Positions 1 to 59,348 of a stretch of DNA of 59,348 bases are shown piece by piece (position 1 is the stretch's first letter; the number at the start of each line of letters is the position of its first letter). The position numbers and the translations under genes are program-made. Source of the stretch: Rhodocyclaceae bacterium (GTDB lineage Bacteria > Pseudomonadota > Gammaproteobacteria > Burkholderiales > Rhodocyclaceae); contig DASVZI010000063.1 in assembly GCA_036391735.1 (NCBI GenBank), positions 1 to 59,348 on the forward strand, given 5' to 3'. The notes beneath the pieces were generated by a model. The model was not told the origin of the DNA. It was given only the letters and a program-made list of their open reading frames with translations, and did no database searches.

Positions 1-1
1 C

Positions 2-376
2 GCCCAGGTGATGTGCAAGGTGCTGCAGAGCCGCGGCCTGCGCATCGTTTCCGGCCGCACCGAGTCCCACGTCTTCCTGGTCGACCTGCGCGCCAAGAAC
101 ATCACCGGCAAGGAAGCCGAAGCGGTGCTGGGCAAGGCCCATATCACGGTCAACAAGAACGCCATCCCCAACGATCCGCAGAAGCCCTTCGTCACCTCCG
201 GCATCCGCATCGGCACGCCGGCCATGACGACCCGCGGCTTCACCGAGATCGAGGCCGAGAAGGTCGCCAACCTGATCGCCGACGTGCTCGATGCGCCGGC
301 CGACGAGTCGGTGATCGAGACGGTGCGCGGCAAGGTGGCCGAGCTGTGCAAGAAGTTCCCGGTGTACGGCGCCTAA
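2..376 (+). CDS. glyA: serine hydroxymethyltransferase, C-terminal fragment (5-prime end lies outside the window)
   Basis: ORF 8..376 translation (VFLVDL...NAIPNDP...[16 protein letters not shown]) is a typical SHMT C-terminus; frame stays open to the window edge. Confidence 0.85.
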
Positions 377-382
377 GAAGCC

Positions 383-859
383 ATGAAGTGCCCCTACTGC
401 GCTGACCCGAACACGCAGGTAGTGGACACCCGTGAGAACGAGGACGGCGACACCGTACGTCGCCGTCGTCGCTGCCTCACCTGCGACAAGCGCTTCACCA
501 CCTACGAGCGCGTCGAATTGCAGCTGCCGCTGGTGGTGAAGAAGAACGGCAGCCGCACCGAATACGACCGCGACAAGCTCAAGTCCAGCATGATGCTGGC
601 GCTGCGCAAGCGGCCGGTCACCACCGAGAGCCTCGACGCGGCGATCGACCGCATCGAGGAGAAGCTGGTGCAGATGGCCGAGCGCGAGGTCGCGTCCGAC
701 CGCATCGGCGAACTGGTGATCCGCGAGCTCAAGAAGCTCGACAAGGTCGCCTACATCCGCTTCGCTTCGGTCTATCGCAACTTCGAGGACCTCGACGAGT
801 TCTCCGATGCCATCCGCGAGGTCAAGAAGCCGCGCGTGAGGCGTCCCCGCCCGGCATGA
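383..859 (+). CDS. nrdR: transcriptional repressor NrdR (Zn-ribbon/ATP-cone)
   Basis: [18 protein letters not shown]...[17 protein letters not shown], 158 aa; in glyA-nrdR-ribD synteny. Confidence 0.9.
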
Positions 860-1950
860 AGTTCACCGCCGCCGATCACCGATTCATGGCTCAAGCGCTC
901 GGCCTGGCCGCGCACGGCCTTTACACCACCACGCCGAACCCGCGCGTCGGCTGCGTGCTGGTGCGCGACGGCACGGCGGTCGGCGAAGGCTGGCACGAGA
1001 AGGCCGGCGGGCCGCATGCCGAGGTTGTCGCGCTGCGCGAGGCCGGCGAGCGTGCGCGCGGCGCGACCGCCTACGTCACGCTTGAGCCTTGCAGCCATCA
1101 CGGCCGCACGCCGCCCTGCGCCGACGCCCTCATCGCGGCCGGCGTGACGCGCGTGGTAGCCGCCATGGAGGACCCCAATCCGCAGGTCGCCGGAAAGGGT
1201 CTGGCGCGCCTTGCCGCAGCGGGCATCGCGACGTCCGCTGGCCTGATGGCGGCCGAAGCGAACGAACTCAACATCGGCTTCGTCTCCCGCATGACGCGCG
1301 GCCGCCCCTGGCTTCGGCTCAAGGCTGCAATCAGCCTCGACGGCCGGACGGCGCTGGCCAACGGCAAGTCGCAATGGATCACCGGGCCCGATGCGCGCCG
1401 CGACGCCCATGCCTTCCGCGCGCGCTCGTGCGCCATTCTGACGGGCATCGGCACGGTGCGCGACGACGATCCCAGCCTGACCGTGCGCGAAGTGGAAACC
1501 CCGCGGCAGCCGCTGCGCGTCGTGCTCGACGGCTGGCTCGAACTGCCGCCGACGTCGCGCATCCTGCAGGGCGGAAACACGCTGGTCTTCTGCTCCAGCG
1601 AGGACGAGGCCCGCACCGCCACGCTGCGCGAGCGGGGTGCCGAGGTGGTTTTCCTGCCCGACGGCACGGGCCGCGTCGATCTCGCCGGCATGCTGGCCGA
1701 GCTCGGACGCCGCGGCATCAACGAGATTCTGGTGGAGGCGGGCGCAAGGCTCAACGGCGCGCTCATCAACGCGGGGTTGGTGGACGAGTTGCTGATCTAC
1801 CAGGCGCCCATCCTGCTCGGCGACAAGGCGCGCGGCCTGGCCGTACTGCCGGAACTGACCGAACTGGCCAGCCGGCAGCAACTCGAAGTCTTCGACAGCC
1901 GGCGCGTCGGCCGCGACCAGCGCCTGCGCGCGCGCTTCAAGACCGCCTAG
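856..1950 (+). CDS. ribD: bifunctional riboflavin biosynthesis deaminase/reductase RibD
   Basis: CMP/dCMP deaminase zinc motif (HAEVVAL...[13 protein letters not shown]) plus C-terminal reductase domain; ATGA overlap with nrdR stop. Confidence 0.9.
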
Positions 1951-1955
1951 CCGGC

Positions 1956-2315
1956 ATGCGCTCCGGCGACCACCGCGACTTTCCCGGGCGCGTCGCCCTC
2001 ATTGCGCTGCTGCGGGTCGGCCATGTCGCAGGCGTCGTCGGCCTCGGCAGCGCGCTGCTGCACGGCGAACCGCCGACCGGCGCTTTCCCCCTGCTGCTGG
2101 TCGTCGCCGGACTCGGCATCGCGCTGCTCGACAGTTGGTCCAATCGCGCCTATCTGAGGCAGGTGAGCGGCCTTGCCGTGGTGCTGAAGGCGGGTCTTCT
2201 GGCCGCGCTGGCGGCCCTCGGCGCGCTGGGCTCGCCGGCCTTCTGGGGATTGCTGGTGTTCTCGGTGGTCATTGCACACGCGCCGGGCCGCGTGCGGCAT
2301 CGCCGCATGCTCTAG
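1956..2315 (+). CDS. hypothetical small membrane protein
   Basis: 119 aa hydrophobic product (LLLVVAGLGIALL..., LLAALAALGALGSP...) starting just after ribD; the long upstream part of ORF 1089..2315 is an antisense/overlap artifact. Confidence 0.35.
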   Translation: MRSGDHRDFPGRVALIALLRVGHVAGVVGLGSALLHGEPPTGAFPLLLVVAGLGIALLDSWSNRAYLRQVSGLAVVLKAGLLAALAALGALGSPAFWGLLVFSVVIAHAPGRVRHRRML

Positions 2316-2764
2316 AACCGGCGTTTCCCATCGCGACGGCGCCTCGTAGGCGACCCGCTGTTCTCCGGGGCATCGGGTGGGCCGCCGAGGATGGTAATCG
2401 ATCCCGGCCGAATGCGAATGCCGGGGGAATGCGTTAGCATCCTGGCATGTCGTTCGATCCGAACCTGACGCCGGCTGCGATCCTGGAGCGCATCAAGCTC
2501 GGCTTCGCCGAATTGCGCAAGCTGCCGCCCGTCCAGCTCTGGCGCCGCTTCATGAATGCCGGCGTCATCGTCGCCGCACTGTTCGCCCTGGCGGCCTTCG
2601 GCAAGGTCGGGTTCATGCTGGTGGTCGCCGCCCGGGCGCTCTGGCTTGCCTGGCAGCTCGGCCCGCCCTTTCCCGAAGTCATCTCCGCCGCACGGCCGAA
2701 AGGCCAGCGATCGGGGAGATCCGATTCACGTCCCTCGTCTTCCATCTTCACCGGAGTACGCGCC

Positions 2765-3559
2765 ATGCCTTCCCTGATCGCCAAAGCCGCCGCCGTCGTC
2801 GTCATCCTGCTGCTGCTGTGGATCTTCTCTCCCTTCGCCATCGTGCCGGCCGGCAGCCGCGGCGTCGTCACCACCTTCGGCAAGGTGTCGCCCGACGTGC
2901 TCGACGAGGGCTTGCACCTCATCATCCCGGTCGCGCAGACGGTCCACCTGATGGACGTCCGCATCCAGAAGGGCGAAGGTGCCGGCGATGCGGCGTCGCG
3001 CGACCTGCAGCAGGTGCACACGACGGTGGCGCTCAATTTCCATGTCAATCCCGCCGAGGCCGCCAACGTCTTCCGCGACCTCGGGCAGAACATCGGCGAC
3101 CGCATCATCGTGCCCGCGGTGCAGGAAGCGGTGAAGGCGGCTACCGCGCAATACACGGCGGAGGAACTGATCGCCAAGCGGCCGGAGGTGCGCGACCGCA
3201 TCCGCGCGCTGCTCACCGAGCGCCTGGTGCGGCATGGCGTGGTCGTGGACGAGTTCTCCATCGTGAACTTCGCCTTCTCCAAGAGCTTCAACGAGGCGAT
3301 CGAAGCGAAGACCACGGCCGAGCAGCTCAAGCTGAAGGCCGAGCGCGACCTTCAGCGCATCCGCGTGGAGGCCGAGCAGAAGGTGACGCAGGCCAAGGCC
3401 GAGGCCGAGTCGCTGGCGCTGCAGAAGCAGCAGGTGACCTCGGAGCTCATCCGGCTGCGGGAGATCGAGAACCAGCGCCGCGCCATCGAGAAGTGGGACG
3501 GCAAGCTGCCGCAGGTGTCGGGCGGCGCGACGCCCTTCATCAACGTCCAGCCGAGGTAG
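2765..3559 (+). CDS. SPFH/band-7 (prohibitin-like) membrane protein
   Basis: N-terminal TM helix then SPFH core (GSRGVVTTFGKV...IIPVAQTVHLMDVRIQ) and C-terminal coiled coil; GGAG about 10 nt upstream of the ATG; the same frame stays open back to 2447 (see findings). Confidence 0.75.
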   Translation: MPSLIAKAAAVVVILLLLWIFSPFAIVPAGSRGVVTTFGKVSPDVLDEGLHLIIPVAQTVHLMDVRIQKGEGAGDAASRDLQQVHTTVALNFHVNPAEAANVFRDLGQNIGDRIIVPAVQEAVKAATAQYTAEELIAKRPEVRDRIRALLTERLVRHGVVVDEFSIVNFAFSKSFNEAIEAKTTAEQLKLKAERDLQRIRVEAEQKVTQAKAEAESLALQKQQVTSELIRLREIENQRRAIEKWDGKLPQVSGGATPFINVQPR

Positions 3560-3572
3560 GAGGAAGCGCGGT

Positions 3573-4337
3573 TCAGGACCGCGGGTGGGCCGCGGAGCCG
3601 CAGACCGCGCAGTGCGGATCGCGGGGCACCGCGATGCTGCGCCATTCCATGGCCAGCCCGTCGAGCAGCAGCAGCCGGCCCGCGAGGCTTTCGCCGCAGC
3701 CGATCAGGATCTTGAGGGCTTCGGCGGCCTGGGTCGTGCCGACCATGCCGGTCAGCGGCGCGAACACGCCCATGATGGCGCAGCGCATTTCCTCGACGTC
3801 CTGGCTTTCGGGAAACAGGCAGTGGTAGCAAGGGGCGTCTTCGCGCCGCTTGTCGAACACGGCGATCTGGCCGTCGAAGCGGATCGCGGCGCCGGACACG
3901 AGCGGCACCTTGTGCGCCACGCAGGCGCGATTGACCGCGTGGCGGGTCGTGAAGTTGTCGCAGCAGTCGAGCACGACGTCGGCCCGCGCGACTTCGGCAT
4001 CGAGCGCCGCGCCGGCGAGGCGTTCGGTGAGGGGAATCACCTTGCAGAGCGGATTGATGCCCGCCAGCGTGCGCGCGCCCGACTCGGCCTTCGCCACGCC
4101 GACCGAGGCCGTGGTGTGCAAGATCTGGCGCTGCAGGTTGGTGAGGTCGACCGTGTCGCCGTCGGCCAGCGCCAGCGTGCCGATCCCGGCCGAGGCGAGA
4201 TAGTAGGCGGCCGGCGAGCCGAGGCCGCCGGCGCCGATCACCAGCGCCCGCGCCGCCAGCAGCTTCTCCTGCCCTTCGACGCCGATCTCGGGCAGCAGGA
4301 TGTGTCGGCTGTAGCGGAGGAGCTGCTCGTCGTTCAC
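3573..4337 (-). CDS. moeB: molybdopterin-synthase adenylyltransferase (ThiF/MoeB family)
   Basis: RYSRHILLPEIG...VIGAGGLGSPAAYYLASAGIG...CxxC pair near C-terminus. Confidence 0.85.
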   Translation of the reverse strand: MNDEQLLRYSRHILLPEIGVEGQEKLLAARALVIGAGGLGSPAAYYLASAGIGTLALADGDTVDLTNLQRQILHTTASVGVAKAESGARTLAGINPLCKVIPLTERLAGAALDAEVARADVVLDCCDNFTTRHAVNRACVAHKVPLVSGAAIRFDGQIAVFDKRREDAPCYHCLFPESQDVEEMRCAIMGVFAPLTGMVGTTQAAEALKILIGCGESLAGRLLLLDGLAMEWRSIAVPRDPHCAVCGSAAHPRS

Positions 4338-4359
4338 TGCAAAACCTCTAGCAAGGAGC

Positions 4360-4824
4360 TCAGCGGTCTTGCCTGAGTTCGACCGGCGTATCGTCGTGGT
4401 CGCCGTGCGGATGATGCTCCCAGGCCTTCGAGTAGATCTCGTTGGACTTCTTGATGAGGCGCTCGGGCTGGTGCATGTTGCGCAGCTGGGTCTCTTCGCA
4501 GAAGTACACCAGCGCGCGGATCATCTTGCAGTAGAGGGTGTTCTCGAGATGGAAGCCCTGCGCGATCAGCGCGCTTTCCAGGCCTTCCATCGTGTAGTCG
4601 GTGATCTCGTACCAGACCGAGACGCTGTTGGGCAGCATGCCGGGCGCGACCTCGATCCGCTCGAGGCTGCCGAGCAGCGCCTGGGCCTGCTCGACCTGCC
4701 ACGGACGCAGCTTGTTGAAGCGAATCTCGCGGTGCTTGCGGGTGCCCGCCTGGGGCGCCAGAGCGTGGGGGCGATGCAGCCCCCGCTCCTTGTCCCGCAT
4801 CAGTCTGGCACGTTCGACGTCCAC
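4360..4824 (-). CDS. conserved hypothetical protein with His/Asp-rich C-terminus
   Basis: 154 aa ORF, C-terminal HHPHGDHDD; no recognisable family; true start may be an internal Met (MLPNSVSVWYEITDY...). Confidence 0.4.
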   Translation of the reverse strand: MDVERARLMRDKERGLHRPHALAPQAGTRKHREIRFNKLRPWQVEQAQALLGSLERIEVAPGMLPNSVSVWYEITDYTMEGLESALIAQGFHLENTLYCKMIRALVYFCEETQLRNMHQPERLIKKSNEIYSKAWEHHPHGDHDDTPVELRQDR

Positions 4825-4841
4825 GATGCGAGCGCGCCGGG

Positions 4842-6257
4842 TCAGTGCTTGATGATCTGCCAGGCCTTCAGCAGATTCACCGCTTGTCCGAGCTGGTAGT
4901 CGTTCTTGCCGGCGACCTCGAAGGCCGGCGGCTTGGCGGCTTCTTCGTCTTCCGGCTTGCCGTTCTTCACGTGCGGCTTGGAGACCTTGTCGGCCTTGCC
5001 GGCGGACTGGTCCTTGTCGTTGTCGAGATGGCGCTCCAGGTCGGCCTCGCGGATGCGCTCGCGGGTGTCGCCGTTGGCGGACTCCTCGACGACGACGTCG
5101 GGCGTGATGCCCTTGGCCTGGATCGAGCGGCCGCTCGGCGTGTAGTAGCGCGCCGTGGTCAGCTTGATGGCCGTATTGTTGGGCAGCGGCAGGATGGTCT
5201 GCACCGAGCCCTTGCCGAACGTCTGGGTGCCCATGATGACGGCGCGATGATGATCCTGCAGCGCACCGGCGACGATCTCGGAAGCCGAGGCGGAGCCGCC
5301 GTTGACCAGCACGACCAGCGGAACCCCCTTGGCTGCGGCCGGCAAGGTCTTCAGCAGATCGTCCTTCTGGCCGCGCAGGTAGTCGTCGGTGCTCGCCAGG
5401 TACTTGCGCTTGGCGTCCTCGGTGCGCCCGTCGGTCGACACCACCAGGCTCTTCGCCGGCAGGAAGGCGGCCGAAACGCCGATGGCGCTGTGCAGCAGGC
5501 CGCCCGGGTCGTTGCGCAGGTCGAGCACCAGGCCCTTTAGGGTCTCGGGCTTGCCGTCCGCCGACTTGTTGGCCTCTGCGGCGCGGAACAGCTTGTCGAG
5601 ATGCTTGGCGACGTCGGCGGTGGTCTCTTCCTGGAACTGCGTGATGCGCAGGTAGCCGTAGCCCGGCTCGATCATCTTCGACTTGACGCTCTGCACCTTG
5701 ATCTTGTCGCGCAGGATGGTGAGCTCGATCGGCTTGGTCTCGCCCTTGCGCACGATGGTGAGCTTGAGCGGGGTCTTCGGCTTGCCGCGCATGCGCTTGA
5801 CGGCGTCGTTGAGGGTCATGCCCTTCACCGGCGTCTCGTCGAGCTTGATGATGAGGTCGCCGGCCTTGACGCCGGCGCGGTCGGCCGGGGTGTCCTCGAT
5901 CGGCGAGACGACCTTGACGAAGCCGTCTTCCATGCCGACCTCGATGCCCAGCCCGCCGAATTCGCCCTGCGTGCTGACCTGCAGGTCCTTGAAGGCGTCC
6001 GCGTCGAGGTAGGCGGAATGCGGATCCAGGTTGGACAGCATGCCGGAGATCGCGTAGGTGATCAGCTTCTTGTCGTCGATGGGCTCGACGTAACCCTGCT
6101 TGATCGCGCTGAACACATCGGCGAAGGAGCGCAGCTCCTCGACCGGCAGCGGGCTCGGTCCGTCCTTTTGCGCGATGGCGGAAAAGTTGACGCTGATGAG
6201 GATGCCGGCGACGAGTCCGATGAAGACGAGACCGGCCTTTTGTAGCTTGCTGCGCAT
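4842..6257 (-). CDS. ctpA: carboxy-terminal processing protease (S41 family)
   Basis: PDZ domain (GLGIEVGMEDGFVKVVSPIEDTPADRAGVKAGDLIIKLD) and S41 catalytic core (VVLVNGGSASASEIVAGALQDHHRAVIMGTQTFGKGSVQ); start placed at MRSKLQ with GGAG upstream. Confidence 0.9.
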   Translation of the reverse strand: MRSKLQKAGLVFIGLVAGILISVNFSAIAQKDGPSPLPVEELRSFADVFSAIKQGYVEPIDDKKLITYAISGMLSNLDPHSAYLDADAFKDLQVSTQGEFGGLGIEVGMEDGFVKVVSPIEDTPADRAGVKAGDLIIKLDETPVKGMTLNDAVKRMRGKPKTPLKLTIVRKGETKPIELTILRDKIKVQSVKSKMIEPGYGYLRITQFQEETTADVAKHLDKLFRAAEANKSADGKPETLKGLVLDLRNDPGGLLHSAIGVSAAFLPAKSLVVSTDGRTEDAKRKYLASTDDYLRGQKDDLLKTLPAAAKGVPLVVLVNGGSASASEIVAGALQDHHRAVIMGTQTFGKGSVQTILPLPNNTAIKLTTARYYTPSGRSIQAKGITPDVVVEESANGDTRERIREADLERHLDNDKDQSAGKADKVSKPHVKNGKPEDEEAAKPPAFEVAGKNDYQLGQAVNLLKAWQIIKH

Positions 6258-6277
6258 GGAATCTCCGGGGGGACGCA

Positions 6278-7501
6278 CTAGCGCAGGCTCGCCCATTTCA
6301 GAGGGTCGAACGCCTGCCCCTGGTGCCTGAGTTCAAAGTATAAACCTGATTCTACGTTGCCACCGCTGTTGCCCACGGTGGCAATGACCTGACCGGCAGC
6401 CACGTTTTCGCCCGCCTGCAGCAGCAGCGATTCGTTGTTGCCATAGACCGACAGGAAGCCGTCGCCGTGGTCGACGATCATCAGGTTGCCGAAGCCGCGC
6501 AGCCAATCGGCGAACACCACGCTGCCCGCCGCTACGCTTCGCACCTCGCTGCCTTCCGGGGCGCGGATGAACAGGCCTTTCCACGTCGCGCCGCTCTCGG
6601 CGCGGCGGCCGCCGAAGCGGCCCGCGATCTCGCCGCGCACCGGAAGGTGCAGCCGCCCCTTCAATGCGGCGAAGGCGCCGCCGGCATCCGCCGGATCGGG
6701 GACCCGCGCATTGCGCACGGTGGTCTCGGGCGCCGGTCGGGCCGCCTTGACCTTCGCATGGGGACGCGCCGCGGCGATCCGGGCGAGGCCCTCGATCAGC
6801 TTGCCGAGGCGCTGCTCGTCGCGCTTCATGGTGCCGATCTCGCGCTGCTGGGCGCGGATGCGGCCCGCCACCTTGGCGAGGGTCGCCTGGCGCTGCTGGC
6901 GCTGGTCGACCAGGGCGGCACGCTCCTGCTGCTGCTGCTTCTCGATCGACGCCAGCTCCTCGGTCTTGGCGCGCGCGGCGTCGGCCAGCCGGGTCTTCTC
7001 CGTCGCGGCGGCGCGCAGGCTGCCGATGAGGTCGGCCTTGGCCTTCGACAGCAGGGTCAGGAAGTGGTAGTCGCGCGCCGCCTGGTTGGGATCGCGGCCG
7101 GCGATGACGAGCTGCATCGCGTCGGATTCGCCGCGCACGTAATGGCGGAACATCAGGCGCGCCAGCTGCTGCTGCTGGGTCTCGGTCTGGCTCAGCAGCT
7201 TGCGCGTCTGCTGCTCGAGCTCGGCGAGATCGGCAGCCGCCTGGGTGCGCTGGCCAGCCAGGTCGCGCAGGCGGCGGTTGGCGTCGGAAATGGCCGATTC
7301 GGTCTCGCGCAGCTGGTCCGCGGCGTAGGCCCGGGACTCCTCGCTCTTGGCGAGATCGCGGCGCAGCGCGTCGATGCGGCCGCGCAGATCGGAGAGTTCG
7401 GCCTTCTTCTCGGCGATCGGCGCTGCGGCGGCCGCCAGCGGCAGCCACAGCGCCGCCAGCAAGGCCGTTGCCCGCTTACTTGGCCTTGCCTTGGTTGGCA
7501 A
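6278..7501 (-). CDS. M23-peptidase domain murein hydrolase activator (EnvC-like)
   Basis: Signal peptide, long coiled-coil (Q/A/R/E-rich), C-terminal LytM/M23 domain ([48 protein letters not shown]); 26-nt overlap with gpmA. Confidence 0.85.
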
Positions 7502-8222
7502 CGGCTTCCATCGCCTTCTTGATCGCCTCGGCGTCGCCGAGGTAGTAGTGCTTGATCGGCTTCAGCTCGGCATCCAGTTCGTAGACCAGCGGCTGCGCCG
7601 TCGGGATGTTGAGCTCGACGATGTCGGCGTCCGAGACGTTGTCGAGGTACTTGATGAGCGCGCGCAGGCTGTTGCCGTGCGCGGCGATGATGACGCGCTG
7701 GCCTGCCTTGACGGCCGGGGCGATGGTCTCGAGCCAGTAAGGTACGAAGCGGGCGACCGTGTCCTTCAGGCACTCGGTGCGCGGGAACTGGCCGGCCGGG
7801 ATGTCGGCGTAGCGGGGATCGTCGGCATCGATGCGCGGGTCGCCGTCCGGCAGCGGCGGCGGCGGGGTATCGTAGGCGCGGCGCCAGATCTTGACCTGGG
7901 CGTCGCCGTATTTGGCGGCCGTCTCGGCCTTGTTGAGTCCCTGCAGCGCCCCATAGTGGCGCTCGTTCAGCCGCCAGGAATGCTCGACGGGAATCCACAG
8001 CTGATCGAGCTCTTCCAGCACCACGTTGAGGGTCTTGTTGGCGCGCTTCAGCACCGAGGTGAAGGCGAGGTCGAAGCGGTAGCCTTCCTGCCTGAGCAAT
8101 TGGCCCGCCGCGACCGCCTCGGCACGTCCCTTTTCGGTGAGGTCGACGTCGGTCCAGCCGGTGAAGCGGTTTTCCTGGTTCCAGGTGGATTCGCCGTGGC
8201 GAAGGAGAACGATCTTGTGCAT
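7476..8222 (-). CDS. gpmA: 2,3-bisphosphoglycerate-dependent phosphoglycerate mutase
   Basis: [28 protein letters not shown]... 249 aa; the supplied ORF 7476..8669 extends upstream as an artifact. Confidence 0.9.
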
Positions 8223-8350
8223 GGGATTTCGCGCGGAATTGATTGGACAGCCGGGAATGATAAGGCGCCGGGGGCGGCATGCGCCAGATTTGCCGCGGTT
8301 CGGCGCTTCCAGTGCTTTATAATATTCGGAAATTGGAGGCGGAGCCCGAA

Positions 8351-8671
8351 GTGAATACCAGCATTGTGGATTTGGTCGACCACAGGGAGCACATCGAAAC
8401 GGCGGCGCGGGCGCTAAAGGCGATCTCGCATCCGCTGCGCCTGAAAATCCTCTGCGTGCTCGGTCCGGACGAGGTCTGCGTCCAGGACATCGTCGAGGCG
8501 GTCGGCACCTCGCAGAGCAACATCTCGCAGCATCTGGCGATCCTGCGCGACAAGGGCGTGCTGCAGACCCGCAAGGATGCCAACCGGGTCTTCTACCGCG
8601 TCGCCGACCAGCGCACGCTGCAGTTGGTGGCACTGATGCGCGAAGTGTTCTGCGGCGTATCGCCGCCATAA
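8351..8671 (+). CDS. ArsR/SmtB-family transcriptional regulator with paired Cys (C-x8-C)
   Basis: wHTH ([47 protein letters not shown]); GTG start after GGAGG; TATAAT-like element about 30 nt upstream. Confidence 0.75.
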
Positions 8672-8704
8672 GTCCTCACATCTCTTTCCTTTAGAAGGTC
8701 ATCC

Positions 8705-9109
8705 ATGGAGTTCATTCAGGAGAACATCACCTGGGTCCTGCTGGCGGTCGTCAGCGGCGGCATGCTGCTTTGGACCACGCTGAAAGGCACCGCCGGCATC
8801 AGCGTCGCCGAGGCCACCAGCCTCATCAACCGCGAGGACGGCGTCGTGGTCGACGTGCGCGAGACCGGCGAGTGGTCGAGCGGCCACATCCCCAATGCCC
8901 GCCACATCGCCCTCGGGCAGCTCGGCGACCACATCTCGGAGCTTTCGAAGGTCAAGGACAAGCCGATCATCGTCTGCTGCGCCAGCGGCAACCGCTCCTC
9001 GTCCGCTTGCGCCACGCTGAAGAAGGCTGGTTTCGAGCGCGTCTTCAACCTCGCCGGCGGCATGGGTGCCTGGCGCGATGCCGGCCTGCCGGTGACCACC
9101 AAGGGCTGA
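8705..9109 (+). CDS. membrane-anchored rhodanese-domain sulfurtransferase (YibN-like)
   Basis: N-terminal TM helix, rhodanese fold with active-site CCASGNRS; conserved position before grxC-secB-gpsA as in E. coli yibN. Confidence 0.85.
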   Translation: MEFIQENITWVLLAVVSGGMLLWTTLKGTAGISVAEATSLINREDGVVVDVRETGEWSSGHIPNARHIALGQLGDHISELSKVKDKPIIVCCASGNRSSSACATLKKAGFERVFNLAGGMGAWRDAGLPVTTKG

Positions 9110-9127
9110 CCCTTCGGAGACATAGCC

Positions 9128-9391
9128 ATGGCCAAAGTCCAGATGTATGCCACCGCCGTCTGCCCCTACTGCATCCGCGCCGAGCAGCTCCTGAAGCGCA
9201 AGGGCGTGACGGACATCGAGAAGATCCGCGTCGATCTCGAACCGGAACGCCGCAAGGAGATGGAAACGCGGGTGCCCGGCGCGCGCACCGTGCCGCAGAT
9301 CTTCATCGGCGAGACGCACGTCGGCGGCTGCGACGATCTCCACGAACTGGAGCGGCTGGGCAAGCTCGACGCGCTGCTGGCGGCCGCCTGA
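9128..9391 (+). CDS. grxC: glutaredoxin 3
   Basis: CPYC active site (VQMYATAVCPYCIRAEQLL), 87 aa. Confidence 0.9.
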   Translation: MAKVQMYATAVCPYCIRAEQLLKRKGVTDIEKIRVDLEPERRKEMETRVPGARTVPQIFIGETHVGGCDDLHELERLGKLDALLAAA

Positions 9392-9436
9392 CGCGGCCGG
9401 CATGTTCTAATACGCCTTTTTCGACCGCAGACCATC

Positions 9437-9925
9437 ATGACCGACGCAGCGCAGCAGCAAGCAGGGCAACCCGTTTTCAACGTCGAGAAGCTCTACGTCA
9501 AGGACCTCTCCCTCGAAGTGCCGAATGCGCCGCAGTGTTTCCTCGAGCGCGAGCAGCCGGAAATCCAGGTGCAGCTGGCCACCACCGGCACGGCGGTCGG
9601 CGAGGCCATCTTCGACGTCGTCCTCACCGTGACGGTCACCGCGAAGCTGAAGGAAAAGACGCTGTTCCTGGTGGAAGTCGCCCAGGCCGGCCTGTTCCAC
9701 ATCCGCAACGTGCCGGACCAGGACCTCGAGCCGATCATCGGCGTTGCCTGTCCCAACATCATGTTCCCCTACGCGCGCGAAGTGATCTCCGACGCCGTGG
9801 TGCGCGCCGGCTTCCCGCCCGTCATCCTGGCGCCGGTCAACTTCGAGAACATGTACCACCAGCGCCTGCAGCAGCAGGCTCAATCGGGCGGAGCCGCCGC
9901 CGAAGGCGCGCCCCAGATTCAGTAA
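9437..9925 (+). CDS. secB: protein-export chaperone SecB
   Basis: FNVEKLYVKDLSLEVPNAPQ... typical SecB, 162 aa. Confidence 0.9.
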   Translation: MTDAAQQQAGQPVFNVEKLYVKDLSLEVPNAPQCFLEREQPEIQVQLATTGTAVGEAIFDVVLTVTVTAKLKEKTLFLVEVAQAGLFHIRNVPDQDLEPIIGVACPNIMFPYAREVISDAVVRAGFPPVILAPVNFENMYHQRLQQQAQSGGAAAEGAPQIQ

Positions 9926-9929
9926 GCCC

Positions 9930-10361
9930 ATGCGCCGGCTCGCGCTGCTCGCCGCACTCGTCCTCGCCGGACCCGCCTGGGCGCTCGATTACCTGTCGGT
10001 GGCCGAGCCGGCCGTCATGTACGATGCGCCATCGGCGAAGGCGCGCCCGCTGTTCGCCATCGCGCCCGGCACGCCGGTCGAGGCCGTCGTCACGCTCGAC
10101 GCCTGGGTCAAGGTGCGCGATCCCAAGGGCGATCTGGCCTGGATCGAGAAGCGCTTCCTCAGCCAGCAGCGCACCGTGATGGTGAAGGCCGACCGCGCCC
10201 AGGTGTATGCCCAGCCCGACGACAAGTCGCCGTTGGTGTTCGAGGCCGCGAAGGACGTCGTCCTCGAATTCGTCGAGCCGGGCCCGCTCGGCTGGGCGAA
10301 GGTCAGGCATCGCGACGGTCAGGGCGGCTTCATCAAGGCCTCGCAGGTCTGGGGTCTGTAG
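9930..10361 (+). CDS. periplasmic SH3-like domain protein
   Basis: Signal peptide ([18 protein letters not shown]) and two SH3b-like segments; conserved slot between secB and gpsA. Confidence 0.55.
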
Positions 10362-10374
10362 GGACTCGATTGCC

Positions 10375-11355
10375 ATGAGAATCGCCATCCTCGGCGCCGG
10401 CGCCTGGGGCACCGCCCTGGCGCTGGCCTTCGCGCCGCGCCATGCCGTCGCCCTGTGGACCCTGGAAGCCGACCACGCCGCGGCGATGCGCGCTGATCGC
10501 GAGAACCGCCGCTTCCTGCCGGGCCACCCGCTGCCGGTCGACATGGCGATCAGCGACGACATTCCGACGACGCTGCGTGACGCCCAGTTCGCCATCGTCG
10601 CCACCCCGGTAGCCGGCCTGCGGCCGACGCTGGAGGCGCTGGCGCGCCATGCGCCGGGGCTGCCCTTCGTCTGGGTCTGCAAGGGCCTGGAAGCGCAAAG
10701 CGGCCTGCTGCCTCACCAGGTCGTAGACGCCACGCTGCACGAATCCCATTGCGGCGCCCTGACCGGCCCGAGCTTCGCCGAGGAAGTGGCCAACGGCCAG
10801 CCGACGGCGGTGACCCTCGCCTCCCGCGACGCCGCCTTCGCCAGGCACTGGGCCGAGGAACTGCACGGCCGCCGGCTGCGCATCTACGCCAACGACGACC
10901 TGATCGGCGCGGAAGTCGGCGGCGCCGTCAAGAACGTGCTCGCCATCGCCACCGGCATCTGCGACGGCCTCGGCCTCGGCCTCAATGCCCGCGCCGCGCT
11001 GCTCACTCGCGGACTGGCGGAGATCACCCGCTTCGGCGTCGCGCTCGGCGCCAAGCGCGAGACCTTCATGGGCCTCTCCGGCCTGGGCGACCTCATCCTC
11101 ACCTGTACCGGCGACCTCTCGCGCAACCGCCGCGTCGGCCTAGCGCTCGCCAAGGGCAAGCCGCTCGACGACATCACGCGCGAACTGGGCCACGTCGCCG
11201 AAGGCGTGCCGACCACCCGCGAGGTGATGCGCCGCGCCGCCGCGCTGGGCATCGACATGCCGATCACGGCGGCGGTCCACGACGTGCTCGAAGGAATCAT
11301 CGCGCCGACCGACGTGGTCGACCGCCTGATGCAGCGCGACACCAAGAGCGAGTAG
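10375..11355 (+). CDS. gpsA: NAD(P)H-dependent glycerol-3-phosphate dehydrogenase
   Basis: [16 protein letters not shown]... Rossmann motif; in-frame internal start of ORF 10207..11355. Confidence 0.9.
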
Positions 11356-11494
11356 CCAAGGCGCCCAAGGCGGTCGCATGGGCCGGCGGGGGTGCCCTGC
11401 TCTGCGCAGGTAAAGGAGGAGGCGGACGCCTTATCGCCCTTGTCCGCCGGGGGACACGGAGCAGAGCGGGGCAGCCTTGCCGGACCGAATGGCG

Positions 11495-11959
11495 CTACTC
11501 GCTCCCGACAAACCCGTTCTGCCGCCAGCCTTCGTACACCGTCACCGCCACCGCGTTAGACAAGTTGACGCTCCGATTCCCCGGCATCATCGGCAGCCGC
11601 AGCCAGGACTCGGCCGGGAACTCCGCCAACACTTCTTCGGGCAGCCCCCGCGATTCCGGCCCGAAGACGAACACGTCGCCCGGCTCCAGGCGCTGGTCGT
11701 GCAGGCGCCGCGTCGCCTTGGTCGTCATGGCGAACCAGCGCCGGCCGGCGAGCGCCGCGCGGCAGGCTGCCCAGTTGTCATGGACGGTCACCACGGCAAA
11801 CTCCGCGTAGTCCATCCCGGCGCGCCGCAGCGCCGGGGCATCGATGCTGAAGCCGAGCGGCTTGACGAGGTGCAGGGCCACGCCGGCGTTGGCGCACAAC
11901 CGCACGGCGTTGCCCGTATTGGGCGGGATTTCGGGCTGGTAGAGGACGACGTTGAACAT
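11495..11959 (-). CDS. trmL: tRNA (cytidine/uridine-2-prime-O)-methyltransferase (SpoU class)
   Basis: MFNVVLYQPEIPPNTGNAVRLCANAG... 154 aa; the E. coli gpsA region has the homologous gene. Confidence 0.85.
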   Translation of the reverse strand: MFNVVLYQPEIPPNTGNAVRLCANAGVALHLVKPLGFSIDAPALRRAGMDYAEFAVVTVHDNWAACRAALAGRRWFAMTTKATRRLHDQRLEPGDVFVFGPESRGLPEEVLAEFPAESWLRLPMMPGNRSVNLSNAVAVTVYEGWRQNGFVGSE

Positions 11960-12061
11960 ATGATCTGCAGAACGAGCCCTGTTGTCGTGACCGGGGACGG
12001 CGATGTGGGCCATAATGCGCCGTCGGCGCCATTGTCGCCGGAAACTTGATGGAGTGACCCA

Positions 12062-13771
12062 ATGGCCCGCGCGCCGGAACGGATCCGACTCGGGGACCTG
12101 CTGATCCAGCAGGGACTGCTCACCGAGGAGCAGCTCAAGCTCGCGCTCACCGAACAGAAGCGCAGCGGACGCAAGCTCGGCCGCATCTTCGTCGAGAGCG
12201 GCTACACCACGGAAGATTCGATCGCCAAGGCGCTCGCGCGCCAGCTGCGCGCCGAATACGTCGATCTGCGCAATTTCCAGCCCAAGCCGGACCTCATCAA
12301 GCTGATCCCCGAACCCCAGGCGCGCCGCTTCCGCGCCCTGGTGCTCGACGAGCGCAACGGCGTGCTGCAGGTCGGCTTCACCGACCCCGCCAACCTCGAG
12401 AACTACGACGACGTCTCGCGCCTGCTCAAGCGCGACTTCGACGTCGCCGTCATCATCGAGAGCCAGCTGTTGCCGCTGCTCGACCGCGTCTATCGCCGCA
12501 CCGAGGAAATCTCCAACCTCGCCAAGGACCTGACGCAGGAGATGGGCGACCTGCCGGGAGACTTCGGCGCCCTCCTCGGGACGACCCTGGGAGCCGAGGA
12601 CGCGCCGGTGGTGCGGCTGCTGCAGACGGTGTTCGAGGAGGCGATGAAGACCCGCGCCTCAGACATCCACATCGAGCCGCAGGAAAAGTCGCTGCTGATC
12701 CGCTTCCGCATCGACGGCGTGTTGCACGTCCAGACCGAGGCCGACAGCAAGATCTCCTCCGCCGTGGTGCTGCGCCTGAAGATCATGTCCGGGCTGGACA
12801 TCTCCGAGAAGCGCCTGCCGCAGGACGGCCGCTTCAACATCAAGCTGCGCGGCGCCAACGTCGACGTGCGGATCTCCACCATGCCGACGCAGTACGGCGA
12901 ATCGGTGGTGATGCGTCTGCTTGCGCAGAACGCCGGCCTGACCGAACTCGACCGCCTGCAGATGCCGCCGGCCGTGCTCGAGCGTTTCCGCCACGCCATC
13001 TCCAAGCCCTCGGGCATCGTGCTGGTCACCGGGCCGACCGGCTCGGGCAAGACCACCACGCTCTACGCCGCGCTCAACGAGCTGAACTCGCCCGAGAAGA
13101 AGATCATCACCGTCGAGGACCCGGTCGAGTACCGGCTGCCCGGCCTCAACCAGGTGCAGGTGCACGAGAAGATCGACCTCACCTTCTCGCGGGTGCTGCG
13201 CACCGCGCTGCGCCAGGACCCGGACATCATCCTGGTCGGCGAAATGCGCGACCAGGAGACCGCCGAGATCGGCATGCGGGCTGCCATGACGGGCCATATG
13301 GTGCTCTCCACGCTGCATACCAACGACGCGCTCACCACGCCGATCCGCCTGCTCGACATGGGCGTGCCGCGCTTCATGGTGGCGATGTCGATCCAGCTGG
13401 TACTGGCGCAGCGGTTGGTGCGGGTGATCTGCCAGAACTGCGCCGAGCCGCACGAACTGACGCCGCAGGAGCGCGAATGGCTGAAGTACGAGCTGGGCGA
13501 GCGCGTCGATGCCTTCAAGTACCGCCGCGGCGCCGGCTGCGCGCACTGCGCCAATACCGGCTACACCGGCCGCCAGGGCGTCTACGAGTTCGTCGAGATG
13601 ACCAACGCGCTGGCCGAAGCGGCCAACCACGGCGATCCCAACGAGTTCATCCGCATCGGCCGCGAGCAGATGGCGGGCAACACCCTGCGGCGCGACGCGG
13701 TGCGCCTGGTTGTAAACGGCGTCACCACGGTGGAAGAGGCGATGCACATTTCCAGCCAGCTGGAGGAATAG
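12062..13771 (+). CDS. mshE: MSHA pilus extension ATPase with N-terminal c-di-GMP-binding MshEN domain
   Basis: GspE/PilB ATPase core (Walker A GPTGSGKTT, tetracysteine CQNC...CAHC); N-terminal RLGDLLIQQGLLTEEQLKLALTEQ matches the MshEN c-di-GMP motif. Confidence 0.9.
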   Translation: MARAPERIRLGDLLIQQGLLTEEQLKLALTEQKRSGRKLGRIFVESGYTTEDSIAKALARQLRAEYVDLRNFQPKPDLIKLIPEPQARRFRALVLDERNGVLQVGFTDPANLENYDDVSRLLKRDFDVAVIIESQLLPLLDRVYRRTEEISNLAKDLTQEMGDLPGDFGALLGTTLGAEDAPVVRLLQTVFEEAMKTRASDIHIEPQEKSLLIRFRIDGVLHVQTEADSKISSAVVLRLKIMSGLDISEKRLPQDGRFNIKLRGANVDVRISTMPTQYGESVVMRLLAQNAGLTELDRLQMPPAVLERFRHAISKPSGIVLVTGPTGSGKTTTLYAALNELNSPEKKIITVEDPVEYRLPGLNQVQVHEKIDLTFSRVLRTALRQDPDIILVGEMRDQETAEIGMRAAMTGHMVLSTLHTNDALTTPIRLLDMGVPRFMVAMSIQLVLAQRLVRVICQNCAEPHELTPQEREWLKYELGERVDAFKYRRGAGCAHCANTGYTGRQGVYEFVEMTNALAEAANHGDPNEFIRIGREQMAGNTLRRDAVRLVVNGVTTVEEAMHISSQLEE

Positions 13772-13775
13772 GGCC

Positions 13776-15005
13776 GTGGGCGCCTTCTCTTATCGCGGAC
13801 GCAACGGCGCCGGGGAAATCGTGCTCGGCGTCGTGGAAGCCGCCACCGCCGGGGAGGTCGCCGGCAACCTGGCCAACACGGGCATCACGCCGATCGAGAT
13901 CAAGGCGGCGCCGGCCAGTGCGCTCAAGAAGGGCGACGGCATCCACCTCGACTTCTTCAAGCCGAAGATCGCTCACGTCGATGTGCTGCTGTTCACCCGG
14001 CAGATCCACACCCTGATGAAGGCCGGCGTGCCCGTGGTGCGCGCGCTGGCTGGGCTGCAGGAATCCGCGGTGAACCCGGCCATGAAGGAAGTGCTCGGCG
14101 ACGTGCGCGGCAGCCTCGAGTCCGGCCGCGACATGTCGGTGTCGCTGGCGCGGCATACTAAAGTATTCAACTCCTTCTACCTGGCGATGGTGCACGTCGG
14201 CGAGGTGACGGGCCGTCTGGAGGACGTGTTCCTGCGGCTGTTCGACCACCTCGACTTCGAGCGCTTCATGCGCGAGCAGGTCAAGTCGGCCCTGCGCTAT
14301 CCGAGCTTCGTCATCCTCGCCATGGTGGCCGCGATGGCGGTCATCAACGTGATGGTGATCCCGGAGTTCGCCAAGGTGTTCCAGGGCATGAATGCCGAGC
14401 TGCCGCTGCTGACGCGCGTGCTGATCGGCATTTCCGGCTTCGTCGTCAATTGGTGGTGGGCGCTGCTCGGCGCCGCCGGCGGGGCCGTCATGGCCTTCCG
14501 CAGCTGGACGGCGACGCAGGCGGGACGCTACACCTGGGACCGCGTCAAGCTCAAGATCCCGATCGCCGGCAAGATCGTGCACAAGGCGACACTGGCGCGC
14601 TTTGCGCGCAGCTTCTCGCTGGCATCTCGCTCCGGCGTGCCAATCATCCAGGCCATGACCACCGTGGCGCGCACCGTCGACAACGCCTACCTGGCCGAGA
14701 AGATCGAGCACATGCGCGATTCCGTCGAGCGCGGCGAGTCGGTGCTGCGGGCCGCCATCGGCACCGGCGCCTTCACGCCCATCGTGCTGCAGATGATCGC
14801 CGTCGGCGAGGAGTCGGGCTCGCTCGACGAGATGATGGACGAGATCGCCGGCATGTACCAGGGCGAGGTCGAGTACGAGCTCAAGACGCTGTCGCAGCAG
14901 GTCGAGCCGATCCTGATCGTGGCGCTCGGCGCCATGGTGCTCGTGCTGGCGCTCGGCATCTTCGTGCCGATGTGGGACCTGGGCAAGGTTGCGATCAAGC
15001 GGTGA
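13776..15005 (+). CDS. mshG: MSHA pilus platform protein (GspF/PilC family)
   Basis: Two GspF repeats and three TM segments; GTG start after GGAGGAA; 4 nt after mshE. Confidence 0.9.
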   Translation: MGAFSYRGRNGAGEIVLGVVEAATAGEVAGNLANTGITPIEIKAAPASALKKGDGIHLDFFKPKIAHVDVLLFTRQIHTLMKAGVPVVRALAGLQESAVNPAMKEVLGDVRGSLESGRDMSVSLARHTKVFNSFYLAMVHVGEVTGRLEDVFLRLFDHLDFERFMREQVKSALRYPSFVILAMVAAMAVINVMVIPEFAKVFQGMNAELPLLTRVLIGISGFVVNWWWALLGAAGGAVMAFRSWTATQAGRYTWDRVKLKIPIAGKIVHKATLARFARSFSLASRSGVPIIQAMTTVARTVDNAYLAEKIEHMRDSVERGESVLRAAIGTGAFTPIVLQMIAVGEESGSLDEMMDEIAGMYQGEVEYELKTLSQQVEPILIVALGAMVLVLALGIFVPMWDLGKVAIKR

Positions 15006-15128
15006 TGTTCCGAAAGTCATAGCTTTGCCCCCACAAATTTTGTGGCAAGTGCTAGACTGCGCGCGACACTTTCAATCCGCCGCCGAACCATGAAACTGTT
15101 CGGCCGCTTCGCTTACCGGGAGAAGACG

Positions 15129-15524
15129 ATGAAGGAAAAGGGTTTCACGCTGATCGAACTGATCGTTGTGATCGTGATCTTGGGCATTCTTGCCGCCACC
15201 GCCCTGCCCAAGTTCATCGACATCAAGAGTGATGCGCAGGACGCGGCGCTGCAAGGCGTTGCCGGCGCGGTGAGTTCCGCTTTCGCCACCAACTACGCGG
15301 CGTATCAGGTGAATAGCACGAAGGGCGTCCAAGTCGCCGGAAACGTCAGCGCGTCTTCCTTCACCAACATCATGGCGGGTTCCAGCCTGCCGACGGGTTA
15401 CTCCATGACCGGAACAGCCGCCTGCGGGACCACCGCGGGGGTTGCCGTGCAAATCTCCGTTTCGAACTCCAACAACGCTTCCGGGCACCAGAGCGCCTTG
15501 GCGACCCTGATCTGCACCGGCTGA
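15129..15524 (+). CDS. mshA: MSHA-type major pilin (type IVa prepilin)
   Basis: Short leader MKEKG then [18 protein letters not shown]; Cys pair near C-terminus; followed by a strong terminator. Confidence 0.8.
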
Positions 15525-15544
15525 TAATCCTCGAAATCGAACAA

Positions 15545-15576
15545 GGGCGGACGGCTTCCCCGTCCGCTTTTGCTTT
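15545..15576 (+). terminator. rho-independent terminator after the major pilin gene (coordinates approx)
   Basis: GCGGACGG-cttcc-CCGTCCGC stem followed by TTTTGCTTT. Confidence 0.6.
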
Positions 15577-15593
15577 CTGCAGCAGGTAACGTC

Positions 15594-15929
15594 GTGAGCG
15601 AAGCACAAAAGGAGCGGGGCGGAGTCCCGGACATCTGCGATCGCCTGGGCGAGCGCTTCCTGCGGCTCGTGCCCCTGAAGGCAGCCGAGGTCAAGGGGCG
15701 CAAGCGGCCCTCCGCGCAGGAGATCAGGTCGATCAGCGCGGGCGCCCTCGACCAGTTCTTCGCGGCAGCGCGCGAGGAACGCGTACGGCATCGGCTCGGC
15801 GTCATCGGCCGGGCCCGCGTCGCGTTCGGTCTTCAGCAGCGTCTGCTCAAGGCCGGCTACCCGCCGCCGCTGGTCAAGCAGGTGCTGTTCGCCCTGCTGG
15901 CCGCGGCCTTTACGGGCGACAAGCGCTAG
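15594..15929 (+). CDS. hypothetical protein, first gene of the insert between mshA and mshQ
   Basis: 111 aa from a GTG preceded by AGGTAA; no recognisable domain; start uncertain. Confidence 0.35.
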   Translation: MSEAQKERGGVPDICDRLGERFLRLVPLKAAEVKGRKRPSAQEIRSISAGALDQFFAAAREERVRHRLGVIGRARVAFGLQQRLLKAGYPPPLVKQVLFALLAAAFTGDKR

Positions 15930-15934
15930 ACACA

Positions 15935-16648
15935 ATGCGGTGGATCAAGGACGCGCTGGGCAAGGCGCTGTCTTCCTGGGTGGCGCGGCACGGCCTCGAC
16001 CATCCGGCTTCCCGCCAGCCCTCGCCCTTCGACTTCGACCTGCCGGGCCGCAAGTTCCTGCATGTCGGCTGTGGCTCCGCGTCCAAGCCTGCCGTGCCGA
16101 AATGTTTCCTGCCGGACGAGTGGCGCGAAATCCGCCTGGACATCGATCCAGCGGTGTCGCCCGACGTCGTGGCCAGCATGCTCGACATGGCGCCGGTTCC
16201 GGATGCCCGCGTGGACGGCATCTACTCCTCGCACAACATCGAGCATCTCTATCCCCATGAAGTGCCGGTCGCCCTGGGCGAGTTCCTGCGCGTCCTGAAA
16301 CCGGGCGGCTTCCTCGTCGCGACCTGTCCCGACCTGCAGAGCGTTTCCCGCCTCATCGCCGACGACCGCCTCGAGGAGCCCGCATACGTCTCCGCCGTCG
16401 GGCCCATCGCTCCGCTGGACATCCTTTATGGCCACCGTTCCGAGATGGCCGCGGGCAATCTCTTCATGGCGCACCGGACGGGGTTCACGCTGCGCACCCT
16501 CGTCGACGCGGTGCGCGCCGCCGGGTTTGCCTCCGTCGGCGGCCTCCGGCGCGAACGCTGGCTGGACCTGTGGATCGTCGCGACCAAATCGCCGGCCACG
16601 GAGGATGAGATCGCGCGGCTCATGGAAGCCTGCCTGCCAAATGAATAG
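15935..16648 (+). CDS. class I SAM-dependent methyltransferase
   Basis: Motif I LHVGCGS, LKPGGFLVATCPD; 237 aa; 8-nt overlap with the downstream TPR/GT41 gene. Confidence 0.75.
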   Translation: MRWIKDALGKALSSWVARHGLDHPASRQPSPFDFDLPGRKFLHVGCGSASKPAVPKCFLPDEWREIRLDIDPAVSPDVVASMLDMAPVPDARVDGIYSSHNIEHLYPHEVPVALGEFLRVLKPGGFLVATCPDLQSVSRLIADDRLEEPAYVSAVGPIAPLDILYGHRSEMAAGNLFMAHRTGFTLRTLVDAVRAAGFASVGGLRRERWLDLWIVATKSPATEDEIARLMEACLPNE

Positions 16649-18878
16649 CGCGTCCCTGTCCGCCCGTGCGGCGGGCCGGCTGTGGATGTACGCCGGGCGC
16701 TGGCTGGCGCGCCAGGGCATGACGGCATTGGCCGAGACCTGCTATCGCAACGGTGCGGCGGCGGGAGTCGGCGGTGCGTCGGCCGAGGCCGGCTTCCTGC
16801 TGAGCCAGCAACTGCTTGCGAGGGGACGGGATCGCGAGGCGATTGCCGCCTGCGAGGAGGTGCTGCGCACGGACCCGCGGCATGCGCGCGCCTGGTGCGC
16901 GCTGGGGGCCGCGCGGCGACGGCAGGCGCAGATGGACGAGGCGCGCGAGGCCTTCGAACGGGCGGTGGCCATCGATCCCCGCTATGCGCAGGCGTGGAGC
17001 AACCTGGGCGAATGGCATCTGATGAAGGGACAGTTCGGCGCCGCTCTCGAGCACATCGACAAGGCGCTGCAGTGCGATCCCGGCCTGGTCGAAGCCCTCA
17101 ACAACCGGGTGGCCGTCCTCTACGAACTCGGCCGCTACAAGGAGGCCGAAGCGACGGCCAAGGAAGCCATCGAGCTTCATCCCGACAACGCGGCCCTGAA
17201 CGTCAATATGGGCAACGTCCTGCTTCATGTCGGCAAGTCGCGGCTGGCGCTCAAGTGCTTCCGCAAAGCGCTCGAGTGCGATCCCGGCTGTGCCGAGGCC
17301 CACCTCAACCTCGCCATGATGCTCGGCGAGACGGCGCGATTCGGCGAAGTCATCGAATACCTCGAGCATGAGATCGCGGTCAAGGGCGAGAGCGCCCATC
17401 GTCTCGCGGCATTGGCGCTGGCGCAGAGCGTCACGGGCGACATCGAGGCGGCCCAGGCGACCTGCCGCAAGATCCTCGAGGACCACCCGGACAACGTCTC
17501 GGCGCTGATCACGCTGGCCGGCTGCCTGGGCGAGCGCGGCGAACACCTGGAGGCGATGGAACTGCAGAAGCAGGTGCTCGAGGCCAATCCGCAGCTGCAG
17601 TCCGTCTGTTCCAGCGCGGCCTTCAATGCCACCTACCTGGCCGAGTACTCGGCCGAGCAGGTGTACGCCTGCCACCAGGACTGGGCTCAGCGCTTCGAGG
17701 CGCCGTTTGCGGCCGAGGCGATCGTCCACGCGCCTGCCAACCAGCCTGACCGTCCCCTGAGAATCGGCTACGTCTCCGGCGATTTCGGCACCCATCCGGT
17801 CGGTTTCCTGCTGCGCGACGTCACCCGCCATCACGACCGCACGAACTACTACATCCACTGCTACTCGATGATGCGGGGCAGCGATCCGATCACCGAAACC
17901 ATCCGGGCCAACGCCGATTCCTGGGTCGATGCCCTGCTGCTCGGCGACGAGGAGCTGGTCGAGCAGATACGCCAGGACCGCATCGACATCCTGGTCGACC
18001 TCTCGGGCCACACCGCGTACAACCGGCTCCCCGTGTTCGTACGCCGTCCGGCGCCGGTGCAGGCCACCTGGATCGGCTACTTCCATTCGACCGGGCTCTC
18101 GAGCATCGACTACTTCATCACCGATCCCTACACGAGCCCGGCGGGCAGCGGGCAGCTGTTCTCGGAGACGCCGGTGTGGCTGCCGCACTCGCGCTTCTGC
18201 TACTCGCCGCCGGACTATGCGCCCCCTGTCGCGCCGCCGCCCCTGCTCGCCGGAGGCGCGCCGGTATTCGGCTGCTTCAATCGCATCGAAAAGGTCGGCG
18301 ACAACGTGGTAGCCGCCTGGGCGAAGATCCTCGAGGCGGCGCCCGGCAGCCGCCTGCTGCTCAAGGCGGGCAACCTCAAGAGCGGCTACTTGTGCGACGA
18401 GATGCGCCGCCGCTTCGCCGCCCATGGCATCGGCGCCGACCGGCTCGATCTGCGCGGCGGCTCGCCGCATCCGGAAATGCTCGAGCAGTACGGCGAGATC
18501 GACATCGCGCTCGATCCCTTCCCGTTCAACGGCGGCATGACGACCCTCGAAGCCCTCTGGATGGGCGTGCCCGTAGTGACGCTCGCCGGCAGCAGCGTGG
18601 TCTCGCGGCAAACCGTCGCCGCGCTGGCCAACATCGGGCTGGCGGGCGAACTGGCATTTCCGGATATCGATGCGTATGTCCGCGGCGCCGCGGCACTGGC
18701 GGCCGATCCGGCGCGCCTGGCGCGGCTGCGCGAGGAGTTGCGGCCGCGCATGGAGGCGAGCCCGCTGCGGCGCGCCGAGGAGTTTACGCGCGACCTCGAG
18801 GCGTTGTTCCGCAGGGCGTGGCAGGCCCATTGTCGCGGCGAGCGGCTGCCCGACGACACGAGGCGCGAGAGACAATGA
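16641..18878 (+). CDS. TPR-repeat protein fused to a GT41 (O-GlcNAc transferase-like) glycosyltransferase domain
   Basis: About 8 TPR units (...AWCALGAARRRQAQMDEA..., ...AWSNLGEWHLMKGQ...) then C-terminal region with OGT-like signatures (RIGYVSGDFGTHPVGFLL...PVQATWIGYFHSTGL...LDPFPFNGGMTTLEALWMGVPVVTL). Confidence 0.8.
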   Translation: MNSASLSARAAGRLWMYAGRWLARQGMTALAETCYRNGAAAGVGGASAEAGFLLSQQLLARGRDREAIAACEEVLRTDPRHARAWCALGAARRRQAQMDEAREAFERAVAIDPRYAQAWSNLGEWHLMKGQFGAALEHIDKALQCDPGLVEALNNRVAVLYELGRYKEAEATAKEAIELHPDNAALNVNMGNVLLHVGKSRLALKCFRKALECDPGCAEAHLNLAMMLGETARFGEVIEYLEHEIAVKGESAHRLAALALAQSVTGDIEAAQATCRKILEDHPDNVSALITLAGCLGERGEHLEAMELQKQVLEANPQLQSVCSSAAFNATYLAEYSAEQVYACHQDWAQRFEAPFAAEAIVHAPANQPDRPLRIGYVSGDFGTHPVGFLLRDVTRHHDRTNYYIHCYSMMRGSDPITETIRANADSWVDALLLGDEELVEQIRQDRIDILVDLSGHTAYNRLPVFVRRPAPVQATWIGYFHSTGLSSIDYFITDPYTSPAGSGQLFSETPVWLPHSRFCYSPPDYAPPVAPPPLLAGGAPVFGCFNRIEKVGDNVVAAWAKILEAAPGSRLLLKAGNLKSGYLCDEMRRRFAAHGIGADRLDLRGGSPHPEMLEQYGEIDIALDPFPFNGGMTTLEALWMGVPVVTLAGSSVVSRQTVAALANIGLAGELAFPDIDAYVRGAAALAADPARLARLREELRPRMEASPLRRAEEFTRDLEALFRRAWQAHCRGERLPDDTRRERQ

Positions 18879-18954
18879 TCGATATGCGGTATCTTCGCGG
18901 TACGTTTTGGGCGGCGCCCCAGGGGCCGCTTGGTTCGTTCGGCGGGAGGAGGCC

Positions 18955-21900
18955 ATGACAGCATCGACGGGCGGTTCGCGCTTCGGCATCGCGATGGCGG
19001 CGGTCGTCTTGCGCTGCGCGTGGATCGTCGTCCTTGCTTTTGGTCTGTGGCAGGCCGCGTCGGCCGATACCTACAGCACTCCGGGTACTTATTCTTGGAC
19101 GGCGCCGGCAGGCGTGCTTGCCGTGCAAGTCGAAGCCTGGGGCGGTGGCGGCGGTGGCGGCGCGGCGTCCGGCGCGAACTCGGGTGGCGGCGGCGGCGCA
19201 GGTGGCCAATATGCTTTGGCGGCGAAGGTGCCGGTGGTGCCGGGCAACGTTTACACCATCGTGGTCGGCGCCGGGGGATCCGGTGGAACGATCACGGGCG
19301 GCAGCAGCAGCGGCAACGGCAGTGCTGGCGGCGATTCGAGCTTCGGCAGCGCGGGAGTAGTCTCCGTCATGGCCAAGGGGGGGGCCGGCGGTAAGGGAGC
19401 TAACGGCGCCGGTGTCGACAGCGGAGGTTCAGGCACCATCAATGGCGGTGTCGGCGGGACGGTGTATGCGGGAGGCGACGGCGCCTCGGGAACGACAACG
19501 CTATGGCTCTTCGTTACGGGCGGCGGCGGTGGCGGCGGCGGTGCCGGAAGCAATGGCGCCGGGGGCGACGCGTCGGGGCAGACCGGTGGTACCGGGACCT
19601 CCGTTGGCGGCGGCAGTGGTGGCACCGGTGCGGCGACGGCCGGCAGCGGCGGCAACGGCAGCCAGGCCGGCGGCGGTGGCGGGGGAGCCTTTCAGACGAG
19701 CAACGCCAAGAGTTCGGGAGGCAACGGCGCGCCCGGTCAGGTGGTCATCACGGTCCCCGCAAGGGCGCCAACGGCGACGACCGGCGCCGCTTCCGGGTTG
19801 AGCGGCAACAGCGTCACGCTGAACGGCACGGTCAGCAGCAATGGCGCGACGACGACGACCTATTTCGACTATGGCCCCACGACGAGCTACGGCAACCGGA
19901 TCCTGGCTACGCCGGCCTCCCTCGATGCCTCTGCGTCGAACACCGCGATCTCGCTGCCGCTGTCGGGGCTCGCGTGCAACGCCACGTATCACTTCCGAGC
20001 CGTCGCCACCAACTGGGTCGGGACGAGCACCGGCTCCGACGCGACTTTCACGACCGGCAACTGCTCGCTCACACTGACGAAGACCACCAGCACCACGTCC
20101 GCCTCGGTCGGCCAGTACATCGTATTCACCATCACGGCGGCAAACCCGAACGCCAGCGGCGACCTCGGGCCGCTGACGGTGACCGACAACCTGCCGACCG
20201 GCCTCAGCTACCAGAGCAGCTACGCCGAGCACGGCTCCGTGTCGTTGGATCCGATCACGGGCCAGACGGTGACCTGGAATCTGCAGACGCTGCCGGGCGG
20301 CAGCAGCGAAAGCCTGACCCTGGTCGTCATCCCGACGCAGAAGGGCAGCTATACGAACAGCGCATCATCGGGAAGCATCACCGCCACGGCGCCGGTCGTC
20401 GCCATCGGCGGCGCCTACGTGCATTACCGCATGGACGAGGCGGTCGGCACGTGGAACGGCACCACCGGGGAGGTCGCCGACTCGGGCGCCAAGCATCTGA
20501 ACGGAACGCGGACGAATACCGGGAGTACCTCGCAGTCCGATCCGATCACGCCCAGTCCCACGATCGCGTCCCAGTATCCGTCGGTGACCGGCGGCGGCTT
20601 CTGCAATGCCGGCGCGTTCGACGGCAAGACCATCGTGACGGTGCCGCACAGCGACTTCTTCCAGTTCACGACCAACATGTCATCCACCGCGTGGGTCTGG
20701 CCGAACAGTTGGCCGACCGGCTCCAGCGACCTTTATTCGATCCTGTCCAACGATGTGAACTATGAGTTCCACATCAATCAGCAGGGCAAGCTCTACTGGT
20801 GGTTCTACCTGAACGGGGTAGCTACCTCGATGACGTCCACCAAGACCATCCCGGTCGGTCAGTGGACCCATGTCGCCATCACCATGGACACCACCTCGGC
20901 GGCCAAGATCTACATCAACGGGGTGCTCGACTCGACCATGACGCTGAGCGGCGGCAAGACGCTGACCGCCAATCCCTGCGGCTTCTACCTGGGGGGCGAC
21001 ATCACGACCTCGAACCCGCCGGGCGCCAGCTGCAACTTGATCACGACGCGCGCCTTCCAGGGCAAGATCGACGAGGCGAAGATCTACGACTACACCCTGG
21101 GCCCGACCGAGATCACCGCCGATATGAACCAGGGACGCCAGTGCGCCGGCAGCTATTTCGACCATATCGAGCTGGACTACGACGGCGCCGCCTCCACCTG
21201 CGCTTCGAAGACGGTGGCGGTGAAAGCCTGCATGGACTCGGGCTGCACCTCCCTGTATACCAACCCGGTCACCGTCACGCTGTCGCCCGCCGGCGTGTGG
21301 GGCACCAATCCGTTGACCATCAATGGCGTCGGTACGGCGCTAATCGATGCCTCGAAGCTCGGCGGTGCCGGCACGATTACGATCGGCACCAGCGCCACGA
21401 GTCCCGCGGGCAACAACGCGACTGTTTGCTACAACAACGGGTCGCCCTCGACCTGCAGCGTCAGCGTGGTGGTGCCGGCCTCCTGCCCGTTCGACGCCGT
21501 CGAGACGAGCGCCAATCCCTTCACGCACCTGTACACCAAGCTGTCGGGAACCCAGTTCAACGTCGATGTGCTGGCGCTGAACGGCAATTCGCTGAACTAC
21601 AACTTCGTCGGTCCGGTGGCCGTCGACCTGGTCGATGCGACGACCAGCAGCTGTCCGCAGGGTGCCGGATTGACGCCGGCGCAAACAGTGAATTTCGAAG
21701 CCAAGAACTTCGGCCGCCAGATCGCGACCTTCAATTATTCGGATGCCTGGCCGAACGTGCGGGTACGGATGAAGGGCGGCTCGCCGAGCGTGTCCGGCTA
21801 TGTCTGCTCCTACGACAACTTCGCGGTGCGCCCGCCGAACGTGAACCTGGCGACGGTGGAGCCCATGGGCACGCCGCCGTCGCCGACGGACGCGAATACC

Positions 21901-23271
21901 GTGAAAGCCGGAAAAGCCTTCACGCTGCGCGCGACGGGACCGGCGAGCTACAACGGGACGCTTACCCTGGATGCGACCCGGCTCACCGCCCAGGATCCGA
22001 TGAACGCGGCTATCGCCAGCGGCGGCATCGTCGGCACCCTCCAGCCCGCTTCGCTGACCGGCAACGACACGACGACGACGGGGAATGCGAGCTACACCGA
22101 AGTCGGCTATCTCTATCTGGCGAACGGCGCCTATCTCGACCGCGCGTTCACGGCCGTCGATCGCGCCAACGGCGACTGCGTGACGACCACCGGCACCGGC
22201 GACCCCAACCTGTCCAACACGCTCAGCGGCGGCCAGTACGGGTGCGACGTCGGCTCGGCCGCGGCCTCGCTCGGGCGCTTCATCCCCGACCATTTCAATA
22301 CGGTCACGCTCGGCACCATGGACTGTCCGGCGGGGCTCACCTGTCCGACCGGAAGCGGCATTGCCTACTCGGGGCAGTCGCTGGGGCCGATCAGTAGCGG
22401 CACGCCGCCCACGGTCATCCGCGTGCCGCTCAGCGTGAATGCCGCCGCCGCCGGCGGCACGACGACGCAGAACTACGCCGGCAGCTTCGCCAGCGACGTG
22501 ACGCTCGCCATCTACGACGCCGCGGGCAGCACCGCGACCGCCAACGCCTCGAAGGGCACGTTGGCGCCGACGCTGGTCGCCGCCGCAAGCTTCAACAAGC
22601 AGCCCCCTTCCGGAACCCCAGTTACCAAGACGGGCGGCGTGGCGCAGCCGGCGCCCAGCTTCAGCTTCACCAACTGGCCAACTACGCCGACGGACATCTA
22701 CTTCCGTGCGACGGCGGCCGCCGACGCCATCACGTCGCTGCAATCGCCCGCTGCCAATTCCGTCGAGGGCGGCATCAAGATCGTTACCGGCCGCTTGAAG
22801 ATATCGAATGCGACGGGCGCCGAGACGGGGTCGCTGCCGCTGCCGGTGCCGGTCGAGGCGGACTTCTGGAGCGGTTTGGCGTGGGTATGGAACAGTAGCG
22901 ACAACGTGACGAGTTTGAACAGCGGGTCCATAAACCTTGTGGCGCCATCTGCCGGGCAGTCTGTGTTCGGCAAAACGAGCGTAACCGATGTCACCCAGAC
23001 GGCTAAGGGGAAATGGACCATCGGACTATCCCGCCCGGGCGCCCACAACGTCGGCAGCGTGGACCTGGCGATCGATCTCGGCAACACCCTGCAGGATAAC
23101 TCCTGCCTGACGAGCCATGCCAACGTGACGACTGCCGGCGCCATCCCCTGGCTGCGCGGCAGCTGGTGCTCGAGCATCACTGCCGGCCAGGCCGATCCTT
23201 CCGCGCGCGCCACCTTCGGCATCTACACGCCGGAGAACCGCCGTCAGGTCCATGTGCGTGAGCTCTATTGA
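18955..23271 (+). CDS. mshQ: MshQ-like giant pilus-associated protein (signal anchor, Gly-rich region, DUF11-like repeat, LamG domain)
   Basis: 1438 aa from ATG after GGGAGGAGG; the supplied ORF starts upstream at 18670 by overlap artifact; LamG-like segment (FDGKTIVTVPHSDFFQF...GQWTHVAITMD...IYINGVLD...GKIDEAKIYDYTL); position upstream of the minor pilins. Confidence 0.8.
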   Translation: MTASTGGSRFGIAMAAVVLRCAWIVVLAFGLWQAASADTYSTPGTYSWTAPAGVLAVQVEAWGGGGGGGAASGANSGGGGGAGGQYALAAKVPVVPGNVYTIVVGAGGSGGTITGGSSSGNGSAGGDSSFGSAGVVSVMAKGGAGGKGANGAGVDSGGSGTINGGVGGTVYAGGDGASGTTTLWLFVTGGGGGGGGAGSNGAGGDASGQTGGTGTSVGGGSGGTGAATAGSGGNGSQAGGGGGGAFQTSNAKSSGGNGAPGQVVITVPARAPTATTGAASGLSGNSVTLNGTVSSNGATTTTYFDYGPTTSYGNRILATPASLDASASNTAISLPLSGLACNATYHFRAVATNWVGTSTGSDATFTTGNCSLTLTKTTSTTSASVGQYIVFTITAANPNASGDLGPLTVTDNLPTGLSYQSSYAEHGSVSLDPITGQTVTWNLQTLPGGSSESLTLVVIPTQKGSYTNSASSGSITATAPVVAIGGAYVHYRMDEAVGTWNGTTGEVADSGAKHLNGTRTNTGSTSQSDPITPSPTIASQYPSVTGGGFCNAGAFDGKTIVTVPHSDFFQFTTNMSSTAWVWPNSWPTGSSDLYSILSNDVNYEFHINQQGKLYWWFYLNGVATSMTSTKTIPVGQWTHVAITMDTTSAAKIYINGVLDSTMTLSGGKTLTANPCGFYLGGDITTSNPPGASCNLITTRAFQGKIDEAKIYDYTLGPTEITADMNQGRQCAGSYFDHIELDYDGAASTCASKTVAVKACMDSGCTSLYTNPVTVTLSPAGVWGTNPLTINGVGTALIDASKLGGAGTITIGTSATSPAGNNATVCYNNGSPSTCSVSVVVPASCPFDAVETSANPFTHLYTKLSGTQFNVDVLALNGNSLNYNFVGPVAVDLVDATTSSCPQGAGLTPAQTVNFEAKNFGRQIATFNYSDAWPNVRVRMKGGSPSVSGYVCSYDNFAVRPPNVNLATVEPMGTPPSPTDANTVKAGKAFTLRATGPASYNGTLTLDATRLTAQDPMNAAIASGGIVGTLQPASLTGNDTTTTGNASYTEVGYLYLANGAYLDRAFTAVDRANGDCVTTTGTGDPNLSNTLSGGQYGCDVGSAAASLGRFIPDHFNTVTLGTMDCPAGLTCPTGSGIAYSGQSLGPISSGTPPTVIRVPLSVNAAAAGGTTTQNYAGSFASDVTLAIYDAAGSTATANASKGTLAPTLVAAASFNKQPPSGTPVTKTGGVAQPAPSFSFTNWPTTPTDIYFRATAAADAITSLQSPAANSVEGGIKIVTGRLKISNATGAETGSLPLPVPVEADFWSGLAWVWNSSDNVTSLNSGSINLVAPSAGQSVFGKTSVTDVTQTAKGKWTIGLSRPGAHNVGSVDLAIDLGNTLQDNSCLTSHANVTTAGAIPWLRGSWCSSITAGQADPSARATFGIYTPENRRQVHVRELY
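19130..19730. repeat. GGC/GGT glycine-codon low-complexity repeat tract inside mshQ
   Basis: Runs such as ggcggtggcggcggtggcggc encoding GGGGGGG/GGxGG repeats (about 200 codons, roughly 55 percent Gly). Confidence 0.7.
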
Positions 23272-23272
23272 A

Positions 23273-23749
23273 ATGGGCGGACGCCAGGGCGGATTCACGA
23301 TGGTCGAGCTGATCGTGGTCGTGGTGCTGCTCGGCATCGTGGCCATCATGGCGCTGCCCAAACTCGGCGACATGAACGATTACCGCGCGCTGTCCTTTCG
23401 CGACCGGCTGGCGGCCGAACTCCGCTATGCGCAAAAGACGGCGACCAGCCATCGCCGCGTCGTCTGCATCAAGTTCATCAGCGCTTCGATGACCATGACC
23501 CTGTCGGTCGCCACCGCCTCGGGCTCGGGTATGGCGTGCACCGCCCTGCTGCCGCTGCCCGATGGATCGAGCGGCGTCACCAGTCCCAATGTCGGCAGCG
23601 TGACGCTGGTCGGCATGCCGGCGGTGACCTACGTTCAGCCCGACGGACGCTTCACCAGGGACCTGGCCGGCACGACAAACGCCAGCCTCAGCCTCAGCGT
23701 GAACGGGCTGCCCCTCAGCGTCGAAGGATCCACTGGCTATGTCAATTAG
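23273..23749 (+). CDS. prepilin-type minor pilin/pseudopilin (GspH/MshC-like)
   Basis: Leader MGGRQGG then FTMVELIVVVVLLGI; starts 1 nt after mshQ stop. Confidence 0.7.
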   Translation: MGGRQGGFTMVELIVVVVLLGIVAIMALPKLGDMNDYRALSFRDRLAAELRYAQKTATSHRRVVCIKFISASMTMTLSVATASGSGMACTALLPLPDGSSGVTSPNVGSVTLVGMPAVTYVQPDGRFTRDLAGTTNASLSLSVNGLPLSVEGSTGYVN

Positions 23750-24215
23750 GCGGATGTCCGGATTCACGCTGATCGAGCTGGTCGTCGCGATCATCGTCAT
23801 CTCGGTCGGGCTTGCCGGCGTGCTGGGGGCGTTTCAGGCGGTGGTGCGCAACTCGGCCGATCCCCTGGTGGAGAAGCAGATGCTGGCGCTGGCCGAGCAA
23901 ATGATGGAAGAGGTGATGCTGAAGCCCTATGCAACCGGCGCGGGTTCGATCACCGGCTGCAACCGGTCTGCCGCCGACGACATCTTCGACTACAACGGCT
24001 ACAGTTCGGTCACCTGCACCATCGATGGAACACCCTCGGGGCCGCCCCTGGACGGCTACACGACGGCGGTGTCCGTGGTGCCGGCGGCGCTGGGCGCGAT
24101 CCCGGCGGGGGCGACGGGAGCGACGGCCGCGCAGATCAGCGTCACGGTGAGCCATGGAGGCCAGAACGTGACGCTGCGCGGCTGGCGCGCCAATTACGCG
24201 GCGAACCTGCCATGA
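23739..24215 (+). CDS. prepilin-type minor pilin (PilV/MshD-like)
   Basis: Leader MSIRRMSG then FTLIELVVAIIVISVGLAG; 11-nt overlap with the upstream gene. Confidence 0.7.
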   Translation: MSIRRMSGFTLIELVVAIIVISVGLAGVLGAFQAVVRNSADPLVEKQMLALAEQMMEEVMLKPYATGAGSITGCNRSAADDIFDYNGYSSVTCTIDGTPSGPPLDGYTTAVSVVPAALGAIPAGATGATAAQISVTVSHGGQNVTLRGWRANYAANLP

Positions 24216-25126
24216 GAATGCGCCGCGGCTTCACTCTCGTCGAACTGATCGTGGTCATCGCCGTGACCGGCGTGCTGGCGACTTCGGTGACCATGTTCCT
24301 GCTTCCGGCGATCAACAATTACTTCGACACCAAGCGGCGCGCGAACCTGACCGACATGGCGGATACCGCGCTGCGCCGCATGAGCCAGGACATCCGCCGC
24401 GCCGTGCCGAATTCCGTGGTCGTCATCGCGCCGCAGGCCGGGGACTCCTTCACAGCCTGCTTCAGCCTGGTGCCGACCTCGTTCGGGGGCCGCTATCGCA
24501 CGGCGCCGGACACGGCGAACGATGCATCCACTTGCACCTACACCAGCCCGTCCGCCACCTGCAGCCAGCCGATGATGTCCGGCCTGAAGGCGACGGACAT
24601 CCCGGCTTTCGACGTCTTGACGATGTCTCCCACGCCTTCCGCCACCAGTCCGTCGGTCAACGACTTCGTGGTGATCGGCAACCAGAACGGCAACGACGTT
24701 TATGTCGGAAGCGATCGCAGCGCAATCGCGACCCTCGGCACCCCGCGCACGACGGACGGCATGCTGCGCGTCACCATGGCCGCGGGCACGTCGCCGCTGC
24801 CGATCGGCTACGACCAGGGTCGCTTCGTCATCGTGGCTCAGGGGGAGCAGGTGGTCTATTACAGCTGCAGCGGTAACCAGCTGCTGCGCAACGTCGCAAC
24901 CTTCGCGGCGTTCAAGGCCAACAGTCGGGCCGGTTGCGGCGCCGGCGTGCCGGTGGCCTCGGTGCAGGCGAAGGTCGCCGGCGACGGCGTCAGTTGCACC
25001 GTCACCTACGATCCGGGCGCCACGGTCACCGAGCAGAACGGCCTGGTATGGATGAACGTCTCGCTCACGGAGAGCGGCGAAGCGGTCGCGCTCTCCCACA
25101 GCACGAACGTTCCCAACGTGCCATGA
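24212..25126 (+). CDS. prepilin-type pilus assembly protein (MshO/PilW-like)
   Basis: MRMRRG then FTLVELIVVIAVTGVLA; 304 aa; ATGA coupling. Confidence 0.65.
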   Translation: MRMRRGFTLVELIVVIAVTGVLATSVTMFLLPAINNYFDTKRRANLTDMADTALRRMSQDIRRAVPNSVVVIAPQAGDSFTACFSLVPTSFGGRYRTAPDTANDASTCTYTSPSATCSQPMMSGLKATDIPAFDVLTMSPTPSATSPSVNDFVVIGNQNGNDVYVGSDRSAIATLGTPRTTDGMLRVTMAAGTSPLPIGYDQGRFVIVAQGEQVVYYSCSGNQLLRNVATFAAFKANSRAGCGAGVPVASVQAKVAGDGVSCTVTYDPGATVTEQNGLVWMNVSLTESGEAVALSHSTNVPNVP

Positions 25127-25650
25127 AGACGCGGCAGCAAGGCTTCGGCGTCATCGCCGCCCTCGTCGTCGTGGTCATGCTGGCGGTGCTGGCCGCGGCG
25201 ATCGTCGCCATCGGCATCGTCCAGCAGACCTCGCTGGCGCAGGATGTCCAGTCGGCGCGGGCCTGGCAGGCGGCGCGCTCGGGCACCGAGTGGGGCGTCT
25301 ACCAGGCGCTGCAGGCGCCCACCCTGAGTCCCGCCGGAACGGGTATCTGGGCGCTCGGCGCGGCAAGCGACATCTGCCCCGCCGGCGGCGCCCTGGGCCA
25401 CGGCACGGACGGCAAGACCACGCTCGACCTCACTGCCGCGACCGGCTTTTACGTGACCGTGACCGGGCAATGCTGGCGCTACAGCGAGGGGCTGGATTCG
25501 TCCCCCAGCGTCCAGCAGCACCTGACCCTGGTCTACCGGATCCAGGCGACGGCCTGCCCGGTGTCCACCGGTTGTCCTGCGACCGCCGGTGCCCAGGTCT
25601 CTTCCGTCGGTTACGTCGAGCGCAGCCGCGTGGTCGTCGTGACCAATTGA
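25123..25650 (+). CDS. prepilin-like minor pilin (MshP/PilX-like)
   Basis: MKTRQQG then FGVIAALVVVVMLAVLAA; ATGA overlap with the upstream gene. Confidence 0.55.
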   Translation: MKTRQQGFGVIAALVVVVMLAVLAAAIVAIGIVQQTSLAQDVQSARAWQAARSGTEWGVYQALQAPTLSPAGTGIWALGAASDICPAGGALGHGTDGKTTLDLTAATGFYVTVTGQCWRYSEGLDSSPSVQQHLTLVYRIQATACPVSTGCPATAGAQVSSVGYVERSRVVVVTN

Positions 25651-25732
25651 AATGGCGGGCTTTCCGGGGCCCATCGGGGGAGTCCCTATTTCCTTTAAGT
25701 GATATGATCGACGCCAATTTTCAATCAGACTG

Positions 25733-26677
25733 TTGCGCGTGATGTGGCCTCGACGTAGCCAGAAAGCACAAAGCGACAACTGGGTGGCGGTGGTCTTTTC
25801 TCCGGGAGCCGTAAGCCTTGCCGACGTTCGGCTGGGCGCAGACGGGCGCCCGAAAATCGTGGCCTGGGAGTCGGAAGCCCTCGAGGGTGGGGAACTCGAG
25901 GCTGCCAAACGCTTGCGCGCTCGGATCGGTGGCCGCTGCACGACGCTGCTGCGGCACGGCGAATACCAGATCGTCCAAGTCGAGGCTCCCCAGGTGCCCG
26001 CCGAGGAGCGGCGCGACGCCGCGCGCTGGCGCATCAAGGAAATGGTCGAGTTCCCGGTCGACCAGGCGGGCGTCGACGTCATCGACATTCCCGGCGGCGG
26101 CGGTGCCGGGCGCGGACCGCAAGTGTTCGTCGTCGCCGCCAGCTACGCGGTGCTGACGCCCCGCATACGCCTGTTCCAGGACGCCAGGATCCCGCTGGCC
26201 GCGGTCGATATTCCCGAGCTCGCGCAACGCAACATCGCGGCGCTGTTCGAGGAGGAGGGGCGCGGCCTGGCGCTGCTGAGCTTCGACGAGGACGGCGGCA
26301 GGCTGGTGTTCTGCTACAAGCAGGAGCTGTTTGCCACGCGCCGAATCGACGTCGCGCTGTCGGAACTTCTCGCGCGCGGGGCGCAGGCGCCGGGCGGCAT
26401 CTTCGAGCGCGTGCTGCTCGACGTCCAGCGCTCGCTCGACAACTTCGACCGCAACTTCAGCTTCATCACGCTCTCGAAGCTGCTCGTCGCGCCGATGCCC
26501 GGCGCGGACGCCTTCGTCGAATACCTGAAATCCAATCTGTACCAGCCGGTGGAATTGCTGGATCTCGGCGCCGCCGTCGACCTGACGGCAGTGCCTGCCC
26601 TCGCCAGTGTCGAACAGCAGGGCCGCGCGCTGCTGGCGATCGGCGCCGCACTGCGCCGCGAGGGTGCCTCCGCATGA
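25733..26677 (+). CDS. mshI: MSHA biogenesis protein, PilM-like actin-fold portion of MshI
   Basis: 314 aa cytoplasmic ATPase-like fold; precedes a PilN-like gene. Confidence 0.7.
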   Translation: MRVMWPRRSQKAQSDNWVAVVFSPGAVSLADVRLGADGRPKIVAWESEALEGGELEAAKRLRARIGGRCTTLLRHGEYQIVQVEAPQVPAEERRDAARWRIKEMVEFPVDQAGVDVIDIPGGGGAGRGPQVFVVAASYAVLTPRIRLFQDARIPLAAVDIPELAQRNIAALFEEEGRGLALLSFDEDGGRLVFCYKQELFATRRIDVALSELLARGAQAPGGIFERVLLDVQRSLDNFDRNFSFITLSKLLVAPMPGADAFVEYLKSNLYQPVELLDLGAAVDLTAVPALASVEQQGRALLAIGAALRREGASA

Positions 26678-27375
26678 GCCAGCAGATCAACCTGTTCGAT
26701 CCGGCGCTGCTGCGCAAGCGCGAGTTGTTGACAGCCCTCAACCTGGCCGTGGCGTCCGGCGCGCTGGTCGCGCTGCTGTTCGCGTGGGGCGCATGGTCGC
26801 GCGCACGACTCGGCGGGCTGGAGGCGGAAAGCGCCCAGGTGCGGCCGCAGGCGATGGCCCTGCAGGCGCAGAAGGACGCCATGGGCGCCCAGCTGCAGGC
26901 GATGAAGCCCGACGCCAAGCTGGAGGCCGACCTGGCCGCCGCGCAGGCGATGCTGGAATTGCGCAGCAAGCAGATGGGCGAGCTGAAGAAGGGCGTCAGC
27001 CCCGAGGCCGGCGGCTTCGCCGAGTACCTGCGCGGGCTGGCGCGCCAGACGCCGAACGGGCTTTGGCTGACGGGCTTCGACATCAAGGACAGCGGCGCGT
27101 CGATGGAAATCAGCGGCCGCATGACCGATCCGGCGCTGCTCGCCGATTACATCCGGCGCCTGGATGCCGAGCCGGCCTTCAAGGGCCGCGAGTTCGCTTC
27201 GCTGAAAGTGGGCGCCGGCAAGCTGGACGGGCAGCCCAGCGCAGATGGCAAGCAGGCTGCCGCGGCGGAACCGTCCGGGCCGCCGCCCTTCTACGAATTC
27301 ACCTTGACGCCGCAGAAGCGGCCGGCCGCGACGGGCGTGCCGGGGACACCAGGGGCCGCCGGAGGACAGCGATGA
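26674..27375 (+). CDS. PilN-like membrane protein (second MshI part)
   Basis: Single TM (LNLAVASGALVALLFAWGAW) plus periplasmic coiled coil; ATGA overlap. Confidence 0.65.
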   Translation: MSQQINLFDPALLRKRELLTALNLAVASGALVALLFAWGAWSRARLGGLEAESAQVRPQAMALQAQKDAMGAQLQAMKPDAKLEADLAAAQAMLELRSKQMGELKKGVSPEAGGFAEYLRGLARQTPNGLWLTGFDIKDSGASMEISGRMTDPALLADYIRRLDAEPAFKGREFASLKVGAGKLDGQPSADGKQAAAAEPSGPPPFYEFTLTPQKRPAATGVPGTPGAAGGQR

Positions 27376-28061
27376 AAGCGCGTTGGCAGGCCCTCGAGGC
27401 CAAGTTCGCAGCGCTCCAGCAGCGCGAGAAGATCGTGGTGTCCGCCGCGACGGTGCTGGGCGTGGTCATGCTCGGTTACCAGTTCTGGGTCGATCCCGCC
27501 GCTTCGCGCGCCTCGACGCTGCAAGCGCAACTGGCGAAGGACAAGGTCGCCATCGTCGCCGATCAGGCCGAGGTCGCGAGGCTCACTGCCCAGATCAAGG
27601 ACCGCGATGCGCCGAATCGCGAGGCGCTTGCGAAGGTGAAGGCCGATCTGGCCGAAGTCGATCGGCAGCTTCAGGAGTACGAGCGCGTGCTGCTGCCGCC
27701 GGAGCGCGTCCAGGAAGTGCTGCGCTCCATGCTGACGCGCCACAAGGGGCTCGACCTTTTAAGCCTGCAGACGCTGGCGCCGGCGCCCCTGGTGGCGGAG
27801 AGCGAGCCGCCTGCGGATGCGAAGGGAGCGGCGCCCAAGACGCCGCCGGCGGGCAAGAGCGACAGCATCCATCGGCAGGGCATCGAGATCCGCATCGCCG
27901 GCAACTATCTCGACCTGCTCGCCTACGTGGCGGAACTGGAACAGCTGCCGCAGAAGATGCTGTGGGGAAACATGACGCTGCGCGTCACCGCGTATCCGAC
28001 GAGCGAACTGACGCTCACGGTGTATACGCTGAGCCCCGACTCGCGATGGCTGGTGGTCTGA
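27372..28061 (+). CDS. mshJ: PilO-like MSHA biogenesis protein
   Basis: N-terminal TM, coiled coil, PilO-like C-terminal domain; in-frame internal start of ORF 26607..28061. Confidence 0.65.
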   Translation: MKARWQALEAKFAALQQREKIVVSAATVLGVVMLGYQFWVDPAASRASTLQAQLAKDKVAIVADQAEVARLTAQIKDRDAPNREALAKVKADLAEVDRQLQEYERVLLPPERVQEVLRSMLTRHKGLDLLSLQTLAPAPLVAESEPPADAKGAAPKTPPAGKSDSIHRQGIEIRIAGNYLDLLAYVAELEQLPQKMLWGNMTLRVTAYPTSELTLTVYTLSPDSRWLVV

Positions 28062-28062
28062 C

Positions 28063-28455
28063 ATGAAGACGAACATCATCGCGCCGATCGCCGCCGCCCT
28101 GGCTTTCGCGCTGGCCGGCGCCGCGCGCGCCGATGCGCTGCCGGATCCGACGCGGCCGCCGGCCACGCTGGGCGGCGCCGCGGCCGACGGCGCAGCCGAT
28201 GGGCCGAGCCTGCAATCGATCATTCGCAGCAACGTCGGCCGGCCGGCCGCGATCATCAGCGGCGAATACGTGGTACTGGGAGGCCGGGTTGGAGACGCCC
28301 GCCTGGTGAGGATAGGCGAGGATTCCGTGACGCTCAGGACGGCGACGGGCTCCGAGACCCTCACGCTGGCGCCCGGTGTTGAAAAGAAAGCGGTGGCGGA
28401 TCGCCGGAAGGAATCCGACAGCATCCGAAAGAATCGCAAAGAGGTGACCCAATGA
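28063..28455 (+). CDS. mshK: PilP-like lipoprotein of the MSHA system
   Basis: Signal peptide, small beta-rich product; precedes the secretin. Confidence 0.6.
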   Translation: MKTNIIAPIAAALAFALAGAARADALPDPTRPPATLGGAAADGAADGPSLQSIIRSNVGRPAAIISGEYVVLGGRVGDARLVRIGEDSVTLRTATGSETLTLAPGVEKKAVADRRKESDSIRKNRKEVTQ

Positions 28456-30263
28456 GGACGAGGCTGATCTACGCAATCCTGGCAAGCGGCGCGCTGGCGG
28501 CCTGCGCCCCGGCAACGATGCGCCCAGGCGTCGTGTACGACCAGGCCAAGGACGCCGTCGGCCAGGCCGCGGCTGCGCCCACCGGCGAGACGGCGGAGAA
28601 GGCCCTGCTGCCGCCGCTCGCGGTCGAGATGCCCAAGAACGTCCAGACCGAGCCCCGCTTCGACCTCTCGGTGGTCAACGCGCCTGCATCGCAGGTCTTC
28701 ATGGCGCTGGTCAACGGCACGCCCTACAACATGCTGGTGACGCCCGAGGTCAGCGGGCAGATCACCATCCGCCTGAAGGACGTCACGGTGCGGGAGGCGC
28801 TCGACGCCATCCGCGACCTTTACGGCTACGAGTACAACATCAAGGGCAACCGCATCTCCATCCTGCCGAACACCATCCAGACCAAGGTGTTCCGCATGAA
28901 CTACCTGGCATCGAAGCGCGTGGGTTCGTCCGAGGTGCGGGTGATCTCGGGATCGAGCCAGACGGGGCCGACGGGCGGAGCCCCCGGCGTGCCGGGAGCC
29001 GCGGTTCCGGGCGCGACGCCGACGGCCACGCCGACGACGCCGACCGGCACCATCGGCGCGGTGCCGAACAATCCGACCAGCCGCGTCAGCACCACCACCA
29101 GCAGCGACTTCTGGACCGGCGTCACCGATGCGCTGAAGACCATCATCGGCAGCGGAGAGGATCGCAGCGTCGTCGTCAGCCCCGACTCCGGCGTGATCGT
29201 CATCCGCGGCCTGCCGCGTGAACTGCGCGACGCCGAGAACTACCTGAAGGCGACGCAGTTGATCGTCGAGCGCCAGGTGATCCTGGAGGCCAAGATCATC
29301 GACGTGACGCTCAGCCAGGACTACCAGACCGGCGTGAATTGGGGTGCGTTCAAGACCGGGCCCAACAGCTTCAGCGGCGCCGGCGTCGCGGGGCCGACGA
29401 CCACCATCGGAACCAGTTCGGCCACCGGTGCCGCGCGGTCGATGTTCGCCAACAACGCGGCGACGACGGTCACGGGTTCCTCGGTCGGCAGCGCCAGCGT
29501 CAGTCCGGGAGCGGCCGGCACGGCGACGGTCACGCCGGGCCGGTTCGGTTCCTTCGTCGCCAGCGCGCTCGGCAAGGGCTTCTTCGGCCTCGCCTTCCAG
29601 ACCTCGAACTTCGCGGCGCTGCTCAACTTCCTCGAGACCCAGGGCAGCGTCAGCGTGCTGTCGAGCCCGCGCATCGCCACGCTGAACAACCAGAAGGCGG
29701 TGCTCAAGGTCGGCACCGACGATCTCTTCGTCACCAACGTGACGACCACCACGACAACGTCCACCACGGGCAACATCGTGACGCCGACGGTGACGCTGCA
29801 GTCTTACTTCTCGGGCATCGCGCTCGACGTGACGCCGCAGATCGACGAAGACAACAACATCATCCTGCACATCCACCCGGCCGTCAGCGTGGTGACCGAG
29901 AAGCAGAAGACCATCGACCTCGGCGCTGCGCTGGGCGGCTCGTTTACCCTGCCGCTCGCCTCGAGCAGCGTCAACGAGACCGACAGCATCGTGCGGGCCA
30001 AGGACGGCAACATCATCGCCATCGGCGGCCTGATGCGCCAGGAGCAGGACGTCACCAGCACGGGCCTGCCGGGCACCGGCCGCAGCGCGGCCGGCGTGCT
30101 GTTCGGCCAGCGCGGCAACACGCTGAACAAGCGCGAACTGGTGATCCTGCTGCGGCCGACGGTGGTGACCGACGACGGCGTCTGGAGCCAGGAATCGCAG
30201 CGCACCAGCAGCCGCCTGCGCGAGCTCGATCCGGCCGCCCAGTTTTCGCTGGAAGACAAGTAA
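28452..30263 (+). CDS. mshL: MSHA secretin (GspD/PilQ family)
   Basis: Lipoprotein-like N-terminus (LASGALAACAP), secretin domain (GVNWGAF...VLSSPRIATLNNQKAVLKVG...GGLMRQEQ). Confidence 0.9.
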   Translation: MRTRLIYAILASGALAACAPATMRPGVVYDQAKDAVGQAAAAPTGETAEKALLPPLAVEMPKNVQTEPRFDLSVVNAPASQVFMALVNGTPYNMLVTPEVSGQITIRLKDVTVREALDAIRDLYGYEYNIKGNRISILPNTIQTKVFRMNYLASKRVGSSEVRVISGSSQTGPTGGAPGVPGAAVPGATPTATPTTPTGTIGAVPNNPTSRVSTTTSSDFWTGVTDALKTIIGSGEDRSVVVSPDSGVIVIRGLPRELRDAENYLKATQLIVERQVILEAKIIDVTLSQDYQTGVNWGAFKTGPNSFSGAGVAGPTTTIGTSSATGAARSMFANNAATTVTGSSVGSASVSPGAAGTATVTPGRFGSFVASALGKGFFGLAFQTSNFAALLNFLETQGSVSVLSSPRIATLNNQKAVLKVGTDDLFVTNVTTTTTTSTTGNIVTPTVTLQSYFSGIALDVTPQIDEDNNIILHIHPAVSVVTEKQKTIDLGAALGGSFTLPLASSSVNETDSIVRAKDGNIIAIGGLMRQEQDVTSTGLPGTGRSAAGVLFGQRGNTLNKRELVILLRPTVVTDDGVWSQESQRTSSRLRELDPAAQFSLEDK

Positions 30264-30270
30264 GTCTCCG

Positions 30271-31092
30271 ATGTATCTCGCCCATTTCGGCCTCGACGAG
30301 CTGCCGTTCAGCATCACGCCCGACACCCAGTTCGCCTGCGCGGTGACGGCGCACGAGGAGGCGCTGAACACGCTGCTGCTCGCGATCCACGGCGGCGAGG
30401 GCTTCATCAAGATCACCGGCGAGGTGGGCGTCGGCAAGACCCTGCTATGCCGCAAGCTGCTGTCGATGCTCGGCGAGGACCGCGTCGCCGCCTATGTGCC
30501 GAATCCGCACGTCGAGCCGGAAGCGATGCTGATGGAGGTGGCCACCGAACTTGGCGGCGACGCCGGCGTGGACGCGTCGCTGCTGGTGAAGGAGATCAAC
30601 CGCCGCGTGCTGGAGATCGCCGCGACGGACAAGACCGCCGTCCTGCTGATCGACGAAGCTCAGACGATGCCGATCGAGACGCTGCAGGCCCTGCGCATGC
30701 TCTCGAACCTGGAGACGGAAAAGCGCAAGCTGATCCAGATCGTGCTGTTCGGCCAGCCCGAACTCGACGACATCCTCGCGGACAAGGCCGCACGGCAGGT
30801 GCTGCAGCGCATCTCCTTCCATTACCGGATGCCGGGGCTGGCGCGCAGCGAGCTCGACATCTACCTGCAGCACCGGCTGCGCGTCGCCGGCCTGCGCGGG
30901 CCGTCGCTGTTCTCGCGCGCCGCGCGCTGGGCCATCTACCGCCATTCGAAGGGCGTGCCGCGGGTGGTGAACGTGCTGGCGCACAAGTCGCTGCTGTCGG
31001 CCTTCGGCGAGGGCGCCGATCGCGTCGGGTACGGCCACGTGCGGCGCGCCGTCGCGGATACCGAGAGCGCCTACCGGCGCGCATGGATTTGA
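30271..31092 (+). CDS. mshM: ExeA-type AAA ATPase of the MSHA system
   Basis: Walker A GEVGVGKTLLCRKLL, LLIDEAQ; 273 aa. Confidence 0.85.
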   Translation: MYLAHFGLDELPFSITPDTQFACAVTAHEEALNTLLLAIHGGEGFIKITGEVGVGKTLLCRKLLSMLGEDRVAAYVPNPHVEPEAMLMEVATELGGDAGVDASLLVKEINRRVLEIAATDKTAVLLIDEAQTMPIETLQALRMLSNLETEKRKLIQIVLFGQPELDDILADKAARQVLQRISFHYRMPGLARSELDIYLQHRLRVAGLRGPSLFSRAARWAIYRHSKGVPRVVNVLAHKSLLSAFGEGADRVGYGHVRRAVADTESAYRRAWI

Positions 31093-31129
31093 GGCGCCGG
31101 CCGACGCCGGCGACCAGCGAGGATTAGCT

Positions 31130-32266
31130 ATGAGCCTGATCAACCAGATGCTGCGGGATCTCGACGCTCGCCGCGCCCCGGCGGCCGATCGTGCCCAGTT
31201 GCAGGACATCGTGCATGCCGCGCCGAAGGCGGCCGGGACTGGCGGAAGCCGCGCCGGGCTGCTGCTGGGCATTGGCGCGCTCGCCGCCGTGGCCGGCGGC
31301 GCCTGGTACTGGCTGACGCCCGCGAGCGTCCCGCAGGCGACGCCCGCTCCCGCGGCGCAACAGCCCCAGGCGCCCGCACAGCCGGCTGCCGTCCAGGCCC
31401 CGGCCACCCTTGCGCCGGCGGCGACGGTGGCAGCCATGCCAGCAACCGCTCCCGCCGCGGTGAAATCCGCCGAGCCCGCCACGCAGGAACCGGCCAAGCC
31501 GGCCGCGCGGGAAGCCGCCAAGCCTGCTGCCCGGCCTGCTGCCGCGCCCGTCGCAAAGCCCGCGCCGGTGCCGCACGCACCTGAAGCTGCGCCGGTCGCC
31601 AAGGCTGCGCCACCGGCGAGCAAGCCGGTGGCGTTGGCCGCTGCCGCCAGGCCCGCATCGCCGGCCGAAGAACCGAGCATCGAGAAGCGGCCGCGCACGC
31701 CGCTGGCGAACGAGGCGGCCGAGAACGAGTACAACAAGGCGGTCGCGGCGCTGCGGCGCGGTGCGACCGTCGAGGCCGTCGCCGAGTTGCGAGCGGCCTT
31801 GCGGCTCGACATGCTGCACGTGTCGGCGCGCCAGGCGCTCCTCAGCCTGCTGCTGAGCCAGCAACAATTCGGCGATGCCCAGGCGGTTGCCGAGGAAGGC
31901 CTGGCGCTCGACCCGAGCCAGACCGGCTGGGCCATCGTGCTCGCGCGGCTCCAGATGGAAAACGGCAAGACGGCCGAGGCGACGGAGACCCTCGCCAGCC
32001 ACGCCCGCTACGCGGACCGCAACGCCGACTATCAAGCTTTCCATGCCCTTCTGCTGCAGAAGCAGAAGCGCTACCACGAGGCGGCGGACCGCTACGTGGC
32101 GGCCGTGACGCTGCGCCCTGGCGAGGGGCGCTGGTGGTATGGCCTCGGTGTGGCGCTGGACGCCGACCAGCGCCCGCAGGAGGCCCACGAAGCCTTCGTC
32201 AAGGCCCGCGACTCCGGCAACCTGCCGCCCGAACTCGCCGCCTCGCTCAAGCACTACCTGCGCTGA
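31130..32266 (+). CDS. mshN: TPR-repeat MSHA biogenesis protein with Ala/Pro-rich linker
   Basis: N-terminal TM, long AP-rich low-complexity tract, C-terminal TPR units. Confidence 0.7.
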   Translation: MSLINQMLRDLDARRAPAADRAQLQDIVHAAPKAAGTGGSRAGLLLGIGALAAVAGGAWYWLTPASVPQATPAPAAQQPQAPAQPAAVQAPATLAPAATVAAMPATAPAAVKSAEPATQEPAKPAAREAAKPAARPAAAPVAKPAPVPHAPEAAPVAKAAPPASKPVALAAAARPASPAEEPSIEKRPRTPLANEAAENEYNKAVAALRRGATVEAVAELRAALRLDMLHVSARQALLSLLLSQQQFGDAQAVAEEGLALDPSQTGWAIVLARLQMENGKTAEATETLASHARYADRNADYQAFHALLLQKQKRYHEAADRYVAAVTLRPGEGRWWYGLGVALDADQRPQEAHEAFVKARDSGNLPPELAASLKHYLR

Positions 32267-32278
32267 TCGCCTTCGGCG

Positions 32279-32971
32279 TCAGTCGCGCAAGGCGCGCGCC
32301 ACCACCCAGTTGGTGACCCGCGCCGCGCCATGGTGCTTGAGTGTTCGAGCGAACTCGTCGAGCGTGGCACCTGTGGTCATGACATCGTCGACGACGATCA
32401 CCGACCGGTTGGCCAGATTGCGCCGGCATTCGAAGGCGTTCTTCACGTTGCGGCGCCGCGCCTTCCAGGGCAGGCTCGACTGCGGGACGGTCTCCGCCGT
32501 GCGCCGACAAGCGTCGATGTCGAGTGGGAGCCTCAATGCCGCCGCCAGCGGACGCGCGATCTCGACGGCCTGGTTGAAGCCGCGTTCCCTCAGCCGTGCC
32601 GGCGACAGCGGCACGGGCAGCAGCAGATCGCCCGCCGGCCAGGGGCCGCGCAACAGGGCGTCCGAGAAAAGGCGGGCAATGGCCAGCCGGTGTCCGAATT
32701 TCAAGGCCTGCACCAGTTGGTCGACGGGAAAGGCATATCGCCACGGGCCGATGGTGGCGTCGAAGGCGGGCGGCGAACGCAGGCAGGGCCCGCAGACCTG
32801 CCCTTCCGGAGTCGGCGCGGCACAGACGGGACATCGGGGCAAGGCGAGGAACGGCAGGTCTGCCGCGCAGTCACCGCAGACCGCGCCTGAGCCGCCCCGC
32901 GCGCCGCAGAGCAGGCAGTCCTGGGGCAGCATGGCCGCCATAACCCTTCGCAGCGAAAGCGAAATTGACAA
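32279..32971 (-). CDS. comF: ComF-family phosphoribosyltransferase-domain protein
   Basis: N-terminal Cys clusters (CLLCG...CGDC...CPVC...CGPC) and C-terminal PRTase motif [14 protein letters not shown]; start may be a downstream Met. Confidence 0.75.
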
Positions 32972-33024
32972 CCCACGCTCCTTGCCGGATGATGCGCGCC
33001 TCCATTCTAGCTATTCCCGTCCCC

Positions 33025-33999
33025 ATGCCTGCCGTTTCCGCCGCAGCCGCCGCCGCTGCTCCCGCCGTTTCCCCGTGGACCACCGAAGCGATCGAAGCGC
33101 TGTTCGCGCTGCCCTTCAACGACCTGATGTTCCGCGCCCAACAGGTGCACCGCGAGAACTTCGACGCCAATGCGATCCAGCGCTCGGCCCTGCTGTCGGT
33201 CAAGACGGGCGGATGCTCCGAGGACTGCAAGTACTGCTCGCAATCGGCCCGCCACGAAGCGAAGCTCGAGCGCGAGTCGTTGCTGGAACTCGAGCAGGTG
33301 ATCGAGGCGGCCAAGGCCGCCAAGGCCGGTGGCGCGACGCGCTTCTGCATGGGCGCCGCCTGGCGCGGCCCCAAGGATCGCGACCTGGACCGCGTGCTGC
33401 AGATGGTGAGCTCGGTCAAGGCCCTCGGCCTCGAGACCTGCGCGACGCTTGGGTTGCTGAAGGAAGGCCAGGCCGAGAAGCTGCGTGCTGCCGGTCTCGA
33501 CTACTACAACCACAATCTCGATACCGCCGAGGAGTTCTACGGCGAGATCGTCAGCACCCACACCTACGAGCAGCGCATGGAGACGCTGGAAAAGGCGCGT
33601 GGGGCGGGCATGAAGATCTGCTGCGGTGGGATCATCGGGATGGGCGAATCGCGGCGCGTCCGCGCCGGGCTGCTGGCGCAGCTCGCCAACATGGCGCCGC
33701 CGCCCGAGTCTGTGCCGATCAACCATCTGATCGCCATCCCAGGCACGCCGCTCGAGGATGCCAAGCCGCTCGACCCCTTCGAGTTCGTGCGCACCATCGC
33801 CTGCGCGCGCATTAGCATGCCGAAGAGCTTCGTGCGCCTGTCGGCCGGACGGCAGGACATGAGCGACGAGCTGCAGGCCCTGTGCTTCCTGGCCGGCGCC
33901 AACTCCATCTTCTACGGCGAGAAGCTGCTGACGACGGACAACGCCGAGTCCGGCCGCGACGAGGCCCTGTTCGCGCGGCTGGGACTGAGCGCGATCTGA
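33025..33999 (+). CDS. bioB: biotin synthase (radical SAM)
   Basis: [10 protein letters not shown] radical-SAM cluster motif and conserved core; start set at MPAVS rather than ORF start 32965. Confidence 0.9.
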
Positions 34000-34016
34000 G
34001 GCGCGCGCCGCCGGCC

Positions 34017-34826
34017 ATGCGTGATCGCTTCGCCCGGGCCGCTGCGTCGTACGACGAGGCGGCCGTCCTGGCGAGGGAAACCGGAAGCCGCATGGCGCAG
34101 CGACTCGACTACGTGAACATCGCGCCGCGCCGCATCGCGGATGTCGGCTGCGCGACCGGCGACGGCATTCGGGAACTGCAGCGGCGCTACCCGGATGCCT
34201 TGCCGCTGGCGATCGACTACGCGCTGCCGATGCTGCAGCAGGTGCGCACCCGCACGCCGCTGCTCGCGCGGCTGGCGCGACGCACCCCGCGGCTCGTCAA
34301 TGCCGACGTGCGTGCCCTGCCGCTGGCGGATGGGTCGGTCGGACTCGCCTGGTCGAACCTGATGCTGCACTGGCTCGCCGATCCCTTGCCGGCGTTGCGG
34401 GAGTTCCATCGCGTGCTGGAAGTCGGCGGTCTGCTGATGTTCGCGGCGCTCGGGCCCGACACGCTGAAGGAACTCCGAGGCGCAGGCGCGACCACGCTGC
34501 GCGGCTTCCACGACATGCACGACCTGGGCGACATGCTCGTTGCGGCCGGCTTTGCCGATCCCGTGATGGAAATGGAGATCATCGAGTTCGCCTACGCGCG
34601 GCCGCGAGGGCTGCTGCGAGACCTGCGCCACCTGGGCGTTCGCGACGACATGCTGGGGAGCATGGGCTATCGCGAGGCGCGGCGCGTGTTCCGAGCTTGG
34701 GAGGGGTCGCGCCGGGAAGGTCGTCTGCCGGCGACGTTCGAGGTCGTCTACGGCCACGCCTGGAAAGCCGAACCGCGCCTGGCGGAGGACGGCCGCGCGA
34801 TCGTCAGATTCCGGGACCGCACGTGA
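34017..34826 (+). CDS. bioC: malonyl-ACP O-methyltransferase (BioC-like SAM methyltransferase)
   Basis: VADVGCATGDG motif I, LLRPGGLLMFAALG-like motif; immediately follows bioB. Confidence 0.75.
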   Translation: MRDRFARAAASYDEAAVLARETGSRMAQRLDYVNIAPRRIADVGCATGDGIRELQRRYPDALPLAIDYALPMLQQVRTRTPLLARLARRTPRLVNADVRALPLADGSVGLAWSNLMLHWLADPLPALREFHRVLEVGGLLMFAALGPDTLKELRGAGATTLRGFHDMHDLGDMLVAAGFADPVMEMEIIEFAYARPRGLLRDLRHLGVRDDMLGSMGYREARRVFRAWEGSRREGRLPATFEVVYGHAWKAEPRLAEDGRAIVRFRDRT

Positions 34827-34893
34827 GCCTAAAACCCTTTTTTTCCGGGCCCATTTCACGGTAATCTACGCGCTTCAGCCACCGAGCCCCGCT

Positions 34894-35385
34894 ATGCTGC
34901 TCAAGGACAATCCGCTGTTCAAGCTCGTCGACAAGCGCCACCCGCAGGTGGCGAAGCGGCTATTCACCTTTTGGGGGCATCCGCAAGCCGTCTGGTACTT
35001 GAACGACCTCATCGTGGACGTCGCCGAGGACCCGGCCGCGGGATATACGGCGGAAGAGCAGAGCGCGTTCGAGCAGCTCAAGCGGGAGCACGAGGAGGAG
35101 TTTCCCCGTGCCGAGGGCGAGCCGGAATGGCACGTGCTGACGCACGAACCCGACTTCAAGGCGATCGACGCGAAATTCAAGCGCATCGGCCGTCGCCTCA
35201 AGGATCTTTGGGGCACCGCCGAGTGCCCCGGCTACCTCAACGAACTGATCCACGATACGCGGGACGGCACGCGCCAGGGCTTCCCGATGGACGTCGCCAT
35301 GGCGATCTTCAAGCTCTCCCGCAAGCACGACCAGGCTTTTCCCCAGCATGCCATGAAAGACACGGACCTCTGGGGCGGCATCTAG
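34894..35385 (+). CDS. hypothetical protein with internal tandem duplication
   Basis: Two roughly 50-aa repeats sharing RL..[FL]WG.....YLN[DE]LI.D....G[YF]...........L.R.H...FP. Confidence 0.5.
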   Translation: MLLKDNPLFKLVDKRHPQVAKRLFTFWGHPQAVWYLNDLIVDVAEDPAAGYTAEEQSAFEQLKREHEEEFPRAEGEPEWHVLTHEPDFKAIDAKFKRIGRRLKDLWGTAECPGYLNELIHDTRDGTRQGFPMDVAMAIFKLSRKHDQAFPQHAMKDTDLWGGI

Positions 35386-35462
35386 CTGGAGAGACCGCGG
35401 ACTCGCAGGCCCAAAAGAAAACGGCTGCCATTCGGCAGCCGTTTTTCTTGGTGCGGCAGCGC

Positions 35463-36110
35463 TCAGCGCAGGCCGGCGACGTAGTCGGAAACCGCCTTGA
35501 TCTCCGCATCCGTCATCTTCAGGGCGACGGTGCGCATCATCTTGTTGGGGTCGTTGGCGCGCGTGCCGTCGCGGAAGGCCTTCAGCTGCGTCTCGACGTA
35601 GTCGGCCAGCTGGCCGCCGATGCGCGGGAACTGGGCCGGGATGCCGGCACCGCTGGGACCGTGGCAGCCGGCGCAGGCCGGCAGACCCTTGCTGGCATCG
35701 CCGGCGCGGAAGAGCTTCTGGCCAACCGGCAGCGTTTCCTTGTTCTTCGCCTGGTCGCCGTTCAGCTTCTGCGAGGAGAAGTAGGCGGCGAGATCGCGCA
35801 TCTGGTTCTCGTCGAAGGCGGCGATCATGCCGTTCATGATCGGATTGACGCGCTCGGGTTGGCCGTTGGCGCCCGGCTTGAAGTTGCGCATCTGCTTGAA
35901 GAGATACTCGGGATGCTGGCTGGCCAGCTTCGGGTTCGGCGCGCCGATGCTGTTGCCGTCGGCGCCGTGGCAGGCCGCACAAACGGTGGTGGCGATCGGT
36001 TGCCCCTTGGCAGCGTCGCCCTTCGGAGCGGCAGGAGCAGCAGGTTCGGCCGCGAACGCAGGCGCGATCGAGCCAGCGAGCAGCAGGGAAAAGACCACGT
36101 GGCGCTTCAT
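35463..36110 (-). CDS. dihaem cytochrome c4
   Basis: Signal peptide and two CxxCH motifs (CAACH, CAGCH); divergent from engB as in many proteobacteria. Confidence 0.85.
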
Positions 36111-36177
36111 CTGGGGTTATCCTCAGCGGGGCTTATTCATAAACGTGCTATTCTACATGAACTTATCGAGTCGCTGC

Positions 36178-36822
36178 ATGCCTTCTGCTCACCCGTTCCG
36201 CCACGCGGTCTTCGAGACCTCCGTTGGCCATCCCGATCAGTTGCCGGCGCCGCTCGCTCCCGAAGTTGCCTTCGCCGGACGCTCGAATGCGGGGAAGTCC
36301 TCGGCGATCAATACCCTCGTCGGCCATACCCGGCTTGCCTTCGTCTCGAAGACGCCCGGCCGCACCCAGCTCATCAACCTGTTTCGCATGAGGAACGGCG
36401 CCGCCCTGGTGGACTTGCCGGGCTACGGTTACGCCGATGTCCCCGAGCAGGTGCGCCGGCAGTGGCAGGGCCTGCTGGAGCGCTACCTGACGCAGCGCGA
36501 GAACCTCGTCGGCCTCGTTCTCATCATGGACGCCCGCCGCCCCTTCACCGACCTCGATCGCCAGATGGTGGCCTGGTTCGCCACGACCGGAAGGCCGATC
36601 CATTGCCTGCTGACGAAGGCCGACAAGCTGACGCGCAGCGAGCAGGCGAAGGCATTGAAGGCCGCGAAGGAAGTCGCCGCCAGCTTGCTCGGTCCGATCA
36701 CGCTGCAACTCTTCTCGAGCCTGAAGAAGTCGGGTATCGAGGAGGCGGAGGGCGTCATCGCGCCCTGGCTCGAGCCGGTCGCACCCGCTGCTTCGGAAGA
36801 AGCGCCGCCGACCGCCGCCTGA
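36178..36822 (+). CDS. engB: ribosome biogenesis GTPase EngB/YihA
   Basis: G1 [13 protein letters not shown]3 DLPGYG, G4 TKADK. Confidence 0.9.
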
Positions 36823-36825
36823 GGA

Positions 36826-37965
36826 TCACGGTGCCGCCGGCACCGCGTGGCCATCGTAGGCCGAGGCGCAAGCGGTGTCGCGGCAATCGGAAGTCAGCAT
36901 CCGCCAGACGATGGCGCCCGTATAGTCGCGCGCGCCGAAATGCCCGATGCCCCCGAGATCGTGGGGGAACAGCGACGACACCTGGGAATCGACGCCGGCC
37001 GTCCACGCCGGCAGCGGCGATGCCGGCTCCGCGCCGACGTCCAGTTGCGCGCGGACATTGGATGCGGCCGCGAACAGGGGGCCGCGCGTGCAATCGACGG
37101 CCGCCGGCCAGGCTGCCAGCGCCCGCGGGCAATGGATGTCGTCCTGGCCGCCCGCATACAGGGTGTAGAAGGCGACCTGGGGATGCCGCTCGGGCGCCAG
37201 GCGCAAGGCGTGGTCGCCGGTGACGGCGGTCCAGCGATTGCGCATCCAGGGCAGCGCCAGGTCGGGGAAGAAGCCGAACGAATAGAACGCGTCCTTCGTG
37301 CCCGACTGCTCGGCCTCGCAGGTGGCCGCCGTCGCGGCGCCCAGCACGCAGGAATTCAGGCCATGCAGGCCGCCGGCGATGTTGACGAAGCGGTGCACCG
37401 AGGGCCAGGTGTCCTGGCCACGGTCGGCATAGTAGTCGAGCGCGGCCAGGGACATCGAGACGCCGAGGGAATGGGCGACGATGTCAACCTGCGCGCTTCC
37501 GGTGTAGGCCTTCACCGCCTGGATGAACTGCCAGAGGATGCGGTATTTCTTGGGCTGGTGGACGTTTCGGCTCGTGTTGTCGAGCTGCTGTTCGGTGCGC
37601 GTCAGGTAGGTGACGCCGTAGAGTTCGCAGTCGTTGTAGCCGCGCGCCTTGAATTCGGCGTAGACGGAAGGCCCGGCCGGCTTGCCGGCGCGCGGGGGTG
37701 CCGGGGAATCCCAGCCGATCGCGCTGTCGCCGTTACCGTGGATGAACACGACCGGCGTGTGCGAGATGCGGTTCCTGCAATCGCCGCCGCCGAAGCCGCC
37801 GAAGCCGGCGTGCGGAGCGAATCCGCCGGCGTACTGCGTCGGCTTGCTGCGGGCATTGCCGCAGAAGGGGAAGCCGAACGTACCGCATTCGAGCGCATGG
37901 GCGGTGCCGGCCGCCAGCGCGGCGAGCAGGCCGATGCAGCGAAGCAGGGCGGAGGTGTGGCGCAT
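36826..37965 (-). CDS. secreted alpha/beta-hydrolase lipase-like protein
   Basis: Signal peptide (MRHTSALLRCIGLLAALAAGTAHA), VFIHGNGDS, nucleophile elbow VAHSLGVS; start set at the signal-peptide Met. Confidence 0.7.
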   Translation of the reverse strand: MRHTSALLRCIGLLAALAAGTAHALECGTFGFPFCGNARSKPTQYAGGFAPHAGFGGFGGGDCRNRISHTPVVFIHGNGDSAIGWDSPAPPRAGKPAGPSVYAEFKARGYNDCELYGVTYLTRTEQQLDNTSRNVHQPKKYRILWQFIQAVKAYTGSAQVDIVAHSLGVSMSLAALDYYADRGQDTWPSVHRFVNIAGGLHGLNSCVLGAATAATCEAEQSGTKDAFYSFGFFPDLALPWMRNRWTAVTGDHALRLAPERHPQVAFYTLYAGGQDDIHCPRALAAWPAAVDCTRGPLFAAASNVRAQLDVGAEPASPLPAWTAGVDSQVSSLFPHDLGGIGHFGARDYTGAIVWRMLTSDCRDTACASAYDGHAVPAAP

Positions 37966-38081
37966 GGCTCGCTCCCAGGGGCAGGCAGAAGGTCCAAGAT
38001 ATTCCAATGGCAAGTCGTCGGTCAAGGACAGTTTGCGGGCGGCGGTAGAATCGGACATCGCCAACCGGGCTTTTCAACCAG

Positions 38082-38405
38082 ATGAAGGCAGGCAGTCTCT
38101 TTGCGGGGGTGGTCGCCACCGCGCCGGTTGAAGCATTCACGGCCTTGCTCGATCGCCCGGGCGTACGCGTCGAGCGCATCGTCTCGACCGGACAGGCCAG
38201 CCCGCCCGGATTCTGGTACGACCAGCCGGAGGGGGAATGGGTGCTCGTCGTCGCGGGCGAAGCGCGCCTGCAGATCGAGGGCGAGGCACAACCGCGTACG
38301 CTGAAGGCCGGCGATTGGATCGAACTGCCGGCCCATTGCCGCCACCGCGTCGAATGGACTACGCCCGCAGAGCCAACGGTCTGGCTGGCCATTCACTATC
38401 GTTAG
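38082..38405 (+). CDS. cupin-domain protein
   Basis: 107 aa; GEWVLVVAGEARLQIEG...DWIELPAHCRHRVE cupin motifs. Confidence 0.6.
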   Translation: MKAGSLFAGVVATAPVEAFTALLDRPGVRVERIVSTGQASPPGFWYDQPEGEWVLVVAGEARLQIEGEAQPRTLKAGDWIELPAHCRHRVEWTTPAEPTVWLAIHYR

Positions 38406-38541
38406 CGCGCTTTTTCGCGGAGTAGAATGAACGCCGTAGCGCCGCTGAGCGGGCCGCAGAAAAGAAAACCCCCGGTCAAAGGGGAGAAGACCGGGGGTCA
38501 AACGCCTTAAATGAGGTTAAGGCACCCGCTCAGGGAGGTGA

Positions 38542-39636
<1,095 letters not shown>

Positions 39637-39709
39637 TTAGTCACCTCCCCCGTGAGGGGGAGGCTGGGAGGGGGCGGGTCTATTTGGCCGAAGGCAACTG
39701 CTCGGGGCC

Positions 39710-40282
39710 TTATGCGAGCAGTTGCCACTGTGCCTGCCACAGCGCCAGCGGGTCTTCCTTGAATCCGCTCTTCACGAACCGCAGCCAGCGGCCGATCACA
39801 TAGCTCGTCAGCAGATCGGCGCGTGCCGAGAAGTCCTGCTCGGCCGGCTGGCCGCCCTGCGTCGCAGAGACCTTCAGGCATTGCTTGAGGGTCGCCTCGA
39901 TGCGCGCCACCAGCTGGTTGATGCGCACCTGCAGCCGCGGGTTTTCATGCACCAGGGCGTCGCCGACCAGCACGCGCGTGAGGCCGCGGTTCTTCTGCGC
40001 GAACCTCAGCAGGCTCGCCACGATCAGCTCGACCTGCTTGGCGCCCGACTGTTCGCCCTCGGCGATCTGGTTGATGACCGAGAACAAGCTGGTCTCGATG
40101 AACTCGATGATGCCCTCGTACATCTGCGCCTTGCTGGCGAAATGCCGGTAGAGCGCGGCCTCCGAGACGTCGAGCTTGGCGGCGAGCGCCGCGGTGGTCA
40201 CCTTCTCGCCGGCCGGGTTCTCCAGCATGTGCGCGATGGTTTGCAGGATTTGCAGCTTTCGTTCGCCGGGCTTGGTTGCCAT
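39710..40282 (-). CDS. slmA: TetR-family nucleoid occlusion factor SlmA-like regulator
   Basis: Strong similarity to the SlmA pattern (KLQILQTIAHMLENP...TTAALAAKLDVSEAALYRHFASKAQMYEGIIEFIE...RINQLVARIEATLKQ). Confidence 0.75.
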   Translation of the reverse strand: MATKPGERKLQILQTIAHMLENPAGEKVTTAALAAKLDVSEAALYRHFASKAQMYEGIIEFIETSLFSVINQIAEGEQSGAKQVELIVASLLRFAQKNRGLTRVLVGDALVHENPRLQVRINQLVARIEATLKQCLKVSATQGGQPAEQDFSARADLLTSYVIGRWLRFVKSGFKEDPLALWQAQWQLLA

Positions 40283-40294
40283 TTGGATATGCTC

Positions 40295-40932
40295 TTAGAG
40301 TCGCGACAGGTGGCGAGGCAATTCGAGGACGGATTGTAGCCGCAGGTCGACATATGCGGGAACCCGGGGTCCGCGGGACACCAGCACCGTCTTCATGCCG
40401 AGCGACTTGGCGGTGCGCAGGTTGGCCGGGCTGTCCTCGATCATGACGCATGTCCGCGGATCGAGCCGCTCCCGGTGCAGCAGGCGGCGAAAGCCGGCCA
40501 ACTGCGGCTTCGGCTGGAAGCGCAAGCGCTCGATTGTCCACACCGAGTCGAATTGGCCGCGGATGCCGGCGATGGCCAGCACCGCCTCGGTGTAAGCGAG
40601 CGGCGCGTTGGAGAAGACGATCTTGCGGCCCGGCAGTTTAGCCAGCATGGCGCGCAGCGGGCGCTCGAACACCACCATGCCGGGCAGGTCGTCGAACTGG
40701 TGGGTATGGTGGAGGAAATGGCGGGGGTCGGTGCCGTGGTGGCGCATCAGGCCGAGCAGCGTGGCGCCGTAGCGATGCCAGTAGCCTTCGCGCAGGGCGG
40801 CCGCGGCCGCCGCGTCGAGGCCGAGAAAGCGTTCGATGTACTCCCGCATTGCATGATGCAGATGCGGGAAGATGTGCGGACTGGCGTCGTGAAGGGTGTT
40901 GTCGAGGTCGAACAGCCAGGTGCGCTCGCGCA

Positions 40933-40933
<1 letters not shown>
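40295..40933 (-). CDS. HAD-superfamily pyrimidine 5-prime-nucleotidase-like hydrolase
   Basis: HAD motif I FDLDNTL, motif IV-like EDSPANL; shares frame and stop with ORF 40295..41683; 1-nt overlap with argB stop. Confidence 0.75.
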
Positions 40934-42297
<1,364 letters not shown>

Positions 42298-42301
<4 letters not shown>

Positions 42302-42744
42302 GGAATGTCGGGCAGCCAGTTGATGCCGTCGGCCTGCATTTCGACGAAGCACCAGAACGGGATGCCCTGTTCGCGCCAATCGTCGGCCACCTCCTCGAAG
42401 GTCTGCAGGGCGCCGACGAAGTCGCCCTCGGCGAGTCCGTGGATGCCGTCGCAATGCTGGAGGAGTACAAAGTAGCCGTCGGCCGGGCGCCAGGCCATGT
42501 CGGCGAGGCAATCGCCGAGTGCATCGAGGTTGTGGCCGAACCAGGCCGGAAAGGACATCGCCCGGCCGATGGCGTCCAGCAGGTCCATCTTGTCCTTCGC
42601 CTGCGCGAGATCGATGCGGAACACCGCGAAGCCGATGCCGGCGGCCGCCTCCATCAGCGGCTCGGGAGCCACCTGGGGCATGTGGTAGACGCCCGCTTTC
42701 GCGGTGTCGGAGAGGATGGCCCGGTAGTGGTCGAGTTCGCTCAT
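42298..42744 (-). CDS. barstar-family ribonuclease inhibitor
   Basis: FGHNLDALGDCLADM matches the barstar core YGENLDALWDCLTGW; 148 aa. Confidence 0.75.
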
Positions 42745-43070
42745 TCGCGGATGCGCAGGAAGCTGCGGTAATGATCGCCAGTGTAGTAGCGTTCCCCCCG
42801 GCTGCCGGCAATGATTCGCCGCGCCCCGCGATCGTACGCGCCGGGCGTCGGCACGGTGTATTCGCGGTAGTAGCCGCGCGGCTCTTCCGGCAGCCGGTGC
42901 TCGCGGTTGGCGAACACGACGCCGTCGCGGCGGTAGGGGAACGGGCCGCCGGCGTCGATGAGGCGCAGCGTGGTGCGCGCTTCCGGCGGAAGATCTGCGA
43001 TGGCGACGTCGCCAGCCGCCGCTGCCGTCGCCAGGAAGGCGAACAGCAGCGCAAGCAGGACGCGCATCAT
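42741..43070 (-). CDS. secreted barnase/binase-family guanyl-specific ribonuclease
   Basis: Signal peptide then FANREHRLP...YYREYTVPT...GARRIIAGS...TGDHYRSFLRI, paralleling barnase FSNREGKLP/WREADINY/RILYSS/TDHYQTFTKI with catalytic Glu and His; 4-nt overlap with barstar. Confidence 0.8.
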   Translation of the reverse strand: MMRVLLALLFAFLATAAAAGDVAIADLPPEARTTLRLIDAGGPFPYRRDGVVFANREHRLPEEPRGYYREYTVPTPGAYDRGARRIIAGSRGERYYTGDHYRSFLRIRE

Positions 43071-43077
43071 GCGCACG

Positions 43078-44877
43078 TCAGTTCTTGCCGACGTCGACCT
43101 GCGTCTCCACCTTCTGGCGCAGGCGGATATGGAGCTCGCGCAGTTGCTTCTCGTCGACGCCCGACGGGGCATCGGTCAGCAGGCACTGCGCGCGCTGCGT
43201 CTTCGGGAAGGCGATGACGTCGCGGATGGATTCGGCGCCGGTCATCATGGTGACGATGCGATCGAGGCCGAAGGCCAGGCCGCCGTGCGGGGGCGCGCCG
43301 TACTTGAGGGCGTCGAGCAGGAAGCCGAACTTCACGCGCTGCTCCTCCTCGCCGATGCCCAGCGCCTCGAACACCTTGGCCTGCACGTCGGCCTTGTGGA
43401 TACGCACCGAGCCGCCGCCGATCTCCCAGCCGTTGAGCGCCAGGTCGTAGGCCTTGGCCAGGCACTGGCCCGGGTCGGACTTGAGGAATTCCTCGTGGCC
43501 GTCCTTGGGACTCGTGAAGGGATGGTGGCAGGCGTTCCAGCGATGGTCTTCATCGTCGAATTCGAACATCGGGAAATCGACCACCCAGACCGGCGCCCAG
43601 GCGCGGCCATCGACGTAGTTCTTTTCGTGGCCGATCTTGATGCGCAGGGCGCCCAGGGCGTCATTGACGACCTTGGTCTTGTCCGCGCCGAAGAAGATCA
43701 GGTCGCCCGATTGCGCGCCGGTGCGCTCGATGATGGTCTTCAGCGCCTGCTCGTGCAGGTTCTTGACAATCGGCGATTGCAGGCCTTCCTCGTTGAGCTT
43801 GGAGGCGTCGTTGACCTTGATGTAGGCGAGGCCCTTGGCCCCGTAGATCTTGACGAATTCGGTGTAGCCGTCGATCTCGCCGCGCGTCAGCGAGGCGCCG
43901 CCCGGGATGCGCAGCGCGGCGACGCGGCCGCCCGATGTGGCGGGGCCGGAGAACACCTTGAAGGCGACGTCGGCGACGGCGTCGGTGACTTCGGTGAGCT
44001 CGAGCGTCACGCGCAGGTCGGGCTTGTCGGAGCCGAAGCGGCGCATGGCTTCGGCGTAGGTCATGCGCGGGAACGGATTGGGCAGTTCGACGGCGAGCGC
44101 TTCATTGAACACCGTGCGGATCATTTCCTCCATCAGCGCCGTGATCTGGTCCTCGTTGAGGAAGGAAGTCTCGATATCGACCTGGGTGAATTCGGGCTGG
44201 CGGTCGGCGCGCAGGTCCTCGTCGCGGAAGCACTTGGTGATCTGGTAGTAGCGGTCGAAGCCGGCCACCATCAAGAGCTGCTTGAACAGCTGCGGCGACT
44301 GCGGCAGCGCGAAAAACTGGCCGGGATGGACGCGCGACGGCACCAGGTAGTCGCGCGCGCCTTCCGGGGTGCTCTTGGTCAGCATCGGCGTCTCGATGTC
44401 GATGAAGCCGTTGGCATCGAGGAAGCGGCGGAAGGACATGGCGGTCTTGTAGCGCAGCATCATGTTCTTCTGCATCTGCGGCCGGCGCAGGTCGATGACG
44501 CGATGCGTCAGGCGCACGTTCTCGGAGAGGTTCTCGTCGTCGAGCTGGAAGGGCGGCGTGACGGCGGCATTGAGGACTTCGACCTCGTGGCAGAGGATCT
44601 CGATCTCGCCGGACGGCAGATTCGGGTTCTCCGTTCCGGCCGGCCGGCGGCGCACCTTGCCGGTGACCTTCAGCACGAATTCGTTGCGCACCGATTCGGC
44701 GACAGCGAACATTTCGGGCCGATCGGGATCGCAGACCACCTGGGCCAGGCCTTCGCGGTCGCGCAGGTCGATGAAGATGACGCCGCCGTGGTCGCGGCGG
44801 CGATGGTTCCAGCCGCAGAGCGTGACGATCTGGTCGACGTGACTGGCGTTGAGTTGTCCGCAGTAATGGGTGCGCAT
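43078..44877 (-). CDS. aspS: aspartate--tRNA ligase
   Basis: 599 aa class II aaRS with N-terminal anticodon-binding OB fold. Confidence 0.95.
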
Positions 44878-44916
44878 GGTGAGGCTTTCGGTGATGATGC
44901 CGCCGGGCGGCGTTGG

Positions 44917-45560
44917 TTATTCGTTCTGGGCCTGGCCGAGCAGGTTGGCGTTGCGCGGCGCAGGCACCACGACGCCCATGGAGACGATGTACTTCAGGGC
45001 GTCGTCGACGCTGATGTCGAGTTCTACGGTGTCGCGCTTGTGCACGAAGAAGAAGAAGCCGTTGACGGGGCTGGGCGCGGTGGGGATGAACACGCTGACC
45101 ATCTCGTCCTCGCCGTGCTGGGAAATCTCGCGCGGCGGCAGCCCGGTCTGGAAGGCCACCGACCAGGCATCCTGATGCGGATAGCGGACCAGCAGCACCT
45201 TGCGGAAGGCCTCGCCGTCGCCGGCGAACAGCGTGTCGGAAACCTGCTTGACGCTGTAGTAGATCGACTTCACCACCGGGATGCGCGACAGCAGCGCCTC
45301 CCAGAAGCGCACCAGACGCTGCCCGATGATGTTGGTCGTCACCAGTCCGGTGAGGAGCAGGACCAGCAGCGTCATGAGGGCGCCGAGGCCGGGAATGTAG
45401 ACGCCGAAAAGCTGCTCGGGCCGCGCGGCGGGCGGCAGCAGCAGCAGCGACTGGTCCATGGTCCGGACGATCACGACGAGCACCCAGACGGTGATCGCCA
45501 GGGGCACCCAGATGAGCAGCCCGGTGATGAAGTAGCGCTTCAAGAGGCGGCGGTCAATTG
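44917..45560 (-). CDS. DUF502-family membrane protein
   Basis: RYFITGLLIWVPLAITVWVLV...; no ATG near the N-terminus, so a non-ATG (GTG) start is likely. Confidence 0.6.
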
Positions 45561-45811
45561 CAGGCACAAGACCCCGTTCCGCCTTGGCATGGAGGCGGAT
45601 TGTCGCTCTTGGCGGGGGCCGCCTTGGCGCCGCCCTTGAAATCGGTCGCATACCAGCCGCTGCCCTTCAGCTGGAAGCCGGGCGCGGTCAGTTGCTTGCT
45701 GAAACTTTCGGCGTTGCACTGCGGGCAGACGGTCAACGGGGCGTCGCTCATCTTCTGCAGGACGTCCTTTTCGAAACCGCAGCTCCCGCAGCGATAGGCA
45801 TAGATCGGCAT
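45554..45811 (-). CDS. FmdB-family zinc-ribbon protein
   Basis: MPIYAYRCGSCGF...CPQC zinc ribbon. Confidence 0.7.
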   Translation of the reverse strand: MPIYAYRCGSCGFEKDVLQKMSDAPLTVCPQCNAESFSKQLTAPGFQLKGSGWYATDFKGGAKAAPAKSDNPPPCQGGTGSCACN

Positions 45812-45928
45812 GGTCTTTCGCTCCGCGGAAAACGAACAATTATAACGTAAGCGCTTCACGCCCAAGGGATTTGGCGCTCGCGTAGTCCCGCCACTGGAAG
45901 TATGGGCGCTCCCCCGCCTTTCAAGCGG

Positions 45929-46792
45929 CTACAGCAGGCCGAGATAGGCCTGGTTGAGCGCCGGCCCCCAGAAGAGCGCGATGATCCCCGCCGTGGCGAG
46001 ATAGGGCCCGAAGGGAATCGGCACGTTGCGGCCGTGGCGCGCCAGGAGGATCAGGAGGATGCCGACGATGGCGCCGACGAGGGAGGACAGCAGGATGGCC
46101 AGGGGCAGGGCCTGCCAACCGAGCCAGGCGCCGACGGCGGCCAGCAGCTTGAAGTCGCCGTAGCCCATGCCCTCCTTGCCGGTCAGCAGCTTGAACGCCC
46201 AATAGACGGCCCACAGCGTCAGGTACCCGGCCATCGCTCCTACGACGGCGCTGCCCAGGTCGGTGAAGGTGCCGAACAGGTTGAAGGCCAGCCCGGCCCA
46301 AAGCAGCGGCAGCGTGATGTCGTCCGGAAGCAGTTGGGTGTCGAAATCGATGAACGTGAGGGCCACCATGGCTGCCGAAAAAAGCATGGCGCCGGCCGCA
46401 GCAGGTCCGGGGCCGAGCTTCCAGGCCGCGAAGCCGAACAGCAGCGCGGTCGCGGCTTCCACCAGCGGGTAGCGCGGGCTGATGCGCGCGCCGCAGCCGC
46501 GGCAGCGGCCGCGCAGGACCAGATAGCTGACGATGGGAACGTTTTCGGCGGCGCTGATCGCATGGCCGCAATGCGGGCAGCGGGAGCGTGGCGTGGCGAG
46601 CCCCAGGGGCTCCCCCTCCGGTGGCGCCTCGCCGCGCAACTCGGCGCATTGCGCCTGCCACTCGCGCTCCATGATGAGCGGCAGGCGATGGATCACGACG
46701 TTGAGGAAGCTGCCGATGGCGAGGCCTAGCAGGACGGAGACGAACGCGAACATGCCGGGCTCGGCGAGAATCGCCAGGGCGGAAGGAAGCAT
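45929..46792 (-). CDS. pilD: prepilin peptidase/N-methyltransferase (A24 family)
   Basis: CPHCGH...CRGCG zinc motifs and multi-TM peptidase core. Confidence 0.9.
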   Translation of the reverse strand: MLPSALAILAEPGMFAFVSVLLGLAIGSFLNVVIHRLPLIMEREWQAQCAELRGEAPPEGEPLGLATPRSRCPHCGHAISAAENVPIVSYLVLRGRCRGCGARISPRYPLVEAATALLFGFAAWKLGPGPAAAGAMLFSAAMVALTFIDFDTQLLPDDITLPLLWAGLAFNLFGTFTDLGSAVVGAMAGYLTLWAVYWAFKLLTGKEGMGYGDFKLLAAVGAWLGWQALPLAILLSSLVGAIVGILLILLARHGRNVPIPFGPYLATAGIIALFWGPALNQAYLGLL

Positions 46793-46801
46793 GAAGGGCG
46801 G

Positions 46802-48034
46802 CTAGCCGACGACGGAGCCGAGCTTGAAGATCGGCAGATACATGGCGACGACGATGCCGCCGATCAGCGTACCGAGAATCACCATGATCATCGGTTCCAT
46901 CAGGCTCGAGAGGGACTCGACTGCATCGTCGACTTCCTGCTCGTAGAAGTCGGCCACCTTGCCGAGCATGCTGTCGAGCGCGCCCGACTCTTCACCGATG
47001 GAGACCATCTGGATCACCATGCTGGGAAATACCGCGGAGTTCTGCATGGAAACGGTGAGGCTGTTGCCGGTGCTGATCTCGGCCTGGATCTGCAGCGTTG
47101 CAGTCTTGTATACGTAATTGCCGGCAGCGCCGGCCACCGATTCGAGCGCCTCGACCAGCGGCACGCCGGCGGCGAACATCGTCGACAGCGTGCGCGTCCA
47201 ACGGGCTACGGCGGCCTTCCTGATGAGGTCGCCGAATACGGGAAGCTTGAGCGTCATCTTGTCGATGGCGATCTGCATCGGCTCAGACCGCTTCAGCGTG
47301 TAGAAAAAGCCGAAAATGGCTGCGCCGATGCCGCCGAAGATGATGTACCAGAACTTGACGAAGAACTCCGACATCGCGATGACTATCAGCGTTGGGGCCG
47401 GCAGGTCGGCGCCGAAGCTCTTGAAGACCTCCTTGAACTGCGGCACCACGAAGATCATGATGACTGCGGTCACCACGAACGCGACGACCAGCACGGCGAT
47501 CGGATAGAACAGCGCCCCCTTGATCTTGGACTTCAGGGCCAGCGTCTTTTCCTTGTATACCGCCAGCCGATCGAGCAGATTCTCCAGAATGCCGGCCTGT
47601 TCGCCGGCCGCAACCAGGTTGCAGAACAGCGGATCGAAGTAGAGTGGGTACTTGCGGAAGGCTTGGTTGAGCGAGGAGCCCGTCTCGACATCCGCCTTGA
47701 TGTCCATCAGCAACTTGGCGACGGCCGGGTTCGAGTGGCCCTTGCCGACGATATCGAAGGATTGCAGCAGGGGAACGCCGGATTTCATCATGGTCGCCAA
47801 CTGGCGGGTGAACAGCGTGATGTCCTTTTCCGTGACCGAGCCGCCACCCTTGAGCGCCTGCTTCTTGACCTTGACCGGCAGGATGCCCTGGCGGCGCAGC
47901 ATGGTATTGACGACGGTCTCCGTCGGCGCCCGCGTCTCGCCGCGCACAACCTTGCCGGATTTGTCCTTGCCTTCCCAGGCAAAGATATGGTCCTTGCGCT
48001 CAGTTTTGCTCGCCGCCTTGCCGATTGCCGCCAT
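46802..48034 (-). CDS. pilC: type IV pilus platform protein PilC (GspF family)
   Basis: Two GspF domains, 410 aa; directly upstream of pilD. Confidence 0.9.
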   Translation of the reverse strand: MAAIGKAASKTERKDHIFAWEGKDKSGKVVRGETRAPTETVVNTMLRRQGILPVKVKKQALKGGGSVTEKDITLFTRQLATMMKSGVPLLQSFDIVGKGHSNPAVAKLLMDIKADVETGSSLNQAFRKYPLYFDPLFCNLVAAGEQAGILENLLDRLAVYKEKTLALKSKIKGALFYPIAVLVVAFVVTAVIMIFVVPQFKEVFKSFGADLPAPTLIVIAMSEFFVKFWYIIFGGIGAAIFGFFYTLKRSEPMQIAIDKMTLKLPVFGDLIRKAAVARWTRTLSTMFAAGVPLVEALESVAGAAGNYVYKTATLQIQAEISTGNSLTVSMQNSAVFPSMVIQMVSIGEESGALDSMLGKVADFYEQEVDDAVESLSSLMEPMIMVILGTLIGGIVVAMYLPIFKLGSVVG

Positions 48035-48157
48035 GTGCGTTTCCTAAGTTCAATGGGGGCGGCGCGACCGCGCAAATCGGCGGCTGCCGCCCGTCATGCC
48101 GATTGACTCGGCGGCGATGATGCCCCTGGCGGGAGGATTTGTAAAGCCGTTGTGGCC

Positions 48158-49450
48158 TCACGACGCCGCTGGCCGTCCGCCCTCAGCAGATGGTCGGTAG
48201 AGCTTGACTGTCTTGACGCGGCGGTTCTCCGTCTGCAGGATGTCGAGCGCCACGCCCCCGATGCGCAGGCCGACCCCGACCTCGGGGATGTCCCCGAGGT
48301 GTTCGGTAATGAGCCCGTTGAGGGTCTTTGGTCCATCCAGCGGCAGGGAAAGCCCGAGCGCGCGATTGACCTCCCGGAGGCTGTGGCTGCCGTCGACGAT
48401 CGCCGCGCCCTCGTCGTTCCAGGACGATTCCGGCGCGCTGCCGGGGACCCCCGTCGTGAACTTGCCGACGATTTCCTCGACGATATCCTCGAGGGTGACC
48501 AGTCCCTGCAGTTCACCGTACTCGTCCACCACCAGGCCGAGGCGCTGGCGGTTGTCTCGAAAGAACTGCAATTGGGCGTAGATCCCTGTCCCGGTCGGGA
48601 TGAAATAGGGTTCGGACAGTTCTTCGCGCAGCGCCTCGCGGTCGAATTCGCCGGCCAGCGCGGAGGACAGCAAGCGACGCTGGTGGAGAATGCCGATGAT
48701 GTTGCCCGGCTCGTCCTGGAAGACCGGGACGCGCGTGTGGAAACTGGTCGCCAACTGGGCCCGCAGTTCCTCGATTGGCGCATCGACATCGACGGCCTCG
48801 ATTTCACCGCGAGGCGTCATCACGTCATCGACGGTGATGTGTTCGAGGTCGAACAGGTTGACCAGGATCGCGCGGTGCTGGGAAGGAACGAACTGTGCGC
48901 TTTCCAGCACTAGGCTGCGCAATTCCCCGGGAGTCAGCCGCGGCGCCTCGTGGCCGGCGGCCGGCTGCAGCCTCAGCAGTCTTAGCAGCGCGGCGACGAA
49001 GAGGTTCACGAACCAGATCGCGGGGTAGGCGATCCGCAGCAACGGGGCGATGACGTAGCCGATGCGCGGCGTCAGCCAGTCGGGATGCGTCGCGCCGACG
49101 ATCTTCGGCGTGATTTCCGAGAAGACCAGCAGGCAGAAGGTGACGAACAGCGTGCCAGCCTCCAGCGCCCATTTTTCCTGGCCGAACAATTGCAGGGCGA
49201 TGTGTCCGGTGATGAGCGCGGCCGCCGCGTTGATGAGCGTATTGCACAGCAGGATGACGCTGATGACGCGGTCGATCTTCGACAACAGGGCCACGGCGAG
49301 CTGCGCGCCGCGATGGCCCTCTTGCGCGGCGTGGCGCAGCCGGTGGCGGTTGGCGGCCATCATGGCGGTCTCGGCCATGGCGAAAAAGCCGGACAGAACG
49401 AACAGCACGGCGAGCAGGCCGAACTGCGCGGTGAGTGAAAGCTCGTCCAT
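48158..49450 (-). CDS. CNNM/CorC-family transporter (DUF21 + CBS pair + CorC_HlyC)
   Basis: Four N-terminal TM helices, CBS domains, C-terminal transporter-associated domain; start at MDELSL. Confidence 0.85.
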   Translation of the reverse strand: MDELSLTAQFGLLAVLFVLSGFFAMAETAMMAANRHRLRHAAQEGHRGAQLAVALLSKIDRVISVILLCNTLINAAAALITGHIALQLFGQEKWALEAGTLFVTFCLLVFSEITPKIVGATHPDWLTPRIGYVIAPLLRIAYPAIWFVNLFVAALLRLLRLQPAAGHEAPRLTPGELRSLVLESAQFVPSQHRAILVNLFDLEHITVDDVMTPRGEIEAVDVDAPIEELRAQLATSFHTRVPVFQDEPGNIIGILHQRRLLSSALAGEFDREALREELSEPYFIPTGTGIYAQLQFFRDNRQRLGLVVDEYGELQGLVTLEDIVEEIVGKFTTGVPGSAPESSWNDEGAAIVDGSHSLREVNRALGLSLPLDGPKTLNGLITEHLGDIPEVGVGLRIGGVALDILQTENRRVKTVKLYRPSAEGGRPAAS

Positions 49451-50280
49451 CAGGCCGTGCGGCCGAGAATCACTTCCAGCACGAAGCGGCTGCCGACGTA
49501 GGCGAGCAGCAGCGCTGCGAAGCCTGCGAGCGTCCAGCGCAACGCCTTGCGGCCGCGCCATCCGAAGAAATGGCGGCCAGCCAGCAGGTGGCCGAAGATA
49601 ACCCAGGACAGGATGGCAAAGACCGTCTTGTGGTTGAACTGCAGCGGCTTGCCGAACAGGTCCTCCGAGAACAGGATGCCCGACGCCAGCGTGAGCGTCA
49701 GCAGGGCGAAGGCGATGTGGATCATGCGGAACAGCAGGGCTTCCATGGTGAGCAGCGGCGGCAGTCCGGACAGCAGCGGCGTCAGGCGGCCGCGGTGCAG
49801 GTTGCTCTCGGCGACCGCCATAAGAACCGCGTGCAGCGCCGCAAGGGTAAACAGGCTATAGGCAAGCATGGCCATCAGGAAGTGGGCGCGGAAGACCGCC
49901 GAGCCGGCGTTGGCCAGCAGATGCTGGCCGGGAAACAGCGGCGGCAGCAGCACGCACACTGCCGCGAGAGGCAGCCCGAACATCTGCAGTCCGTCCATGC
50001 GCGCGTAGAAGCTCTCGATCCAATAGAAGGCGACCGCCAGCCACATGATCAGCGACAGCGCGAGCGAGAAGCCGAAGCGCATGGCGTCGTCCGGAAAGAT
50101 TTCCCGGCCCAGGGTGGCACCGTGCAGCAACAGGGCGGCGAGGAGCACGGCGCGCTCCCACGGCACGATGCTGCGGACCGGTTGATCGAGCAGCGGTCCG
50201 CGCCAGCGCGTCCGCCAGAACACCACCGCAAGCCCCGCGTAAAGGGCCGCCGCGAGGAGATGCAGTAGAATCGCAGGCAT
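49450..50280 (-). CDS. cytochrome c assembly-family inner membrane protein (YpjD-like)
   Basis: 8 TM helices; divergent from ffh as in E. coli ypjD. Confidence 0.75.
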   Translation of the reverse strand: MPAILLHLLAAALYAGLAVVFWRTRWRGPLLDQPVRSIVPWERAVLLAALLLHGATLGREIFPDDAMRFGFSLALSLIMWLAVAFYWIESFYARMDGLQMFGLPLAAVCVLLPPLFPGQHLLANAGSAVFRAHFLMAMLAYSLFTLAALHAVLMAVAESNLHRGRLTPLLSGLPPLLTMEALLFRMIHIAFALLTLTLASGILFSEDLFGKPLQFNHKTVFAILSWVIFGHLLAGRHFFGWRGRKALRWTLAGFAALLLAYVGSRFVLEVILGRTA

Positions 50281-50307
50281 CCCGGAAGTCTACCTCATTC
50301 CCTTGCC

Positions 50308-51672
50308 ATGCTCGATAACCTGACGCAGCGGCTGGCCAAGGTCGTCAAGACCTTGCGCGGCCAAGCCCGCCTTACCGAAGACAACATTCAGGAGATGCTG
50401 CGCGAAGTCCGCATGGCGCTGCTGGAGGCCGACGTCGCGCTGCCGGTCGTCAAGGACTTTATCGCGCGCGTCAAGGAAAAGGCGCTCGGCCACGAAGTCG
50501 TTGGTTCGCTGACGCCGGGCCAGGCGCTCGTCGGCGTGGTTCACCGCGAGCTGACCGAGCTGATGGGCGGCCAGGCGGCGGGCCTCAACCTCGCCACGCA
50601 GCCGCCCGCGGTCATCCTCATGTCGGGTCTGCAGGGCGCCGGCAAGACCACCACGACGGCCAAGCTCGGCAAGTGGCTGAAGGAGCGGCAGAAGAAGAAG
50701 GTGCTGGCCGTCTCGTGCGACGTCTATCGCCCCGCGGCCATCGAGCAGCTGAAGACGGTTGCGGTGCAGGCCGGCATCGAGTTCTTCCCGTCGGCCGCCG
50801 GCCAGAAGCCGGCCGACATCGCCGCAGCCGCGCTGGATTACGCCAGGAAGCACTACTTCGATGTGCTGTTCGTCGACACCGCAGGCCGCCTTGCCATCGA
50901 CGAGGCGATGATGGCCGAGATCAAGGCGCTGCATGCGCAGCTCAACCCGATCGAGTGCCTGTTCGTCGTCGACGCGATGCTGGGTCAGGATGCGGTCAAT
51001 ACCGCGAAGGCGTTCAACGAAGCGCTGCCGCTGACCGGCGTGATCCTCACCAAGCTGGACGGCGATGCCCGCGGCGGCGCGGCATTGTCGGTGCGCCACG
51101 TCACCGGCAAACCACTGAAGTTCGCCGGCATCGGCGAGAAGCTCGGCGGCCTGGAGGAGTTCCATCCCGAGCGGATGGCGGCGCGCATCCTCGGCATGGG
51201 CGACATCCTCGGCCTGGTCGAGGAGGCCCAGCGAGGCGTCGACCAGGAGAAGGCCAAGGACCTGGTGCAGAAGATGAAGTCGGGCAAGAGCTTCGACTTC
51301 AACGACTTCAAGGACCAGATCGGCCAGATGCGCAAGATGGGCGGCATCGCCGGACTGCTCGACAAGCTGCCGGCCCAGTTCGCCGGGATGGCGCAGCAGG
51401 CCGGAGGCGGGGCCGACGAAAAGGCGATCGGGCGCATCGAGGGCATCATCAATTCGATGACCCCGGCCGAGCGCGCCAAGCCCGAGCTCATCAAGGCCAG
51501 CCGAAAGCGCCGCATCGCGGCCGGCGCCGGGGTTCAGGTGCAAGACGTGAATCGGCTGCTCAATCAGTTCGAGCAGACGCAGAAGGTAATGAAGCAGTTC
51601 TCCAAGGGCGGCATGGCGAAAATGATGCGCAGCATGCAGGGGATGATGGGGAAATTCCCCGGCATGCGCTGA
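50308..51672 (+). CDS. ffh: signal recognition particle protein Ffh
   Basis: NG domain (GLQGAGKTTT, DTAGR, TKLDG) and Met-rich M domain. Confidence 0.95.
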   Translation: MLDNLTQRLAKVVKTLRGQARLTEDNIQEMLREVRMALLEADVALPVVKDFIARVKEKALGHEVVGSLTPGQALVGVVHRELTELMGGQAAGLNLATQPPAVILMSGLQGAGKTTTTAKLGKWLKERQKKKVLAVSCDVYRPAAIEQLKTVAVQAGIEFFPSAAGQKPADIAAAALDYARKHYFDVLFVDTAGRLAIDEAMMAEIKALHAQLNPIECLFVVDAMLGQDAVNTAKAFNEALPLTGVILTKLDGDARGGAALSVRHVTGKPLKFAGIGEKLGGLEEFHPERMAARILGMGDILGLVEEAQRGVDQEKAKDLVQKMKSGKSFDFNDFKDQIGQMRKMGGIAGLLDKLPAQFAGMAQQAGGGADEKAIGRIEGIINSMTPAERAKPELIKASRKRRIAAGAGVQVQDVNRLLNQFEQTQKVMKQFSKGGMAKMMRSMQGMMGKFPGMR

Positions 51673-51684
51673 CGAGGACCGGTT

Positions 51685-52305
51685 TCAGCGCGCCGCGGCG
51701 GTCCGGACCGGCCGGGCCTGCCAGCCCCATTGCCGCTCCCATGCGGCCCGCACCATGTTCGGATATTCGGGCTGACCCAGGCTGCCGTTGTAGCGGCCGA
51801 GCGCGCGATACAGGTCGCCATTCTCGATGTCGAGGTAGTGGCGCAGGATGGTGCAGCCGTAGCGCAGGTTGGTGCGCAGATGGAACAGGTCGTTGTCGCG
51901 TGTGCCGATCAGCTTGACCCAGAAGGGCATCACCTGCATGTAGCCGCGCGCACCGGCGTGGGAGACCGAATACTTGCGGAAGCCGCTTTCCACCTGGATC
52001 AGGCCGAGCACCAACTGGGGATCGAGGCCGGCCCGCTGCGCCTCGTAGTATACGGTCTTGAGGAATTCGTAGCGGGCAGTCCGGTCGGGCATGCGCTTCT
52101 CGAGCCGGCGCGACATCTCGGTCATCCAGTTGACGCGTTCCTCGACGCTCGGAAAGCGGGGTTCCGGCGCCGCGTGGTCGGCGATGCTCGAATGCAGCGC
52201 GGCCTGCACGCTGGCGGCGAGCGGCTCGTACTTCTGGGCGCCGGCCCAGGCGGCGCCCGCCGAGGCGAGCAGCGCAAAGAGCGCGACTGCGTTCGTCAGC
52301 CGCAT
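51685..52305 (-). CDS. lytic transglycosylase (SLT domain) lipoprotein-like protein
   Basis: Signal peptide; QVESGF...YMQVMP SLT catalytic motif. Confidence 0.75.
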
Positions 52306-54011
52306 ACCTTCGCGCGCGCCAGCGTGGCGGCTTCGGCAAGCGGAACCTTCGTCGCCTCGGGGTCGCGGCGGCCCTGGTATTCCACCACGCCTTCCTTGAG
52401 ACCGCGCTCGCCGACGACGAGGCGGTGCGGCACGCCGATCAGCTCCCAGTCGGCAAGCATCGAGCCGGGGCGCTCGTCGCGGTCGTCGAGAATGACGTCG
52501 ACTCCGGCGGCCGCCAGTTCTCCGTGAAGCTTCTCGCAGGCCTCGCGCACGGCTTCGGATTTGTTCCAGCCCATCGGCACGATCACCAGCTCGAAAGGCG
52601 CGATGGCGGCCGGAAAGATGATGCCGCGCTCGTCGTTGCCCTGCTCGATGGCGGCGCCGACGATGCGCGTGATGCCGATGCCGTAGCAACCCATCTCGGC
52701 GGTCTGCTCCTTGCCCTGCTCGTTGAGAAAGCTGCATTTCAGCGCCGACGAGTAGCGGGTGCGCAATTGGAAGATGTGGCCGACCTCGATGCCGCGGCAG
52801 AGATCGAGCTCGCCCTTGCCGTCGGGCGAGGGATCGCCGGGGACGACGTTGCGGATATCGGCGACGAAATCGGGCTCCGGCAAGTCCCGGCCCCAGTTCA
52901 CCCCGGTCAGGTGGAAACCCGCCTCGTTGGCGCCGCAGACGAAGTTGTCCATCTGCGCGACGGTCCGGTCGGCGACGACGCGCACCTTCGTCCGATCCAC
53001 GCCGACCGGCCCGATGTAGCCCGGGCGGCAGCCGAGGGCCCGCTCGACTTCGTCGTCCGTGGCGAAGCGGAACGGATCGAGGCCAGGCAGCTTGGCCGCT
53101 TTCACCTCGTTGAGGTTGTGGTCCCCGCGCACCAGCAGCAGCGTCAGTTCGTCGTCATGCACCACGGCGATCGCCTTCACAGTTCGGCCCACGGCGCTGC
53201 CGAGGAAGTCGGCGACGTCTTCGCAGCGAATCTTGCCCGGGGTCGCCTTCTTCTCCAGCGTCTCCAGGGCGGCTCCGCGGGGCGCGGGGGGGGCGAGTGC
53301 CTCGGCCAGTTCGACGTTGGCGGCGTAATCGGAGGCGGGGCAAAAGGCGATGGCGTCCTCGCCGGAATCGGCGAGCACATGGAATTCATGGGAGCCCGTG
53401 CCGCCGATCGAGCCGGTGTCGGCCGCGACGGCACGGAACTTCAGGCCCAGCCTGGCGAAGATGCGGCTGTAGGTCTCGTACATGTTCTGATATTCGCGCT
53501 CGAGATCCTCGAAGCTGCTGTGGAAGGAGTAGCCGTCCTTCATGGTGAACTCGCGGCCGCGCATGACGCCGAAGCGCGGACGGATCTCGTCGCGGAACTT
53601 GGTCTGGATCTGGTAGAAGTGCTTCGGCAGCTGCCGGTAGCTCTTGATCTCGCGGCGCACGATGTCCGTGATGACTTCCTCGTGCGTCGGGCCGATGACG
53701 AAGTCGCGCGCATGGCGGTCCTTGAAGCGCAGCAGCTCGGGCCCGTACTTGTCCCAGCGGCCCGATTCCTGCCACAGTTCGGCAGGCTGTACGGCGGGCA
53801 TGAACAACTCGATGGCGCCGGCGCGGTTCATTTCCTCGCGCACGATGTTCTCCACCTTGCGCACAGAGCGCAGCCCCATCGGCATCCACGTGTAGATGCC
53901 GGCGGCGCTCCGCCGGATCATGCCGGCGCGCAGCATCAGGCGCTGCGAGACGACCTCCGCGTCGGCCGGAGCTTCCTTTAGCGTGGAAATGAAGAACTGG
54001 GTGGCGCGCAT
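52296..54011 (-). CDS. proS: proline--tRNA ligase
   Basis: 571 aa class II aaRS with editing domain. Confidence 0.95.
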
Positions 54012-54120
54012 GACTCGGTTCCGCTGAAAGAAAACGGCTATTTTACCGTCGCCCCGCCGCTTTCCACGCGCCGCCGGTTATGGAACAATGGCCGGCAGTC
54101 GAATATTGGAAACTTGCATC

Positions 54121-54642
54121 ATGCTTGACCGTGAAGGCTACCGCCCGAACGTCGGCATTGTCTTGGCGAACAGCAGAAACGAGGTCTTCTGGGGCAAGCG
54201 CATTCGCGAGCATTCGTGGCAGTTCCCGCAAGGGGGCATCAAAAAGGGCGAAACGCCCGAACAGGCCATGTTCCGCGAATTGCAGGAGGAGACGGGGTTG
54301 TTGCCGGATCATGTCCGCATTCTCGGGCGCACGCGCGATTGGCTGCGCTACGACGTGCCCAAGCAATGGATACGCCGCGAGTGGCGCCACACCTACAAGG
54401 GCCAGAAGCAGATATGGTTCCTCCTCCGCATGCTCGGACGCGATTCGGACGTCTCGCTGCGCGCCTCGGAGAAGCCGGAATTCGATGCCTGGCGCTGGAA
54501 CGACTATTGGGTACCGCTCGAATCCGTCATCGAGTTCAAGCGCGGCGTATACGAAATGGCGCTGACGGAGTTGGCGCGGTTTCTGTTCGTTCATCCCGCC
54601 GATCGCAAGCCGCGCTGGCAGGTGCAGGACGTGAATCGATGA
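54121..54642 (+). CDS. rppH: RNA pyrophosphohydrolase (NUDIX)
   Basis: [14 protein letters not shown]..., Nudix box [22 protein letters not shown]. Confidence 0.85.
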
Positions 54643-55157
54643 GATGGCTGCGCTTCGCTGCTGCGCTGCTGCTTGTCGCTGCGCTGTCGCCCGCTTTCGC
54701 CGACATCCATTTCCGGCACTTCGAGGAGGACGACGAGCCGAAGTGGGAGGAGGGCGAAGTGAAGCTGCCCGAATACCCGAAGGACGAGGATCTGATGGAG
54801 TTCTACGTCAGCGCGGGCACCGCCAACAAGTTCTACATCGACGGGAAATCCATCAATCCCGGCAGCGATGGCGTCGTCCGCTTCACCATGGTCGTCAGGA
54901 CCGCCGGAGGTGCGACGAACGTGACCTTCGAGGGCATCCGCTGCAAGACCATCGAAACCCGGCTGTACGCGACCGGAAGCAACGGGAAGTGGGTCAAGGC
55001 GCGCAAGAGCGAATGGCGCGACATCGAGAACAACACGGTGAACCGGCCACATGCCGCGCTAAGCCGCGACTACTTTTGCCCCAGCCAACTGCCTATCCTC
55101 ACCCCGGAGGAGGGGCGCGACGCGCTGCGCCGGGGCAAGCATCCGAACGCCAAGTAG
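54639..55157 (+). CDS. CNP1-like periplasmic protein
   Basis: Signal peptide; [32 protein letters not shown] pattern of CNP1-like lipoprotein family; ATGA coupling with rppH. Confidence 0.55.
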
Positions 55158-55574
55158 TCAGGCCTCGACGATTTCCCAGGTGTGCTGCATCTCGGCCGTC
55201 TTGCCGAGCATGATCGACGCCGAGCAGTATTTCTCTGCGGACAGCTTGATCGCGCGCTCGACTGCTTCGGGCTTGAGCGTCTTGCCGGTGACGATGTAGT
55301 GGAAGGCCAGCTTGGTGAAGACCTTGGGGTCCGTGTCGGCCCGTTCGGCGGTGATCTTTACTTCGCAGCCGCGGATGTCCTGGTGCCCGCGCTTGAGGAT
55401 CATCACCACGTCGAAACTGGTGCAGCCTCCCGCGCCTGCGAGGACGGTCTCCATTGGTCGCGGTGCGAGGTTGCGCCCGCCTGCGTCGGGCGGGCCGTCC
55501 ATGGCGATCAGGTGGCCGCTGCCCGTTTCCGCGATGAAACTCATGCCGTTGTGCCACCGAACCGTACATTCCAT
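55158..55574 (-). CDS. OsmC/Ohr-family peroxiredoxin-like protein
   Basis: 138 aa with two conserved Cys (GGCTSFD, KYCSAS). Confidence 0.7.
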   Translation of the reverse strand: MECTVRWHNGMSFIAETGSGHLIAMDGPPDAGGRNLAPRPMETVLAGAGGCTSFDVVMILKRGHQDIRGCEVKITAERADTDPKVFTKLAFHYIVTGKTLKPEAVERAIKLSAEKYCSASIMLGKTAEMQHTWEIVEA

Positions 55575-55907
55575 TGCCTTCTCCCATGCGAGCGAACGGC
55601 GGATTCTACGCTGTGGCCGACCGGGGCTGCGGGCTCCATACCTCCGCGCATTGATGCATTGCGACGTCAAATGAACGATTGCTTTGCGTACTCCGTTTTG
55701 TTAATGCCCGACTAATACCGTCGGCATTGCGAGGGGGCTGATATTCTATTGAATTAAATGGGCTTTATTCAATGCCGGGCTGCCGGTGCTGCCGTGCCCC
55801 AAAAATCTTGCATCGCACAAACGAATCTGCAATAATCGCCCCCAGTGAAGCCATGGGAATCCCGGCTTCTTCCAGTGTCTCCTCCACCCTCCTCCTTTGG
55901 TGTGGAT

Positions 55908-55944
55908 TACGCGCAACCCCTAACCGGGTTGCGCTTTTTTTTCT
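55908..55944 (+). terminator. rho-independent terminator with no upstream CDS (coordinates approx)
   Basis: GCGCAACCcctaaccGGGTTGCGC followed by TTTTTTTT. Confidence 0.5.
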
Positions 55945-55962
55945 ACGTCGGCCTCCGGGGGT

Positions 55963-55992
55963 TTGACAGGGCCGAAAACTTCCGAATACAAT
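55963..55992 (+). promoter_or_regulatory. sigma70-type promoter of rplM-rpsI (coordinates approx)
   Basis: TTGACA, 18 nt spacer, TACAAT about 65 nt upstream of rplM. Confidence 0.5.
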
Positions 55993-56056
55993 GCGCGGCT
56001 TTCCGCAAAGCGCCGGTTCCCTTTTCGAGCCGGGCCTGTGAAGTTCGAGGAACATA

Positions 56057-56485
56057 ATGAAAACCTTTTCCGCCAAGCCGCATGAAGTCAAGCGCGACTG
56101 GTTCGTCGTTGACGCGACGGACAAGGTGCTCGGCCGCGTCGCTACCGAGATCGCACGCCGTCTGCGCGGCAAGCACAAGCCCGAATTCACGCCCCACGTC
56201 GACACCGGCGACTACATCGTCGTGGTCAACGTCGAGAAGCTGCGCGTGACCGGCAACAAGGCGCAGGACAAGAAGTACTTCCGCCACTCGGGCTACCCGG
56301 GCGGCATCTACGAGACCAACTTCACCAAGCTCCAGCAGCGCTTCCCGGCGCGCGTCCTCGAGAAGGCCGTCAAGGGCATGCTGCCGAAGGGTCCGCTGGG
56401 CTACGCGATGTTGAAGAAGATGAAGTGCTACGCCGGCGCGGAGCATCCGCACACGGCGCAGCAGCCCAAAGCGCTGGAACTCTGA
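56057..56485 (+). CDS. rplM: 50S ribosomal protein L13
   Basis: 142 aa; [20 protein letters not shown]... Confidence 0.95.
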
Positions 56486-56496
56486 CAGGATAAGAC

Positions 56497-56889
56497 ATGG
56501 CAGCCAACTACTATTACGGCACCGGCCGCCGCAAGACTGCGGTGGCGCGCGTGTTCCTGAAGTCCGGCAGCGGCAAGTTCGTGGTCAACGACAAGCCGGT
56601 CGATGAATTTTTCTCGCGCGAAACCGGTCGCATGGTCGTGCGCCAGCCGCTCGAACTCACCCAGCACGTGAGCACCTTCGACATCATGGTGAACGTCACC
56701 GGTGGCGGCGAATCCGGTCAGGCCGGCGCCGTGCGCCACGGCATCACCCGCGCGCTGATCGAATACGACGAGACGCTCAAGCCCGCGCTGTCGAAGGCCG
56801 GGTTCGTCACTCGCGATGCCCGCGAGGTCGAGCGCAAGAAGGTCGGTCTGCATAAGGCGCGTCGCCGCAAGCAGTTCTCCAAGCGCTGA
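56497..56889 (+). CDS. rpsI: 30S ribosomal protein S9
   Basis: 130 aa; C-terminal [11 protein letters not shown]. Confidence 0.95.
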
Positions 56890-56907
56890 TCGGCGAGGTT
56901 TCGCAAC

Positions 56908-56937
56908 AAAGCCGCCTTCGGGCGGCTTTTGTTTTTT
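56908..56937 (+). terminator. rho-independent terminator of rplM-rpsI (coordinates approx)
   Basis: GCCGCCttcgGGCGGC then TTTTGTTTTTT. Confidence 0.7.
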
Positions 56938-57019
56938 CAGGCACCGCGCGGACGGAACCGTGCTGCGTTGCAGCGGCGAATCCGGGTTACCATTGGCGGC
57001 TCCAAGGAGAAAGGGCGAC

Positions 57020-58048
57020 ATGATCAAGGTTGGTATCGTCGGGGGCACCGGCTACACGGGTGTCGAGCTGCTGCGGCTGCTGGCCCAGCATCCCATGGTG
57101 GAGCTGAGCGCCATCACTTCGCGTGGCGAGGCGGGCACCGCGGTGGCGGACATGTTCCCCAGCCTGCGCGGGCGCGTCGGCCTCAGGTTCTCCGATCCCA
57201 AGGACGCGCCCCTCGATCGCTGCGACGTGGTCTTCTTCGCCACGCCGAATGGCATCGCCATGCAGCAAACCGCGGCTCTGCTGGCTGCCGGCGTGCGCGT
57301 GATCGATCTCGCGGCGGACTTCCGCATCAAGGACATCGCGCTGTGGGAGCAGTGGTACGGCATGAAGCACGCGGCACCGGAACTCGTGGCCGAGGCGGTG
57401 TACGGCCTGCCCGAGGTCAACCGCGAAAAGATCAAGGGTGCAAGGCTGGTTGCCAATCCCGGCTGCTACCCGACGGCGACGCAGCTCGGCCTTCTGCCGC
57501 TCGTGGCCGCGGGCTGCGTCGACGTCGATCATCTGATTGCGGACGCCAAGTCGGGCGTGTCGGGCGCCGGACGCAAGGCTGAGACGCACATCCTGTTCTC
57601 CGAAGCCTCCGACAGCTTCAAGGCCTATGCCGTCTCCGGCCACCGGCATCTGCCGGAAATCAGGCAAGGACTCTCGCTGGCCGCTGGGCGCGACGTGGGC
57701 CTCACTTTCGTGCCCCACCTGACACCGATGATTCGCGGCATTCATGCGACCCTCTATGCGCGGATCACCAAGGAGACCGACTTTCAGGCGCTGTTCGAGA
57801 GCCGTTATGCGAACGAGCCTTTCGTCGACGTGCTGCCGCCAAAGTCGCATCCCGACACGCGTTCGGTGCGCGCCGCCAACATGTGCCGCATTGCGTTGCA
57901 CCGGCCTCAGGGGGGAGACACCCTGGTGGTGCTGTCGGTAATCGACAACCTGGTCAAGGGCGCCGCTGGCCAGGCGGTACAGAACATGAACCTCATGTTC
58001 GGCTTCGAAGAATGCTCGGGCTTGACGGGAATTCCGCTCTTGCCGTAA
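57020..58048 (+). CDS. argC: N-acetyl-gamma-glutamyl-phosphate reductase
   Basis: [21 protein letters not shown]..., active-site region PGCYPT. Confidence 0.9.
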
Positions 58049-58092
58049 GGCTGCGCCGGCTGCGCGGCCGCTTCGGCATCACCGCGCCGCGC

Positions 58093-58779
58093 GTGACGGT
58101 GCGAACGCACGTGCCATGGTATTGGCGTGCTGCAGCGGTGGCGTTGACCGGGGGCGTGGCCATCGCGCTGGCTGGCTGGATGTACGACGCCGGGCGCCGT
58201 ATCGCCGGCTTCGACAGCAGCGAGACGGCACAGGAAATCGCCAACCTCACCGAGAAGGTTGCATCGCTGGAGGCTGAGGTCGCCAAACTACGCTCGGCCA
58301 ATGACGCCAGCGAAAGCAGCCTGCAGATCGAGCGCACCGCGCAGCAGCAGCTCACCGCGCAGGTGCAGGTGCTGGAAGCCGAGAACAATCGGCTGAAGGA
58401 GGAAAATGCCGTTTTCGAACGCCTGGCGCAGGGCGGCAACAAGGATGGTGCGGTCACTCTCAACCGTCTGCGCGTATTTCCAGAAGGCGCCCCCGGCCGC
58501 TATCGCTACCAGTTCCTCGCGTCGCAAAACATAGATCAGCGTGGGCGAGAATTCAGAGGCAGTGTTCAAGTGGTTGTCACATTGCCTAACGAAGGTAATG
58601 GTATTATCACGCTCCCCCGCCCCAACGACCCTGAGGCCGGACGGTTCGCCGTCACCTTCAAGAACTTCCGCAGCATCGACGGCTATTTCGTAATTCCAGG
58701 CGGCGCGAAGCCGAAGTCGGTCGAGATTCGCCTGATGCAGGACGGCGCTGTGCGCGCCGCCCAGACCGTCACTTTTTAG
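58093..58779 (+). CDS. hypothetical membrane-anchored coiled-coil protein
   Basis: TM segment (WRAAAVALTGGVAIALAGWMY), coiled coil (EKVASLEAEVAKLRSANDA...ENNRLKEEN), C-terminal beta-rich region; start uncertain (GTG at 58093 or ATG at 58012 overlapping argC). Confidence 0.45.
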   Translation: MTVRTHVPWYWRAAAVALTGGVAIALAGWMYDAGRRIAGFDSSETAQEIANLTEKVASLEAEVAKLRSANDASESSLQIERTAQQQLTAQVQVLEAENNRLKEENAVFERLAQGGNKDGAVTLNRLRVFPEGAPGRYRYQFLASQNIDQRGREFRGSVQVVVTLPNEGNGIITLPRPNDPEAGRFAVTFKNFRSIDGYFVIPGGAKPKSVEIRLMQDGAVRAAQTVTF

Positions 58780-58791
58780 GAAGGAGTCGTC

Positions 58792-59193
58792 ATGTTGTTT
58801 CACAAGTCCGGAAAGCCGCAAAATCGTATCGACAGTCTGATCGGCGCGGGGACGACGATTTCCGGAGACGTCACCTTCGTCGGCGGCCTGCGCATCGACG
58901 GGGAAGTGAAGGGCAACCTGCGCACGGCCGAGGGCCAGACGGGCACCTTGGTGCTTAGCGAGCACGCCCGGGTCGAAGGCGAGATCGACGTTTCCCATCT
59001 GGTCATCAACGGCACGGTGCATGGACCGGTGCGTGCGACCGAATTCCTCGAGCTCCAGCCGCATGCGCGAGTGACGGGCGACGTCGAATACAACAACATC
59101 GAGATGCACCTGGGCGCCGTGGTACAGGGCCGCCTGATCCATCAGGGCGTCCAGACCAAGGCCGTGGAGCTCAAGCTGGCGTCCAGCAACTGA
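58792..59193 (+). CDS. bactofilin-family cytoskeletal protein
   Basis: Repetitive beta-helical G-rich pattern (ISGDVTFVGGLRIDGEVKGNL...VEGEIDVSHLVINGTVHGPV). Confidence 0.75.
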   Translation: MLFHKSGKPQNRIDSLIGAGTTISGDVTFVGGLRIDGEVKGNLRTAEGQTGTLVLSEHARVEGEIDVSHLVINGTVHGPVRATEFLELQPHARVTGDVEYNNIEMHLGAVVQGRLIHQGVQTKAVELKLASSN

Positions 59194-59257
59194 TTGACCG
59201 GGGCTGCCGATGGACCGATAATCGGCAAACCCCAACGCTTTACAGGAGATAACTACA

Positions 59258-59348
59258 TGAACGCCCCCACCGATATGGCCGCACCGCTGATCTTCACCGA
59301 CAGCGCGGCGAACAAGGTCAAGGAACTCATCCAGGAAGAAGGCAACCC
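59258..59348 (+). CDS. erpA: iron-sulfur cluster insertion protein ErpA, N-terminal fragment (3-prime end outside window)
   Basis: [30 protein letters not shown] matches the ErpA/HesB-family N-terminus. Confidence 0.7.

Follow-up and report, generated by a model that had tools for sequence, protein, structure and literature searches.

A Candidate Pilin-Specific GT41 Glycosylation Cassette in MSHA-Type Type IV Pilus Loci

1. Soluble Glycosyltransferases and Pilin-Linked Accessory Genes

The experimental precedent for modification of a pilin by a neighboring soluble glycosyltransferase comes from cyanobacteria, where the pilin-adjacent TPR-GT41 enzymes Ogt (Synpcc7942_0051 of Synechococcus elongatus) and OgtA (Nostoc punctiforme) are required for glycosylation of the pilin PilA and for normal piliation, and where the enzyme has been proposed to act in the cytoplasm (PMC9306852). 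Genes for such enzymes stand beside pilin genes in 38% of 201 cyanobacterial genomes (PMC9306852). The GT41 family also includes Arabidopsis SPINDLY (SPY), a protein O-fucosyltransferase of solved structure (PDB 7y4i, 8dtf; PMC9715652), and N-glycosyltransferases that work in the cytoplasm on proteins not yet exported by Sec (PMC3012730). Residues at the donor site set the size of the sugar pocket: Tyr 744 of SPY limits it and is critical for fucose transfer, and the small Cys917 of human OGT (hOGT) makes room for GlcNAc.

Filament subunits are also glycosylated in the cytoplasm in flagellar systems. In Caulobacter, FlmG, which combines TPRs with a GT-B domain, O-glycosylates flagellin that it binds through the TPRs (PMC7591256), and in Shewanella flagellin glycosylation depends on GlfM, an 89-aa four-helix-bundle specificity factor encoded beside Maf-2 (bioRxiv 10.1101/2023.12.03.569772). 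Among these systems, fused (bipartite) and separate (tripartite) versions change into one another.

A third relevant arrangement is found in Pseudomonas aeruginosa, whose pilin families each carry their own accessory or modification gene directly downstream (pilA with tfpO, tfpW, tfpX, tfpY or tfpZ), the accessory gene being passed on and swapped together with its pilin gene as one cassette. Both TfpO and TfpW belong to the membrane oligosaccharyltransferases and work in the periplasm with lipid-linked glycans.

2. An MSHA-Type Locus with Three Additional Genes

The window, meaning the entire 59,348-nt stretch that was analyzed, comes from contig DASVZI010000063.1 of a metagenome-assembled Rhodocyclaceae genome (GCA_036391735.1). 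All of the features described here lie on the + strand. Genes for an MshE-type assembly ATPase (12062-13771) and an MshG-type platform protein (13776-15005), both supported by NCBIfam and Pfam matches, precede a putative major MSHA-type prepilin gene (15126-15524; 132 aa; N_methyl E 1.9e-9, TIGR02532). Further downstream lies the gene for a large MshQ-like protein (18955-23271) with Gly_rich_2, DUF11, Laminin_G_3 and DUF6701 matches (DUF6701 E 1.6e-44), its ATG at 18955 preceded by the ribosome-binding site GGAGG, and then three prepilin-type minor pilin genes with N_methyl matches (23252-23749, 23739-24215 and 24212-25126). The ATPase carries the MshE-type c-di-GMP-binding N-terminal motif (NF053729, E 2.9e-20), the secretin has MshL as its best model (TIGR02519, 230.7 bits, just below the 250.2 cutoff), and the secretin gene is followed by genes for an AAA_22 ATPase and a TPR protein, which resemble mshM and mshN. 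By this content (MshE with MshEN, an MshL-type secretin, an MshQ-like protein and MshM/MshN-like genes) the locus is of the MSHA type, with a gene order unlike that of Vibrio.

Between the major pilin gene and mshQ, a sequence-only reading of this DNA had placed a hypothetical protein, a methyltransferase and a TPR-GT41 glycosyltransferase, and all three open reading frames are present as claimed. The first (15594-15929) starts with GTG and encodes 111 aa, the second (15935-16648) a class I SAM-dependent methyltransferase of 237 aa, and the third (16641-18878) the 745-aa TPR-GT41 protein. Only 5 nt separate the stop codon of the first from the start of the second, which overlaps the third by 8 nt (ATGAATAG). 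The GC content of these genes, 0.63-0.70, does not set them apart within the window. Their three products lack transmembrane segments, and the 59,348-nt window contains no nucleotide-sugar biosynthesis genes.

The pilin gene is separated from the cassette by an element (15547-15578) that is putatively terminator- or attenuator-like. A GC-rich 8-bp hairpin at 15547-15567 (GCGGACGG / CCGTCCGC, loop CTTCC), read from the sequence and seen in the RNA fold, is directly followed by the T-run TTTTGCTTTCT at 15568-15578. The fold z-score of the 81-nt stretch that contains the hairpin is only -1.75, and a simple consensus terminator scan did not return the hairpin at 15547-15567.

Our main reading, to which we assign a probability of about 0.6, is that these genes form a pilin-specific accessory cassette of the MSHA-type pilus, which would glycosylate the major pilin in the cytoplasm with the small protein as partner. 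From gene context we infer a pilin acceptor, an O-linkage, modification in the cytoplasm, an adaptor role for the small protein and placement of the methyl group on the sugar. While this kind of system is known from cyanobacteria, the MSHA-linked version with a small protein is undescribed.

3. A GT41 Enzyme with an Unusual Donor Site

The start of the glycosyltransferase gene at 16641 is backed by a 99%-identical database protein of 745 aa and by orthologue alignment. Eight 34-residue TPRs stand in register at residues 48-319, matching many TPR families of Pfam, and Glyco_transf_41 (PF13844) matches in two stretches (E 1.4e-46; 159.3 bits, cutoff 25). The Pfam search thus bore out the earlier domain calls for this protein and for the methyltransferase. 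As in cyanobacterial Ogt, a soluble enzyme with N-terminal TPRs and a GT41 domain is encoded beside a major type IV pilin gene.

The best solved relative is SPINDLY (E 1.5e-112, residues 58-737), with which the window protein forms one continuous alignment that runs through the TPRs and the two catalytic lobes, uninterrupted by any intervening domain; human OGT aligns in 3-5 separate stretches. Lys551, Asn547, His385 and Asp381, invariant in 26 orthologues, correspond to K665, N661, H495 and D491 of SPY, K551 and H385 also aligning with hOGT K842 and H558; the roles of the catalytic-site Lys and His have been described (PMC9715652). Judged by its profile match, its TPR array and these residues, the protein is a GT41 family member with an intact catalytic site, and sugar transfer to protein is predicted.

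The donor site is another matter. SPY Y744, S496, H728 and T747/T748 are replaced by F629, P386, M613 and G632/M633, so that M613 stands in place of the base-stacking His, and P386 is shared with hOGT P559. Since these donor-site residues are replaced, the enzyme is not a SPY orthologue and use of GDP-fucose cannot be assumed; the enzyme also differs from SPINDLY in belonging to a bacterial pilus locus. Assignment as a SPINDLY-type O-fucosyltransferase was rejected on F629, P386 and M633 in place of Tyr744, Ser496 and Thr748, and assignment as an OGT in the strict sense on F629 at the hOGT C917 position and the lack of the intervening domain that metazoan OGT has between the catalytic lobes. 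The HMW1C/NGT equivalog model NF049992 reached 20 bits, far short of its cutoff of 1000. The sequence-only reading had offered O-GlcNAc-transferase-like or HMW1C-type activity; of this the GT41 family stands, with the catalytic domain nearer to SPINDLY and a donor site that matches none of the three. A catalytic domain closest to SPINDLY, with Phe where true OGTs have Cys, sets the enzyme apart from cyanobacterial Ogt. Because the donor site differs from those of all characterized GT41 enzymes, the sugar cannot be assigned, and activity and donor are uncertain, although the bulky F629 makes GlcNAc an unlikely donor sugar.

4. The Small Protein

The 111-aa protein is identical to the NCBI-annotated VF816_05530 and has no family match in Pfam or NCBIfam. 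It is predicted to be a soluble four-helix bundle and carries the motif R-x-x-H-x-L-G-x-I-G-R-A-R-V-A-F-x-L-Q-Q-R-L-L-x-A-G-Y-P. Searching with an HMM recovered it in all 48 loci with enough upstream sequence (48/48), always together with GT41. It is therefore an obligate partner of the enzyme and most likely an accessory or adaptor factor, the latter role being read from its context. An obligate four-helix partner is a point of difference from cyanobacterial Ogt. Elsewhere the small-protein domain occurs in fusions with a TPR-plus-GT9-like protein, and a very divergent relative (L170) lies between a TPR protein and a pilin of the same family.

A small, soluble, predicted four-helix bundle beside a glycosyltransferase fits the description of a GlfM-type factor, the likeness being one of size, predicted fold and gene position. 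The parallel with flagellar systems extends to the TPR domain, which in FlmG is the acceptor-binding module, and to the order of events proposed here, in which a filament subunit is glycosylated in the cytoplasm before export. The flagellar systems differ in substrate (flagellins, which leave the cell through the flagellar type III system), in glycosyltransferase family (GT-B in FlmG, and Maf) and in sugar (pseudaminic acid), and the window enzyme differs from them in having both a TPR array and a small partner. With a TPR array already present in the enzyme, it is not self-evident why a further adaptor would be required.

5. The Methyltransferase and an Apparent Tailoring Slot

The methyltransferase matches Methyltransf_11 (E 3.9e-9, 37.5 bits against a Pfam cutoff of 21.2) and retains a motif-I-like VGCGS. 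Its AF2 model (pLDDT 80) has many class I Rossmann methyltransferases as neighbors at E values of about 1e-9, and the protein is accordingly modeled as a class I SAM-dependent enzyme with a Rossmann-type fold. Among the 48 loci, its gene stands alone upstream of GT41 in 31; in 7 it is fused to that gene, in 1 it lies downstream, and in 9 it was not found. About 8 loci count as lacking it, among them that of one of the closest relatives (L007). Where fused, as in many orthologues, it is joined to the GT41 C-terminus, and the same position is taken by a GT2-like domain in four others (P0095, P0072, P0056, P0106). The three-gene module of the sequence-only reading thus holds as a description of the window, while the core of the cassette is pilin, small protein and GT41, with the methyltransferase optional. 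An optional, often fused, methyltransferase or GT2-like module is a further departure from cyanobacterial Ogt.

Since the methyltransferase occurs as a gene of its own or as a fusion and is elsewhere missing or supplanted by a GT2-like domain, it looks like the occupant of a glycan-tailoring slot, and this swapping makes a methylated sugar plausible. Methylation of the pilin or another protein in place of the sugar is an unlikely alternative that deserves some weight: substrate specificity can be read neither from the sequence nor from the model, pilin and flagellin methylation are known, and fusion to TPR-GT41 would serve just as well to place a protein methyltransferase at that acceptor. What speaks for the sugar is that the GT2-like domain of other orthologues occupies the same C-terminal position and that about 8 of 48 loci dispense with the methyltransferase, both of which suggest interchangeable glycan tailoring. 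Flagellin methylation is also mentioned in PMC7591256.

6. The Cassette Travels with the Major Pilin

The survey covered three metagenomic neighborhoods and about 60 beta- and gammaproteobacterial genomes at the species level, and throughout it every GT41 orthologue of at least 44% identity lay within an msh locus, none being unlinked. Whether the genes travel with msh loci had been put forward as a check on the earlier proposal, which passed it. The gene order (pilin first, then the small protein, the methyltransferase where there is one, and GT41) is conserved, and in 44/46 loci the small-protein gene comes straight after a pilin orthologue, within ~410 bp (median ~65 bp). A TPR-GT41 gene next to a pilin gene, the arrangement of the cyanobacterial Ogt type, is thereby found in about 60 species, in an MSHA-type setting within the Beta- and Gammaproteobacteria that sets it apart from the cyanobacterial one.

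Inheritance is shared among the cassette genes and the pilin. One locus (L034) has an MshE of 88% identity, but its pilin, small protein, methyltransferase and GT41 are only 48-51% identical; another (L013) has an MshE of 51% identity but a cassette of 61-65%. Pairwise identities, uncorrected for kinship, correlate at 0.71 between small protein and GT41, 0.61 between pilin and small protein, and 0.30 between MshE and pilin. Pilin, small protein, methyltransferase and GT41 are inherited as one unit and swapped independently of MshE and MshG. In this the cassette resembles the pilin-allele cassettes of P. aeruginosa, whose accessory genes are likewise inherited and exchanged with the pilin, but the window enzyme is a soluble GT41 for which a nucleotide-sugar donor is proposed, unlike TfpO and TfpW.

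These data bear on the quite unlikely scenario in which GT41 is an OGT- or SPY-like regulator of the cytoplasmic machinery (e.g., MshE) or of other intracellular proteins and simply shares a transcript with the pilin. SPINDLY and OGT, the solved proteins closest to it, do act on nucleocytoplasmic proteins, all three cassette proteins are cytoplasmic, and the difficulty of modifying an exported pilin from the cytoplasm would be sidestepped. The cassette nevertheless co-varies and is exchanged with the pilin, not with MshE or MshG. Five msh loci with the same machinery and other pilin types (L087, L088, L090, L091, L095) have no cassette, and the variable methyltransferase/GT2-like slot fits diversification of a surface glycan better than signaling.

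Very unlikely, too, is a tip or adhesin target, that is, MshQ or the minor pilins in place of the major pilin. MshQ is large and Ser/Thr-rich, the MshQ or minor pilin genes directly follow the cassette in the window and in many other loci, and in two loci (L005/L006) a minor pilin is joined in frame to the end of the GT41 reading frame. Yet in six loci (L016, L017, L030, L033, L043, L048) MshQ and the minor pilins lie elsewhere and the cassette stays beside the major pilin, and MshQ architecture varies widely among cassette-bearing loci (949 to 1614 aa). The cassette follows one major pilin family, not MshQ. Of the two targets named in the sequence-only reading, the MSHA pilin is therefore the better fit, and the TKTTSTTSAS tract of MshQ, taken there as a hint of glycosylation, proved to be the start of the DUF11 domain.

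7. The Pilin as Proposed Acceptor and a Possible Mechanism

In the window pilin, a pair of Cys residues (mature C94 and C124) encloses a variable loop rich in Ser, Thr and Asn. The Ser/Thr-rich tail to which the earlier reading had pointed is this hypervariable inter-Cys loop; it is a plausible acceptor, but across 54 aligned pilins Ser/Thr conservation is diffuse and picks out no single site. Highly improbable is an HMW1C-like N-glycosyltransferase that places hexose on a pilin Asn such as that of the N57-S58-T59 sequon, located where helix alpha-1 of the window pilin ends. In favor of such an enzyme, cytoplasmic, pre-Sec enzymes of this type exist in GT41, the donor-size residue F629 is matched by F517 in ApHMW1C, and pilins often carry N-x-S/T-like motifs at the sequon site. 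Against it, the NGT model scores far below its cutoff, the window enzyme can be aligned with SPINDLY from one end to the other, its TPR array is of a kind not known from NGTs, and N57 is present in only 26/54 pilins.

For O-glycosylation of the major pilin, the following sequence of events can be envisioned. The soluble TPR-GT41 protein would transfer a monosaccharide from a housekeeping nucleotide sugar to Ser/Thr of the adjacent major pilin, in the cytoplasm and ahead of export of the pilin globular domain; the small four-helix protein would act as adaptor or specificity factor, joining the pilin to the TPR-glycosyltransferase or holding it there; and the methyltransferase would supply an optional tailoring step, most likely methylation of the transferred sugar. 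The hairpin after the pilin gene would keep expression of the cassette well under that of the pilin.

Timing is the difficulty. Insertion of type IV prepilins is generally co-translational, so that a cytoplasmic enzyme has little chance to act; once the pilin is inserted, only the short leader is left in the cytoplasm. The leader of the window prepilin (MKEKG, followed by FTLIEL) contains no Ser or Thr, an observation that counts against pilin glycosylation.

A broader proposal, which we regard as tentative, is that a cytoplasmic route to glycosylated pilins, independent of any oligosaccharyltransferase, is widespread in Beta- and Gammaproteobacteria. The small protein would then found a family of acceptor-specific partners of TPR-glycosyltransferases that bind the enzyme, capture the prepilin in the cytoplasm and serve as both adaptor and holdase, so that the pilin would be glycosylated by a nucleotide-sugar-dependent GT41 before membrane insertion, with a plug-in slot for a methyltransferase or GT2-like domain that would diversify the pilus glycan.

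The MSHA Locus and Its Pilin-Linked Cassette

The small protein, the TPR-GT41 glycosyltransferase and the facultative tailoring domain of the cassette are all tied to one pilin family. In the window, a Rhodocyclaceae MAG contig of 59,348 bp, all genes of the locus lie on the forward strand: mshE (12062-13771), whose product carries an MshE-type c-di-GMP-binding N-terminal motif, is followed by mshG (13776-15005) and then by the gene of a prepilin with the leader MKEKG↓F (15126-15524). The cassette comes next, with a 111-aa protein for which Pfam and NCBIfam searches returned no family (15594-15929; 100% identical to NCBI VF816_05530), a 237-aa methyltransferase (15935-16648) and a 745-aa protein combining eight TPRs with a Glyco_transf_41 domain (16641-18878). 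These gene positions are exactly those of the sequence-only reading, and its domain calls were borne out as well, the methyltransferase being a class I enzyme that matches Methyltransf_11 and the third protein matching Glyco_transf_41 at E 1.4e-46 in addition to TPR models. The first two genes are separated by a 5-nt gap and the last two overlap by 8 nt. Downstream lie a gene for a 1438-aa MshQ-like protein (18955-23271; Gly_rich_2, DUF11, Laminin_G_3 and DUF6701), three prepilin-type genes, MshI-like and PilN-like genes, a secretin gene for which MshL is the best model, and genes for an AAA_22 ATPase and a TPR protein. By eye and by RNA folding, the stretch from the pilin stop codon to the small-protein gene holds a GC-rich hairpin with a T-run; a consensus scan of the window for promoters and terminators returned no promoter and did not list this hairpin. 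GC content is uniform across the cassette region, so a horizontal-transfer island defined by composition was rejected. No nucleotide-sugar genes were found within the window.

The msh locus occupies a conserved chromosomal site across several betaproteobacterial lineages. A divergent SpoU-type methylase gene stands directly before mshE in the window and in eleven other loci (L001, L005, L007, L014, L021, L029, L031, L034, L037, L058 and L066), and the window ORFs at 8705-12013 form a run of rhodanese, glutaredoxin, SecB, SH3-domain protein and GpsA that is annotated in L005. Within 32965-34826, a second Methyltransf_11 gene comes after a biotin-synthase-like radical SAM gene with a BATS domain and overlaps the 3′ end of that gene in maximal ORFs; this second methyltransferase may be BioC-like and is unrelated to that of the cassette.

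Distribution of the Cassette

A species-level scan, with one genome per species and 80 loci returned, was analysed by tblastn and HMMs. GT41 proteins of at least 44% identity were always found in an msh locus, in about 60 species, such that the question raised by the sequence-only reading, whether the cassette travels with msh loci, can be answered in the affirmative. Carriers include Noviherbaspirillum, Rhodoferax, Propionivibrio, Sulfuricella, Sulfuritalea, Rhodocyclaceae, Nitrosomonadales, Methylococcaceae and Thiotrichales, among others. Metagenomic neighbourhoods at 81%, 64% and 55% identity (three of three) share the same gene order, which runs from mshE and mshG through the pilin or pilins, a 108-111-aa protein and the methyltransferase/GT41 to the minor pilins/MshQ and on from mshI to the secretin. 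In the species-level scan, the median distance from the pilin end to the small protein is about 65 bp. More distant GT41 homologues, with 36-41% identity, in Geobacterales, Verrucomicrobia and other groups were left out of the cassette members because they have neither msh context nor small protein.

A further metagenome scan with an MshE alignment was keyed on Walker-A patterns, and PilB/GspE paralogues made up most of its 80 loci; msh loci numbered only about 10, of which five could serve as cassette-negative controls. Two loci are probably mis-binned or mislabelled: L007 (JBLNBJ010000146.1) is labelled "Ignavibacteria bacterium" despite 92% MshE identity to the Rhodocyclaceae window, and L023 (CAMDCO010000018.1) is labelled as a "Bordetella parapertussis" MAG.

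A Putative Cytoplasmic Route and Its Precedents

Proteobacterial pilin glycosylation is mainly known from periplasmic oligosaccharyltransferases (PglL/TfpO, TfpW). In the route proposed here, the TPR-GT41 enzyme would O-glycosylate the pilin in the cytoplasm, ahead of export; the small four-helix protein would serve as an adaptor, specificity factor or holdase; and the methyltransferase would methylate the transferred sugar. The main difficulty is one of topology: prepilins are normally inserted co-translationally, and how a soluble enzyme reaches such a pilin is a directly testable question, one that the cyanobacterial case shares. Several carriers, among them Noviherbaspirillum autotrophicum TSA66 (L008), Noviherbaspirillum sp. 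ST 5-3 (L010) and Propionivibrio dicarboxylicus DSM 5885 (L021), exist as cultured isolates, which makes experiments feasible and the cassette readily testable. The topology problem would be sidestepped if the enzyme were an OGT-like regulator acting on cytoplasmic proteins, but such a role leaves both the coupling to a pilin family and the tailoring slot unexplained.

Precedents for the proposed route come from several systems. The gene for cyanobacterial Ogt, a TPR-GT41 enzyme required for pilin glycosylation, adjoins pilins in 38% of cyanobacterial genomes (PMC9306852); the TPR domain of FlmG binds flagellins, which FlmG glycosylates in the cytoplasm (PMC7591256); and for HMW1, cytoplasmic glycosylation before Sec export is established (PMC3012730). 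The principle of a TPR-GT41 enzyme beside a pilin is already known from cyanobacteria. Its occurrence in Proteobacteria and in MSHA loci is new, as are the obligate small partner, which belongs to no known family, and the modular methyltransferase/GT2-like tailoring slot; in the literature, of which coverage was limited, no GT41 or OGT-like enzyme was found described at a proteobacterial pilin locus, MSHA or otherwise. If true, a cytoplasmic GT41 route conserved in MSHA-type pili would constitute a second mechanism of proteobacterial pilin glycosylation and provide a link to the cyanobacterial Ogt-PilA system.

The Small Four-Helix Protein

The small protein is an obligate partner of the GT41 enzyme. 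By tblastn and HMMs it is present in 48 of 49 loci with at least 1.3 kb of upstream sequence, and in the sole exception (L024) the sequence ends just upstream of the methyltransferase gene. Four helices are predicted (pLDDT 77), and the family is very small, with 80 representatives at E<=1e-3 among 1.84 billion. Distant homologues form the N-terminal domain of two TPR proteins outside msh/pilus loci, P0276 (L167:1466-3304; 612 aa; profile E 2e-10) and P0289 (L168:161-2029; 622 aa; 4e-8), both with a weak Glyco_transf_9 (heptosyltransferase-like) match, and these fusions suggest a general role for the small protein as a partner module of TPR-glycosyltransferases. Another distant relative is encoded between a pilin of the cassette-linked family and a TPR protein. 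The protein may be a specificity module of general use, similar to GlfM for flagellins. GlfM, a four-helix bundle of 89 aa whose gene adjoins that of Maf-2, bridges Maf-2 to flagellin, in systems where fused and separate versions interconvert (bioRxiv 10.1101/2023.12.03.569772).

The Tailoring Slot

Where both flanks are present (48 loci), the methyltransferase has a gene of its own upstream in 31 loci, is fused to the GT41 C-terminus in 7, lies downstream in 1 and was not found in 9, although one of these nine (L066) does carry a methyltransferase by tblastn. L007, with an MshE that shares 92% identity with the window protein, lacks it. Many GT41 + Methyltransf_11 fusions of 940-960 aa occur among the top 120 of 2354 GT41 homologues. 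In four orthologues of about 980 aa, the methyltransferase is replaced by a C-terminal GT2-like Glyco_tranf_2_5 domain at residues ~800-955, scoring 32.0, 28.7, 21.9 and 20.7 bits against a cutoff of 27 in P0095 (the enzyme of L026), P0072, P0056 and P0106, respectively.

The predicted model of the methyltransferase (pLDDT 80) is equally like many unrelated methyltransferases: a fold search returned about 1000 generic class I enzymes at TM ~0.5 and a sequence search of solved structures one marginal match, neither of which allows a substrate to be inferred. It may act on protein rather than on sugar; the alternation of methyltransferase and GT2-like domains in one fusion slot supports a role in glycan tailoring. 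This interchangeable slot suggests surface-glycan diversification, which would bear on how environmental and wastewater bacteria such as Rhodocyclaceae, Rhodoferax, Noviherbaspirillum and Propionivibrio interact with phages, predators or surfaces.

The Pilin as Probable Partner of the Cassette

The pilins adjacent to the cassette belong to one family of about 125-135 aa, ending in ...ATLICTG or a variant, in which two cysteines bracket a variable S/T/N-rich loop. In cassette-negative msh loci, with MshE 58-77% identical to that of the window, the pilins match only in the N-terminal 50 residues. Sequence identities within the locus are discordant: relative to the window, L034 has 88% identity in MshE and 76% in MshG, as against 48-51% in pilin, small protein, methyltransferase and GT41, while L013 has 51% in MshE and 61-65% in the cassette. 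Across all locus pairs, Spearman correlations of identities were 0.92 for MshE-MshG, 0.71 for small protein-GT41, 0.61 for pilin-small protein, 0.38 for pilin-GT41 and 0.30 for MshE-pilin, values that are suggestive only because they are uncorrected for phylogeny.

The sequence-only reading had offered MshQ as an alternative glycosylation target, and the GT41 enzyme could in principle act on MshQ or the minor pilins instead of the major pilin. The context data speak against this, in that in six rearranged loci (L016, L017, L030, L033, L043 and L048) the cassette stays beside the pilin and apart from MshQ and the minor pilins. In favour of a minor-pilin target stands an in-frame ORF at L005:10001-12838 (also L006:1965-4802), where the 945-aa GT41 ORF P0116, found on 8 contigs, runs on through ~55 aa of linker, lacking both a stop codon and an ATG, into a minor pilin with a prepilin cleavage motif (...RHGQLG↓FTLVELIV...); a genuine fusion, an unusual internal start and an assembly artefact are all candidate explanations. 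Taken together, the pilin family, the rearranged loci and the discordant identities indicate that pilin, small protein, (methyltransferase) and GT41 act as one exchangeable unit. Pseudomonas aeruginosa pilin alleles, which come with tfp accessory genes, likewise behave as an exchangeable unit.

MshQ-like architecture differs widely even among close relatives. The window protein has a glycine-rich N-terminal domain followed by DUF11, LamG and DUF6701 in its 1438 aa, the protein of L001:12225-15074 (949 aa) has no DUF11 or LamG match on record, and that of L003:15529-20373 (1614 aa) has no glycine-rich domain match. The adhesin seems to follow its own course of diversification, independent of the cassette.

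The TPR-GT41 Enzyme

The eight TPRs are in register (residues 48-319), and no transmembrane segments are predicted in any of the three cassette proteins. Among solved structures the best match is Arabidopsis SPINDLY (E 1.5e-112, a single alignment over residues 58-737), followed by Thermobaculum OGT (5e-95), human OGT (~1e-85, in several pieces) and Xanthomonas XcOGT (5e-44). SPINDLY (SPY) is a protein O-fucosyltransferase in which K665 and H495 are essential (PMC9715652). Residues K551, N547, H385 and D381 align to SPY K665, N661, H495 and D491 and are invariant in 26 GT41 orthologues; judged from these alignments, the catalytic residues appear intact, and the enzyme is predicted to be soluble.

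At the size-determining donor position the enzyme has F629, where SPY has Y744, hOGT C917 and ApHMW1C F517, and by the rule that a bulky residue here argues against GlcNAc (PMC9715652), the donor is probably not GlcNAc. The sugar call stops there, since the donor-site residues form a SPINDLY/OGT/HMW1C mosaic: P386 corresponds to hOGT P559, unlike SPY S496, M613 takes the place of the base-stacking His (SPY H728, hOGT H901), and G632-M633 replaces SPY T747-T748.

As for the acceptor, Ser/Thr-rich columns across 54 pilins are numerous (S44/S45, T59, S87, S105/S107, S117, T121 and T125), so no single site stands out. The enzyme may instead be an HMW1C-like N-glycosyltransferase, but the HMW1C/NGT model is unmatched (20 bits against a cutoff of 1000) and fewer than half of the 54 pilins (26) have the candidate Asn.

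Another pilin-adjacent GT41 arrangement was seen in an Oryzomonas MAG (L075:6991-13591). There, three proteins are encoded after two Geobacter-type short pilins of 70 aa: one of 114 aa, a polytopic membrane protein of 641 aa that has a TPR tail, and one of 1202 aa composed of two TPR-GT41 units, which are 36-38% identical to the window enzyme; a relative of the small protein is absent, and similar pilin N-terminal matches occur in L073, L074, L078 and L086.
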